Shown here piece after piece: positions 1 through 64,000 of a stretch of 64,000 bases of DNA; within the stretch, counting starts at the first letter, position 1; each line of letters begins with the position of its first letter. The position numbers and the translations under genes are program-made. The notes beneath the pieces are model-generated. The model worked only from the letters and a program-made list of their open reading frames with translations. It was not told where the DNA came from and made no database searches. Source of the DNA: Phyllosticta citribraziliensis (Eukaryota); NCBI RefSeq assembly GCF_038025025.1, contig NW_027117344.1:186001-250000 (forward strand), given 5' to 3'.

Positions 1-101
1 CGATGCGACGCCGCCGCCGCCGAATTTGGAGCCGGCGCGATTCTGTAGAGCTGTTAGAGGTGTTGTTGCGAGTGAAGGGTGTTGCGCACCTGGTAATCCA
101 T
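1..101 (-). CDS. SF3A2: Splicing factor 3A subunit 2 (Sap62/Prp11), 5' end only; gene runs off the window
   Basis: ATG at 101, exon MDYQ, intron 89-43 (GTGCGC...CTAAC...TACAG), then NRAGSKFGGGGVAS. The spliced MDYQNRAGSKFGGGGVAS matches the conserved SF3a2 N-terminus as I recall it. Confidence 0.85.
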
Positions 102-414
102 GGTTCAGAGCTTGGCGCAAGGAACGCGCGAGAGTGTGCTTGTAGATCTGGCTCAGCGGTTCGCAAGAGGTATTCTGTACTGCGCCAGATGGGATTGTCA
201 ACGTGTGGCGCGTCTTGGTGTTGAATCGACAGCTGCGGCCAAGAGAGATGGCGGACACGGCCGTGCAGGATGAGTCAGCGGTGCAAACAGATCAAACACG
301 TCCGGGCGACGCCTCCAGAAAAGTCGACGCGCTCCAACCACAAACAACAGCCGGCGCATCACTGGACCGCAGGCCCACCTTGACGACCTCGTCAAAATAA
401 CCGGCCACTCCGCC
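102..414. promoter_or_regulatory. Compact divergent promoter region between SF3A2 and DIS3
   Basis: Head-to-head ATGs at 101 (-) and 415 (+) with 313 bp between them. Confidence 0.6.
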
Positions 415-3400
415 ATGACCAGCCTGAAGCGATCGTTTGCGGCCGATGCTGCCGCGTCCAACCTGGCCAGCAAGGTCTACGTCAGGTCCACCCGAAGCGG
501 CAAAGTCCAAAAAATCGTGAGAGAGGTCTACCTCAGACAAGATATCCCATGCTCGTCGAAACTTTGCACTTCGTGCCTCAATTCTGCGCCAAAGGACTAC
601 AACAACAACAGTGGGTTTGCCGCTCGCTTTTGTTTCGAATCTAATCCCTGGCAGTCTCTCCCTTTGTGCTCTCCGAGAGGCCCGCGGGCACCAAATCATT
701 TCCAAATGGCCACTATCTAGTCCCCGACACCAACGCTTTCCTCACTGGCATGGACCTCTTTGAAAATGAAACCGCCTTCCACGACGTCATCGTCTTGCAG
801 ACTGTGCTTGAAGAAGTCAAAAACAGATCACTCCCTCTCTACCACCGTCTCATCAGTCTCACCAAAAACGAAGACAAGCACTTCTACGTCTTCTTCAACG
901 ACTTCCGTCTAGAGACGTACGTCACCCGGGAAGAGGGCGAAAGCATCAACGACCGCAATGACCGCGCAGTCAGAAGAGCCGTGCAGTGGTATCACGACCA
1001 CCTCCAACAGGCTACTGGCGGCCGCAGGAAATGCCCCGCAATCGTGATGCTCTCCGACGACAAGGAGAACCTCCGCAAAGCCAAGGCCGATTCCCTTTCG
1101 GCCCTGACCATTTCCGAGTACGTCTCTGGCTTGCCCAATGCTGACCAGCTGCTCGACATGGTGGCCGCAGGCCAGGAGCAACGCGAAGTCCGCCAGGCTC
1201 AGGGCGAGTGGCTTTACCCAGAGGTGAGTCTTTTCCGCGTGTCTTGTGCGACGCTAATTTTTGCAGTACTTCTCCATTTCAAAAATGATGACTGGCGTCA
1301 AAGCGGGAACTTTGCACCAAGGCATCTTCAACGTCTCTCCTTACAACTATCTAGAAGGCTCCGTGCACGTGTCCACTTTTGAAAAGGCGCTTCTGGTCCT
1401 CGGCAGAGAAAACAGCAATCGTGCCGTGTCGGGAGACGTCGTGGTTGTCGAGGTGCTGCCCAAGGAGCAGTGGAAAGCTCCGTCTTCCAAGATTATTGAA
1501 GAAGAGACTCTCAATCGGAACGAAAATGCCGAGGCGGAGGAGGGCGAGGCTGTCGTCACGGAGCGCGAGAGGCGAGCGCTGCAAGAAGAGGTCAAGAGAG
1601 TACACGGCAAGAGTGCCGAGGGCAGGCCACAGCCAACAGCTCGCGTCGTCGGAATCATCAAGAGGAATTGGCGGCAATACGTGGGCCACGTGGATAAAGA
1701 TTCGGTCAAGTCGACAGCAAAACAGAGCCGCACGCAGCAGACAGTCTTTCTCATTCCCATGGACAAGCGCATCCCCAAGATTCGGGTGCGCACTCGACAG
1801 GCGGGCGAGATGCTGGGCAAGCGAGTGTTGGTCACAATCGACTCTTGGGATCGAGAGTCGAGGTACCCCATGGGTCACTTTGTGAGGTCGCTCGGCGAGC
1901 TCGAGTCGAAGGGTGCCGAAACAGAGGCGCTGTTGCTCGAATTCGACGTCCAGTACAGACCTTTCCCCAAAAGTGTCCTGGATTGCCTGCCGGCAGAGGG
2001 ACACGACTGGCGAGTACCGCAAAGCAAAGACGACCCTGGTTGGAGAGGCCGTCGCGACTTGAGAGACTTACTCGTATGCAGCATCGATCCTCCTGGCTGT
2101 GTTGATATCGATGACGCTCTCCACGCCAAGCAGCTGCCAAACGGCAATTTCGAGGTGGGGGTCCACATTGCAGATGTCTCGCATTTCGTCAAACCAAACA
2201 ATGCCATGGACAAGGAGGCGGGCATGAGAGGCACCACAGTCTACCTGGTTGACAAGCGCATCGACATGTTGCCCATGCTTCTCGGAACCGACCTGTGCTC
2301 GCTCAAGCCGTACGTCGAGCGATATGCCTTTTCGACCGTGTGGGAGATTACGCCAGACGCAGAAATTGTCTCGGCAGACTACACCAAGTCGGTCATTCGC
2401 TCACGAGAGGCCTTTTCCTACGAGCAGGCGCAGATTCGCATCGATGACGCGTCAAAGCAAGACGAGCTGACGCAGGGCATGAGGACGCTGCTGATGCTGT
2501 CCAAGAAGCTCCGCCAGAAGCGTTACGACGCTGGTGCCCTGAACCTGGCCAGCCCCGAGGTCAAGGTGCAGACCGAGTCCGAGACATCCGACCCGGTCGA
2601 CGTGCAGACCAAGCGGCTGTTGGACACCAACTCGCTCGTCGAAGAGTTCATGTTGCTCGCCAACATCAGCGTTGCGCGCAAGGTCTACGAATCCTTCCCC
2701 CAGACGGCCCTCCTGCGCCGCCACGCGGCGCCGCCCAGGAACAATTTCGAGGAGCTCGCGAACCAGCTCAAGGTCAAGAAGGGCATGGAGCTGCGCGTCG
2801 ACAGCTCCAAGGCCCTCGCCGACTCGCTCGACACGTGCGTCGACGCCGCCGACCCCTTTTTCAACACGCTCGTCCGCATCATGGCCACGCGGTGCATGAT
2901 GGCGGCCGAGTACTTTTGCTCGGGCAGCCAAGCGTACCCCGAATTCCGGCACTACGGACTCGCGAGCGAAATCTACACGCACTTCACATCCCCAATCCGT
3001 CGGTACGCGGACCTGGAAGTGCACCGGCAGCTGGCGGCGGCCATCGAGTACGAGCAGCTGGACGCCAGCCTGCACAGCAAGGGCAAGCTGGAGGGCGTGT
3101 GCAAGAACATCAACGTGCGGCACCGCAACGCGCAGCTGGCGGGGCGGGCCAGCATCGAGTACTTTGTGGGGCAGGCGCTCAAGGGCAAGGTCGTCGACGA
3201 GGACGGCTTCGTCATGCGCATCTTCAGCAACGGCGTCGTCGTCTTCGTCCCGCGCTTCGGCATCGAAAGCCTGATCCGCCTGCGCGACCTGGCCGCGCCC
3301 GAGCCCGAGGCCGACTTTGACCCGGAGAATTACGTCTTGCAGACGAGCGGGTCGCGCGATGTGCGGCTGGAGCTGTTTCAGAAGGTCAAGGTGCGCATTC

Positions 3401-3456
3401 AGGACCAGATTGAGGAGAGCACGGGAAAGCGCAAGATCAAGCTGGGCTTGCTGTGA
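415..3456 (+). CDS. DIS3: Exosome catalytic subunit Dis3/Rrp44 (PIN, CSD, RNB and S1 domains)
   Basis: Exons 415-610, 655-1223, 1267-3456, frames checked across both GT-AG introns. Motifs: [19 protein letters not shown] and [37 protein letters not shown]. Confidence 0.97.
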
Positions 3457-3789
3457 TGGGCTGAGCCGGAGCGGCGAGCCGGAGCGGCGAGCCGGAACGG
3501 CGAGCAGCGAGCGGAGGTGGTGAAGCGGGTCATGCCCGTTGGTCGAGAATATAGTGAGGCGAAACACCAATCAATAGTCTACGCATAAGGCTGCAGCTAC
3601 AAAACACATCGACATGCCTCTTCCATCCTCGCCCTTCCGCATAGGGCTACTTTCTGTGCCACTCTCTTCCTTCCGTATTCCCTTTTTGGCCACCGCTGCC
3701 CGCTTTCGGTCATCTGCCTTTGCGTGCCGTCGGCCCCGCGCTTTGTCTGACGTGACGATTCCAGCCTGCTGCGTTAAGCCGTGGGTTTT

Positions 3790-6400
3790 ACAGGTCTGTC
3801 TGTCTGTCGGCAGACAGGTATGTATGTAGGCATGCGAGCGAGCGAGCGGGCGAGAGGCAGATGAGCGGGTGAGCGCAGCCGCACCAATGCATTTGTCGGT
3901 CAGTCTGTCGTCGCCCTGCTGCGCGGCGGGTGGTGGTGGCGAAGGCTGGATAGATGCGTGCGGCATGACAGGCAGGCAGCAGGCAAGCAGGTATCCGCCT
4001 AGGTACCTCTTGGTCCATTCATCCATCCGTATTCAGTAGAGCAGAAGCATTCGGCTGAAATTTTACATGTCCTTTCCTTTCTCTCTCTCGCGTGCTTTGC
4101 CCGGGCTGCTTCCTCCTCACATCTCTTGGTCTTCCTTTTCTCTTAGCCGACACATACACATACGCACGGCACACATAAAAGTCTTCCCTCTGGTTCTCTG
4201 CGCGTCGTTGCACAAGCTAGATGTCAATGCATCTCTCCGTCCGCCTGTCTGTGTATACGCGCGCCGGAGGGTGGGACAGCCCTCGTGAGTGACGGCTGCC
4301 AAAATGAGGGTATGTGCTGCGTGTGTTCCGAGAGAGAGAGAGACAGCACGCCTTGGCTTGTGCAAGAGGGGTTTGTGGGGATGATGAAGGCGATGATGGT
4401 GCGAGAGGTTGAGGATGGAGAGAGTTTGGACAGTGAGGGAGAGGAAGGGAGTAGCAGTTGATGAAGAAACCCTACCTGTCCAATCAACAAACACGAAATC
4501 TATTGTCCGCCGACGACAGACCTCCCCCTTCCCCCTGCCCCTACCCCTTCCCACCCATTCCCATCCTCGAGCACATCAACCCGTCTCTCGCTGAGCCTCC
4601 TCAAACCACCACGACCAAGAATGGCAGCACAACCAAAAACCGGCCGCAGTCAACTGCTCCCGCTTCGTTACGCGCCGCAGCGCATTGCAGCGCAGCATCT
4701 CGGCTGTACTGTTTGATCGCCGCCGGGTACGGGACAGTGTGTATCGACGGAGGAAGCGGCAGGGGGAGGCAGGGGAGAGAGGGAAAACGTGGGCAGGTCA
4801 AGCCAAGGCAGGGCAGGGCGTGTCGCGCATATGTACAGCACACACTTTACATTAAAACATAGTACCGTACCTACGCGCAGCAGCAGCAGCTAACCGACAG
4901 AGAGCAAGTCAGGAACGAGATAGACGAGCGCGCGGGCGAGAGCGCCGGCCGGCGATGCTGCTGCCGGGGTGATATTGCGATTGGCGAGGTGTCCGAGGTG
5001 GAGAGAGCGCAGACAGGACAGGCATGGTGCGCGAACGCGTGCGAGTGCTCCGTACATACATACATACATACATACCTGTACGTACATAGCCGATGGTGTT
5101 GGCATGGTTTGGGCGGGGCCGCTTGGGCTGGTTTGCTTTTTCTTCATGTACGGCGTGGTCTGCGATGTCCCGCGGTGGAGTGGTGGAGGGGTGGAGACTT
5201 CTGGATGCGAGGGCGTCCGCGTGCATGTGGTGTAGGTAGATTGTCGACGGATCGGATGGCGGGTGTTTGGATGGCCGGCGGGGGCGTGGCTGTGGCTTAG
5301 ATAGATGGACAGGGAAGAGGCGGAGGTTTGTCCGGAGTGGGCTCGCTTGGGTTGGATTGGATGCGGCGGATCAATTTGCTGACAAGAGTCGTCGAGGTCA
5401 TGGGCTATTCTCGCCTCGTCTCCTTGCTCTTTCCCCTGCTGGTGTTGCTCGAGACCTTGACGCTGTGATGGAGAGACGGAGAGACGGGGATTGCGCCGGG
5501 AAGACGACGGGAGGGGGAGGCACGGGAACGAAGAAACCGCGGGCAGCCAGACGGACGCCTCCTGTCGACCGAGTTAATTAGCCAGGGGGTGGTGGTGCGA
5601 TATGAATACCTACTGGGGTAGATAAATGGACGATGATGATGATGTTGACGCTGCTGAGGCATCCAGGCAGGCAGGCAGGCAGGCAAGCACCGAGCGGCGC
5701 ATCCCCCGCGGCTAACAGAAGCAACCCGACGCCGACTGCTGAATGCTGATTGGTGCCGCCTCAACGATTTTCACCGCCTCACCGCCTGGTCGCGCACCCC
5801 GGACTTAACCTTCAGTTTTTTCGGGGGTTCCCCCTTACGACGATCCGGCGGAAAGGGGGCAGCGGCTTATCGTGCGTGCAGTTGCGAAGTGAGATGGAGA
5901 AGAAGAAGACGAAGATAAAAGAGGGTCCGTCTGGTTCGACTCGCCATGACTGACACAGGGCTGAGAATTTGTCACAGTCGCGCTTTGAGACGGTGCCAAC
6001 CCAAGGTCATCCGCCGCGGCCGTGATTGGGCGGCGTCGGGGACTTCATCTAAAAGACATTCCTCGTGGCGACGTCTCAAAGCGGGCGAGGCCGACGAGTT
6101 GATTCTCTCTCTCGCGGAGACGGAGGCGGTGCCCTCAACGGTCGATCTGCACGGGGGTGGGAGTCATGGGGGGGAAATGGGACAATGGGCTGGCTGTGGA
6201 ACATGAGGTGCCTGGTGTGCATTCTTCATTGCTCTGGGCTGCGCGTGACGGCCGACAGGACAGGACAGGACAGGACAGGACAATGGAGGCCAGGAACAGA
6301 AGATGGGATGCGGATGAAGAACAGCCAGCCCGGCTCGCGTGCAGTGAGGTGTGCTCTTTGGCCTCTGCTCCTCGTCACCACCACCACCACCACCACCACC
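3790..6400. repeat. Microsatellite-rich intergenic region: (TACA)n, (CAGG)n, (GACAG)n, (CAC)n, (GA)n
   Basis: Short tandem repeats visible at about 5054-5074, 5664-5684, 6254-6282 and 6377-6401; no convincing ORF. Confidence 0.7.
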
Positions 6401-7169
6401 ACACCCACGGAACCACGCGCTTCGGTCCTCCCACCCACATGCCGTCCTGGACGCCTTGCCCAAACCACCAACGGCATCAGACTGATTTTGGAATCGCAGT
6501 CGATCCGTCATCTCCCACGCCCACCCCCTCATGCAACCAGCCGGCCGCCGCCCATGGCACAAGGTACAAGGCACAACCAAGGCTCGTTGGTGTGCGCAGC
6601 CCCTGAGATTGACAACCTCACCTTGGCCGCTCTGATTGGAGTCGGTCGACCACAAGCACGTTCTCCCGTCTGTCGTGCGCATCAGGAACGCGCTGACCTT
6701 TGCCATTCATTGACCGTGCCAATACCCTCACCGCACTTTGAATATGTCATCGTCGCCGGCGCCGTCGTCGGGCCAAAAGGACCTGATCGTCGCCCCAGTC
6801 AAGTCGTTCCGTTGCTTTTCTACTCGCGTCTGCCGTGCTCTCTCTCATCATACCTACATGCCGCCATTGTACCACCAGACACCATGCACCCGATCTCATG
6901 ACTCCTCTCCACCCCGTCCCCATTGGCCGTGCTGCTTTTCAGCTTGTCGAAATATCCTCTGTCGCCGTTGTTTTTTCCGCTCCCGTCCGTCCTGACCGGT
7001 CCTGGTCCTGCCTGAACCACGACTGAGGTGCTTTTCCAACGGCCCCGAACATCGTCGACATTACCTGCATACCCGATTTTCCCTTGGACCTCTCCGGCCG
7101 TCGCAGCCATTTCTACTGGTCCATAACCCGAGCACGACGGCCGCCGTCACTGCCTGTCCTTTCATCGAC

Positions 7170-7754
7170 ATGGGACAGAGCAACCATCAATTGGCCATCA
7201 TCTTGGGCTCCGTCCTCGGCGGGACGGCGACGCTGCTCGTCATTGGCTGCGTCTTCGCCTACGTCGTCCACCGACGCAGGACCAACGGCTCCATCATCGC
7301 AAGAGCCGTGACGCCGCTGGACGACGCCGAATTCGAATCGTGGAGGCGGCCGAGCAAGCAGATCCAATGGCGCGAGAAATACAGCATCCTGCCAGAAAAG
7401 CCGCCCCCGGCCCTCACGCGCATGCCGCCGTCGTCGCGGCAGAACCGGCGGAGCCGCACCAGCAACAGCCTCATCATCACCGAAAAGGACCTCGAGGACG
7501 TGCCGGCGTACACGTACCGCCCGAAGCCCCTCCCCACCACCAACGGCGTCCGGCCCGCCCACGTCCGCAACATGTCGAGCATGTCTCTTCGCGACCGGCC
7601 GCCGACGCCCTTTTCGCAAAAGGACGGCATCGCGCACATGAGGACGCACTCGGCGTCGGCCAGGAGCACCCGAGTGCACCATCCGTCCGTGTCGGAGGCG
7701 TCGGATTTCGACTTTGGCTTTCAGCAGACGGCGAGCCCTTTTGACAAGATCTAG
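7170..7754 (+). CDS. Hypothetical single-pass membrane protein with a disordered Ser/Pro/Arg-rich tail
   Basis: 194-aa ORF with coding-like GC3. TM segment LAIILGSVLGGTATLLVIGCVFAYVV followed by basic HRRR. The frame is open upstream, so an extra 5' exon is possible. Confidence 0.75.
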   Translation: MGQSNHQLAIILGSVLGGTATLLVIGCVFAYVVHRRRTNGSIIARAVTPLDDAEFESWRRPSKQIQWREKYSILPEKPPPALTRMPPSSRQNRRSRTSNSLIITEKDLEDVPAYTYRPKPLPTTNGVRPAHVRNMSSMSLRDRPPTPFSQKDGIAHMRTHSASARSTRVHHPSVSEASDFDFGFQQTASPFDKI

Positions 7755-8261
7755 CCAGGTCCGCCGGCGGAACAGTCTAGTCACTACCTCACGACCCTCA
7801 TGTTATAATGTACATATTATTAGCCTCCCCAATCATGTTGAATGGCGTTGTGTAAGAAAACGAGAAATGTCGGGGAGCAACGGCTCTCGCGTCGACGTGT
7901 CTGGACGGGCGGGTTGCTTTGAGATACCACAGGAGGGAGGGCTTTGTGCTTGTTTGCCTGCTTGCTTTGAGCGAAGAGATACGAGAGCGTTCGAGAACAA
8001 ATGATCAACTTGATGCCTTGGGATGCCTTTGAGCTGCTGCGACAAAGAGTGTCTTGGAGTGGAGGGGCGCGCCAAGCCCGACCCCGACCCCGACCCCGAC
8101 GGCTCACCTCCGACGGCGACGGGAGCTCCCATCCACTCACCGCCGATCCTAAACACCACATCCCAAACAACGCTACCTCCCTGCCGTCGCTGAGCCTCTA
8201 GCAGCTCGACCGCCGCCTGCTGTCCGTCCCTCCTCTGCTCGTGCTCGTCGCCATCCTCACC

Positions 8262-8798
8262 ATGGACGTCATCCAAGGTACGCTCTCCTCCCACTGCCGC
8301 CGCCTCACCCACCTCCGCTAACCCCCGCTCGCTGCAGACTGGGCCGCGTTCCTGACGGCGCAGCAAGACAACTCGTCGCAAAATGGCATCGCCGCGCCCT
8401 TCTCCATGCTCCTCTCGCTCCTCAAATCGTACCTCGTGCCCCTCATCTCGCGCATCCCGGCGCACCCGGACCTCGCCTCGATCGCGCTCCTCCTCGTCAT
8501 TCTGTGGCTGTCGCTGCAAGTCCTCAAAATGCTGTACGGCGTCGTCGTCTTCTGGGTCACGCTGGCCGTGCGGCTGCTCGTCGTCGCGGCCGTCGTGCTG
8601 GCCGCGCTGTACGTGTGGAGCAACGGCGCCGAGCAGACCGTCGCCGACGTCTCCGGCGGCCTGACGTACTGGGTCGACGTGTGGAAGGGCGAGTACGGCC
8701 GCTTTCAGGCGCAGGAGCAGACGGCGCGCGCCTTCATGATGGGCCAGCAGGCCGCCCGCGCGTCGGCCACGCCGTCGGCGCGGTGGCCGTTCGGCTAG
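8262..8798 (+). CDS. Apq12-like nuclear envelope / nuclear pore assembly membrane protein
   Basis: Exon 8262-8277 (MDVIQ), intron 8278-8337 (GTACGC...GCTAAC...CAG), exon 8338-8798. PDLASIALLLVILWLSLQVLKMLYGVVVFWVTLAVRL resembles the Apq12 two-TM region. Confidence 0.7.
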
Positions 8799-9069
8799 GT
8801 GGTAGGCCGACGTCGTGCAGGCCAGCTCAGCTTGCTGGACGGACTGGAGCGCAACATGCGGCGTCGAGCCACTCGGTTCTCGCGGAATGGTGGCGAGGTC
8901 GAGCTCCATGCGCTCGGTGATGGCGCTCGCCGTCCCCTGTACATACCTTTCTCTACGGCGGAGGAGCTACGGCTCGGTGCGGGCTCCGGGCTGTCACACC
9001 ATGGCTCCCTACAGCATTCCCTCATTCCGCCTGCCGGGGCATTCTTTCCCGCCCGCCATGTCATGTTGG

Positions 9070-11240
9070 ACCAACCACCTACCCACCTACCCACCTACCT
9101 GATACTGCATCCAGGGACCAGGCGTACGGAGCAATCGAAGCGCGTCGACGATCTATTCGTCACTCGTCATTGGAGGAACAAGTTCATGAGATCATTTTGT
9201 TTTGTTTTTTGGCGCGAGCGAGCGAGCGAGCGAGCGGGGAGCGTGCAAGGATGAATGATGGATGGATGGATGGGCAAAAGGCGTTTGGTGTTGGGTTGGC
9301 TCGTTGGGGCTCTTCTGTTTCTTTTCTTCTCTTTGTCCATTTGTCGATCTGTTGCCAAGTGCAGCGCGCCATTGCTGCTGCTGCTGCTGCTGCTGCTCGC
9401 CATTTACTGTACTATGCAAAAGGTACGTATGCCGGCAGCTATAATCTCTCTCTGTCCCTCATCTTACATCAACTGATGGTATTGCAGCCTTCCCATCATC
9501 CTCTCTTTTCGCAGCATCGACCCGCCAGCATATGTAGGTAGCGCGCATGCTGCTTGCATGCCTCTATCATCAAAAGCAAGCCAGCCAGCCAGCCAGCCAG
9601 CCAGGGGATCTTCGCTCTTCCTTCTTTTTTTCCAATCCTCTTTCCTTTCTCCTTGAGTTCCCTTTCTTTTCTCGTCGTCCACCTCACTCAGCCTGCGTCG
9701 AAACAATAGCGACAGCAGCAGCAGCAGCAGCAGCATAACACTGCCCAAGGGTCTCGCGTCGCCAAGCCACTGTCCGCCTACAGACAGGCCTACTCGGCTT
9801 CGACGTGCATAATCTTGCCGCCACGCTAGCTCCTTTCTTATAACCAAGTAGGTAAGTAGGTGCGTGGTAGCGCGCCTCGGCGCGCCAAGCCGTCCTATCA
9901 GCGCGCGCGGTGCGGATGCGGTGCGCCGGGGCGGAGGCGCCGATTGTAGCTGAAAAGGGAAAAGTGGTGAGCTAAGCGGCATCGTTGCTTCTTTCGGCAA
10001 GGTGAAGTAGGTGAAGTAGGCAAGTAGGCAGGGTAGGTGAAATGGGTAGGGTAAGTAAGTGTTGAAGCTCCCGCGCCGTAGCTGGCCACGGCATCCCTGC
10101 CTATCTTGGACTTGCATCTGACAGGCCGCCAAGCTGTCAACCTAAGCTGTCAGTCAAGCAGGCGCCGGAAAAGCTTGAATAGGGCGGGTGGAAGGTGAGC
10201 TCAGCTGTATAGGTAGTCTTTCTATCGTCAGCTCCTACTCCTACCGTACTCCTCGGAAACAAGGCTGCGTGCTAATCTGTGGTTAGGAGCGGAGCGGTCT
10301 GGAGGACACTACACTACACTACACTACTCCACGCTACTCTACTCTACGTGTATGGCAGACCGCCTCATAGCTTTACCTGCTCGCCTGCTTTCGTGCCCGT
10401 CCCCGTCGTGGCTACGCGCCTAGGTATGTATCTATTGTCCATCTATCTACCTCTCTGCGCGCGTAGCTAACTAGCTAACTAGGTAACCAAGCCACCCGTC
10501 TGTCTTCCCCTGTACGCGCGCAGGTACGCCGTCCGTGACAAGCCATTGGTCGCGCTCTGATCTGTCTCTTTCTGTCTGTCTGTCTCACAGTTCGCACACT
10601 GGCGCGCGAGGCGGCGCTGCTTGGCTGCGTTTTGCGTGGATGCGTGGGTGCGTGGGTGCTTGCTCACTTCTGCTACTTTCCATTTGTCTCCTTCACCGGC
10701 AATTAGACGCGCGCCGTCAGTCTGTCAGCTTTCTGGCGTCAACATCAACAACAACAACAACAGCTACGAAGACCACAACGAGCCAACATTCCCGCCGCCG
10801 CGGAGACGCGCCGGACCCATCAATCAGAGCACCAAACCAGCAAGTGACCCCCCGCCCACTCGAGCAAGCTTCAAGCTTCGCGTTAAGCTTACCCTCTTCA
10901 ACCACCTCGACGCACCCGCGAACAGGGATGCCGCCGCGCCTCCCCCCCCGCCCGCCAGAAAATCTAACAACCCACGACGAGCTGCGCAAGTTCGCGCTTG
11001 GCTTCTTCTTGTTTCGCTGCTACTGCTGCTGGGGCCGGTCTGTTTGGTTTGGTTTGGTTTGGCACGCATGCCAGAACTGGAGGCGTGGGTCGGCGCATGC
11101 GTGCTAGTCTTGCTAGAGTTGGTTTTCTGCTGGCTCGCTGGCTGCCTCACCGGCTGTCGCGCGCATGGATTGCCTGAACGGAGGGCGTCGCGCCGCGCCG
11201 CGCGCCTTGTATCGTGGGTTGCGCGCGCGGGCGCGCGGCA
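9070..11240. repeat. Microsatellite-rich intergenic region: (GCGA)n, (GGAT)n, (GCT)n, (GCCA)n, (CAG)n, (CAA)n
   Basis: Repeats visible at about 9215-9235, 9257-9272, 9373-9397, 9578-9604, 9713-9735 and 10740-10762. Confidence 0.7.
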
Positions 11241-11503
11241 GTTGTAGCGGGTCTTGGGTTGCAGCGGTGGCTCTTCTTTAGCACGGGCGTTTCCCTCCCG
11301 CTCGTGGGTCTGGCTGGCTGTCTGTCTGGATCCTGAGCCGAGCGGTTTGTTTGGCAGTCTTCATCGACGAGGTCTCATCACGTCCAACCAGCCTGTTCCA
11401 CCGTTCCGTCGCGGTTAGAAAGAAAGAAAGAAAGAGCTTGGGATTTGTCTGCGCACACGTTCACCGTGAAACAGTCCGTTTGCGCTGCTCAGCTCTGCCA
11501 GTC

Positions 11504-13675
11504 ATGGGGGAAACGAACGAAGACGTCCTGCCGCCCAAGGGCGCAGAGGAGGCGTCGACGGGCTCGAGCGTCGGCGCCGTGGTGCCGGACTGGACTGAAG
11601 AGGAGGAGCGAGCGGTGAGGCGGAAGATCGACTGGCATCTCATCCCGCTGCTGACGGTGCTGTACTTGTTCTGCTTCTTGGACCGGTAAGTTGCTCTCAG
11701 ATGAGTCAAGACAGTCCAGGAGGAGGAAGCTGACTGGTGACACAGTGCAAATATCGGGTATGAATGCCCTCGCTCCCTGATCTTGGATACTTCCTTTGTG
11801 TAGGAGTTGGCGTGTTGACGCTCGGGTGTTGGCGATAGGAACGCGTATATTGAGGGGCTGAAAGAGGACCTGAAGCTCAGGGACCATCAGTTCAACTGGG
11901 CGCTGACCATCTTCTTCGTGGTCTTTGGCCTGTTGGTACCCAGTCTCCTTTGAGGGCGTCCTCAGCTGAATAGAATGCAGTTGCGACATCCCGAGCAGCA
12001 TTCTCCTGAAGCGGTTAGGAGGCGCGATATGGAGTACGCTATCACGTTCTCTTGCAGCTGTATCTGCTGACTCGGATCTGTAGTTCCGTTTCTCTTCATC
12101 GGCTTCGGATTGATCTCACTGTGCACTGCCTTTGTTAGGAATTATACGGACCTGATGCTGGCGAGAGCTTTCCTGGGCGGGTTTGAAGGCGGTGTGATAC
12201 CGTCAGTCTCTCCCATCTCTCATCTGCACCGCAGGTTGTGGGCTGACCCGGATCCCGCAGATGCTTTGCCTTTTACCTCTCCCTGTTCTACCGCAGGACC
12301 GAGCATCTCTTTCGCGTTTCCATCTTCATTGCTACCACCATGATGGCTGGCGGCTTTGGTGGTCTGCTCGCTTCGGGGTTTTCGTAGGTGCCTGATGAAT
12401 GCGGGAGAGTAGTGTGGAACTGACGTTTCCAGAAATATTCCGAGCTGGGGCGTCGACTCTATGCGGATCCACACGTCAGTATCTCTGGCCCAAAACACTT
12501 CCTTCCAGCTAACGACGTGGCAGATGGCGCAACATCTTCTTCTTCGAAGGGCTGGTCAGTATGTTGTCGCAGCCTCCTTGCCCCACTGACGCCAGCCGAC
12601 TAGATCACCATGCTCCTGGGCATCGGAGCGATATTCTTCCTCGTGTCGACCCCGATGCAGTGCAAATTCCTCGACGAGCGGGAAAGGTACATCGCGACGG
12701 AGCGGCTGCTGCTGGACCACCGCATCGACTGGATGGAGCCCGTCGAGCGGCGCCACGTCAAAGCCGCCATCTGCAACATCCACACGACCATCTGCGCCGT
12801 CGGCTTCATGTGCTCGGCGCTGACGCTCAACAGCCTGGCTTTCTCCATGGTACAGTACAACCAAAAATGTCTTATATCGTTTTCAGGGTCCTCCGCGGCT
12901 AACACGACGCAGCCCGCCATCCTGCGAAACTTGGGCTGGACGTCGACAAAGGCGCAGCTCATGACGGTGCCGCCGTTCGTCTTCGGCTGGCTCACGGCCA
13001 TCGTGTTCGCCTTCTTCAGCGACCGCATGCGGCGCCGCGGCGTCTTCATCGTGCCGCTCGCCCTGTTCGGCGTCGTCGGCTTCTCTGTCCTCGTCTCGTC
13101 GCCGAGCGTCAAGTACAAGTACATGGCCATGTTCTTTGCGGCCAGCGGGCTGCCCTCCGCCGGCATCATTTACCTGTGCTGGGGCCTCAACAGTGCGTGT
13201 TTTCTCTCCTTTCCTCTCCTCTCCTCTCCTCTCCTATCCTATGTATCCAACCTCCCAAGCCGCCACACCGACGTACCCACCGCGTCTGTCCAACTAACCT
13301 CCTTCGCGCCACCCCGCAGACGTCGCCAGCCCCGCCGTCCGCGCCGTCGCCGGCGGCTACATCACGGTGCTCGGCACCTTCGCCGCGCTGACGGCCACGT
13401 GGACGTACCTGCCCGAAAACGCGCCCTCCTACACGCAGGGCCACGCCGTCAACCTGGCCGTCAGCGCGCTCAGCGTCGCGACGGCGCTCACGGGCATCGC
13501 GTACGTGCACTACGAGAACGGCGCAAGGAGCAAGGGCCGCCGCGACGGGCGGCTCGAGAAGGAGCTGGATGGGGGTGAGGGCGTTGGCGCTGGTGGTGGT
13601 GGTGGTGGTGCAGAGAGGGAGAGGCTGGAGTTGTTGCTGGGCCATCGGCATCCCAGGTTTAGGTATATCCCATAG
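11504..13675 (+). CDS. MFS transporter, anion:cation symporter family (Tna1/Dal5-like), about 10 introns
   Basis: Spliced motifs RKIDWHLIPLL, FCFLDRANIGNA, ARAFLGGFEGG, WRNIFFFEG, FFSDRMRRRG, HPRFRY. Includes a 12-nt micro-exon at 11746-11757. Some internal junctions are approximate. Confidence 0.9.
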
Positions 13676-14012
13676 GCGGATTGGGAGGTGTGCGAGGGCA
13701 GAGCCAGAGCCGGTCTGCCGCTTTGCCTCGACTGCCCGGGTTGGCCTTCTTGCCTTTCAGCCCCCTTTGGCTTTTTGCTTTAGGCAGATTTTCTCTGTAA
13801 GTACAGCTAGACGTTCTGTTTTCTCTTACGTAGACGACGGCCTGTTGCTTTTGGGGTCAGCGGGCGTACGGTGGCAAGATATGATATGATACGATACGAT
13901 TTCATTGCGCGTCAGCAGGGGGGTGGTTATGGCAAGAGCTTGGGTGGATTTTGTCACGGCCGCGGAAGAAAAGTGGCTAGACGCTCCTATTCCATTGATA
14001 ATGCTTGTACAT

Positions 14013-14679
14013 GAATGCTCCTTGGTCGCGCTGTTGCGTTCCACCAATTTCCTTTCGCCCGTCCTTCCTCCCGCGCCTGCGCCTTACTATGATTCTGCAC
14101 TTGCCTTCCTGTACAAGGCCTCGACTCTGTCTCGCCTCGAAATTACGGGAGAGCTTCAGGCGTCAAGTCTCGACCAGATGCCCGGACGCGCGGCGATATG
14201 CGGGTGTTGTCGTGCTCCGTCAAGTTTGGCGCGGTGCAGTAGGGCCGAAGGTCCGCTTCAGTGTACATACGCCCGTCCCGGGCGCGGCGCAGCTGCAGAG
14301 ACAACACAAAGCAAAGACAAGAGGACTGTCTTGGTCCCACAAGTCGCGCACATGCGAGCTTCGCGTCCATCCAAACCGCACCGTGGTCTTGATCCTCCGC
14401 AGGAGCTGCCGCGACTCCTGCAAGCCAAAGCCGACGTACTCGATTTTCTCCATGCGGGTTTTGGCTGGCGACAGAGAATCTCCGGCTCCGGGTGCTTCGC
14501 ACTTCCGATGAACCAATCGGCGCCGTGGTCGCCCTGATCATTCGCTCATAAAAAAGAAGCAAGGACTGAAGACTCCATTGGACGGCTATCCTGAGTGCTA
14601 TTGATACTGCTGTTAGTTGCCGCCAACCCTGTCTTTGAGAGGCCGCAAAATTATGACCGTGGACGACCAAGGAGCATTC
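14013..14679. repeat. Perfect 16-bp inverted repeat pair at the left edge of the orphan array
   Basis: 14013-14028 GAATGCTCCTTGGTCG is the exact reverse complement of 14664-14679 CGACCAAGGAGCATTC. Confidence 0.8.
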
Positions 14680-15047
14680 GTCTGGATGGTTGTAGCTGGC
14701 GTGCGGCGGGTCCACGACGCCGAGCGACGGTGATCTTTTGAATCGCATGGCTGGCCTCTGGGATCTCGGCGTTGTTTACCGGGATCAGTACCTCGAGGGA
14801 GACCGTTCTCACAGCGCAAGATGGTCGATGTGCGGCGAACTGATGAGGCGCGGTCGCGCAGGCGCTATCCGTGTCGATACCCACGGACGAGACGTCGTAA
14901 AGTGTGGTGAGAACCTGCAAGCTGCTACCCGGGTTTTTGAAATCATCCATACGCTCGGCCGTGTCGAGGTCTGCGCGCAGCACCTTTGCGTCGATTTTGG
15001 AAATGCCGCAACACCATCTCCGGTCCTCTGCAAGGCGGCGAGAGACC

Positions 15048-15532
15048 TCACAGAAAGGGATCGTCGGAGATCACGACTGTGTCCTCGCCCGTGAAAGCCG
15101 CCCTTCGCTCCGCCCTTCGCCAGAGTTGTCAGCTCAACGCGCTCTCCCAAATCTCACAGGCCGGGACCAACTTACTCTTCCTCCTCGCGCTTTTTCTCTT
15201 CCACCAGCTCATAGAACGCCTCCGTCATCCTGTCGTAGCGCTCCTCCCACGACCCTGGCATGCGCGCTCCGTGCACACACTCGTTGATGTGGTCTTTCTT
15301 GTCCGTGTCCTTGTTGACGTGCGGCTTCCACATCGTGGCGAGCCAGTAGAGCTCCTCGATTGTGTCTTCGTATGCCTCCCAGCGGATGTCCCAGAGCAGG
15401 TGTGTGTTGCTCGCCTTGCCGAGAAGCAAGTCGATGAAGGTCCCTGGCGGAGAGTTAGAATTGTTGGTCTTGGGAGCGGACGTGAAGCTTACACATGCTC
15501 TCCTTGGGGTTGATGACGTCCCAGTACACCAT
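15048..15532 (-). CDS. Orphan tandem array member 1 (small helical protein)
   Basis: MVYWDVINPKESM-W (split by intron 15492-15444)-TFIDLLLGK...RMPGSWEERYDRM. Lacks intron 2. Last intron starts at 15175; the final exon is less certain. Confidence 0.75.
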
Positions 15533-16814
15533 GGCTTCGGAGTAGATATGAAAGCGGAGGCTGGGTAGAGAGATCGCGAATCAAGAAAGCGAGCTTTTGG
15601 TGATTGGTCACCGTGTATAGATCGCGGGCGGTGGAAGGAGTGGTTTTTGCGAAGTGCGTTGTTGATGTTTGGATCAGGGCGCGATGTTGGACTAGATATC
15701 TGCGGAGCAGTACCGTGGTGCGCGCTGATGCCGACAGGCAACGGGCGGCAAGCACGCGCACCCAGGGAACAATGAACATCTCGCAAAGAATTAACACTTT
15801 CCAAGGGAATTGACACTCGACTGGTTGGCCCCTCGCCGATACCCGCTCGCACCGACCCAGCGCAAACGCCAACACTGCCCTCACTTAACGAGCAAAAGTT
15901 CTATGTGTTATACAAGGTACATTGTTTCTGAACAGAAAGAGTAGACAAAGGGTTTATTTGGAAAGGTCGTTGTCCTGGAATTCATCCTCCCGCCCTCGAA
16001 GCTGGACAGCTTCCATCCACCAAAGGCTGAGCGTAGAGACGCAGAAGCAGAGTCGATCCGTACCACTGGGTGTCTGTACGGCCTACTTGAACAACTGATT
16101 TTCCGCTTTGCTTCTTGCGTTGACTAAGATCGCTTGAAAGGGCCTGGCAGGATGGGTTCGATCACTTACGCGTCAGGACCCAGACACTCCCAGGAACGAA
16201 CGCTGCCTAAACGTGGCGGGGAGTGAGGATGCATAAGAACAGGTACTTGGAATTTTCCTGAGATTTGCGCTTGATTCGTCCCTGAAAACAACGGAACATG
16301 GTCAGAATACGACGAATTGTCCCTTTCTGCCAAACTTCACCATCTTTCGCTTGCAGTTCAAACCTGGTACGCAAGGAGAAGGGTCGAAAAAGCCCTTGAC
16401 ACTGCTTGAGAGCGATTCTGTGGCATGTGATGGCTTTCAGCAGGAGGACCTGAAGGGCGGCGCGGCGGTTCAGCACCAGCAGCTGAAGCTGCAGTAAGCA
16501 AATGACGATGGTTGAACAAAAAAGCATGAATACGACGATAAATGGTCCAGAAACTAGTAGAAGAGGTTGATTGAGGTCAAAGAGCACGTCTAGAAGCGGA
16601 GAGAAGCTCAATTGCAGCAGTGAATGAGTATGTTTGCGTTGAGGCAAAGTGTAAAAAAGGAGTGCCCATTCGCCATTCCCAGAATTCCATTGATGCCAGA
16701 TCCGTGTGAAAGTGTATCTCTTGAGAAGAATCCCCGATTTGTTATTGGACGCCTCCCAGTGGTAAAATTCAAGAGAGGACTGATGGACAAGCGGAAAGAG
16801 GGCAGAATCAACCA

Positions 16815-17333
16815 TCAGTGGTGCGTCCGGCATGAAAGAGCCAACGGTGTAGACTCTTTGGTGGACAAATCTTTGGCAGAACCGTTAGCTTCAAGCTGTC
16901 GAAGAGGGCTGACGACCGAATGATTTACCGCTCTGTGCAACTGCCTGGAAGATCAGGGCGACTCCGAGACGCCTGGCGCGCTGGCAGCGAATCTTCCAAG
17001 ACTCCGGAGTATCGGGGTCGGAGAGTCGGTGAGCCAGGCAAGGGAACATTTCGTCTCCGATGAGTCAGTATCGACACTCAGCACGAGGGGGGTTTTGGCG
17101 AAAGTTCTTACGAGGGGCGGCTTGATTGAGCGGCAAGCGGAGGGCACCGAGCTTCCGACAAACCCACCTGAGGGCCTGGAAGCGGATGGCACCACAGTTT
17201 GGGCCGGCATTCTCGGCGAAAAGGAGCACGCGGTCGATTTTGTCCCCTGTGTGGCTGTCAGTGGAGCTCCGGGGCAGTAGGGCGACATGAGAGACTTACA
17301 GACGCAGGGATCAACCTTCTGAAAGCGAGCCAT
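16815..17333 (-). CDS. Orphan tandem array member 2
   Basis: Introns 17299-17247, 17111-17055 (GAG acceptor), 16928-16871. MARFQKVDPCV-W-DKIDRVLLFAE...H-EMFPCLAHRLSDPDTPESWKIRCQR. Confidence 0.8.
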
Positions 17334-18115
17334 GGTTGCTGTTGAGTGTATTTTCGCTGGGGAGCTGTGTGGAGACGACAGGATGAGAGGTTTTTGGCGG
17401 TGGTGGGCGGTGGTGGGAAGGTATTTATCAGGTGGGCGCATGCCAACGCCGAAGCTTTCTGCGGCGACGAAAGTGTGTTAACCTGCCGGCCAAGACTTTC
17501 GCCAAAATCCAGTACATTAAGCGCCTGCATTTTTCAATGGCTATACTCGAGGAAGATAGTTCCTCGGGCGCAGTTTTCACGGTAAAAGCGGGCTTGAGAA
17601 TGCCTGTCAGAAACCACCCTCTATTCTTCTGCTTGTGAGGTTTTCATGTATAACCTGGGCGACTATACGAAAGGCTAAAGAAGGACTGAAATAGTCTCGA
17701 GTAACGCACAGGGAGCATTCGTCCGCTGTGCCGCACCGCTTCAAGAGCCTCTTCATCGGCGGGCCACGCGCCTGGGGAGCATTCAGCCCTGCGCCGCCCT
17801 CGACCAAATTTATTCCACCATTCAAAGAGAGGAGCGAGCCACCAGGTCCTACGGAGCTTTTGAAAAAGTTGCTTGTCGCCAAACGTATTGACGCTTGAAA
17901 CCCGAACAGACCCTCATTGAAAGAAGTGTGCAACTCAATTTTAGAAGAAAGGAAATCATCTTTTATTTAGAAGCGAGCACGAAGTTTCCAATGCCGTTTG
18001 CAGAAGGTTGCATACGATAGAAGTTTCCGCTCCTGTCCTCCTGCTGAGCCATGGTTGTTGCCGTCATCCTGCCTGTGGTACGGAAGAGTGAGGGTAGATG
18101 CTGTCCCTGAGACCT

Positions 18116-18596
18116 TCAAGGGTGCGCCAGGATCAATTCATCCGATGCTGTTCCAGTGGTTAGTTTGGACGCGTATTCAGGGTTCAAAAGTTGCACCACA
18201 CTTACGAGAGAGGACCGAGATGCCCTGTGAGATCAGAGCCCACGGAAGCCTCATTGTGCCTCGATGGGCATGCTTCCAGACGCCCGGCGTGTCGTTGTCA
18301 AGGGCGCGGCCCGAAATGATCGAACAAGCATTGTCTTCTCCGGTCAGCATTGGCAAAGGTCTCCGAGCTTGAAAGCACTCGCCTGAATTGATTCCCTCAT
18401 TTGTCGGGTTTCCAAGGAATGCTAACGCCCGTATCACGTATGCGAGAGCATCGTGACTGGTGTTGGCGGGAAGCGATTGATCCTCAACATGGTCGAGAAC
18501 TCGGTGAAGCTCGTCCCCTGCGTCGGCGTCAGTAAGGCTCGCAGGAAGGACACACAACTCACAGAGATGGGTGGGCACATCAGCGAAGAGCACCAT
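18116..18596 (-). CDS. Orphan tandem array member 3
   Basis: Introns 18562-18518, 18382-18335 (GC-AG, donor GCGAGT), third from 18205. MVLFADVPTHL-W-DELHRVLDHVE...D-NACSIISGRALDNDTPGVWKHAH. Confidence 0.8.
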
Positions 18597-19193
18597 GACG
18601 CTCAATGTAGAGGGAGGTAGTTGGTGGAGAAGATGAAGATTGGTGACAACAGGCAGGATGTTTGGGCTGTCTACCAATGCGGGCGGTGGCATGCCAACGC
18701 CGAAGTCTCCAGCGAGGAAGGCTTCCAGCCCACGCCAATCGCCGACCGCCGACATCGTAGAATTGCCTTGGAAATTTACACGGGCCTGTTTGGCCTCTTG
18801 GAAACCTATTTGAGAGATACCACAGTCCTCAGCTCCACGCTACTTGGTCGCGGGAGCAACGTTGAATTCTCGTGTTGTCAATGCAAAAGGACTCGGCTTA
18901 ATATAAGACTACATCGCCTTCGATCAGCGGGGAGGGCGGCCATGGACTTCCAAATATTACTGTCACAAGGTGACATCATGTTTCACAAGAAGCAGTCATG
19001 AAGTAGTCCATTGAAAGGAGCAGAAAGAAGCACCAGAATACTTTCTGTTTGAAGCCCCAGATGTTTTGTCCTTCCCACTCCGCCCTTTCACCCATTCCCG
19101 GTCACTGCCGACAAGTTATACGCTCAGTGTGGGCCAGTGAGCAATGAAGAAGCCATCTCCAGATATTTGGGCCATGTCGTAGGGCTGGCCGGT

Positions 19194-19655
19194 TCACTCC
19201 TTTTCAGTGTTGTCAGCTTTAGTCCGTTGGCCGACCAGACGCAATGAATGGAACCAACGTACGAATACGACTGCAGAGATGCCCTGGTGTAGAAAGGTCC
19301 AGTACAGCCAGATCAAGCGACAAAACCTGTCCTTCCATTCCTCTGGCATGTTGTGGTGGAGAAAACGCGTGCGAAGGTCAAAGTGGTGGTCGTCTACACA
19401 CTCCAGTCAGCGCGGGCGAAGATTGGGCAAGGTTGGGAAGTTCTTACAAATCGAGTAACCGTCTAGGAGGATGCCCAGGTACTCCAGCCTCTTGGTGGCC
19501 CAGTGGAGTGCAAAATGGCGCATGCGGTCGGGAGCAAGGCGATCTCCGGCAAAGTCCAAGGCGTCATCAAGCTCGACGACTTGTTTGGACGTCAGTAAAG
19601 CTCGGGAGTACAAGAGTAGAGCAGGAAACTTACACAAATCGACAGGGAGAGCCAT
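19194..19655 (-). CDS. Orphan tandem array member 4
   Basis: Three introns (first 19633-19580). MALPVDL-F-VELDDALDFAGDRLAPDRMRHFAL...Y-DHHFDLRTRFLHHNMPEEWKDRFCRL. Confidence 0.8.
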
Positions 19656-20956
19656 GGTAAAGAGCGAGAGAAGATGCGGCCAGATTTTCTTGGTGGTGCG
19701 GATTGAGAGTCTGGTGTTGTCTTGGATGAGACAACAAAAGGTTAGGTTGGCCAGGCGGAGGACCGAGATTCTGTTGTTGTGGTTGGAGGTGCGCCGACGC
19801 CGAAGTCAATCGGCGCGGACGGCACGCTTGCCCACATGCGCCGGCTGGCGATCAAGTCTCGCAGGCCTCAGAAATTGAAGTTCGAAGTGTTAAAACCCGC
19901 AAGATACTGTAGCAGCTGCGGGTGTGGCTTGAAAGGAGTCTGCCCCTGTGATTGCTCGACAAGAGTACAGTACTATAATCGATACAATTCGACATGAATT
20001 ATTCCTGTATTGCAAATCCCTCACTTTCAGTCTCCTCTTTTGACCATCCAAAGCTGCTAAGTGCAAGGTCATGATCAAGAAATAATCATGCAATGTCAGT
20101 TCAAATCTGTCGGGTTTCTACGTCAGAGGATGGGGGAACTCACCTCTGCTTCCTCCAAAAGATTGCACTCGGACTCTCTGAAGATACGAGTGAATCAGAA
20201 GCTAGAATCGTTGTATCAATGGTCTTTTGCACGGTTTTCAGTTGATTGTAGGACAAGAGGATAGGGAAAAGCACGAATCTCATCAAAGCATTAGGAAGCC
20301 GTGCTTGGAGAGACGGTCAGCAGCATGGATGAAGAGATCTCGAGTGTAAATCAAACAGACGACGTTGGATTTGAGTTGTTTGTTGACAGGACATGGAGCT
20401 CGCCAGAAGTGTTGGCTCAGGCCGTCGTGGGCCGAAAAAGAGAAGGATAGAGATTCTCACGCCGCCACGGATATCTTAGACGACGGGAAAGAAAACTGCG
20501 CCCAGGGAGCGGTCGTCTGTTGTTACATTGATGCTTAAGGAGGAGCCATCCGCTATCACGTACACGTCCAGAGAGCCATGGTTCATTGCCGCGGCGACAG
20601 AGTCCCACCTCTTTCGACCCCCGCGACAGCAGCCGCTACAAGACACTTTAACAAGGCTGATACTAGGGTGGCCACGAAGTAGGTTCGAAAACTTTGATTC
20701 AACTTTTGATACCTTTGGAAACCACCAGTGTAATCCTCCTTCGCGCTTCCGTTTGTCAAGATCTCCAACAATTCCGTGCTTCTGTAGTGAAGGGCCTTCC
20801 TTGCCGAAAGTTATCCTGTTTTTGTTCTAAGACAGAGCCGAGTGGAAAAGGGAATCTCGGAGGAAGCGGCCTATTCATGATCTGTATGGGGGATGTCAGC
20901 TCAAAGAAGCGGGCACTGGGGTTATTTGCGAGAGTAAACTTACGCCTTCGGGTGTG

Positions 20957-21338
20957 TCATTCCCCCGCTCGAGCTCTTTCGAGAAGCTTCGAGACGCGCA
21001 TCATGCGCCGAAAGCGCCGCTTCCAGGCGGCCGGGGACGCCGGATCGTTGTAGCGCTCGATCATGTCCTCGGCAGGATCGTCTTCCCCAGTCAGCGGGGA
21101 CGGCATGAAGAATTCGGGACGCTTACAGTCTTCGCCTCGCACTCTAGGCCTTCCGATCTCCTCCATCTCCTCCATCGCCAATCGGAAACATTGTAGGCGG
21201 TCCGACATGCGGCGAGACCGCTGCTTGGCCATCTTCAGCCAGTTGTCGATGTCGTCATCTTTTCTGTGGTCAGCCGGGTACGAGTTCTGACGGTGGAGCG
21301 TTGTGCTTACAAAGACCTTGAGTGAGGAAGCCGAGCAT
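20957..21338 (-). CDS. Orphan tandem array member 5
   Basis: MLGFLTQGL-Y-DDIDNWLKMAK...Y-DPAEDMIERYNDPASPAAWKRRFRRM. Intron 2 at 21126-21082; the third intron (GTAAGT) lies just after the stop codon. Confidence 0.8.
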
Positions 21339-21816
21339 GTTTGTGGTGGAAATGGTAGAAGGTAGGTGGTGGTTGGTAGTGTTCAGTGTTTACATTCGGC
21401 GCTGGAAGTGCCGTGCCAAAATGCTGCGCCGGCGACGAAAAGCAAGAGGCGAGCGCCTGCGCCTGTCGGCGTTCGGGGGGCGTGCGTTTCATGCACCGCC
21501 CGTGGGAGCGTTCATGAGCGAAGAGGGACGGCATTGTTTTATTCACGGATTCTGGACAATGGTTTTGTTTTCTGCCGTGAGTTTGCTAGTAGAGATCTAT
21601 ATTTCTCCCTCAGCTTGACCCGCAGCAACGAGTCTGTAGCTGCAGTGTTCTTTATACCGCTCATACGCACTCAATGATCCTGCCAGGTTCCAAAAGCTGA
21701 GGACGGCGAGAGCACGAAAGGGTGAGGGAATCGCGTGTCCTTCAAACGAAGCTGGAAGGCATCAGCTCATGCCATCGTCTCCGGAATGCCAGCTGGAGCC
21801 TCACCTTTTCCGCCCT

Positions 21817-22188
21817 TCAGCGGATTTTATTCTCGCTCAAGTATATGAGACGCCTTGCGCGCTCCTTCCAAGCCTCCGGGGTACGCTCATCCTTCATCCT
21901 AGCCCAGAAGTCGACCTTGGGATGATCTGCCTCAGTTAGTGGAGATCACGGAGAGCCCAGTTGTGCCTCACAGTTCTCAGGAACGACAGTGGGACGTCCA
22001 ATCTTGGTCAACATGCGCAGAGCATAGTTCCAGAGCGTTCGCTGGTTGTTCTCGGGCTTCTCCGCCGCGTCCATCATCTTGTCGATTGCGGTATCTGTCA
22101 AAGTCAGCTGCAGCTCAAAGCGAGAGGATAAGGAGAACGGACAGATGCCCGAGGGAACGTTGTAGGTGCCCATGTTTGGAGTGTTCAT
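21817..22188 (-). CDS. Orphan tandem array member 6
   Basis: MNTPNMGTYNVPSGI-Y-TAIDKMMDAAE...Y-HPKVDFWARMKDERTPEAWKERARRL. Intron 1 at 22142-22095; third intron after the stop. Confidence 0.8.
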
Positions 22189-22867
22189 GGTTGTTGAAGG
22201 CCAGGAGTTCTGTGTTCGCAGTTCGTCGGATGTTGTATTGTAGTGGGAGTCAAGGCACGTTGCGAGGTTGTGCCAACTTTAAGAGCCCCACGGTTGCCAA
22301 TGCGTTGTGCCATCAGCCTTGGCATTTCTGGCTGTCAAAACTACAAAATTGACACAGAAAGTGTTAACTCGACCCTTATATAAGGAATTTGTCCGCGGCA
22401 GCGTTAGAATTTTGGGCGCAAACTTAATTACTTGTGACGACCATGTCTTCGATCTTCATATCTGATTTCATTCGGCAGCTGCAAGCAAAGCAAACGACAA
22501 GGTGCGGCGAACGGGCTTTAGCCACCAAGAATCTGCGCTCCGCGATTCAAATCGATCGCTGCAGCAAGCAAAGTTGCAAAGTCTCAAGTTGCATTCGGAA
22601 TGATCTTTTTGGCAGTGACTTCAGGGTCTGCGGTATTGGAACAAGTAAAGCATTCAGGGGCTCACGAGGAGCATTCAAGCGCGGCATCGGCGCCGTGAAG
22701 GTGACCTCTGCCCCAAAAGACGGAAGAGAGGAGGGTCTGCAGCCCGAACAAAAGAAGACTGTGATCGCATTCTGTTTCTATCTGTGCAGAAGCGGCTGTG
22801 TTTGCGCCGAATGAGTCCTCCCGAGCGATTGCTGGCCCATGTTGTGAAAACTTCGCCAAAGAAAAGT

Positions 22868-23324
22868 CTAGATCGGCTGGTAGCGAGGGGCTGTCAGCTC
22901 AACCATCCGGAGAATGCTGCACCGGAACGAAACCTACCCTCAGCGTGATAGTGAGCTGAAACCTGTATCCAGCCTCAATCAGGACCAAGAAGAAGAGTTG
23001 TTCGAATGCCTGATGCCACTGATGAGATTCACGCCTGGCGAGGTGCGCTCCACGCAGAAGCTCCCACGGACGCTCTGGCTCGGTCAGCGGCGAAAGAACG
23101 AAGAAGGGAGTGGACACTTACCGATCATTTGGTCCAGAATCGTTGTACTCAAGTCGCAGAGGTCGGTCGCAATCAATACAAGAAGGGACCTCCTGAAGGC
23201 ACTCGAAAAGCGTCGATCGTGGGCAAGGTTGATGTGAATGTTGAGGAGGTCATCTTTTCTGCGGTCAGTGTTTCCCCTTGAGGGCTGTGAATTATTCCAG
23301 AGACTTACATAGCAAGGCTTCCAT
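22868..23324 (-). CDS. Orphan tandem array member 7
   Basis: MEALL-Y-DLLNIHINLAHDRRFSSAFRRSLL...E-RPWELLRGAHLARRESHQWHQAFEQL. Three introns with GTAAGT, GTAAGT and GTAGGT donors. Confidence 0.75.
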
Positions 23325-23927
23325 CTCTCCGAGTTCTGCCTGTAAGTGAGTGGCCTGTAGAAAGGCTCTTTCGAAACTCTGCAGGAGTTGCAGTTGGTTG
23401 ATGGCGAGGTCGAAGGAAATATTGTAGATATGCAGCGGTGGTTTAATGCGTCACGGCCGACGGACCGAACTGAACTGAACTGAAGACAAATATGGCTGGT
23501 GAGGCAGCCGTTTTTCGGAGCAGAGGGAAAGCAACGAAGAAAGTCTGCCTGGGAATATGCCTGGTGGGAAAAAGGACGCGCTGGACTCTGACAGCGGGAG
23601 TAGAAAGAAGAGTCCCTCAATCCTCACGACGCGCATTACATCCAACGACATCGGGCTTAGGGGCTGCTTGTTGGTGTTGTGGGTGTCCAAAAGAGCGCCC
23701 TGCAGATTGATTGCTACTCTGTTGTCCCTCGTCTTCTGTCTTCTTCTACTCTGCCATTGTACTCCTGAACGAAACTCCCGCTCCCGGCCCCGCGGTGGAC
23801 TGACTTCGTGAGATATTTGACGACAACGAGATGGCGGCAGACAAACGATCTGCGAAAACTGTCAGCCAGAGTCCTAGGCGCCGCAAAAGGGATTCAAAGC
23901 TACCCTTCTGCCGAAGCAGCAAGGCTA

Positions 23928-24350
23928 TCAAGCCTGGGTCCGAGCCAGCTCCAAAAAGTACCGCCTAAAAACGCGGACGAAGCGCTCATTCCAGACCGGA
24001 GGCTCTTGTCCGCTGAAGAAACGGTCCTTGATCTGGTTCCACACCGAGTCTTGCTTGATGAGCGCAGCTCACTTCTCCAGAGTTCGAGAGCCTTACCGGT
24101 GCTTCCTTCCTGCGGGCCTGGTCCAAGTCTCCACAGCGTGATCATGGCCATCTCCAGGAAACGTCGCCGCAGCGTGACGGGAAAGTTCTCCCGCTCGATG
24201 TGCATCATAAGGTTGTCGAATCGTTCGTCTTTCCGGCTGTCAGCGGTGGTTCAGCTGCAGGCAAGGATATCGAGACATACAGTGAGTGGCCTCGCTTTCC
24301 ACAGGAGCGTCTGCCGAGGGGGTGATTGACGCAGGAGTATTGTCTTCCAT
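23928..24350 (-). CDS. Orphan tandem array member 8
   Basis: MEDNTPASITPSADAPVESEATH-Y-ERFDNLMMHIERENFPVTLRRRFL...D-SVWNQIKDRFFSGQEPPVWNERFVRV. Both coding introns use AAG acceptors. Confidence 0.8.
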
Positions 24351-24519
24351 GTTGGGCTGCTTGAAATGGTGATGTTTGGTTGTCAAGGTCGTTTGGGGTA
24401 GAGTTGTTTGGCCAAAGACGCAAAACCTGGAAGATTCGAAGTTGGAGTGCCGGCGCTGCGTGGACATGGTGGAAGTGAATGCCCGACCGATGGAGCTGAT
24501 TTTGCCCCTTTGGGTCTAG

Positions 24520-24937
24520 CGTGGCTCAGTTCCAACGACCGAGCCTCCGCAGAATCGCGCCTCCGCAGCAGGCCATGGAAACAATGTGATTCTGTGGTGC
24601 TCTTTGAAAAAGACGCTTGTTGTTCTTGCTCTTGATCTGCAGACTTCCGCTGGCTGGACGGCGCAAGATGGCAGTATAACATGCTCACTGCTTGCACTGA
24701 CTTCTCGTCCCACCCCATTATGTTCCAAAATCTTGATTCTCCATGATTCTGGTACTAGCTGTTGCATGCGTACTGCCGTAAAAGAGCGCCTTCGTCCAAA
24801 AGCGAACGACTGGTCTTGAGCAAACAAAGAGGGCCAGTGATTGTGACAGCCGCACGGGCAGGGACGAGGTACTTCGATGGCCTTGTTCACATTATTTCGT
24901 GTGAGATCTGCGAGGGCTTGCATTCTTGAGCAGACAT
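24520..24937 (-). pseudogene. Probable degenerate array member 9
   Basis: Same upstream layout (GCCAACGC motif near 25054, C/A-rich leader, ATG at 24937) and fragments such as VPESWRIKIL, but I could not build a clean spliced model. Confidence 0.35.
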
Positions 24938-25320
24938 GACGAGTGGTTGAAGACCTGGAGTACACTCTGCGGGTGGGTCTGCCTGTTGCGAAGGTGGTGT
25001 GGTGGGTGTTGTTGCGGCAGAGTTCAATGAACAAACAGCGCAGACGCGGCCGGCGCCAACGCGATGAAAATCGACAAAATTCCACCCGCTGTATTGAAAA
25101 TCTCGCAATTCTCATTTGAGGTGCTACTTGCACGAAACCTCTTGCCCCTCTCCTCCCCATGGTCCAGTCCTGCCCGGCGCAAACCCCCAGATTTATGCTC
25201 GCTCCCCAGTCGCGCCACTGGTCCCTCTCACCCGCATGCGAGCTGGGAGCATTCGACTGCTGATCAAAGAAGTCTTAGCAAAATACTGCACCGGCAGAAA
25301 GCGCAAATCAGCCATACCTC

Positions 25321-25736
25321 TCATTCTCCCTCCGCCTCGATGAGCGGGCCCCACCCCATGTTGACAAAGTGGCGGAGCGACACAAGGCGAAAGAAAAGAG
25401 CCCTCCAAGCAGCGTCGGTGCGGGCGGTCGGGAACATCTGTTCCAGGAGGTCCCAGGAAGCGTCTACTTCAGTTAACGGGAGCTCATTGTTTTGCTGGAG
25501 GCCTAGGCTAAGCGTACCGATGCTGCTGCGTTGTGTGGCCTGCGTGTTGTACAGCGCGAGCGCTGCTTGGTCGAGGAGGCGGCGGCGCTGGGCTTGGGTG
25601 ATGCCGCGGGTGCGCTCGAGGAAGGAGAGGAGCGCATCGACGACGTTGTCTGGGCTGCGGTCAGCGTTGGTTTTTGGGGGATGAATCCGGACCTACAGCC
25701 TGGGTTGGTGCCGTTCGTAGGAGGCTGTGAAGCCAT
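25321..25736 (-). CDS. Orphan tandem array member 10
   Basis: MASQPPTNGTNPG-Y-NVVDALLSFLERTRGITQAQRRRLL...D-ASWDLLEQMFPTARTDAAWRALFFRL...GWGP. Third intron donor 3 nt after the stop. Confidence 0.8.
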
Positions 25737-26456
25737 CGTGGTCGCTGCTGCTTGAGGGGAACAAGAGTTGTGGAGGAGGATGTGCAAGGACAGATTTTCA
25801 GAGGGCAGATGTCGGAGGCGGTTAGAGAAGCTCTGTTCTTTGTGAAGGAGATTGCCAAAACCTGGAGGTTGGAAATAATGTACAGCGTGTGGCAGGCGAC
25901 GCTCACACACAAAGTGAATACACTGAAGTGAATCTATCTCTTTAGGGTTACTACACAGCTATTCACAACCTCAACACCATCCAGAAGAACAGGAATGATG
26001 ATCAAGATCACCTGCCCTACCCTGGAGGCGTCCTACTCAAAGACACTCAAAAAATTGCAAAAAGCAGCAGGAAACAGCGGCGGAGGGCTGCTGCTTTGCG
26101 CCTGCACTCGCTACAGGGTTGAAATGAGGTAAATCGCCTTTTGTACCCTCACCAAACAAGGCACACAAAGTTTCCAGGGAAGAGTTAACGCTGAGCTCAA
26201 CTACCATCAGAGTCCGATGTATCTCGAGAAGCGCTTGATTTTTGCTATGCCTCATGTCCCTGCCCTATCTGTTGAACTGTTTACGCGTCCACCTGAGACC
26301 CCCCTCCCTTTCCCCATCCCTTGTTCTGTCTGTTGGTCTCCGGCTTGAGGCACGAGTTGGAGCGCGTGCCGAGCGTGCGAGAGGCCACAGCGCGTCTGCC
26401 AGAAGCCCAAGTCAGCCAAAACCCCCAAAAACGCAAGATCCTCTCTTACTCCTCAA

Positions 26457-26846
26457 TCAAGCGTTGTACAGCTCCCAGAGACGGTCGTAGAACACCTCCC
26501 ACTCCTTGGGAGTGTCAGGCATGATCGACTCGTTGTACAGGTCGACCCAGACCCCGCGGTACTCCACCTCTTGTCCGTTCCGGAGGGTCGCCAGAGTCTT
26601 GGTCTCGACGCTGAAGATGATGGTCTGCGTATTGTGCGCCAGGTTGAGAGCCTCCGCGGCCCGCGTGATGACGTACTGGCGACGGTGCGCTGGAAGGTCG
26701 GGGTGCTCCTCGATGAACTTGATCAAGAAGTCCACTTCGGCGTCTTCCTCCATGTCAGCGATTTGTGGGAAGGGGAGGGCGGCAGGGGACTCACACCAGT
26801 GCGAGGTACCGGCCGCGGCAGGGCTGAAGGAAGTGCTGCAAGACAT
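26457..26846 (-). CDS. Orphan tandem array member 11
   Basis: Intron 1 at 26794-26744. ...SHW-Y-AEVDFLIKFIEEHPDLPAHRRQYVI...RGVWVDLYNESIMPDTPKEWEVFYDRL. No intron 2, with an insert of about 16 aa in its place. Confidence 0.8.
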   Translation of the reverse strand: MSCSTSFSPAAAGTSHWCESPAALPFPQIADMEEDAEVDFLIKFIEEHPDLPAHRRQYVITRAAEALNLAHNTQTIIFSVETKTLATLRNGQEVEYRGVWVDLYNESIMPDTPKEWEVFYDRLWELYNA

Positions 26847-27672
26847 GGTGATTTCGGGTATACGGAGGTCGAGGTGTACTGAGGGTGGTCTGGCGAGGAG
26901 TTGTTGCTTAGGAACTGCTTTGATGAGACGTCAGCGCATGATCTCGGCGAGCTTCTCGCAACTGGCTGCTAACCTTGCGTCTGCTGGTGTTCAAGCTGGA
27001 AGCGTTGCAGCGGTTGAGTGCGTCGATGTAAGAGAAGAAGAGAGGAAGTGGAGAGTGCAGTGTTTGGTGCTCGCAAGCAAAAGAGCGGCAGCGGAGGGTT
27101 ATATAGGCATACGCCAACGGCGCAGGCGCTCGGCTACGACAATATACTGAACTGAACAGGCGCCTATTTCTCCAAGAAGAATTAACACCGCGACCGCCCG
27201 CGGACAGGATTTCCCAAAGCTTAACTTGTCGTGAGAAGTGTTAACTTTTGGCTTCCAACTTGCCCGCTTCGTGCGCAAAACAACGAGGGAAGAGAAGCAT
27301 GTTATAGATAGAAGGACTCGGCATGGCAAAAATTGATAGCACGTTGAAAAAGTCATTGAGGGACAAGACGGCAGAGGCTCGTCTTGCAGCGGAAGCCGAA
27401 GGTGAGAAATTCCAGCGTTCGCGGTCAGAAGCCAGAAGAGACGACATGTGGACGCTTAGTACGCATTTTCTACAATGAGGTTGTTCTGGGACAATGCCCG
27501 GCTTTTGTCACTGATGTTTGTAACTGACGCTCCAACAAGGAAGCAGAAGAAGATGCCATTGTTTGAAATTCAGGCCCGACCCATGCTGTCTACCAGAAGC
27601 TCTCTCCCAGGCCCCGTTCCTCCAAGGGTTGCTTGCATGAACTCTCAGATCATTCCCGGACATTGTGTGCTC

Positions 27673-28202
27673 TCAGCGGCCAGAGACGAGACGGCTATTC
27701 AGAAAGGTCAGTTCAAGAGACAAGAACAGCGCTCCAAGCCCAAGTCAAGCTTACCTTGCTTCCTCATCCAGGCACATGCGCAGCACCCTGGCGCGGAGGA
27801 CCAACAGCTTCCAAGAGTCATCATGCTCATTGGTGAGGCTCAAGGCCTCAAGAGCATCCCACACCTCGTCTGCCAAACAAGTCAGTCCAGCTCCCCACTC
27901 CCTCCACAGAAAGGACTGCATCATACCTTCGAACAAGTACGGACACGTCCAGTCCTTGTTGATGTGGAAGAGCTCCATGGCGACACTAAAGAGCAGCCCT
28001 TTGCGCGCGCTGTTGCCGCTCCAAGGGTAGAGCTCGATGACCCTCAATGCTCTGCCCAGCTCGTGGTCTGCTTGGTGGTTAGCTTTGGCAAGGTTCTTGG
28101 TGGGTTGGGGACGTGGGGTGACGTACAGGCGTCGCGCAAGTGGTCGGTGGTTCCAGTGGGGCCGTCGATTATCATCAGGCTTGAAAGGGGCGCGGAAGAC
28201 AT
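27673..28202 (-). CDS. Orphan tandem array member 12
   Basis: MSSAPLSS...HLRDA-Y-HELGRALRVIE...D-EVWDALEALSLTNEHDDSWKLLVLR. Intron 2 at 27926-27870; three introns in total. Confidence 0.8.
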
Positions 28203-28809
28203 GGCGTTGAGAGAAGTGTTTAAAGTAAAGTTGGTCAAGAGAAGTTGATGAATGAAGGTCGGTCGAGGGAGGTTGAATGGAAGAAGTCGAAGAGGTGGGT
28301 GGTGGTAGAAGATGTCGTGCCGGCCGGGCGACGGAGCATCCAGAATATATACGGCGCACCACTGGCGCAGGCGCAAAGTGAACACTTCAAAGTTAACACA
28401 CCAAAATAACACCCCAAAGTGAATCTGACTAATTCTTCATTACCGCACACACACAATTCATAGGTAAGAAAAGAGAAGACCCAGAGATCTCGTGTCTTGC
28501 GCCCCCTACTTTGTGCGGTGCGAACTCACTCATAATGATCCAATGCAAGACTCTGGAGAAAGAAAAGCCGCTGACGAGAGGCGGAGGAAGATGCCATTGT
28601 GTTGAAACCCAAGCCTGGCCGACGCTGCTCCCCAAGTGACCATCCAGTATCCGCTTCGCCATTCTTTTCCAAGCAACCAGGGCCCGCCATGACCGTTCAA
28701 TGCATGTCCCGAGCAGCGAAAACCGGCGGCAGCTACTTCAGAGAAAGAGAAGAGCGGACCGAAGCCACTGGACCAACCGAAAGCCCGCAGACAAGTCAAG
28801 CCCACGCCC

Positions 28810-29279
28810 TCAACATCCCTCCTCACCCGGACCCCATCCCAAGTAGACGCAATAGCGCAGCGAACTCATGCGATGGAGGTGATTCGTCCAAAACGGGCCC
28901 CTGTCTCTGCTCTGGCTCAGGCATTACAGCGTACTCCAAAGACGATCTGGCAGAGGAGTGAGTGCGTCAGCGAGATCGAAGCCCGCCCGCCCGGCCGGAG
29001 GCACGGAGGCCAAGGTGGGGAAGGTAGGTAGATGTACCGACGCCCTCGTACTGAGTGTTGCTGACCATGTTGGCGAGCGCCAGGGCGAAGTCGTCGAGGA
29101 TGCGCTTGCGCTGCTGCGTGGTCATGGTGCGGCTCTGCTCGACGAGGCAAATCATGTTGTCTATGGCCAAGTCTGAAGGGCGTGCGGTCAGCGTGGCACT
29201 TCTGCTTGGAGGGGCGGGAACTCCAGTCGCGAGTGATGGCCGTGGCGGTCGTGTTGGTGGGTTGAGTGACGATAGCCAT
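28810..29279 (-). pseudogene. Orphan tandem array member 13, pseudogene closest to member 10
   Basis: Intron-1 donor reads T|GGAGT instead of T|GTGAGT (29224), and there is an in-frame TAA at 28926-28924. Otherwise aligns: LAIDNMICLVEQSRTMTTQQRKRIL...D-RLWSTL*CLSQSRDRGPFWTNHLHR...GWGP. Confidence 0.75.
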
Positions 29280-29790
29280 GATGGACAGTTGAGGGATGTA
29301 TATCGAGTTTCAAGTGCGAACGTAATTGGTGGAGTGGTGGTTGAAAAAGAAGCTTCAAAAACCAGAGACGATGCTTCAAAAGCACAAGGCATGCGGTGCA
29401 CCACCAGTTCGGCTCCGGTGCAAGCGCAGACTCAAACGCAGATACAAAATGGTTGGCGCCAAAGTGAGTGAGTGCTCCAAAGTAAATGCCGCAAAAAGAA
29501 TCTTACTGATGCAACTGCGGCTCTCACCGCTCTCGGCTTGCAGGAATAGTTTGCTCGCCCGCTCAGAATAGACAGTGACTTCAACGACGCGAAAGTGTGG
29601 ACGAAGATGGAGTGGACGAGTCGATGGGAAGAAAGAGAGAGCTGGCAGCCGGCGCACCACCATGGGCACAGAAAAGATGAAAGCCGCCCTACGAGCAGCG
29701 GCAAAGTACCAAAGCAAAAAAGAGCGAACAAACCCTCCCCTTTCCCCCATTCCCCCCAATCCTTCCCCATCCCCAGATCAAAACGACAAC

Positions 29791-30406
29791 CTACAACCCA
29801 TACGCAAACCCCCTGCCCACAGCTCCCGTATCCACAGCGACATCAATCACATAATAGCACCGCTCGCGCCAAATATCCGCAACCTCCGGCTTACGGACCT
29901 TGCGGCGCAGCTTGCGATACACGCCGTTGACGCGCTGCGGGTTGAGCTGGCGGATGAGGTAGCCTTTGCTGAGGTGCCGCGAGAGGTGCGCGAGGTGGGA
30001 TGCGGTGCGTATGATGTCTGTGGTGGAGGGTTAGAGGGAGTGAGAGATTATGGGGGGGAAGGGAAAGGGGGACACACCGACTGTCACCTCATAACGCATC
30101 TTCGCCATGCTGTCGAGCTCCAGCGCCGCGAGGAGTAACCACCACTTGCGCCACTTCAGCGTGTTTCGCCGGTCGGCTGCTCTGTCGAGGCGTTCGTCGA
30201 TTTTGCGGTCTATACACAGCGCAGTTGGGTTCAGCGCTGGTTGTTGGAGTAGAATGGAGCGGAGGGAAGGGTTGGAAGTGGAGGGAGAGGAAGAGATGGA
30301 CGAAGAAATGAAGAAGGCAGCAGGCAGTAGGCAGCAGCGTACACATCCCCGGCGTGTCGAAATCATGAAAGTAGCGCGGCAAGTGGCCAGGGGGAAGGTT
30401 AGGCAT
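29791..30406 (-). CDS. Orphan tandem array member 14 (longest, terminal member)
   Basis: MPNLPPGH...PGM-Y-RKIDERLDRAADRRNTLKWRKWWLL...V-D-IIRT...KPEVADIWRERCYY. Has the same two phase-1 introns splitting Tyr and Asp. Confidence 0.75.
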
Positions 30407-32005
30407 GATGGAGTGATTGTAGCGGTCGTATGTCGTATGTGACGTCTGTCTCTATGTCCGTATGTCTGTATGCGTGTCTGTCTGTCTGTTGATGCGAGCG
30501 TGCGTGCGAGCGTGCTGCCGATGCGCAAAAAATGTCCGTTGGCGATATGTTTGTACGTATGCAGCAAAAGAGCGGATGATAGTGGTCGAGTTGAAGTCGT
30601 CGCGTCGCGTCGCGCAGGAAGAAGAGAGGGAGGGCTGCGAGGACGTCGGTGGACAGGGTGAGGTAAGCGCCAGACACACTTCTTCGCACGCCCATCGCGA
30701 CCGGAGCGGCGTGGGAGAAGGAGGAGGCGGGCACGTGCGGTGAGGAAGAAGATGGACGGCAAGGCTCCTGCTACGTTGGAAGACGCGGTTGCTTCTTGTA
30801 CGTTTGGCTGCCACCACGACTGTCAACGAAATCGACCCACGAAGTCCGTCAGAGAGCAAGTTGCCGATGCCAAACCGCTCTAACACCGCGGCATCATGAG
30901 CACTGGGCCGCAAGTCCCGCTCACTTACGCAGCGAGGTTCCTGTCTTGCGGAGGGGAAGCAGTGTAGTGCTCGTTCACAGAGGAGCGACGGGGCTGCTTT
31001 TATATCTCCATCTCGCCGCGTGCCACGCTGCTTGCTCGTTTTCGATCGCTGCTAGCAATGGCCGAGGATCCTGATTGATGATTGAATTGACGAAGGTGGT
31101 TTGGGTCAGCGACAGCGACTATGACAGCAACTGAGCGCAAAGCCCACGCTCACTCGCGCGCTGCTGGCACGTAAACGCGCGAAAGAACGGTCGTATTTCG
31201 GACGATAGTCTCTGAAAAAGACGGTGTGATGCATGCAGCATGCAAAGCTAGATCTACTCTTGAAGACCTGTCCGGGTATAGACAAGCTTGCCACGCCACG
31301 ATTCGTTCGTAGTTGCCATGTCGGCAAATCTCCATCAAGCTGCAGTCATAATTGGAAATGGGGAAACGAGGAAACAGAAGAACGATGGACAGACGACACT
31401 CTCATCTACTACTTGGGTACAAGTACATCATCTACAGTAACCAATCACTGCACCGCGCCCAGCAGTCCTGGAACAGAGGACAAGCAGCCAAGCCATGGAT
31501 AAGCAAGACACACACACGAGGGCAACGGACGAGGATAAAGACGGCAGAAAAACTTTTGGGTTTTTGTATGCGAGCAAAAGCAAACGACAGACTCCTTTCC
31601 TTGCTGATGAAGCTATGTCTGAAGCGACGAGCGCGAGACGGAGAAAAAAGCCAACTTGTGTTTGACAGAGCCAAGATGAAGGAAAAAAAGGACACCTACT
31701 CCCACTTTTGTTGCGTGCCGCAAGAGCTTGAATGGTACCGCCGTTATTCCGTCCAGACTAGACGAAAGGAAAGAAAAGGAGAAAATCAGATTCTACCCGA
31801 CTCCTTGAAAATGATTACAGACCGGAGTCTGTCATGTGCGAAACAGCTGGTCTGTCGAGTGTGACGGACATGCCGAAGCCCGTGGAGAATTGCTGTGGAA
31901 AGTTCAAAACGCTCGATTTCGACGGTTGCACGGAAAACTTTTCGATCGGATCAATGCAAGCAGAGCTCAAATGCAAGAGCGGACAGGTGGTGTGGTGCGA
32001 TGCGT

Positions 32006-34280
32006 CTATCGACCGAGACTCCAGGAGCGGATGGCCATGCCAGCGAGACGGAAGATGACTTGGGACATGCCTTTGCCGCTACTCTCGTCCTCGAGGAATT
32101 TCTTGGCAACGGCCATTTTGGCGCGATCATCCTCTTGCTCGTTGGGGTAAACCTGGGTTGTCAAATCAGGAAGATCAGGGAACCGGCCGCCGTAGTGACG
32201 GGCGACCATCATGGAGTAAATGACGTCACGAGACTCTATCATCCCAAGGATGTTGCGGCATTGGCCCAGGGTGGCCTCAATGTGCCGGGCAGACTCTTGA
32301 CTGTCGTCGCGAAAGGTGATGAAGGCTCCGAGGTTGCGCCAAAAGTCGACTTCGTACTCCTTGACGGGCACGATCTGCGGGTCGTAAATGAGCTCGGCGA
32401 TGGGGTTGAATGGCAGCACCTGGTATGTGAGCAGTGCCTCGAGAGCGTCCACGCGCAAAGCTGCCTCCTTTTGCAACAGGTCCAACTGATGCTCATTGGT
32501 GCCATTGGTGCCGTTCATGGCCGAAGGAGCCTCCCTCGGCAAGCTCAGCAGCTTCCAGATGAGTTGTGCCTCGAGACTAGTCGTTCTCCTCTGGTTTTCA
32601 TAGTCTTGCGCGACGCGAATCTGAGACACGAAGAATGCAAAAAGCTCCATTGCCGACTGGTCCGCCAACAGACGATGCAATCCTTTTGCCGAGTACCATG
32701 TTGTCTCGATGCAGCGATCTGCAGCAGGTGCGTAGTCTCTGGCAAAGAGAATCTTGATTTCCTCGACGGTGCTCGGGGGAATCGGACCAGGGTTGAGAGG
32801 CAGGGCGTGAGGAGGTACGTTTTGGAGGGAGAATAGCTCCTCGATTCGAATGCGCCGGCCTGGAAGGATTAGCGTGTTGTCTGGTTGACTGCTTGTGTTT
32901 GGTACCTTTCAGAGGCTGGCCCTCGGGCGAAGGCGGCGACAAGCTGCCAAGGCCATCCTGCTTCACGTATACGCGCGTGGAGGGATCGTATGCCACGGGC
33001 GGAATCGACATTGGCGGTTCGTTTCCTGCAAGGGCAGGGTCAATTGCAGAGGTGAGCTCGTAGGACGGATCGGGACCTGGAGCGGGTGGACTGGCCTGAT
33101 GGCCGGGCGGAGGAGCGTAGCTTGCGCCTGCTGGAGCGTAGCCCTGCGGGACGTGTGGCGGATAATTGACAGCGGGCGGAGGTGGAGGAGCAGTGACGGC
33201 GGCGGTCGAGGTTGGAGGTGGAGCGGCGCTAGGCGCGGGCTGGATTTGCGCGGGGCCGGGCTGCTGCTTGAAAATTGGGTCGTATCCGAGACACTCGCGC
33301 TTGCTCTTTTGACAATTGCGGCACGTCGGGTGTGCTTCGTCACACTGGAGCACGAGTAAGCCAATGGTGGTGGAATGGGCGGAGATGGTGAGCTGAGCGA
33401 GGTGGGAGTTGACGGCTGAGGTTGGAGTTGGAGCCGCAGCAGCAAAGTTCTCGCTTCGTTCCTTCCCTTGAAGCGAAGCGACACGCGACCGCGCCACGCG
33501 CTCTCAACCTCACCTCACCACGGCTCTGGCGCAAACTACGACGACGGCGATTCTTACCTTTATTCTGCGTTTCCTACAAGTCAAGCAACCCGTCTTTGTG
33601 CGGCGCTTAATCTCCTTCTTGTGCCTTCCACCCGACATGATTCTATTATCCTGGCCCGGCGGCGGGATCTGGTAGCGGACATGCGGCGGCGCCATGTTTG
33701 GCGGCATACCCATAGGCCCCGAAGTCATTCCCATGTGGTGGTGCTGCTGCTGCTGCTGCTGCTGCTGAGCCTGCGATGCATAATACGCGTTCATGGGCGC
33801 GACGGGCGGCGGGAGCGGCGGCGATCCGGACTGTTGCATGTGCTGCTGATGATGCTGCTGCTGGACCTGTCCGTCAATGGCGCGGATGGGAGGCAGGTTG
33901 AGCGATGGCAGCGACATGCTCGTCACCGTGGGCGACGCGCGATACGGCTCGACGCCGCCTTGAGCGCCTGCCGGGTGCGGATATGCATAAGTGGGCTGCA
34001 TGGAGGGAGATGGATAGGAGTGAGGAGACGAATGGGAGACTGGCGGCTGCTGGTTCTGCGTGGCAGCCGGCTTCTCGTGGTTGTTCTGCTGGGTCGGGGG
34101 AGTCGTCTTTTCTTGGGCCTGTTGGGTGGGAGGAGGAGGAGGTGGAGGATGGTCCGTCGAGGGCTGCGGGTGCGGCGGCGGTTGGGTCGGTTGCTGTGAG
34201 GGCTGAAGCTGGGGTTGCGGCGAGTGGTGATGGTTATCCGCAGGCGTCGGCGGGTGCGAATTGTTCGAGTGGTCGGCCAT
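32006..34280 (-). CDS. Zn(II)2Cys6 fungal transcription factor with a Pro/Gln/His-rich N-terminus
   Basis: Exons 34280-33558, 33344-32906, 32859-32006. Spliced binuclear cluster KRRTKTGCLTCRKRRIK|CDEAHPTCRNCQKSKRECLGY. Confidence 0.93.
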
Positions 34281-37200
34281 ATTTGATTACGGGCGCAGTA
34301 CACGTCGATGGCGCAAGGTTGCAAGATTCGAGATTAGCGCCTGCTCCTTCACGGACTCACTTCCCCAAGGAACGGGGCAGCGAGAGGCCAGCAAGGATGT
34401 GAGGGCAGAGTGATGAGAGGATGCGCAGGTTCGCTTGCAGCCGGCGAGACAGGGCAGGGCGGGCGTAAGTGGGTGACGAGAGTGGATGCTGGGGCGGCGG
34501 CGGAAAGAGGCGAGAGCGCGTGCTGCACAACTGAGGCGATCCCGGGCCTCCACCTGGCAGGGAGGGCAGACGGCAAAGGAAGGCGACTGACGGCGACGGC
34601 GACGGCTGCGCTGCACTGCACTGCACTGCACGGCGAGCGCAAGGTGCCCGCTTCAAGGGGCCAGCTGTGGAGAGTCTGCAGAGGGTTTGGTGATCAGCGG
34701 CATGATGGGAGGGCATGGGTGAGGCGCGGCGGCGGAGGGTGAGGGCGTGGGCGTCCAGTGCAGTGCCTCTCGGCCATCCATCAACCACGACGTCCGCATC
34801 ACGGCGGGCATGCAAAATCAAGGGACGGGGCAAGGAATTGGGCCAAAGGCTGTTGGACGGGAGGGCGGCAGCGGCAGCGGCAGCGGAACGGCGGAGGGAG
34901 GGTAGACTTACCTGAGCGGTCGAAGCGCAAGTTGGCAACGCAAGCGAGGATAGCCGAAATGTCGATGCGATGGAGCATTAAGCGACTGGCGGCCGACCGA
35001 CTCGACTCGCCCTGATCCGGGCGAAGGGACGGGGACGAAGAGGGTGCAGATTGAGGCGAAAAACGGGCTTGCAAAGACGCCTCTTGCTCGAATCACGCAC
35101 AGGGAAAAAAAATTGATGGGGGGACGCGGGAAACGGAGAGAAAGGACAAAGTCGCCCGATCACCATGCCAGCCCTGCCGTTAGTCCTAGTCCGGAAGGCC
35201 CCCTTAGCTAAGCATCTTTCGCCCTCACGCCCTCACGCCCTCCAACGTCTCTCTCGTCTCTCCCTCTCTCCCCTCTGGCCTGTCTGCGCCTCTCATCATC
35301 GCCCACGCCTCCATCACCACTGCACCCATGCCTCCCGCCGCAACCGACTTCCTCCCTCTCTTCTACCCTGCCGCTGCAGGCACACGCCCCATGTCCCAAT
35401 CCAACCCTCCCCGTGGCCTCCCGCTGCCGTATTCGGTCTGGGGCCACCTTTACGCCCGTTAGTCCCTCGTTGGCTTTCGTCAGGTCAATCCGCAGGGACC
35501 ACCTGTTCCTCTGTCTCCTGTTCCCTGGATTCCCGCACGCGCTGACATCCATCTCCAAGCATAACTGAGCATGGGCCGCCCAAGCGGCGCAGTAGCGCTT
35601 TACCCGCTGCGGCAAAGTCCCGTCCACTCGATGCGGGTGCTCCCTCCAGCTTTACACTATGCAGCTGACTTGGCCCCAAGAACCCTCTGTCGTTCTGTCT
35701 CAATCAGACCACCTCTTTTGACCAACTCCAACAAGTCTGAAGCTCACGTCTCTGCTGTTGCTCGCTTCTAGCCCCCAGATGCCACGGTGCTCTCCGGCCC
35801 ATGCTCTCGTCCAAAATTGGAACACCTGGCGTGGCGGTGCCAAACCATCTGCATCATCAAACTGTTACCTGTCATCACGGGTGGCCATTAATCCACTCGT
35901 TGCCCACGCGTACATCACCCGTGTGGAGTCAATCATGTACGACTCCATTCAACCTGGTCCAGAAAACGGCCCTTTTGCGGATGGACCTTGATATCCAAAC
36001 CCCCAGGATCCATTGGGCGTGGACGCGAGGTTTCGACACGGCGCCTGTTCCCAGCCCCGCTGCCAGGACCGACGATCATTTCGTCACCATCTACGCCCCT
36101 ACATGAACGAAACCTCGCAAATTGTTCGATGTCGGCAAATTGGACGCAACGACGAGAAATTCGACGCCGCAAATAGCTGTCGCGCAAGTTGTGACTCCCG
36201 CCAAAATTAAACGTTGCTGCCCGTCAATGCTATTCGTGGGGGAGGCGGCGAGACCAGTATGCGACCTGCCCTCCCAGCCCCTTGTTGTCGTCTGTCGGCT
36301 CGACCTTTCCCAGCGGGGATCCACGAAGCCCGGTGAAGATTTACCAGCAACCCTGCCAAGTTTGAAGACTTCATCGACGAGAACATGAAGCGCCATTGGC
36401 CACGTGCCTCACCTGGCGTGGTGCGTTTTGGCCCGTGGTCCGCGTGAGCTGCGGCATTTGATGTCCAGACAAACGTTTCCACGGACCTCTACGCATCCGC
36501 CAACAAGGAGTAGTCGTTTCGACAGCGGCGTCCATTATTGACGTGGTCCAGCCCGACACTTTTCTACAGGTCACCTCTGCGACTGGATACTTTGTGATAC
36601 GCGCGCCGGCACGAGAGGGCTGCATAAGAGCAGGGTATGCCAATGTAGGATTTGACCAAACGGCAATCACATGCATATGCCAATGCCAGTCCACGGGGAA
36701 GGGGTAAACGGGGTAAAGGCATAGCCAATCAAACGCCCGCAGATCATCGAGTTTGAGCCGAGCGGTGCGCAGAAGCGTCCATGCAAATCAGACGTCGCCC
36801 CCGAAGCCCACAGCTGTCAACGTTGTCAACTCTTGGATCGAGGTGGCTCTCTACGTCTAGTGACAATGCAGAGATCTCAGCTTCGACAGGTCACAACTCA
36901 CTGGATCAATAAAGGCCAGGCTCTTCGGCGCGGCCGAGAGCGATCTTCCCAAGGCTGCAAGCGAGTATCAAGAACCCCCTCCGACCGCAAAAAGGCCATG
37001 CCGCCAGCTATAGCACGACGATTGTATAGCCCTACAGACAATCTCATGTCACCGCCAACCAGAGCCTCCACAACATCAGTAGCCATTGCCAAAGGCGTAT
37101 GAGCCGCTAAGCACGTAAGAGTGGTCATTGATTTCGGTGACGATTCACCCCTATCATGACAACACAACATCGTCCCAGAAACTTAGCATGGCCGTCGCTT

Positions 37201-38847
37201 GGAAGTCGAATTCCAGCTTCTACGTCTTCTTGATCCGCAGGCGCTGCCTCAGAAAAGATGGACTGGACGCGCAGGGACCCGCAGCTGCTCTCCCGCCACC
37301 CCTCCCCCTCCTCTCGTGCACCGTCTCTGCTTCGATTGTTGGTGTTCGAGTCTTCCAGCGACGATCTTCGCTGGGCTGGACGAAAAAAGCACCGACGCAT
37401 GTCATGTGTCTGCCGGCGCATGCGCGTCATCCTCCTCCCTGGTGGTACGCACGCTAGGTAGGTACGGGACGGATTCTTGCATCCGCGAGCGACCATCCTA
37501 GCTTTTTCCAGAAGCACAGCATCTCGCTTCGTTGGTCCATCCCTCCATCCATCCGAACTACTTCGGCGTTTGCATGGGGATCGACTCGGAGCTGTTGGGT
37601 GTTTGGATATCTTTTGCTCGATGACTGCGCGACTGTTGACCTCTCCGCAAAGCCAAGATTGTTACGTTGTTGCTACTTTTACCTCGTCCAATCTCTCTTT
37701 TCTATTCTTGCTCGTCTTGTTCGCATCGTTGCTCTCTAACGAGATTTGGCGTCTTGCTCCTCTCCTGTTGCTCGCTGACAGCCCGGCACTCCGACTTGGA
37801 CGCCCCGTCTCCGTACATCTCGTCCCATCCCTTTCCTTCCCCTTCCATCTTCCCAGATGCACCGCTGGACTGGAATGCACGGGTTACAGACGGTACACGC
37901 AGGTCGAGCCATCCTACGATGTCCCAGGCAAGGACCGACATCTCGTGCCGTCGCGCCCCGCCACTTTTCCTTTGTCACTTCCTCTGCTTTTCCCATTTGC
38001 CATCTCGCCTAGCCACTAAACGGAGCAACAGCTCACGAACGCGAGCACATGGTCTGGACGACGCAAGTGTGCGTGGTATCGATCCCTGCTCAAGCCCTCG
38101 TCCCCCTCCTTCCCCTAGATCCTCCACCTTCCATCTCCCATCTCCCACCTCCCCCGTCCGCAGACCACAGAGACACCACCCATAAAGAGCACTCCAGCAC
38201 CACTGCCCGCCTCCGCCCCAACCAAACAGCGTCCCAGGCATGGCGGACGCGGAATTGTGATTTGTAGCGTGAGGTAAGACTTGTCTTGCGCCGCCGGCTC
38301 GTCTACCGTTTCTTAAATGGCATTTCGAGAATCACCTCTTCGCCGCTGTTTTTCAGACGTTCGGTAGGATGGGCGCGTATAGTGTGTAGAGGTGTGGGTT
38401 GAAGAGGGCGTGTGGTGGTGTCTGTGGGGATAGTGGGTCGGTTAAGTTAGGTGGGTGTGCTCCCAGGACGTAATGAGGTGCTACGGGGGCGTCTGGGGAG
38501 CATTCATTCATTCACTCATGCGTCCGCGGCGACAGGCCGCGCTTACAGCAGTCGGGCGTCCACGACACCGGGCAAAAGGTGGCGAGCTCGTCGCATGGCC
38601 GTTGAGTCAGTGGACAGCAAACAGCTCTAGAGATGAAAATTGCTCGCGAAATAATGCAGTATGTACGATGGAAAGCGGCACGTTCTTGATGGAGGCTGAT
38701 TTATTGCTACTCTGTTTCTGGAATGCGGTGCAAGTGAAGAGTGAAGTCTAGCTCGGGAAAGCTGGTGGCGACGATGGCCACGAGGGGCTCACTGGTTGCG
38801 CTGTCTCGATCCAGATCCTGTCTCTCATACGTCCCCCCCCCCCTCCA

Positions 38848-39838
38848 TCACGGGTGGGTCGTGAGGAAGCGCTCGATAACCTTGAGGTCGGCCGTAAAAC
38901 CTGCCGGCGCGAGGTGTGGGTGGAGGTGCCAGCAGACACTGGCGACGTGTCCGCGCCGGTGGCACGCAAAGCAGCCTTTTGCCTTCTTTTCGGGGCGCGC
39001 GACCCGGCAGTCCTCCTCCGTCTTGTTGCCGGGGTCTCCGCCGTCCGGGCACGCTGCCGCTTTCTCTATTGCCTCGTCCTGCTGCTTGGCCTTATACCGC
39101 TGCTTCTTCCCCTTTTTGTCGTGGTCTCTGCATAGCTCGTCGTGCTGCGCGAGCAATGCGGCGCGCAGCTCTGGTAGGTCATGGCCGCGGGGACAAGGCG
39201 CGGCGGTGTCGGGGAACTGGAGCGCGTGGCGAGCGCGGTCGCGCAAGAAGAGGCTGCAGGTCTGGTCCTGGACCTGGAGCTGGCCGTGGGGTAGGCCACA
39301 TTCTCCGGCGCACTTTGGGGACGGACAGCGGTGCTCCTTGGGGCAACGCTTGATCCGACATGGATTTCCGGAAAGGTTGCAAGGACACATGCGTTCCAGC
39401 AAGTGTCTCATGCTGTTGTCGTCGAACTGCTCCTTGGCCTGGGCGCGCGACTCCACCACCTGCAGCTGGCCGAACTTCTGGCTCACGTCCTACAAAGAAA
39501 AGGTGAGATTCCAAAGTAAATGTAGAGGGGACTTGTCCCAAACTTACGACAGTGTCCCACGCGGTTTCGATCTGCTCTGCGCAGAACTCAGCGCAGCTCC
39601 TAACAACTTGAAGCCGCTGCTCCGACGAGAGAGGGACGCGCAATTGCCACCGGAGCTCCGAGTTGAGAGACTCCAGTTGCCTTGCCGTGGGCAGGGCGAC
39701 GTGCTCGTCCGCCGCCAAAACGGATCCTTCGAGACGCCTTCGCAGGAGATTCTTCTCTTTCTCGGCTAAGGGCAATGTCATTATTTGGCGCCAGGCCCAA
39801 TCGAGACGCGCGAGGCTATCTCCCGGTTGAGGCTCCAT
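38848..39838 (-). CDS. Orphan zinc-finger protein A: helical N-domain, CCCH-like fingers and a CCHC knuckle
   Basis: Exons 39838-39548 and 39489-38848. CPCNLSGNPCRIKRCPKEH, CPSPKCAGECGLPH, CPRGH, and CFACHRRGHVASVC-WHLHPHLAP. Confidence 0.85.
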
Positions 39839-40854
39839 TCTGTGATCTGTGAGCTCAAGGTCAGCGACGAGTCTTCTGCGCAGCGCGTGGGTGCTAGAAG
39901 AGAAATCAAACTGGAGCTGGCGGGAACTTACTCTGGTCTTTGTTGGAGGTGCTTAAGATCACAGGCTGTGGGGGAGGCAGTGATACTGGGAGTTGATGAG
40001 GTCGCAGAGTCGGTGGATGTTTTGTGAGTGCGTAGCGTCGGCGGTGGTTGGGCGGGACAAGTTGGGTGGGTGCCGTGGTGTGCTGAAGGCGGTATTTTGG
40101 CGACGGCGTGTGGCGGACGAGGTCCTCCCCGGTCCGGCGGCCGATGTACGTTCGGCTGATGAGTAAAGTGACTGACTGACTGGCAGTAGACTACTCGCGA
40201 CGCCCTGGAGCGAAGAAACTCTCTCAAAGCTCACTGCTTGATTCCAGCAATTGTTTTGAATCAAATTGACCACAATCACAAGCAGAGCAATTCATAGATC
40301 CCTTCCATATAAATAGCCGACTTTGTGAAGCGTGATGAAGACCAATAGTACTTGCAAAGAATTCCAACGGTATTCGATGAGTCTACTTTCTCTATATAGG
40401 TAGTTACTGATCAGTGACAAGCTACGATTACCTTGGCCACAGCATAGTAGGAATGTGTCGAGAGAATTGATGCTGATAGCTCCCAGCATTGCTACTGTGT
40501 CCAGGGAGCATTCATGCGCAGCTATGGGCGCGTCTTGGGAGCTGTCATCTGCTGTCACATTTTGGCGAAAATAATCCGCCGACTGTTGTGGTCAAAATAC
40601 CGCCATCAAATCACCAAACTGGCCCGTCCGCCCAACCTCCACCACCCTCCGCCCCATCGTCACCAAACATCAGCCAGCCCCGATCATCCCTCAACGACAA
40701 GACGCTTGGTGCTCAGCTTGCAGCTTGCAGCTTGCATAGAACGCCGTTTCCCGTCAACGCTGTCTCAATTGGACGTGACCGAGCTCTCGGCCAAAGGCAA
40801 GTAAACTCGCCTCAGCGGAGGACTCATTACTGACGTGAGCTCGTAGTTCAGATC

Positions 40855-41734
40855 ATGGAGCCATCCCGTGATCCCCATGCCCGTCTCAATGTTGCCTGGG
40901 ATAGAATCATGTCTCTTCCCTTGGCCACCACGGAGCAACGCCTCCTGCGCGACCGTTACGAAATTTTCATGGCAAAGGCAGACAAGCGCGAGGCTGCTCT
41001 CATGGCGCACTGCCTTGGGCTTCTGGAATATGATATCAAGCGGCAGTTGAGTGTTCCTCTACACCCTCAGCAAAGACTACAGGTCCTGAGTCACTGCGCC
41101 TCCATCTGCACGTGGCAAGTAGATGCTGCTTTCTTGTCCGAAGTAAGTCTTGAAACATGAGGTTCTGCCATTCGGATTCTGATTCCCTCTATAGGCCAAT
41201 ATGCCGCTTTTTGGGCAAGAGGATGCCGACAGGAACGAGATTGAGTTGTGGATGGAGGACGTGGAGCCAGTCCTTCCCTCGGCTCCAACCCATCCCAGGG
41301 CCGAGTCGTCGTTGCCGTCCTCTCCAGATTTCATCTGCGTCACCGTCAACGGAGAGTCGGCTTCGAAGGGCATGGAGCCAACTCGTCCCTCCATTCCTAC
41401 CCACCCAAGGCCTAAATCATCGTCGCCGTCATCCCCGGATTTCGTCTGCGTGACTATCAACGGAAGGTCGGCTCCAGATCACCACGCCCAGGGCCCACGC
41501 GACAAATCTGGAAGAAAGCCCGTGTGCTTCGAATGTGGCAAGCGGGGCCACACGCGCAGGACCTGCTTCAATCTCCACCCGCACCTCAGGAAAGCTTACT
41601 GTGGTGTTTGCTTCAAGTACGGCCACACAGCTCGCCGCTGCTGGCACCTCCACGTCAATCTCGCCCCGAGCTCTTTCGCCGTCGACACGAAGCTCGTTGC
41701 ACATTACAAGAGGAAGAGGAATCGTACGGAATAA
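40855..41734 (+). CDS. Orphan zinc-knuckle protein B, paralog of A
   Basis: Exons 40855-41142 and 41195-41734. Exon 1 aligns with A (ARLxxAWxxIMxLPLAxxExxLLRxRxE...QLxVPLxxxQRLQV) and has the same phase-0 intron. Two CX2CX4HX4C knuckles. Confidence 0.85.
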
Positions 41735-42183
41735 GAGTGAATTGGCCGGAAGGAGGTTGGATTGGAGATAAGAAGTGTGGTGGTATTGGGCAAGGGATGG
41801 GATGGGCATGCACACACATCGAGACCACACTTGTGCTGTACCCGAGAAGGAGAAGAAGTAGCAGCTTTCGGAGAGGAGTTTCAAGACCGAGTAAGCACTT
41901 CGAGATTCAGAATCAAAAGCGCTGGTTTCCTTGAGAGTTTGCTTTTCTACGATGAGTGCTACAGGGGAAACAAAGAGACTACAGGAGTGATGAGAGCAAG
42001 AGTCTGAAGTGCGGAGTAGGATGACCACCAAGTACGTGCAAACTTGCATTGATGATTGACTAGTCTACTTTATTTGCGTGGCTAGTAAGCCGATATGTCC
42101 ATCCAATGGTACTGCTCTTCCAAGATTGCTAGGACTTTTCCGCTTTAACATGCCCCAGGTGGAGCTCTGCGTGCGCTTTTGGC

Positions 42184-43677
42184 TCAGTCAACCTCCTCTT
42201 GGTCACCTCCACAGGCCTCGTCGTCCACCTCAGCGCCATCACCCATGTCATCCAATAGAGCGTCAATGAACCCTTCCATGTGCTGCTCTTTCTCTCGCTC
42301 CAGCGCGCAAATGCGGGTCACCATTTCCAAAGTAAAGGTCTGCGACTCCAACAGAGAGATTTAGTCATGGCCTAGAGGCCTCAAGGTGTATTCGAACTCC
42401 GCGGACGGCTCCGAGGCAATCAATTCCTGAATTTCGGGCCACGTCCGATTGCCCGTATTTGGATGGAGTTGGGTCTTGAAGTCGTCCTCGAGAAGCAAAT
42501 GGACGGTGTGGAACTGGAGACCAAGCTTGGCGAGATTGAGTTGAGCTGCAACGGCGTTGAGAAACTGGCCGATTGTTTCAAAGTCTCCGGGGTCGGGCTG
42601 GCATGGGACAGGGAATTCGTCGGGAAGCTCGAGATAATCATGTGCCTCCAACGAAGCTGCAAGCCTCTCGAGCAGAGTGGAGTACGCTGAGGTCTTGCTG
42701 GCACAGCGCAGCGTGTAAATTTGAGGTGGATCCCCTGGTGATTTCCGTATTACCAGGTCCTGAAGTTGGACCATGGTATTGCCAATCGAGCGCATCCAAA
42801 AAGGCACATCCGCTACGCTAATGGGCTGGCGGTTGAATGAGTGGGGCTGCATGAAAATGCGTTACCACAGGTCAGCGTTTGACGAGACATGCATCAGATG
42901 TCTCATCACCATGAAGGCCCTGTTTTAGGCTTCTAGGGACACTTCGCCCCACCGAGTGAACGGGCCCCAGCGAGGCTGACACACTTTGGTATGGTCGTGG
43001 AGGACCGGGATCGACCGACCGGTCGAATTGCGAAACTCGCCATTTGCTATAGGCTGGAAAAATTGAAACGCAAACGGATGGTACTTGTCGCCATTTTCGA
43101 TGATTGGACCAGAGCACACGACGGGGTGCCGTAAAACCGAAGCCAGAACGTGGATCTGGCGCCCGTGTGTGTCGTGCTCGTCCCAGAAGTCGAAGTCCTC
43201 GACTGACTCCCCGTTTTCGTCGAATTGCTTGCCATACTTGGCGAAGATGGCGTGAATTTCCACGGGAAACGCTTCGTCCAGAGGCTGGGTACGGTCCAAG
43301 AGCTTCAGTGCAGCCTCGATGTCGGTGTTGAGCCCGCCTTCTTTCTTCCAGACGCAGAAGGCGTCGAGGACGGGGTAAGACAGCAGAAAACGGCGAAATT
43401 TCCCCACGTCACTAGAAAGAACGTAGGCAGAGACTGCTGACTCGTTGCGGTATTGAGTGAAGCGGATGGAGAGGTCTCGGGGGTTTATTCTTGTCGGGGA
43501 GACGGCGGAAATGCTGTTGCGAGCAGCGCTCGCCTGCAGTAATGTTAGAACCGATCGAAACGCGCATTGCAGTATGAGTGGCGCATTGTTACCTTCAACA
43601 GGCTGTGGTCAGCGCTGGAATTTTCTGGTGTCGTCGCCGGAGCTGGCGGCAGGCCTGGCGGATAAAGACTCCTCCAT
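42184..43677 (-). pseudogene. Pseudogene E, paralog of orphan gene D
   Basis: Collinear with D (FRRFLLSYPVLDAF, WGPF, QLNLAK, FEY, CGG) through in-frame TAA codons at 42927-42925, 42864-42862 and 42363-42361. The first exon appears frameshifted. Confidence 0.8.
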
Positions 43678-43974
43678 GGCGCCGAATTCACCTGGACCTG
43701 CCCTGCAAGGGCGATTAGCTTGAGAAGACATTGGAGGATGTATCGGGGAGCTTGAATGCCAGTGAATGTCGCGCAGGTGGCTCCGAGGCATGATCTCACG
43801 TATCCAGGCCGTTTGACTTACTTGACAAGAGCAAAGGCTGAGCTAGTCGGCGATAGCAAGGTTTGCCGAGATCTTCCTTGAGATTTTTGATGGGAACGTT
43901 GAGGATTGCAAGCGGTGAGAGGTGTTGAGGTTGATCGATGATGGGTGGGTGGAGGTTGTGATTGCGGCAGTTCT

Positions 43975-44075
43975 GGAGGTTTGGAGTTGGCGGTAGTGGT
44001 GGTGGTGGTGGGCCAGGGGCGGTGCATGACAGCGGCTCAGGCCGCCTTTCGCCAAAAGACCTTCCTCGACTTCAC
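43975..44075 (-). promoter_or_regulatory. Conserved upstream block of E, duplicated upstream of D
   Basis: GGTGCATGACAGCGGCTCAGGCCGCCTTTCGCCAAAAGACCTT, near-identical to 46041-46083. Confidence 0.7.
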
Positions 44076-44164
44076 CCGGTCTGTTACCACAGTACCGCTT
44101 GCGAGATTGCTGAGTGATGCCTGCTTTGACGTGCTCCAGGTAGCGCTCTGGGTGCGCTTTTGAT

Positions 44165-45688
44165 TCATTCGACCTGCATATCTTGGTTACCGCCACAGAC
44201 CTTGCCGTCCACGTCACAACCAACACTCCGGGTTTCCCATATCGCGCGCACGAATTCCTCGACTCGCCTCTTGTACTCAGACCGACAAGGATCCTGGCGT
44301 ACCCGGATAAGGGACGACAATGCCAAAGGGGATGTCTGTGAATGTAATGACCCATCTACTTCCCTAGGCAAGACTTTCAACATGTACTCGAAGACGCCGT
44401 CTGAACTTTTGGCCATGCAAGCCTGTATCTCAGACCAAGTCTCCCAGAGTTGTTGTCCATAAATGTCGCTCCTACCTTGATTTCTGAGGTACAAACGCAC
44501 GGCTGAAAATGAGACGCGCATTTTGGCCAAGTTGAGCTGCATGCGCAGAGCGTCAAGAAAGTCGTCCCTCTCTTCGAAGAGTCGCGGGTCGGCCTGGCAG
44601 CGAATTATTTCATCACTCCGCGGAAGTCGCAGCCCCCTGGGCTTCAGAAAAGCTTCCTCGTGTTTTTGGAGCTGTTGTTCCATTATTGACCCGTGCTGGG
44701 AGATTCGGATCCTGTAATTGCAAGAGGGTAACTCCACAGGCACCGGCAGTGGCTGTTCAAGTGCACCGGGGCTTTTCGGGCCCAGCATCCACCAAGGAAT
44801 AGCATCCCGGGGGGTGATGCAACTGCGGAAAGGCTGATCGCACAGGAACTCGAATGCCCAAAGGCCATCGGTCTGAACGACGTGCATGAGTCTCCGCAGA
44901 ACCATGTACGCCCTGTTGTATTCCTCGAACGGCTCTTCGCCAAAAGTTTCGAACGGACCCCAAACTGGCTGGATCACGTCCGTGATTTGGTGTGTGATCG
45001 GGGTTTGCAAGCCAAGGGAATCGGCGAACTTGCTGTTGGCAATTTTCTGGAGCTTGACCTTCTCTTCATCGGGGGTACAGCTGAGAGCATCTCCCATGCA
45101 TTGGACGAGGTGTCGCAATAGCGCCGCCAAAAGCCAATCCTCGCGAATGTTCTTGCGATAGCTCCACCGACTCCTTATCGGGCAGAAGTCAAATTTATTA
45201 TCCTCCGGAATCTCGTCGTTCTGCGGCCGACGGTACTTTTTGACAATTTCCTCCATGGAGGGCGGAAAAATGTCTTCTGAGTTGGATGCGCCCCTCAACA
45301 ACTCGAAAGCATCCTCAATTCTAGTATTGAAGCCTCCGTGCTCTTTCCAAGTGCGAAAGGCGTCGAGGATGGGATACGACAGCATAAATTGACGAAAAGC
45401 AGCCTGGTCCATGAACAGCAAGTATGCAGCCACCGATGCCTCATTCTCGTATTTGTTGAATCTGTGGTCCAACCTCACCCGGTTGATGCGACCGTAGGGC
45501 ATGGTGGCATCTTCACTGCTGCAAAGGCTCAACCCTTCCGCAAAGAACATCTGCCACATGCTTTTGTGAATCTCGAAGAGGGTCAGCCTCCGTGCAAAAG
45601 TTATCATCTTGGTCGTCTACTCGCTTACTTGTGTGGTCTTTGGTTGCCCAGGAACCGTTGTGGCGTCGAATGCGACTGTCTCTTCCAT
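44165..45688 (-). CDS. Orphan protein D (about 480 aa, function unknown)
   Basis: 480-aa ORF 45607-44165 plus a likely first exon MEETVAF...KTTQ from 45688 with a GTAAGC donor. Supported by similarity to paralog E. Confidence 0.8.
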
Positions 45689-45973
45689 GTTGCTGAACAG
45701 CAAGGTATGGACTGAGCTTTTGCTGTGAGATCATAGAGTAATATTAGCTTACGAAAAAAGGAAAGTAGCAACAGTGAATCTGAGCACAAGGCTCCACAAG
45801 TGACGCTCACCAATCGAGTCGGGTTGATCTGCAGATGGTCTGGGGCTGGCGCGTGTGGTGGCGAACGAGGTGCGGTCTGCGCAAAATTTGGCGAGGAATC
45901 GTCCAAAAGATTGGATTGAATGAGGATCTGATGCGAAGGAAGAAGATGATCTGGACATGTGGTGTGTTTTGGC

Positions 45974-46097
45974 GAGGTTTGGAGTTGGCGGTGGTGGTGG
46001 TGGTGCAGTGCCGATGCGGTAGGTGGTGGGCTAGCGGACCGGTGCATGACAGCGGCTCGGGCCGCCTTTCGCCAAACGACCTTACTCGGACTTCACG
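45974..46097 (-). promoter_or_regulatory. Conserved upstream block of D
   Basis: GGTGCATGACAGCGGCTCGGGCCGCCTTTCGCCAAACGACCTT and GAGGTTTGGAGTTGGCGGT are shared with 43975-44075. Confidence 0.7.
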
Positions 46098-46664
46098 CGG
46101 TACATGATGTGAGCCGGGAGCATTCGATGGCGACCCCACAAGCGGCCATCAGGCCTGTGGCGTCGTCGGGAGATTCACACTGTCAAGGCCGGGCTCACAC
46201 TCGGCATCCGCCTTGGGCGTCAGGCCCCAATATATCCTACTTTTACTATCCACGGGCCTAACTTCCTTGACTGCCTAAGATACAAGGCCGCATCCGCAAT
46301 GGAACTTGCTTTCAAGCTGCAGGCATCTTCTGGCGGTGATTCGCCTCCGGATCACTCGCCGCGATAGCAAATTGAGGCGCAACTCACTGCCAGCCATCTC
46401 ACGCACTTCCAAACATTTGGCATTTGCTGGCCGAAGCGCAGCATGTCACGTATGTCTTCGGGAGCAGTTTGGTACATGTTCATCTGTCATTTGGTTCTAT
46501 TCTAGGCTGGTTGGGCAGGTGCCAGCGTGTTGGATTCTGATCGCGGACGGTTGACGCGATGGTTGATTGCAAATCTTGCTCCCTGAATTCCTTCGACAGA
46601 CATGAGCGGGCCCGCATGGCTCACTCCAAATCATCCATCCTAGTACCCATCTTCCGAATCCTCC

Positions 46665-47625
46665 TCACTTTCCGAGGCGACGTCTTTTCAGATCGGGCTT
46701 TCCCTGGGAGATGGCGGCGGGAGGTTGGTGGTTCTGGTGTAAGTCTTGTTGGACACTGTTGTCTTCACGCGTGTTGCGTTTGCGCGAAGCGATGCTGGTC
46801 GTAGAAGATTCATCCTGAGGGAGACGCTGTGGAAGCTCTTCCTGGCTGTTCTGCGTGGCTGTGCTGGCTGACTTCTGCAACTGACGTGACTGAATGGAGC
46901 CAGGTGTCCTAGTGGACAGGAGTGCTTGGATGGGCACTTGGGATGGTTGAAGAGGGACTTCGGGCTGTGTTGCAGGGCTCTTGAGCGGGGCTGGCGTAAC
47001 AGGGCGTCGTGCATTGATGGCTTGCTGTGCTCCAGACGATGTCTTTGTACGCCCGGCCGACTTGTTGAGGCCTTCCATGTTCTGGCTGATGGCAGGTAGC
47101 GCTGAAGATTTCTCAGTACGGCATTGTTGGACATGGTTTTCAATGCTGCGCCCTGGACGATCATGTTCGATTGCCAGGTCGAGGTACTGAGCGCTGAGCG
47201 AGTACTGGTAGGCCTTTGAAGCTTCCATGTCGGCCACTCCCTGGGTTCCTGAAGTTGTGAGGCGTTCAGGTCTGTTTGCCCCGTGGCTCATGTCGTGATG
47301 CAATGCGCTGTGACGGCGATGTATGTGGTTTCGTGCCATTTTCCAGCGTACTGAACCGCTCATCGAGACTGGAGACGATTGCGGCCTGCCAGTCCTCGAT
47401 TGCATCCAATCGCTTGTGTACTCTGGACTCAAGCGCAAGCAGACGTGCAGTCATCCGCTGTTCGAAATCCGAGATCATGGCTTGCAGAACTGTGAGGTTT
47501 GGGTCAACCTGCGGCCTGGCGCTGGATGTAAGGCTTGCGTCGCGCTGCGCTTGGGCATTGAGTGAACGCCTGGGTAGGTCGTTGTGATCAGCGGCGTCGG
47601 AACGGCCACGAGAAGCTGGCTCCAT
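46665..47625 (-). CDS. Orphan F: coiled-coil followed by a low-complexity S/Q/P tail; possibly frameshifted
   Basis: MEPASRG...LTVLQAMISDFEQRMTARLLALESRVHKRLDAIEDW ends at 47266. An overlapping frame continues to KRRRLGK at 46665 with no clear intron joining them. Confidence 0.5.
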
Positions 47626-48161
47626 GCTGCCGAAAGCGATCCGACAAGACAATTGAGAAACAAAGGCAGACAAAGCCGCGAACGAGGGGCGCAGAGGGCG
47701 AGAGAAGCTTGAGGTGGTGGTGGTGAGGGGCGGAGGTTGGAGGTGGGAGGGTGACGGGCGGGTGGTGGTGTCGCGGCACCGGAATATTTTGCGCCTGCCC
47801 GCGACAAACACCACGCCAAGCTATTTTGACTCTCGTGTGTGCGGTGTGCGCTAGATCATGGCACTGGCGGAACAATTAGCCGGCTTGTCGGCCTCAGGCT
47901 GTGAAGTGATTGCTCGCTGGGCGCCCGCTGGCGTCCGCTCCAGTAGTCTACATTTTTCTTTGCGCGTCACGGTCCCAAAAGTTCTGGGGTACGGGCTTCT
48001 ACAAATGGGAGGATTCATTGTGTTTGCCGCTTGCAAAGAGCGGAGGCAAGCTTGTCTTGTCATTGTTCTATCTAGACGCTTCTGCCGCCCCAGCCATGCC
48101 ACCAAGACCGTCACCAGTGCAAGAGAAGACGAAAGCTTCACCACTTGCTTGAGAGGTAAGC

Positions 48162-48596
48162 TTAGCGCAGAGCAGCATTCGCTCGAAACGAAGGAGGACC
48201 TAGTTCTAGATGGAGGTGCCAGCAGAACTTTGCGGGATGGCCCTGTTTCTTGCAGCAAGGACAAACGAGAAGTTCTGGATGGAGCTGCGTGCAGCCAGCC
48301 TTCGTGTGGCCTCGCATGTAGCAATGAGGGCAGTGTTCCCGAGTTGGAGGTTCAAGACCGCGCTTTTTGTACTGGTTGATCTGCGGGCAGGCCTTATCAT
48401 GCTCCAAGAGGAGCTTATAGCGGAGGCCGTTGTGGTCATGTCCTCGGGGACAATTCAAAATACCAGGAGGGAATTCTCTTGTGTGGCGTGCCTGGTCGCG
48501 AAGGAAAAAGCCGCATGTGCTGTACTTCATCTCTAATGGACCATGGCGGAGTCCGCACATCCCTTGACATCCTTTCTTCATGCAATCAATCAGCTT
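48162..48596 (-). CDS. Orphan zinc-finger protein C, paralog of A and B; 5' structure unresolved
   Basis: CQGMCGLRHG...TCGFFLRDQARH...CPRGHD aligns with A. Two knuckles: CPHCYMRGHTKAGC and CPCCKKQGHPAKFC-WHLH. Confidence 0.7.
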   Translation of the reverse strand, partial: KLIDCMKKGCQGMCGLRHGPLEMKYSTCGFFLRDQARHTREFPPGILNCPRGHDHNGLRYKLLLEHDKACPQINQYKKRGLEPPTREHCPHCYMRGHTKAGCTQLHPELLVCPCCKKQGHPAKFCWHLHLELGPPSFRANAALR

Positions 48597-49159
48597 CTAT
48601 CGAGAATATGCCGCTTTCGGATACATACTGTGTTGTTTTGCGGTCAGCCCGCGTCACTGACCAGCCGTACGATGAGTTCGGCTGGTTTCTCTCTGGTGTT
48701 GTCGATATCTGGCAGCTCCAGAGACGCATTTGAAGCCGCGGACGAGTGCTCCCTAGACGCAGTCGCAGTACCGGAGGGCGATTCTAGGGGCGCGGTACAG
48801 GGATCATTCGTCCACTTGCAACAGGCGAGTGACAGAAAGTATCAGCCTCGTGAATCTCGAGCTCTAGTGCGTGTACTGAGAAGCATTCGGGTTTCTGTAA
48901 GACAAGTAACAGGGAGGACTCATCCTCTGTTCGCAGAAACAAGTCACGATTGTACGTGTTAGCCACAACTTCTGCTACCGAACCAACCCTGCATAAGAGC
49001 AGGAAGCCGGTCTGTTTCTGTTCAATTGATACTTGATTCGATGTTTCTCTCTACCTGATCCATCCATCTGTCTAGGAGCCCTGTGTCTTCAGTCAACCCA
49101 ATAGTCCCTGCAAAATCGAAGAGAAAAGAAATCTATTTCATATAGTCGGCAAGGCCAGC

Positions 49160-51491
49160 TTAGAACGACTCGCCCTCCTGCTCTGGGACGATGCAGTTCA
49201 TGGCACCGCGCTCAATGGCCGCGCGCACGTTATCAATCGTCCACTTCTCCATCGCCGCTTGTGTCTACGCCAAAGACAAGTCGTTAGCAAATGTCTCCCT
49301 CATACTCCTTTTTCTGCCCAAAGGTGGCAATGCTGCAGTCGGTCAACTCACCTCAAAAGTCCACGTTCCCATGTGCGGCAGCAGCATGACGTGCGGGTTC
49401 GCGACGAGCCCGGGGTGGATCTTCGGCTCCTCCTCATACACGTCGAGGCCGGCGGACCAGATGCGGCCTTCGTCGAGGGCGCGCACGAGAGCCGCTTCGT
49501 CGACGACGGCGCCACGCGCCGTGTTGATGAGCACTGCGCCGCGCTTCATTTGCGCGAATTGCGCGTCGCTGATGATGTGCCGTGTGTTTTTCTGTGGCCG
49601 GTTAGCTGGTGGTCTATGGGGTTGGCTGTGTCGATGGAGAGGCGGGCAGCGTAGAGGGGTGAGGCGCGCGCGGATCCTATTTTACTCTAGGATTTTGGGT
49701 ATTTCGCGGAGCCGGCTGCGAGAGGGGTGTAGTTGGGCACCGTTTCAGTTGGGTGTTGACTGATGAAAGATCGGGCGCGCTGCTTCCAGGTGCTCATCTC
49801 GCGTGGTGTCGTTTGCGCGAGGCGAGCGCAGGAGCGAAGAATAGAAGCTTCGTCTCCTTTACCTCTCTCAGCCATTCTTTCAACGAGCCTCTTTCAGGCC
49901 GCTCGCTGTGGCCTTGGAGATCCGAGCCAGGAGGAAGGACGGTGCAGTGTAGGAGCGTCAAGAAGTACCCCTTTTCTCTGGCTTCAATGTCGAGAGGCGA
50001 GCTCATCGCGCCCTCTCGACGCAGAAAACAAGAAAACTCCACTTACGTTCAAAGGCAAGTTCAAGCTGACGACATCACTCTTGCTCAACAACTCGTCAAA
50101 CGAGACATACTCGGCACCGCCCGCCAACTCGTCACTCAACTTTCTCCTGTTGTGGTAAATGACCTTCATGCCAAAGGCATCGGCCTTCTTCTTCAGGTTG
50201 CGGCCAATGCCACCCATGCCGAGGATACCGAGAACCTTGCCCTCGGGGTCGTGGCCCAGCGGTGGCAGCTTGGGCGACCCGCGCCACTGGCCCGCGCGCA
50301 GGTTGAGCATCGACGCGTTGAATCCGCGCAGCGCGCCCAGGATCAGGAACATGTTGGTGTCGGCCGTGGCGTCGTCGGCGATCGAGGGCACGTTAGCCAC
50401 GCGGATGCCGTGCGCCGTGCATGCCGCTACATTGACTTGGTCGTAGCCGGCTCCTGCGGGCATCAAAGTCAGCCGTGATTCTGGCGTCGTCTCATTTCGA
50501 ACGGGGAGATTGGAGAAGAATGGCAGTCTATGCCACTGCCTTCAGGGTGCAATGGTCGCAGTCTAGCACGAGTTGCTCCGTGAGGCGCAGCGGCAAGAAA
50601 CAATTCCAATCGCCCATGGCGGAAATGACGTCGTTTGGGGTAGGTTGTTGAAACGGCAAAACACCCAAATAGAGGTCGGAGATGATGTGCTGTTTTTGGC
50701 GTGGGGAATCTCCGCAGAAGAGCCAAATGAGGCCGGAAACTTGAGACTTGACACAACAATCTTTTTCGCAGTGTACACGAGCAATGGAATAGTGCAAAGA
50801 CCAAAATAGAAAGATTGACGAAGGGTCCCTCGGTGGATGACTGGTCGAGACGTCGTCGACTGCGAGATGGCAGACTTTTTGCAAAAATGAGAGCAAACAT
50901 ACCGCAGTGAGCAAGAAACTTCAAGCTGGCAGGCAAAGCAGAAACCAGCTCCTCGTCAATCATGCCGGTGATGGTAACGCTGCCAAAAGTGCGGTACGCC
51001 GCGACGGTTCCATCGAAGGCGCCGCTCTTGCACTCGGAAATGAAGTCGGCGCGGTTCGTCGCCTTGGGCGTTACGAGCTCGGCGACGGACGAGAGAGCCT
51101 CCCACGTCTTCTGTTCACTACATGCAGCAAAGCATCATGTCAGCGAGGTTGATGGATGGCGGCACGCAGTAGCGCCGGTGTCGGCGACACACGACGTGCT
51201 TGCCGCCGACGTCAGTCGCGCGCTGGAATGCACTTACTGGTCGATGTTGCCCAGCAAGAGCGCCTTGGGCTTGCTGACGGATCCCATTGTCGTAGATGAG
51301 GAAAAGGCTCGAAAGGTGGTGGCTTTGGTGTTGTTGCACGCGCGGAAAAGTCGTTGGCCAACAGCTGGGCGCTGATACAGACGGCTTGAGGGCTGGTTGC
51401 GAGAGGCAGCTGGGAGCGAGAGAGATGAAATCTGGCGAATGAGACGCGATGTGAATGGCGTGTTGAAGGGTCGAATGGAAACGACGTTCAT
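49160..51491 (-). CDS. D-isomer-specific 2-hydroxyacid dehydrogenase (glyoxylate reductase-like)
   Basis: Introns 51237-51118, 50902-50454, 50046-49592, 49351-49265. Motifs GAGYD, GILGMGGIG, INTARG, GLDVYEEEP, LLPHMG. In-frame ATGs at 51491 and 51287. Confidence 0.93.
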
Positions 51492-51894
51492 TGATCGATG
51501 TGGGTGGTGGAGCAGAGAGCCGGATGTTGCCCCGCGCGAGATCGGAGTTGAGGCCGAGGAAGCCGACGACAGCAGACGAGAGGTTGGTTGAGAGGAAGGA
51601 GGACGACGATGCAAAGACAGGCAGTCTAGTCGATAGTTTTAAAGATGACAGTCTGAAGAAGCTTTGCGAGTGGTCCAGGGTCTCGACGGCCGGGGTCCAC
51701 GTTGCGCTATCTTATCCATGACAAACGGCCTATCGGTGTTGGTTGTTTGACCGCTTTTGGCATACAAATCCTGGACCCTGCGGCGGAAAATGTCGTCGTT
51801 TTGGGTTCCACCACTAGCACCCGGGCTCAATTCAGCTGCATGGCAAATTTCTACTATTTGGTATCTAGCAAGTAAACATATCAACTTTTGTCCA

Positions 51895-54675
51895 TCAGTA
51901 GTCGTCCTCGTCCTCCAACAGCTTGGCGTAATCTTCGGCGCTGGCAAACGTCGGGAGGTGCTTCAACTTCCTCTTCTTCTTGCCCCTCTTGTCGCCTTCA
52001 TCTTCCTCTTTGCTCTTCTTCTTTGGTGCAGATTCCTCCTCCTCGTCTTCCCAGCCTGCCTCTTCGTCGTCGCCGTCCGGCAAGCCTTCAAAATCGCTTG
52101 GCAGCTCCTCGTCTGAACCCAGGAATGCAGCCTCATCCCCACTGTCCAAGTCCAAGTCCTCGCCGTCTTCAGCTCCTCCCATCTCTTCATCCTCATCCTC
52201 ATCCGGTGCGTCGGCAATGACAACACCACCGTCGTCGTCTTCAGCATCGTCCTCGCCATCGTCCTCGCCCATGGCATCCTCCAGTGCCTCCAGGTCGTCG
52301 TCACTCTCGTCGTCACCTGGTCCCTCGACCTCGGGCCTGCTGCCCACGAGCGCCTTCCAAATCTCATCTTCTTCCGCATCGCTCCCCTCTGCATCTTCAC
52401 CCTTTTTGTCTTTGCCCCTCTTCTTCTTGTCCGCCGCTGCCTTCTTCCCGCTCGTCTCAAAGTACTTGTGGAAAAAGACCTCGTCCGCAGGAACTTGCTC
52501 GACCTTTTTGCGCCAGAATGCTTCGCTGTTGACGGGAGCCTCGGCGCGTGCTCCATCCCGACCCCGGATCAGCAAGTCAACTCCCGTTGCACCGGCCATC
52601 GGTTGCATGATGCTCGTGCCCTTGCCCACAGTTGGCTTGGACTTGGCGTTGCGGTACGCAAACCGGTCGAGGAAGTGCATGAGCGTGTGCGAACTGGGGT
52701 CGGGTTTGGGGGGCATTTCTTGGTCGTAGAGGAAGCGCGTGGCGAAGAGAGTGACGGAAGGATGAAAGTGTGTGGCAAAGGGGAGGATTTCCCAAAGACA
52801 GGCGAGGTCTGCATGTGCGTGATCCGGGTCGCGTTTACGCCCGTCATAATTTAGAGTGACTGCTGGTTTCGAGGGTTTCGGTACGTCGCTGGCAGCAGCT
52901 TCTTCCGTGTCTGAATGCGCATCGACAAAATGCTCCTCTTCGTCGTCGTCGTTGATTTCCGGCGTCGAGAGCATCGTCTTGATGCCGGGGAAGACTTTGG
53001 TGAGTTCGTAGATGAGGTAGAGCACACTACACGCAAATGGTGGTTCGTGGAGGGTGATGACTTGCAAAAGACGCTTCACAAAGGCCTTGACGCGCTTGAT
53101 GCTGACGTCGGCCTTGAGCGACTTGTAGAGCAGGTTGAGATACATGATTTGTTTCGATGAAGTGAGAAGGCGAGGGTCGAGAAGGGATTCGTAGAGAGTT
53201 CGGTAAAATCGATCGGTGGAGAAGTGCTTGGCCGCCGAAATTTGCTGGATCAGGACCAAAGCTTGCATGGCCGTGTTGAAGTTGGAGGAGTGGGTGATGC
53301 GGAAGATGGTGTCGAGCTGCTTTTCAAAGGCTTCGTCGTCAGTCTTGGCGTATGGGAATGCGCGGTTGACACCAGTGAGGATTGCGGCAATGAGCTTGTC
53401 TGCCAGCTCTGTCTCTTGCTTTCCGGCAAGCTCTTGCGCTTTTTGTAGCTTCTGGGCCTTTTGCATCGCCTTCTTTCCTGCTTTGCCACCACCTCCTTGA
53501 TTCGGATTTGGAGGAGGATACGGGTTCGAAGGGTCCGGCCTTGGGATTTGCTTCAAAAGGCTCACAAAGAGACTGAAATAAATCTCCATCAGCTTGTTTG
53601 CCACTTCTTGTTCCTTTGTACTCAAAATGGTCTGGTTGAGCGTGATGATGGCATAGTATTTGGCGTGTTGGCTTTGGTGAGGTCGGAACAGCAGTTCGGA
53701 TTCGATGGAACCAATGACGACGGTCTTCATGACGGGATGAGAAATCTGGAGCTGGAGAAGCAGATACGAGGCTCTTGACGCAATCTTCTTTTCCTTGTCA
53801 CCAAGCTTGTTGACAAGAAGCCTGAGCAGGTTGTCCTCTTGTTCTGGCTTCTCCTTGAGCAGCTCGTAAACGAAAGTGATGGACCGGCTTCGCGAGTACT
53901 CGACTTCGTCGTTGCACCAGCCCTCCAGAACCTTGAGCATCTCGAAGTACGTCTTTTTCAACCAATCTTCGTAAGCCCAGACAATCAAGTGTACTTCCTC
54001 GAGTCCAGGCGGCAGTCTTTGGCCCTGCTTCCAATTCGAGTTTTTCCCAGCAAAAGCAGCGAGCAGCGCGGGCTGCTTGGCAAAGGAGCGCAGCTTTCGC
54101 TCGGGGGGCAAGACGACGCCTGATCCAAGCAAATCTTTGAGCGCGCCAAGAGCCATGAGCGCCTGGTTTCTGCTCTTCTTTCTCGCCAGGTTGAGCAAGT
54201 TCTCGAATGCCTTGGTAGTGTGTAGCGGCGACTCTTGGACGAGCAAGGTCAGGGCCGACACTTTGTCTTCCAGCGTACCCGAGGACATGATGGTCGACAA
54301 GAATTTGTGTGACGAGTCGGCCGACATGTTGCTGCTCGCGTAGGTCGAGTTGTCCTTTTCCAAAAGGGATTCGGCATATTGGTGGATCTCGTCGAGGACA
54401 TAGCGTGGTGGCGGCACGACCTGGTCAGGAATTTGGATTTGGGGAAGTTCAGCGGCATGCCAGTCTGGTCTCGGTTGGAACATCTAAGAGGCGTCAGCAA
54501 CGATGAGAGGTGAAAGATGTGGAGGGCGTACCAGAGTCGGCTTTGGGCCTTTGGCGTCGCGCTGACCCTTGTGAGCGTCGCGGTGGCCCTTGTGGGCATG
54601 GTCGGGCTTGTCATTCTTCCGGAAAGGCTTGTCGGCGCCGTGACGCGACTCGGAGGCCGTCCGCTTCTTTCCCAT
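51895..54675 (-). CDS. MAK21: Ribosome biogenesis protein Mak21/Noc1 (CBF domain)
   Basis: Exon 54675-54532, intron 54531-54484, then an 862-aa exon. GTLEDKVSALTLLVQESP, YDGRKRDP, HFHPSV, acidic tail ending LPTFASAEDY. Confidence 0.95.
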
Positions 54676-54910
54676 GGCGATATGGAGTGGTGTGGTGGAT
54701 GGGAGACGCGGAGTGTCGCGCGTTCAGAAAATTGTTGCCAAGATGCGGTAGATCGACGGGCCGGGGTCCCTGCAGCTGCCCCGCGCTAGCTTCCGTTTGG
54801 TTGACCTTGCAGTCATTATAGCCCGAACAAAGACTCGCAAAAATAAAACAGCTCCGCTTCCACGCCGTTTCTCCTGTCGAAACACCTCCGGATTGCTCGG
54901 CTCGGCAACA

Positions 54911-56271
54911 ATGGCTGGAGAACCCAAGATTTCCATTACTCCCTTGCTCAAGCGCCTCTGGCCCGACTTGCCAGACCCCAATGCCCCGCCCGTCGCCGCC
55001 AGCGAAATCGCTCTGGCCGTCTCGCACATTTTCACAAACAGCCTTTCTCCCGTTCAGACTGGCGCTCTTTTGACTGCGTTGCATTTCAAGGAGCATGATC
55101 GCAAGTCCGAAGTCTTGTTTCGCTGCGCCGGTGCCATGCGCGATGCCGCCGCGCCCGTCGACAAGAAAGCTTTGCGCCAGGTTTTGCGAGACAATGGTCT
55201 CAAGGAGGGATCGTACCGCGGTGGACTGGTATAGTATGCCCATTGGGTGGTGGAAACTTGTCATGACAAAGGAGTTGACACTTGTTGTAGTGCGACATTG
55301 TAGGTACCGGAGGTGACTCACACAACACCTACAACGTATCCACAACTTCTTCCATTCTCGCCTCGTCGCTTCTCCGCCTGAGCAAGCATGGAAATCGCTC
55401 CTCGACATCCAAGTCTGGCTCCGCCGACCTCCTCGATAACACAAAGCCGCGCGCGCCTGTCCTGAGTGCTGTCAATCCGGACACTCTGGCTACTATTTAC
55501 AACGAGACCAACTATGCGTTCCTCTTCGCGCCGACCTTTCATCCAGCCATGAAGTATGTCGCGCCGATCCGCAAAGAGCTTGGCTGGCGTACAATCTTCA
55601 ACCTGCTGGGACCCCTCACAAACCCGGTCGAGTCGCTCATCGAGGCCCGCGTCATTGGCGTTGCGCGTCGGGACGTAGGCCCCGTCTTTGCAGACGTGCT
55701 GAAATTGGCGGGTGCCAAAAAGGCTCTCATCATTTGTGGCAACGAAGACTTGGACGAGCTATCTTGCGCGGGACCCAGTCAGTGCTGGATGCTCAAGGAG
55801 CGGCCGAACCCCGAGTTCCGCGGACCCAAGGACGAGGAGGACGAAGAGTACACGACGTCGGATGACGATGCACCTCCCCGGTCAATTGTGGACATTGAGC
55901 ATTTTGAGGTGACGCCAGAGGACTTTGCCCTGCCGCGGCACCCGTTGAACACCGTCAGCCCTGGCAAGGAAGCCCACGAAAATGCAGAGATTTTGCTCAA
56001 GCTGCTCAAGAACCAGCTTCCCAGGGATGACCCCATTCTTGACTTTGTCTTGATCAATACGGCTGCTCTTTTTGTGGCGAGCGGCATCTGCGAGGCCGAC
56101 GAGAGCAACATGGGTGCCGGTGACGACGGCAAGGTCATTACTGAGAGGGGCCCCGGAGGGCAGAGGTGGAAGGAGGGCGTCAGGAGAGCTCGTTGGGCCG
56201 TTGAAAGTGGTGAGGCGTTCAAGCAGTGGGAATCCTTTGTCGCCGTCACGAACCGGGTCAACAAGGCATGA
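54911..56271 (+). CDS. TRP4: Anthranilate phosphoribosyltransferase
   Basis: Exons 54911-55228 and 55291-56271. CDIVGTGGD, NVST, KHGNRSSTSKSGSADLL, RTIFNLLGPLTNP, LDE. Confidence 0.95.
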
Positions 56272-56569
56272 GCTAGATCATATCTCCACACGTGCATTTA
56301 CGCCGTGATTATTCTGGACTGTTTCGCAATCCGCTGGCTCTTTACCAGGGATGCAAAAGTCGATTTCCAAGCTGAGCAAATTCCGATGACCACTTCTCAA
56401 CCTACTTTCAATTATTGCTTTGACCAACGGGGGGAATGCTTCAACACGTGCGCCCACGGCGCCATTCGAATGGACTGTTACGCAATTCACTGGCTCTGCG
56501 GCGGGAGTTGGTTTACGAGCCGATCACCTTCTACCAGCGCTTCTCAATCCACACCTAAACGCGGCTTCA

Positions 56570-56760
56570 ACTGGTGAAAGGAGCATCTCAATGATCATGT
56601 CATAGTGGGCGTCGAATGAGAGCGACAACCCTAGCAATGTGAGTGCACTCAGAGAGCATTCATTCACTGCTGAAGCTACTCTCAGGGACCATTCGTCTGC
56701 TGCCGTTGCGCTTAGGGGGGATTCATTCACTGCTACATCTCGATCTAGGGAGTCTCGTTC
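56570..56760 (+). repeat. Degenerate 33-bp-period repeat with GGAGCATTC-like cores, left of the tRNA
   Basis: Cores AGAGAGCATTCAT, AGGGACCATTCGT, GGGGGGATTCAT and AGGGAGTCTCGT at spacings of about 33, 30 and 33 bp. Confidence 0.7.
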
Positions 56761-57100
56761 CTCTCTACACCTGCGTGGTCCACTCGACTCATCATCCATC
56801 TACCTGCGCGGACACAGCAACAAGAAAAAAAGAGGGGGGGGGGAAATCGACTAATCCACTTCGGGCAACACTTTTCAATTCACTTTCGGTTAACGCTTTT
56901 CCATCTACGCCCAATGGATTTCAGGAATCTCCGTATCGTCTTCTACCCAGCCAAGAACGCATATCGCTCGTTCCCTCCCGCTGGGTCGCGACATGCCAAC
57001 CCCTCCGTCCCCTTACTTCGTGCCGACTCCACAACAACCCCCCGGCCAAAAGACACAATTAGATACTCAAAAGAAGTGCAAAAAGAAGACCTACTGTCGC

Positions 57101-57181
57101 CGACGCCGGCAGGACTCGAACCTGCGCTCCCGAAGGAAATAGATTTCTAGTCTATCGCTATAACCACTCAGCCACAGCGCC
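57101..57181 (-). tRNA. tRNA-Ser(AGA), intronless
   Basis: GGCGCTGTGGCTGAGTGGTTATAGCG-ATAGA-CTAGAAA-TCTAT, long variable arm, GCAGGTTCGAGTCCTGC-CGGCGTC-G. A and B boxes present, with an oligo-T terminator downstream. Confidence 0.95.
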
Positions 57182-58064
57182 GAATCCGTGAAGTAAAGAA
57201 AAGTTTTAATGACTATATTCGTACAAACAGAAGGCAGTCAGGCAAGTCAGTGCGCTTGTCGCCAGTGGCTGGCCGATCGACGCGAACCCGAACTCTGCAT
57301 GAGCCTTTCCGTATCACCAAAAAGAATTCCGGACACTCTCTGCTTGCTCGCTGTGCAACTTACAATCTGCATGTTCATCGGTCCGACTCGTCTCTCCATC
57401 TCCTCGTACAGCTTTTCCATCTCAGCACCGGACACCTCGCCGTCAATATGTTTCGTTCATCGGCCCGTCCATCTCACAAACCACCGACATCATCAGCCCT
57501 ACGCGTCAAAAGTCTCCAAGATCACCAAGACTCGCCAACATGGACCACCAGCCCTACAAGCCGCTGCGGGAAGCTCCGCCTTGTCCCCCGATGCCCAGTC
57601 TTCAGCCCAATCCACGCTTTCTTGGCCGCTTTTCTTGTATCGACGTGCAGGCTGGCCGACGCGATGTCAGTTGAGCGCGACGCGTCCTGGATCGATCACC
57701 AGCCCAGTACAAGGCTCCCGAGCTGTGCTTGAACCGAGGCTTATGATAACAAAATGGGGTGCACGCGACAAACAACATTGGAGCGAATGGGATACATCAA
57801 ATGCTGCAATGGGTTTTGGTCAGAAAGCGTTTCAGTCATCTTGAACGAGGACACCCAAGAGCATCCCAGCATTTGCAATGAAAGGTGAAAGGAGCATCCA
57901 CAAGCCAACCTGCCAATGGCTGCGGTCGCACATTTTCGCGAACGCGACGCGACGAGATCTCGTAGTCAGCGATCTAGATCCGGCCACGGCCAGGTTTGAC
58001 CCGCCGGCGAGGCACAGCGGGTGTCGAAAGAAATGAGACCTCCCGGGTCTAGCCAGCACAACCC

Positions 58065-58180
58065 ACGGCTCTCTGCGCATATCTGCAACGGCGGACGACT
58101 GCTCCTTGGGCGTCGCTGTAATAGCGGATGAATGCCCTTTCAGCGTCGCTGTAATGGCAGATGAATGCTCCCACAGCGCA
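58065..58180 (-). repeat. Degenerate 33-bp-period repeat right of the tRNA, inverted relative to 56570-56760
   Basis: Minus strand: GGGAGCATTCATCTGCCATTACAGCGACGCTGA / AAGGGCATTCATCCGCTATTACAGCGACGCCCA / AGGAGCAGTCGTCCGCC. Confidence 0.75.
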
Positions 58181-59140
58181 ATAATGGTGTCGTCTGCGCA
58201 CCAACAGCTGCACATCAAAAAGAATGGTGGCTATGCCGACGTCGGAGCTTTTCTGGATGCAAAAATCACGGAATAGATGCTCGGCCAAGGAGTACCAGAT
58301 GGTCGGAATCCAAGAAGTCACGATGCGCCGCCCATGGAGGTCTCGACTCACCACCGCTCCAACCATCAAATGCTGCCCATGTATTTACCGAATCACAGCG
58401 ACATCGTCTCAGTGTGCAATCAGTCGAAAAGATGAGGGATCGCAGGCAATGTTGCTCTGGGTCCAGACTTCCATGTTCAACATAGCATTCTTCACAAATC
58501 GCATCTACTGTCGATCAATTGCAAAGTCTCGAACATTCCCCACAGAAAACTGGGATGCTCCAGCGCACGATCGGCTGCCGAACAATTCGATTGATTATTG
58601 AAGCCATTGCTCCCACCATGGCTCCTGTCGTCATCGTTATCCGGCGTGATTCAAGAGGCCTGAGTCGATGCAATGGACAAGCCATGGCAATTGTCCCTTG
58701 CGCGGTACACTGCGCGGACTTTCTGGATACAGTGAAGCTACACATTTGTTTTTGGCTTGGTTCGTTCCTCGTTCACTTGGCAGCCGCCGCCGCCATGTGA
58801 TGAACGGCGGGAGAGAAGCGTATATCATTCTAGCCTTTGGCGGCATGCCTCGAATTGGCACAGAGACTCCCGGGCAACCACTTCCAGTCCATCCGGGTTT
58901 TACGTCCGTCTAGTCGCCGCTACAAGTCTTGGTGGATTATAAGAGAGCGCCCAGAGTGGTCAGTGGTGGAGCAGAGCAGAACCGAAGCAGAGCGCATCCG
59001 CCTTCTGCAGCTCTTCTCTCACTCTTTCTTCTTGGCTTTCTGTTGCCGTTCTTTTTCGTCTCTCTTTTACAGTCACTCACTCAAAGCACATCTTTGCCTG
59101 CGTTGATTTCACCCCCAAGTTTCCAGTCGCTTCGCCCAGC

Positions 59141-62100
59141 ATGCGACTCCCAAAGAAGGTCCTCCTCGCCATTTTGGCCACGCTCATTCACCAGGCCACG
59201 ACTGCTCCCACGAACCATGAGGACAATGTCAACTACAGGGATACCAAAGCTCGCAATGGAGAGCTCGTCAAGCGCCAAATCTTGAACTTGGGCGGACAAG
59301 GTAGCTTCAACGCCTTCGCATCGGCCTGTCCGGACCTCGTACCAATCATTTCTGAACTTCCTTCAGCCGCTCAGAGTGCGATTCGAGTCCTGAACAGCGC
59401 CTTGTCCAGTGCCCTCGCTACGAACTCCGGTCTCTTGAGCAACGTCCCGCTTCCTACTTCGCTGCCCCTCGCGTCGGTTACAAACTTGGCCAGTAACCCT
59501 CTGGCCGTCACGTCGGCCTTGCCCACAGGCAACCCGCTTGGATCTTTGGCGTCCAGCAACCCCCTCGCAGGGCTCACTTCGCTGCTTCCATCCAACGTGG
59601 TCTCCGTTCCCTCCAACGTGGTGTCCATCCCAACGGGCGCTCTCAGCTCAGCTCTAGCGCTTTCATCCGCCGCCGGTCCCCTCAACAGCTTGCTTTCCCA
59701 GGCTTCCACGAATTTGAATGTCCTCACAAATTTGCCTTCGGCGATCGCCCCTATAAACAGCTTGGCCTCGCAAGTCGTTAATCCCTCGGCGCTTAATTCT
59801 CTCGCCAGCCAGGCCTTGACCAACCCAACGGCCGCTCTCTCAGGCCTCTCGTCGGCTATCGCGCCCATCAACAGTCTGCTCACGCAATCGAACCCGTTCT
59901 CGTCTTTTTTACCTGGAAGCCTTGCTGTGCCAACTACAATTGCGCTACCGTCAGGTATTCTCTCCGGATTGTCCTCGGGAGTTGCTAGTTTGCCCACGAG
60001 CATCCTCTCAGGAGCGCTCCCCACGACTATCTGCTCGGCCTGCGCCCCTGGCACCTCGGGCCTACCCGCGCTCTCTGGTCTCCCAAGCGTTCTGCCGTCT
60101 AGCGCCCTTGGGTCTTTGATCAGTGGTCTTCCCAGTCAGGTGATTTCGGCAATTCAAACCAACCCCGGCGCCTTGAGTTCAGTCATTAGTGCTTTACCAT
60201 CAAATTTGGTGCCCTCGGTGCTCTCTGAGCTCTCCGCAATTAGCACGCTTCTGCCTACGAACGTCATCTCTGGATTGCCCACTTCCGGTGTCGTCCTTCC
60301 GTCTAGCGCCCTTGGGTCTCTGATCAGTGGTCTCCCCAGTCAGGTGATTTCGGCAATCCAAACCAACCCTGGCGCCTTGAGTTCAGTCATCAGTGCTTTA
60401 CCATCAAATTTGGTGCCCTCGGTGCTCTCTGAGCTGTCTGAAATTGGCACGCTTCTGCCTACGAACGTCATCTCCGGATTGCCCACCTCTGGTGTTCTTC
60501 CGACAAGCGCCCTTCAGTCTTTGATCAGTGGGCTTCCAAGCCAGGTGATTTCAGCAATCCAAACCAACCCAGGCGCCTTGAGTTCAGTCATCAGTGCTTT
60601 GCCAACAAACTTGGTGCCCTCAGTGCTCTCTGAGCTGTCTGAAATTGGCACGCTTCTGCCCACGAGCCTTCTCTCTGGTTTGCCCAGTGGGCTCCCCACG
60701 TCTGGGCTCGTCCTCCCCACCAGCGCCCTCGAATCAATCTTCTCGCAACTCCCGAGCCAAGTTATTTCAGCAATCGAGACTAACCCAGCGGCTTTGAGCT
60801 CGGTGCTCAGTGCTCTGCCCTCAAATGTATTACCCACGGTGCTGAGCGAGCTCTCGGAGATCGGTACTCTTCTGCCCACGAGCCTCCTGTCCGGTTTGCC
60901 TAGTGGGCTCCCCACGTCTGGGCTCGTCCTCCCCACCAGCGCCCTCGAATCAATCTTCTCGCAACTCCCGAGCCAAGTCATTTCAGCAATCGAGACTAAC
61001 CCAGCGGCTTTGAGCTCGGTGCTCAGTGCTCTGCCCTCAAATGTATTACCCACGGTGCTGAGCGAGCTCTCTGAGATCGGTACGCTTCTGCCCACGAGCG
61101 GACTGCCTATCTTGTCCTCAGGTCTGCCTGTCTTGTCCTCGGGCCTGCCTGTCCTGTCCTCGGGTCTGCCTATTCTTTCGTCTGGCCTGCCTGTCTTGTC
61201 CTCGGGTCTGCCGGTTCTTTCATCTGGCCTGCCTGTCCTGTCCTCGGGTCTGCCTATTCTTTCGTCTGGCCTGCCTGTCTTGTCCTCAGGTCTGCCGGTT
61301 CTTTCATCTGGCCTGCCTGTCCTGTCCTCGGGTCTGCCTATTCTTTCGTCTGGCCTGCCTGTCTTGTCCTCAGGTCTGCCGGTTCTTTCATCTGGCCTGC
61401 CTGTCCTGTCCTCGGGTCTGCCTATTCTTTCATCTGGCCTGCCTATCTTGTCCTCGGGTCTGCCGGTTCTTTCATCTGGCCTGCCTGTCTTGTCCTCGGG
61501 TCTGCCGGTTCTTTCATCTGGCCTGCCTGCCCTGTCCTCGGGTCTGCCGGTTCTTTCATCTGGCCTGCCTGCCCTGTCCTCGGGTCTGCCGGTTCTTTCG
61601 TCCGGCCTGCCTGTCTTATCCTCGGGTCTGCCTATTCTTTCATCTGGCTTACCGGTTCTCTCGTCTGGACTGCCAGAACTTTCATCAGGATTGCCCGTCC
61701 TCTCGTCTGGACTGCCCGTCCTCTCATCTGGCCTGCCCGTCCTCTCATCTGGCCTGCCCGTCCTCTCGTCTGGACTGCCCGTCCTCTCGTCTGGACTGCC
61801 AGAACTTTCATCAGGATTGCCCGTCCTCTCATCTGGACTGCCTGTTCTCTCGTCTGGACTGCCTATTCTCTCGTCTGGACTGCCCGTCCTCTCATCTGGA
61901 CTGCCCATCCTCTCGTCTGGACTGCCCGTCCTCTCGTCTGGACTGCCCGTCCTCTCGTCTGGCCTGCCCGTCCTCTCATCTGGCCTGCCCGTCCTCTCGT
62001 CTGGACTGCCAAACTTCTCTGGACTTCCGACTGGCGCTCTCGAAAGCTTGGTGAGCGGTCTGCCTTCGCAGATCATCAGCGCAATCACCCAACCGCCTGC

Positions 62101-64000
62101 AGTACTTTCCAGTGCATTGGACAACTTGCCCACCCAGGTATTGCCTTCAGTCCTTTCTGAGCTGTCCGAGTTGCAAAGCCAGCTGCCTACACTGCTCCCA
62201 ACTCAACCCCTGATCAGCTTGATCAGCGATTTGCCTTCGGCGATCCAAAGCGCGATTACTCAGCCCCCCGCGGCTCTTTCTAGTGCCCTGGACAACCTGC
62301 CAACTGGAATTCTTCCATCGGTACTATCAGAACTGTCACAAATCCAGAGCGCCCTGCCTACTCTCAGCAACGTGGCCCCCCTGGAGAGCCTCGTTAGCGG
62401 CTTACCCTCTGCAATCCAGTCCGCTTTAACACAGCCTCCCGCAATACTCTCTAGCGCGTTGGACAACTTGCCGACTCAGGTCCTTCCATCTGTGCTGTCT
62501 GAGCTGTCTGAGCTTCAGAGTGCCTTGCCTACTGCTCCCATCGGATCCATCATCTCGGCTTTGCCCAGCAACCTGGCCCCAGTGGAGTCTCTCGTTAGTG
62601 GCTTGCCTTCAGCTATCCAAAGCGCCCTTACTCAGCCGGCTCCGATCCTCTCTAGTGCTTTGGAGAACTTGCCCACGCAGGCTTTGCCCTCCGTGCTGTC
62701 AGAATTGTCCCAGATCCAAAGTCTTGTTCCCACGGCGCCAATTGGGTCCATTATCTCGGCCTTGCCCAGCAACCTGGCCCCGGTGGAGTCTCTCGTCAGC
62801 GGCTTGCCCTCAGCAATTCAGAGTGCCCTTACTCAGCCTCCAGCGATACTCTCCAGCGCCCTGAGTAACTTGCCAACCCAGGTGCTGCCCTCCGTTTTGA
62901 GCCAGATCAGCCAGATTGAGAGTGCTATTCCTTCGGTTATCTCTCCTATCGGCAGCATCATTTCTGGAATCCCGTCAGCGGTCCCTAGCATCTTGCCCAG
63001 TGGTGCTTTGTCCAGCGCATTGGGCCCGCTGGAGAGTGCACTCACCCAGCTTCCCGGAGGCGTCGAGTCGGCCTTGTCCCAGATCGCTACAAACCCAGCT
63101 GCGTTGTCCAGTGCAATTGGTGCACTTCCCAGTTCCGTGCTACCGGCCTTGAGTTCTGAGCTGTCGGCGATTGGCTCCGCCTTGACGCCCGTGGCCTCGA
63201 ACCTTGCTCCCATTGCCAGCAACTTGCCTGGAGCTGTTTCGTCCATCGTCAGTGGTCTTGAGCCCATTGCATCGATCTTGAATCCTAGCAACAACCCCTT
63301 GACGAGTCTCCTGAACCCCTCTAACATTGGAAGCATCATCAATCCCTCAGGTATCTCGTCAGCATTCAACCCCCTGACGTCGGCTTTGAACCCGTCTGGA
63401 TTGACGTCTGCACTGAACCCGCTTTCATCGGCGCTTAACCCATCTGGATTATCGTCTGCACTGAACCCGCTTTCATCAGCGCTCAACCCCTCTGGATTGA
63501 CGTCTGTACTGAACCCGCTTTCATCGGCGCTCAACCCGTCTGGTCTTTCGTCCGCGTTGAACCCGCTGTCGTCCGCTCTTAACCCATCTGGTCTTTCGTC
63601 TGCATTGAACCCGCTGTCGTCCGCTCTTAACCCCTCTGGATTGTCGTCAGCTCTCAACCCCCTGACCTCCGCGTTGAACCCGTCTGGTCTTTCATCCGCG
63701 TTGAACCCGCTGTCCTCGGCCTTGAACCCGTCAGGCCTGTCTTCCGCGTTGAACCCGCTGTCGTCTGCCCTGAACCCGTCAGGATTGTCGTCAGCTCTTA
63801 ACCCCCTGACCTCCGCCTTGAACCCGTCTGGTCTTTCATCCGCGTTGAACCCGCTGTCCTCGGCCTTGAACCCGTCAGGTCTTTCATCCGCGTTGAACCC
63901 GCTGTCCTCGGCCTTGAACCCGTCAGGCCTGTCTTCCGCGTTAAACCCGCTGTCGTCCGCCCTGAACCCGTCAGGTCTTTCCTCTGCATTGAACCCGCTG
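59141..64000 (+). CDS. Giant secreted Ser/Leu/Pro-rich repeat protein (more than 1600 aa, continues beyond the window)
   Basis: TATAAGA near 58938, signal peptide MRLPKKVLLAILATLIHQATTA, Kex2-type VKR|Q site. Reading frame spot-checked as consistent at 61082 and 63962. Absent from the ORF track, presumably because there is no stop in the window. Confidence 0.88.
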   Translation, partial: MRLPKKVLLAILATLIHQATTAPTNHEDNVNYRDTKARNGELVKRQILNLGGQGSFNAFASACPDLVPIISELPSAAQSAIRVLNSALSSALATNSGLLSNVPLPTSLPLASVTNLASNPLAVTSALPTGNPLGSLASSNPLAGLTSLLPSNVVSVPSNVVSIPTGALSSALALSSAAGPLNSLLSQASTNLNVLTNLPSAIAPINSLASQVVNPSALNSLASQALTNPTAALSGLSSAIAPINSLLTQSNPFSSFLPGSLAVPTTIALPSGILSGLSSGVASLPTSILSGALPTTICSACAPGTSGLPALSGLPSVLPSSALGSLISGLPSQVISAIQTNPGALSSVISALPSNLVPSVLSELSAISTLLPTNVISGLPTSGVVLPSSALGSLISGLPSQVISAIQTNPGALSSVISALPSNLVPSVLSELSEIGTLLPTNVISGLPTSGVLPTSALQSLISGLPSQVISAIQTNPGALSSVISALPTNLVPSVLSELSEIGTLLPTSLLSGLPSGLPTSGLVLPTSALESIFSQLPSQVISAIETNPAALSSVLSALPSNVLPTVLSELSEIGTLLPTSLLSGLPSGLPTSGLVLPTSALESIFSQLPSQVISAIETNPAALSSVLSALPSNVLPTVLSELSEIGTLLPTSGLPILSSGLPVLSSGLPVLSSGLPILSSGLPVLSSGLPVLSSGLPVLSSGLPILSSGLPVLSSGLPVLSSGLPVLSSGLPILSSGLPVLSSGLPVLSSGLPVLSSGLPILSSGLPILSSGLPVLSSGLPVLSSGLPVLSSGLPALSSGLPVLSSGLPALSSGLPVLSSGLPVLSSGLPILSSGLPVLSSGLPELSSGLPVLSSGLPVLSSGLPVLSSGLPVLSSGLPVLSSGLPELSSGLPVLSSGLPVLSSGLPILSSGLPVLSSGLPILSSGLPVLSSGLPVLSSGLPVLSSGLPVLSSGLPNFSGLPTGALESLVSGLPSQIISAITQPPAVLSSALDNLPTQVLPSVLSELSELQSQLPTLLPTQPLISLISDLPSAIQSAITQPPAALSSALDNLPTGILPSVLSELSQIQSALPTLSNVAPLESLVSGLPSAIQSALTQPPAILSSALDNLPTQVLPSVLSELSELQSALPTAPIGSIISALPSNLAPVESLVSGLPSAIQSALTQPAPILSSALENLPTQALPSVLSELSQIQSLVPTAPIGSIISALPSNLAPVESLVSGLPSAIQSALTQPPAILSSALSNLPTQVLPSVLSQISQIESAIPSVISPIGSIISGIPSAVPSILPSGALSSALGPLESALTQLPGGVESALSQIATNPAALSSAIGALPSSVLPALSSELSAIGSALTPVASNLAPIASNLPGAVSSIVSGLEPIASILNPSNNPLTSLLNPSNIGSIINPSGISSAFNPLTSALNPSGLTSALNPLSSALNPSGLSSALNPLSSALNPSGLTSVLNPLSSALNPSGLSSALNPLSSALNPSGLSSALNPLSSALNPSGLSSALNPLTSALNPSGLSSALNPLSSALNPSGLSSALNPLSSALNPSGLSSALNPLTSALNPSGLSSALNPLSSALNPSGLSSALNPLSSALNPSGLSSALNPLSSALNPSGLSSALNPL
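60090..61100 (+). repeat. Coding repeat of about 60-66 aa units (LPSQVISAIQTNPGALSSVISALPSNLVPSVLSELS), 5 copies
   Basis: Near-identical 180-200 bp units are visible; related diverged units continue at about 62030-63180. Confidence 0.85.
61100..62010 (+). repeat. 21-bp coding minisatellite, about 43 copies of LP(V/I)LSSG
   Basis: Tandem units of the type GGxCTGCCxGTxCTxTCxTCx. Confidence 0.92.
63270..64000 (+). repeat. Alternating 21/27-bp coding minisatellite, NPLSSAL / NPSGLSSAL
   Basis: Tandem AACCCGCTGTCxTCxGCxxTx and AACCCxTCxGGxxTxTCxTCxGCxxTx units to the end of the window. Confidence 0.9.

Follow-up and report, generated by a model that had tools for sequence, protein, structure and literature searches.

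A minus-strand array sharing one exon-intron blueprint

The window, that is, the whole 64-kb stretch of DNA analysed, carries on its minus strand at 15.0-30.4 kb an array of small neighbouring genes that is both genuine and old. It consists of 13 units, 12 intact genes and one probable pseudogene (labelled U01-U12 and U14, with U13 unused; Table 1), and not of 14 as the earlier note had counted; a six-frame profile scan and a tblastn search whose queries were 25 relatives in other species revealed no further member within the 64 kb, including the larger gaps at about 19.7-20.9 kb and 15.5-16.9 kb. The spacing from ATG to ATG is 850-1801 bp, matching the upper but not the lower end of the 0.6-1.8 kb estimated before. 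The array lies in a GC-rich region among housekeeping genes (Dis3, Mak21, TrpD), and this region is core, is not repeat-rich and shows no RIP signature at the array according to RIP indices. The longest DNA repeats common to units measure 33 nt, in line with the lack of evident DNA similarity noted before, and the paralog DNA is now too short and dissimilar to serve as a RIP target, which qualifies the remark that tandem arrays are unexpected under RIP.

Table 1. Units of the array and the upstream element, with leave-one-out profile scores
Feature	Position	Strand	Exons or copies	Protein (aa)	Profile (bits)	Remarks
U01	29791..30406	-	30406-30343, 30209-30078, 30017-29791	140	14.6 (shuffle maximum 3.3)	Most divergent member; intron 1 of 133 nt; about 30 residues inserted ahead of the Trp motif
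U02	28812..29279	-	29279-29225, 29172-29038, 28946 onward			Probable pseudogene
U03	27695..28202	-	28202-28127, 28067-27927, 27869-27751	111	17.3	Third intron 27754-27695, its donor overlapping the TAA stop
U04	26457..26846	-	26846-26795, 26743-26457	112	18.6	Intron 1 of 51 nt; about 20 extra residues between the halves
U05	25321..25736	-	25736-25697, 25649-25518, 25463-25321	104	36.1	
U06	23928..24350	-	24350-24281, 24228-24097, 24049-23928	107	36.4	
U07	22877..23324	-	23324-23309, 23253-23122, 23074-22899	107 with intron 3 retained, 97 with splicing	17.3	Intron 3, 22937-22877
U08	21817..22188	-	22188-22143, 22094-21972, 21926-21817	92	40.6	
U09	20882..21338	-	21338-21311, 21258-21127, 21081-20957	94	44.6	Intron 20943-20882 in 3' UTR
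U10	19194..19655	-	19655-19634, 19579-19448, 19393-19194	117 unspliced, about 96 without intron 3	36.5	Intron 3, 19262-19200
U11	18148..18596	-	18596-18563, 18517-18383, 18334-18177	108	34.2	Intron 3, 18205-18148; deposited model P0003 agrees with the intron-3-spliced C-terminal end
U12	16891..17333	-	17333-17300, 17246-17112, 17054-16891	110	37.1	
U14	15048..15532	-	15532-15493, 15443-15172	103; 124 with optional intron spliced	19.7	Optional intron 15175-15115, its donor overlapping the TAA stop, used by deposited model P0009; exon then runs to stop at 15050-15048
30-nt element	17427..19807	-	17427-17456, 18678-18707, 19778-19807			Repeat family D5/D8

Intron 1 is in phase 1 and splits an aromatic codon in all 13 units (Y in nine, W in three, F in one), with a T/GT junction in 12 and T/GG in U02, the slash marking the exon end. 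In 10 units xx[ILVF]D comes next after the split codon, while U03, U07 and U11 have G, N and H, respectively, at the D position. The second phase-1 intron, placed earlier about 40-47 codons downstream, lies 41-47 codons after the first in 11 units but is absent from U04 and U14; the length of exon 2 ranges over 123-141 nt and is exactly 132 nt in six units. Of the 11 units with intron 2, 10 (U02 being read through its stop) have a Trp exactly 19 residues past the codon split by that intron, and among them the position previously given as invariant fails only in U01, where Trp follows the insertion at +49. Donor and acceptor could be assigned for each of the 24 introns modelled at positions 1 and 2; 23 donors are canonical (22 GT, plus GC in U11 intron 2), the sole exception being the GG of pseudogene U02, and inspection by eye placed a CTRAC-type branch site 10-25 nt ahead of the AG in most of them. 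The third intron, claimed at or just after the stop, was found there with strict signals in six units and with looser signals, by eye, in five more, whereas inspection of splice signals showed none in U01 and U02. Its position at the stop codon suggests that it may offer alternative C-terminal tails.

A signature combining a T/GT donor, branch site, AG, aromatic split codon and xx[ILVFM][DNEHG] matched 11 times on the minus strand, always within the array, and never on the plus strand or in the rest of the window; a looser scan requiring Trp at +19 returned nine array loci versus seven in the rest of both strands. GC content at codon positions 1/2/3 is 59/42/73% in the array units and 59-61/37-44/67-79% in three housekeeping ORFs of the window, with 56% in introns and 52% in intergenic DNA, indicating a coding-type composition. 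U02, which matches U05 (phmmer E = 9e-11), has, besides its GG donor at intron 1, a TAA stop in frame at the eighth codon of exon 3. Beyond this stop the frame retains both the +19 Trp and a C-terminal motif like that of U05; U02 is probably a U05-related pseudogene.

Only U10, U11 and U12 have the 30-nt element, which precedes their ATGs by about 100-130 nt, and a search allowing up to three mismatches recovered two of the three copies, with none expected by chance. No k-mer is common to the 13 upstream regions beyond the multiple-testing expectation. The element copies at U11 and U12 contain an in-frame upstream ATG.

A Phyllosticta family with a predicted four-helix domain

Paralog identity is about 10-25% (alignment A3), as low as the earlier note had judged, and dN/dS between paralogs is saturated. 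Even so divergent a set shares a common profile: leave-one-out scores are 14.6-44.6 bits for all 13 units, whereas 200 shuffles of each never exceeded 9.6, indicating that the units are homologous and form a single family. U08 matches U09 directly (phmmer E = 2e-13). The proteins span 92-140 aa and pI 4.5-10.2 and contain 0-5 Cys without pattern. No signal-peptide-like or transmembrane segment was detected in them (best 19-residue Kyte-Doolittle mean 1.51), and they are thus predicted to be non-secreted, consistent with the original reading of the sequence.

The domain that AlphaFold predicts, with high confidence, is compact and built of four helices that alternate short-long-short-long from the N-terminus; a short, variable tail, predicted to be disordered and encoded by exon 1, precedes it. 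In the first model (U14; pLDDT 93.2, pTM 0.80) the helices span residues 2-11, 17-38, 48-58 and 63-88, and the second, of a full-length U06 orthologue (pLDDT 83.8), has the identical four-helix set with low confidence over its first 19 residues; the underlying alignments are shallow (19 and 28 rows), consist mostly of the paralogs themselves and hold intron-encoded residues in insert columns of four rows. Both models agree with the four-helix-like family of about 100 aa suggested initially. Helix 1 carries a conserved aromatic residue and Asp/Glu, helix 2 a conserved Arg and Leu, and helix 4 a [TS]-P-x-x-W capping box followed by K/R-x-R-[FY]-x-R-L. Across alignment rows, Trp is present in 37 of the 37 that cover its column, Leu in 35/38, Arg in 34/38 and Asp in 27/38.

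Searches of Pfam, PDB sequences and solved folds gave no match above noise (Pfam E <= 1-5), and Foldseek returned none with E <= 0.001 for either model, so the family remains as unrecognised as it first appeared. An exhaustive profile search of 1,835,955,588 representative proteins (cut-off E <= 0.001) yielded 23 matches, comprising three satellite-repeat artefacts and 20 real relatives. Together with their listed cluster members, these relatives give 26 named proteins, all from six Phyllosticta species, and three without a name, every named one being a "hypothetical protein" from Phyllosticta. As far as databases show, the family is previously undescribed and restricted to this genus. The window itself is identical, letter for letter, to records of P. 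citribraziliensis. The array is not wholly hidden, as had been supposed, because GenBank carries models for units; however, several of these run two to four units together, and for some units a deposited model seems to be missing.

The structures recurring for both models are MIT domains or small helical bundles (katanin p60 N-terminus, 5lb7; Vps4, 2v6x; MITD1, 4a5x), Legionella lpg2328 (5wd8) and mouse 2gnx, all of like size and antiparallel helix packing, with 70-83 aligned residues, rmsd 2.7-4.4 A and Z 7.2-8.6, which the tool rates as ordinary for helical models lacking a true match. An MIT identity is not supported, given these ordinary Z scores, the lack of a Pfam MIT match and the lack of a Foldseek match at E <= 0.001; in addition, MIT is a three-helix bundle, in contrast to the four helices of alternating length here.

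Old duplications and divergence between species

In the tree, nine units pair 1:1 with orthologues from other species of Phyllosticta, with support up to 100/100 (99/99 for U04 and its P. citriasiana orthologue), so the duplications are old and predate those species. Orthologue identity is 89-95% with the sister species P. citrichinensis (89% for U10, 92% for U12 against the second half of P0004, and 95% for U06 against P0010, for which four helices are predicted) and 29-66% with P. citricarpa and P. citriasiana (64% for U05 against one P. citricarpa protein, 56-57% for U09 against proteins of both species, and 66% for U10 against P. citricarpa). An unrelated orphan neighbour shares 48% identity with its P. 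citriasiana counterpart. As first worded, the description of a quickly diversifying family finds no support, the duplications being old; between species the proteins do change rapidly, but the orphan neighbour is likewise divergent. Similarity drops with rank distance along the array (Spearman -0.56, reached in 0 of 5000 permutations), which points to stepwise local duplication, and the sequences indicate that this process preceded the split of the citrus-associated species. Species differ in copy content, and U02 is probably a pseudogene, suggesting that some members may be dispensable.

Possible roles of the family

One reading is that the units are chance ORFs or decaying relics taken up by gene predictors, as the pseudogene and the inconsistent, often fused deposited models might suggest; this is extremely unlikely, given the coding-type GC3, intact splice signals in 12 units, orthologue frames that stay open in six species, a significant family profile and confident fold predictions. 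Stage-specific structural or protective proteins (of pycnidia, conidia, ascospores or stress), copied for dosage rather than specificity, would suit small hydrophilic helical tandem proteins of similar gene structure that could be co-expressed, and U10-U12 share the upstream element. However, the paralogs are too divergent for dosage, their isoelectric points are widely spread and the upstream regions have no common k-mer, and this role is unlikely. Orphan tandem families of filamentous fungi resemble the array in being same-strand neighbours made by local duplication, and in comprising single-genus, domainless hypothetical proteins whose copy content varies by species. In the best-known cases such a family is a cluster of secreted, Cys-rich effectors in a repeat-rich region, whereas the array encodes proteins lacking a signal peptide or Cys pattern, sits between housekeeping genes, follows a strict three-intron blueprint and has mostly old 1:1 orthologues. 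Unconventionally secreted or host-delivered effector-like proteins for a plant-associated lifestyle are quite unlikely, although, like many effector families, this one is confined to a genus, made up of small proteins, clustered and evolving fast, and Phyllosticta species inhabit citrus tissue, with both endophytes and pathogens among them (PMC6859488). Against them stand the lack of any signal peptide-like segment or Cys pattern, the occurrence of the array in endophytes and pathogens alike, and its core setting, which is not repeat-rich and shows no RIP signature.

A very unlikely role is that in genetic conflict or recognition, with the paralogs acting as toxin/antidote, spore-killer or allorecognition factors under an arms race. 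Fungal meiotic drivers and killers such as wtf (fission yeast), Spok (Podospora) and rfk-1 (Neurospora) are lineage-restricted, fast-evolving, sometimes multi-copy and in some cases small, and alternative products from a single gene recur among them. The array is likewise lineage-restricted, tandem, multi-copy and variable in copy content, with a pseudogene, two isoforms possible through the third intron and orthologues in P. citricarpa and P. citriasiana that are only 29-66% identical. According to a preprint, the fast-evolving Phyllosticta MAT genes are 53-62% similar at the amino-acid level, with flanking genes at 70-99% (bioRxiv 10.1101/2020.04.14.040725), a MAT range similar to or higher than the array values in what is a rough comparison between different measures. 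However, nine units have stable 1:1 orthologues in syntenic, GC-rich housekeeping surroundings rather than being mobile like drivers, sister-species orthologues are 89-95% identical, and the unrelated orphan neighbour is equally divergent. In addition, the array lacks the transmembrane segments of wtf and the nuclease or kinase domains of Spok, and shows no two-gene pairing pattern. This Phyllosticta fungus may well possess allorecognition systems, and the HeLo or MLKL-like cell-death domains of fungi are also helical and non-secreted. Nevertheless, the HeLo/four-helix-bundle identity raised by the earlier note is not supported, as there was no Pfam match (E <= 1-5) and HeLo was absent from the top 50 structural rows of both models; unlike HeLo systems, the array proteins are free-standing, of about 100 aa, and no NLR or prion-forming partner occurs in the window.

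The favoured reading combines an old, genus-restricted tandem family with a role as intracellular binding or regulatory modules; as a whole it is somewhat better than an even prospect, its structural and evolutionary part being very probable and its functional part tentative. The conserved residues appear to be of the kind that holds a helical bundle together, whereas the surfaces and tails vary freely, a combination that makes binding or regulatory modules the most likely role; this reading is drawn from fold type and conservation pattern, which a structural or stress protein would fit too. Together, the conserved Arg/Lys face of helix 4 and the acidic side chains in helix 1 might instead make up a functional site, for instance for a phosphate or a nucleic acid, rather than a structural salt bridge. 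On the favoured reading, these small Phyllosticta proteins would be intracellular protein-binding or regulatory modules, with a partner or specificity that may differ from paralog to paralog.

Gene models and shared exon–intron structure

The minus-strand row of small genes constitutes a new tandem family of non-secreted four-helix proteins that is restricted to Phyllosticta. Thirteen units (U01–U12 and U14) were modelled as script-checked coordinates, with ATG-to-ATG spacings of 850–1801 bp, and 12 of them carry an uninterrupted coding sequence of 92–140 codons. The remaining unit, U02, is a probable pseudogene with two defects, a first intron that starts with GG rather than GT and an in-frame TAA as the eighth codon of exon 3; beyond this stop, the frame still contains the family tryptophan at +19 and a U05-like C-terminal motif. 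The earlier note counted 14 units, but profile, tblastn and signature scans of the window found no further unit, and the number is corrected to 13. An ATG followed by T/GTACGT near 20.58 kb (the slash marking the exon–intron junction), picked out by eye, may represent the extra unit of that count; also by eye, it forms the first exon in the fused deposited model P0003.

The proposed common exon–intron blueprint holds for the array. Exon 1 (16–76 nt) ends one base into a codon, and the phase-1 intron 1 occupies a position common to all 13 units, with a T/GT junction in 12 of the 13. The codon split by this intron encodes Tyr in nine units, Trp in three and Phe in one, and the motif xx[ILVF]D comes next in 10 of 13. 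Exon 2 spans 123–141 nt (exactly 132 nt in six units), and intron 2, present at a shared position in 11 of 13 units, is in phase 1 in every one of them; U04 and U14 lack it, and the frame is continuous there. All but two of introns 1 and 2 measure 45–60 nt (the others 91 and 133 nt), the only non-canonical donors being GC (U11 intron 2) and GG (U02), and a CTRAC-type branch site lies 10–25 nt ahead of the AG in most introns (by eye). In 10 of the 11 units having intron 2, the tryptophan described as invariant was found exactly 19 residues past the second split codon; in U01, an insertion places it at +49.

A third intron follows at the extreme 3' end of the coding region; its signals are strict in U03, U07, U09, U10, U11 and U14, and looser, as recognised by eye, in U04, U05, U06, U08 and U12. 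The TAA stop of U03 and U14 falls within the third-intron donor (G/GTAAG.), so that the protein would stop there if the intron is retained and would gain a short tail if it is spliced. Third-intron donors are used by the deposited models P0003, P0009 and P0004, which come from two species.

A combined signature (T/GT donor, branch site, AG, aromatic split codon and xx[ILVFM][DNEHG]) was scanned for on both strands of the window and occurred at 11 sites, every one in the array; the plus strand and the remaining 48 kb of the minus strand had no such site. A looser scan, using GT/GC...AG introns plus Trp at +19, returned nine array loci versus seven elsewhere on both strands, indicating that the loose pattern alone is not rare, whereas the full signature is. 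The array observation is real and far above chance. Pairwise phmmer joined only two sets of units (U02/U03/U05/U06 and U08–U12); with leave-one-out profiles, all 13 units scored 14.6–44.6 bits, and 200 shuffles of each reached at most 9.6. GC contents at codon positions 1/2/3 are 59/42/73% in the units and 59–61/37–44/67–79% in the Dis3, Mak21 and TrpD ORFs of the window, compared with 56% in introns and 52% in intergenic DNA; that the units are non-genes is extremely unlikely. DNA similarity between units is limited to pieces of at most 33 nt, and the RIP indices of the array (TpA/ApT 0.58, (CpA+TpG)/(ApC+GpT) 1.29) resemble those of its flanks and are unremarkable.

Protein fold and sequence searches

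The proteins match no described family; the earlier note had not recognised one either. None of 14 window pieces or 14 full-length relatives reached a Pfam-A cut-off (best E 0.019), their weak matches pointing to unrelated families, and the best hit of a PDB sequence-profile search (RGS7, E 0.048) was judged to be due to chance. For structure prediction, alignment A3 was built from contiguous translations only, comprising U14, U04, read-throughs of intron 2 for U03, U05, U09 and U11 (with intron residues in insert columns) and single exons for the remaining units; it agrees with the alignment made from spliced proteins. AlphaFold with A3 modelled the 89-residue core of U14 with pLDDT 93.2 and pTM 0.80, placing helices at residues 2–11, 17–38, 48–58 and 63–88. 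With a further alignment, A6, the full-length P. citrichinensis orthologue of U06 (95% identical) was modelled with pLDDT 83.8, again as short-long-short-long helices, the exon-1 part (~19 residues) being of low confidence. Both models agree with the four-helix-like protein of about 100 aa envisaged beforehand.

Neither model had a Foldseek match in the PDB with E <= 0.001. Exhaustive structural comparison (VIA-align) gave a top Z of 8.6 for both models, an ordinary value for helical models, and the structures recurring among the matches were MIT domains, a Legionella protein of unknown function, a mouse hypothetical protein and the N-terminus of polyphosphate kinase. Several entries of the MIT domain, a three-helix bundle, reached Z 7.2–8.3 against both models, within the noise range for helical models, and this domain has no sequence match to the array proteins at E <= 1 (pieces) or E <= 5 (relatives). 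The HeLo / MLKL-like 4HB domain likewise has no Pfam match to them (E <= 1–5) and is not among the structural matches listed for either model. The best ESM Atlas scores were 0.81 and 0.83, a level that shuffled proteins attain a third of the time; the ESM Atlas matches of P0016 included phage-integrase SAM-like N-terminal domains, which were distrusted.

Across 38 units from all species, the Trp is present in 37 of 37, and helix 2 contains an Arg in 34 of 38 and a Leu in 35 of 38, while the near-fixed positions of helix 1 are an Asp (27 of 38) and a Glu. Helix 4 carries the motif [TS]-P-x-x-W-[KR]-x-R-[FY]-x-R-L, the T-P-x-x opening of which looks like a helix capping box. The two short-long helix pairs of the model make an internal duplication structurally attractive, and MAFFT stacked the exon 2 and exon 3 sets on each other; the sequences lend such a duplication no support, hhalign of the exon profiles giving a probability of 0.8% and E = 0.07.

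Hydropathy windows and a column check both agree with the earlier statement that the proteins have neither a signal peptide nor a Cys pattern. In a rough test, no hydrophobic stretch typical of a signal peptide or membrane span was found, as the Kyte-Doolittle mean stays below 1.6 in every 19-residue window, and in most units the hydrophobicity peak within the first 35 residues (10-residue windows) falls in helix 1 of the domain rather than in exon 1. No Cys column is conserved (0–5 Cys per protein), and pI values range from 4.5 to 10.2.

Relatives, evolutionary history and genomic neighbourhood

An exhaustive hmmsearch of 1,835,955,588 representative proteins yielded 23 matches at E <= 0.001. 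Three of these (P0001, P0019 and P0020; 3017, 796 and 383 aa) were rejected as translated tandem satellite repeats, which attain E values down to 1.5e-49 when as many as 26 weak repeat matches are added together, and such artefacts call for caution with multi-stretch scores in searches of representatives. The other 20 matches and their listed cluster members include 26 named proteins, all from Phyllosticta (P. citribraziliensis, P. citrichinensis, P. citricarpa, P. paracitricarpa, P. citriasiana and P. capitalensis) and all annotated as 'hypothetical' or 'uncharacterized protein', and three unnamed ones (P0022, P0023 and P0029). At the sensitivity of these sequence profiles, the family is restricted to Phyllosticta, and relatives beyond profile reach may exist. 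Word-indexed protein search gave no match with U14 and only two proteins with A3.

The array had been called hidden, which is true only in the sense that its models are faulty, with fusions and apparent skips, since GenBank already contains the units under the label of hypothetical proteins. Four records from P. citribraziliensis are letter-for-letter matches to the window and include the fusions U01+U02, U03+U04 and U10+U11; a fifth corresponds to U14, its third intron removed, plus a long extension that is doubtful. The fused models and the U06 model have consecutive accession numbers, suggesting that U05, U07, U08 and U09 lack a model in that record. Members in P. citricarpa and P. citriasiana also bear consecutive accession numbers, and the array is thus syntenic there. 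No description of the family emerged from full-text searches or from term look-ups in passages of PMC9073689, PMC6859488 and bioRxiv 10.1101/2020.04.14.040725; the supplementary orthogroup lists of PMC9073689 may hold the genes as Phyllosticta-unique orthogroups. PMC6859488 reports transcriptome sequencing for seven genomes.

A maximum-likelihood tree of the 38 units revealed orthologues for U03, U04, U05, U06, U09, U10, U11, U12 and U14, with strong support for most orthologue pairs; the placement of U01, U03, U07 and U08 is unsure owing to long branches. P. citricarpa and P. citriasiana have at least two units that the window lacks. Among the units of the window, similarity decreases as rank distance grows (Spearman -0.56, a value reached in 0 of 5000 permutations), and most units have a neighbour as their best partner. 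Together with the cross-species orthologues, these patterns indicate stepwise local duplication before the species split. The array duplications are old, not recent, and a few members have since been gained or lost. Paralogue dS values are 0.8–2.5 (saturated), and dN values are 0.7–0.9.

Orthologue identity is 89–95% to P. citrichinensis and 29–66% to P. citricarpa or P. citriasiana. As to the quick diversification suggested earlier, the latter range shows fast change between species, but the duplications are old and nine units have kept one-to-one orthologues, and the suggestion is not supported as it stood. According to the preprint bioRxiv 10.1101/2020.04.14.040725, MAT genes of the Phyllosticta citrus species share 53–62% amino-acid similarity and most of their flanking genes 70–99%; by this rough yardstick, the family would rank among the faster genes. 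A 483-codon ORF near the array, a fast-evolving orphan without a Pfam domain, shares 99% identity with a portion of a P. citribraziliensis hypothetical protein of 723 aa and just 48% with its P. citriasiana relative, and hence offers no clean baseline for calibrating rates.

Flanking genes and other features are listed in the table. None of the 81 other ORFs of at least 110 aa that were scanned (166 such ORFs being listed) reached the Pfam cut-off at E <= 1e-4. The GC-rich stretches at 30.5–51 kb and 3.5–12.5 kb contain many ORFs of at least 110 aa, none with a Pfam domain, so the array appears to lie within a wider block of domainless genes bounded by housekeeping genes. None of the mating-type flanking genes named in bioRxiv 10.1101/2020.04.14.040725 (SAICAR synthetase, MCP, CIA30, APC5, CoxVIa, APN2, PIM and S9) is represented among the domains that the window yielded, and no link to that locus emerged. 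The only Pfam signal of the ORF running past the window end, to the baculovirus PEP C-terminal profile (28 bits; cut-off 38), probably reflects low complexity.

Upstream of the units, a conserved 30-nt element was found only for U12, U11 and U10, at a distance of ~100–130 nt; those of U11 and U12 hold an in-frame upstream ATG that would add 32–36 residues. No promoter motif common to the units emerged: no 7-mer or 8-mer occurs in at least six of the 13 upstream regions, and the strongest 6-mer reaches p = 3e-4, uncorrected for the 4096 words compared. A 23-nt repeat in two spacers, containing an ATG and then Ala-Ser-Ser-Ser-Ala-Ser codons, may be a relic of a duplicated spacer or a small upstream ORF.

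Coordinates of features in the window
Feature	Position	Strand	Remark
Dis3/Rrp44	1258-3456	+	flanking gene
TGG trinucleotide repeat	~6375-6400	-	one frame reads eight Trp in a row
MFS transporter fragment	12.6 kb		flanking gene
Region containing the array units	14.8-30.5 kb	-	13 modelled units
30-nt conserved element	17427-17456	-	upstream of U12
30-nt conserved element	18678-18707	-	upstream of U11
30-nt conserved element	19778-19807	-	upstream of U10
23-nt repeat	27540-27562	-	spacer after U03; copies 87% identical
23-nt repeat	28578-28600	-	spacer after U02
Short imperfect ACAGAC/ATACGA-rich run	30440-30500	-	directly ahead of U01 ATG
Orphan ORF	44168-45616	-	483 codons
Mak21/Noc1	51.9-54.5 kb	-	flanking gene
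Anthranilate phosphoribosyltransferase	55.3 kb		flanking gene
Long ORF	58943-64000	+	at least 1686 codons, continuing past window end

Possible functions

The reading that fits best, which we hold tentatively, is that the array proteins would act as small intracellular binding or regulatory modules with partners specific to each paralogue, because they combine a rigid core and free surfaces with a disordered N-terminal tail, optional C-terminal tails and no export signal. The same small helical proteins could instead be structural components of particular stages, which is unlikely, or effectors delivered by an unconventional route, which is quite unlikely. Classical secretion of effectors is argued against by the lack of a signal-peptide-like N-terminus in the rough hydropathy test and of conserved Cys.

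The conflict or recognition role proposed in the earlier note would suit a copy content that varies between species, but nine units have one-to-one orthologues; such a system, possible yet unsupported, is very unlikely. A more elaborate proposal, which we regard as a long shot, is that the array supplies the whole genus with diversified intracellular modules for recognition or an immunity-like role, with a fold that would have no solved representative. Each four-helix paralogue would then neutralise or sense its own partner, such as endogenous toxin variants, a mycovirus or a non-self factor, and the stop-codon intron would toggle between two C-terminal forms. If true, a conflict or immunity role would greatly raise the interest of the array.

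Collectively, these genes make up a previously undescribed protein family that is absent from Pfam; its four-helix model is confident and its evolutionary history clean, and the old array has persisted across a genus whose members include the pathogen of citrus black spot as well as endophytes of citrus. The exon coordinates obtained here could mend gene models in several Phyllosticta genomes. In addition, an array of non-secreted, fast-evolving small proteins provides a tractable case for the roles of lineage-specific genes.
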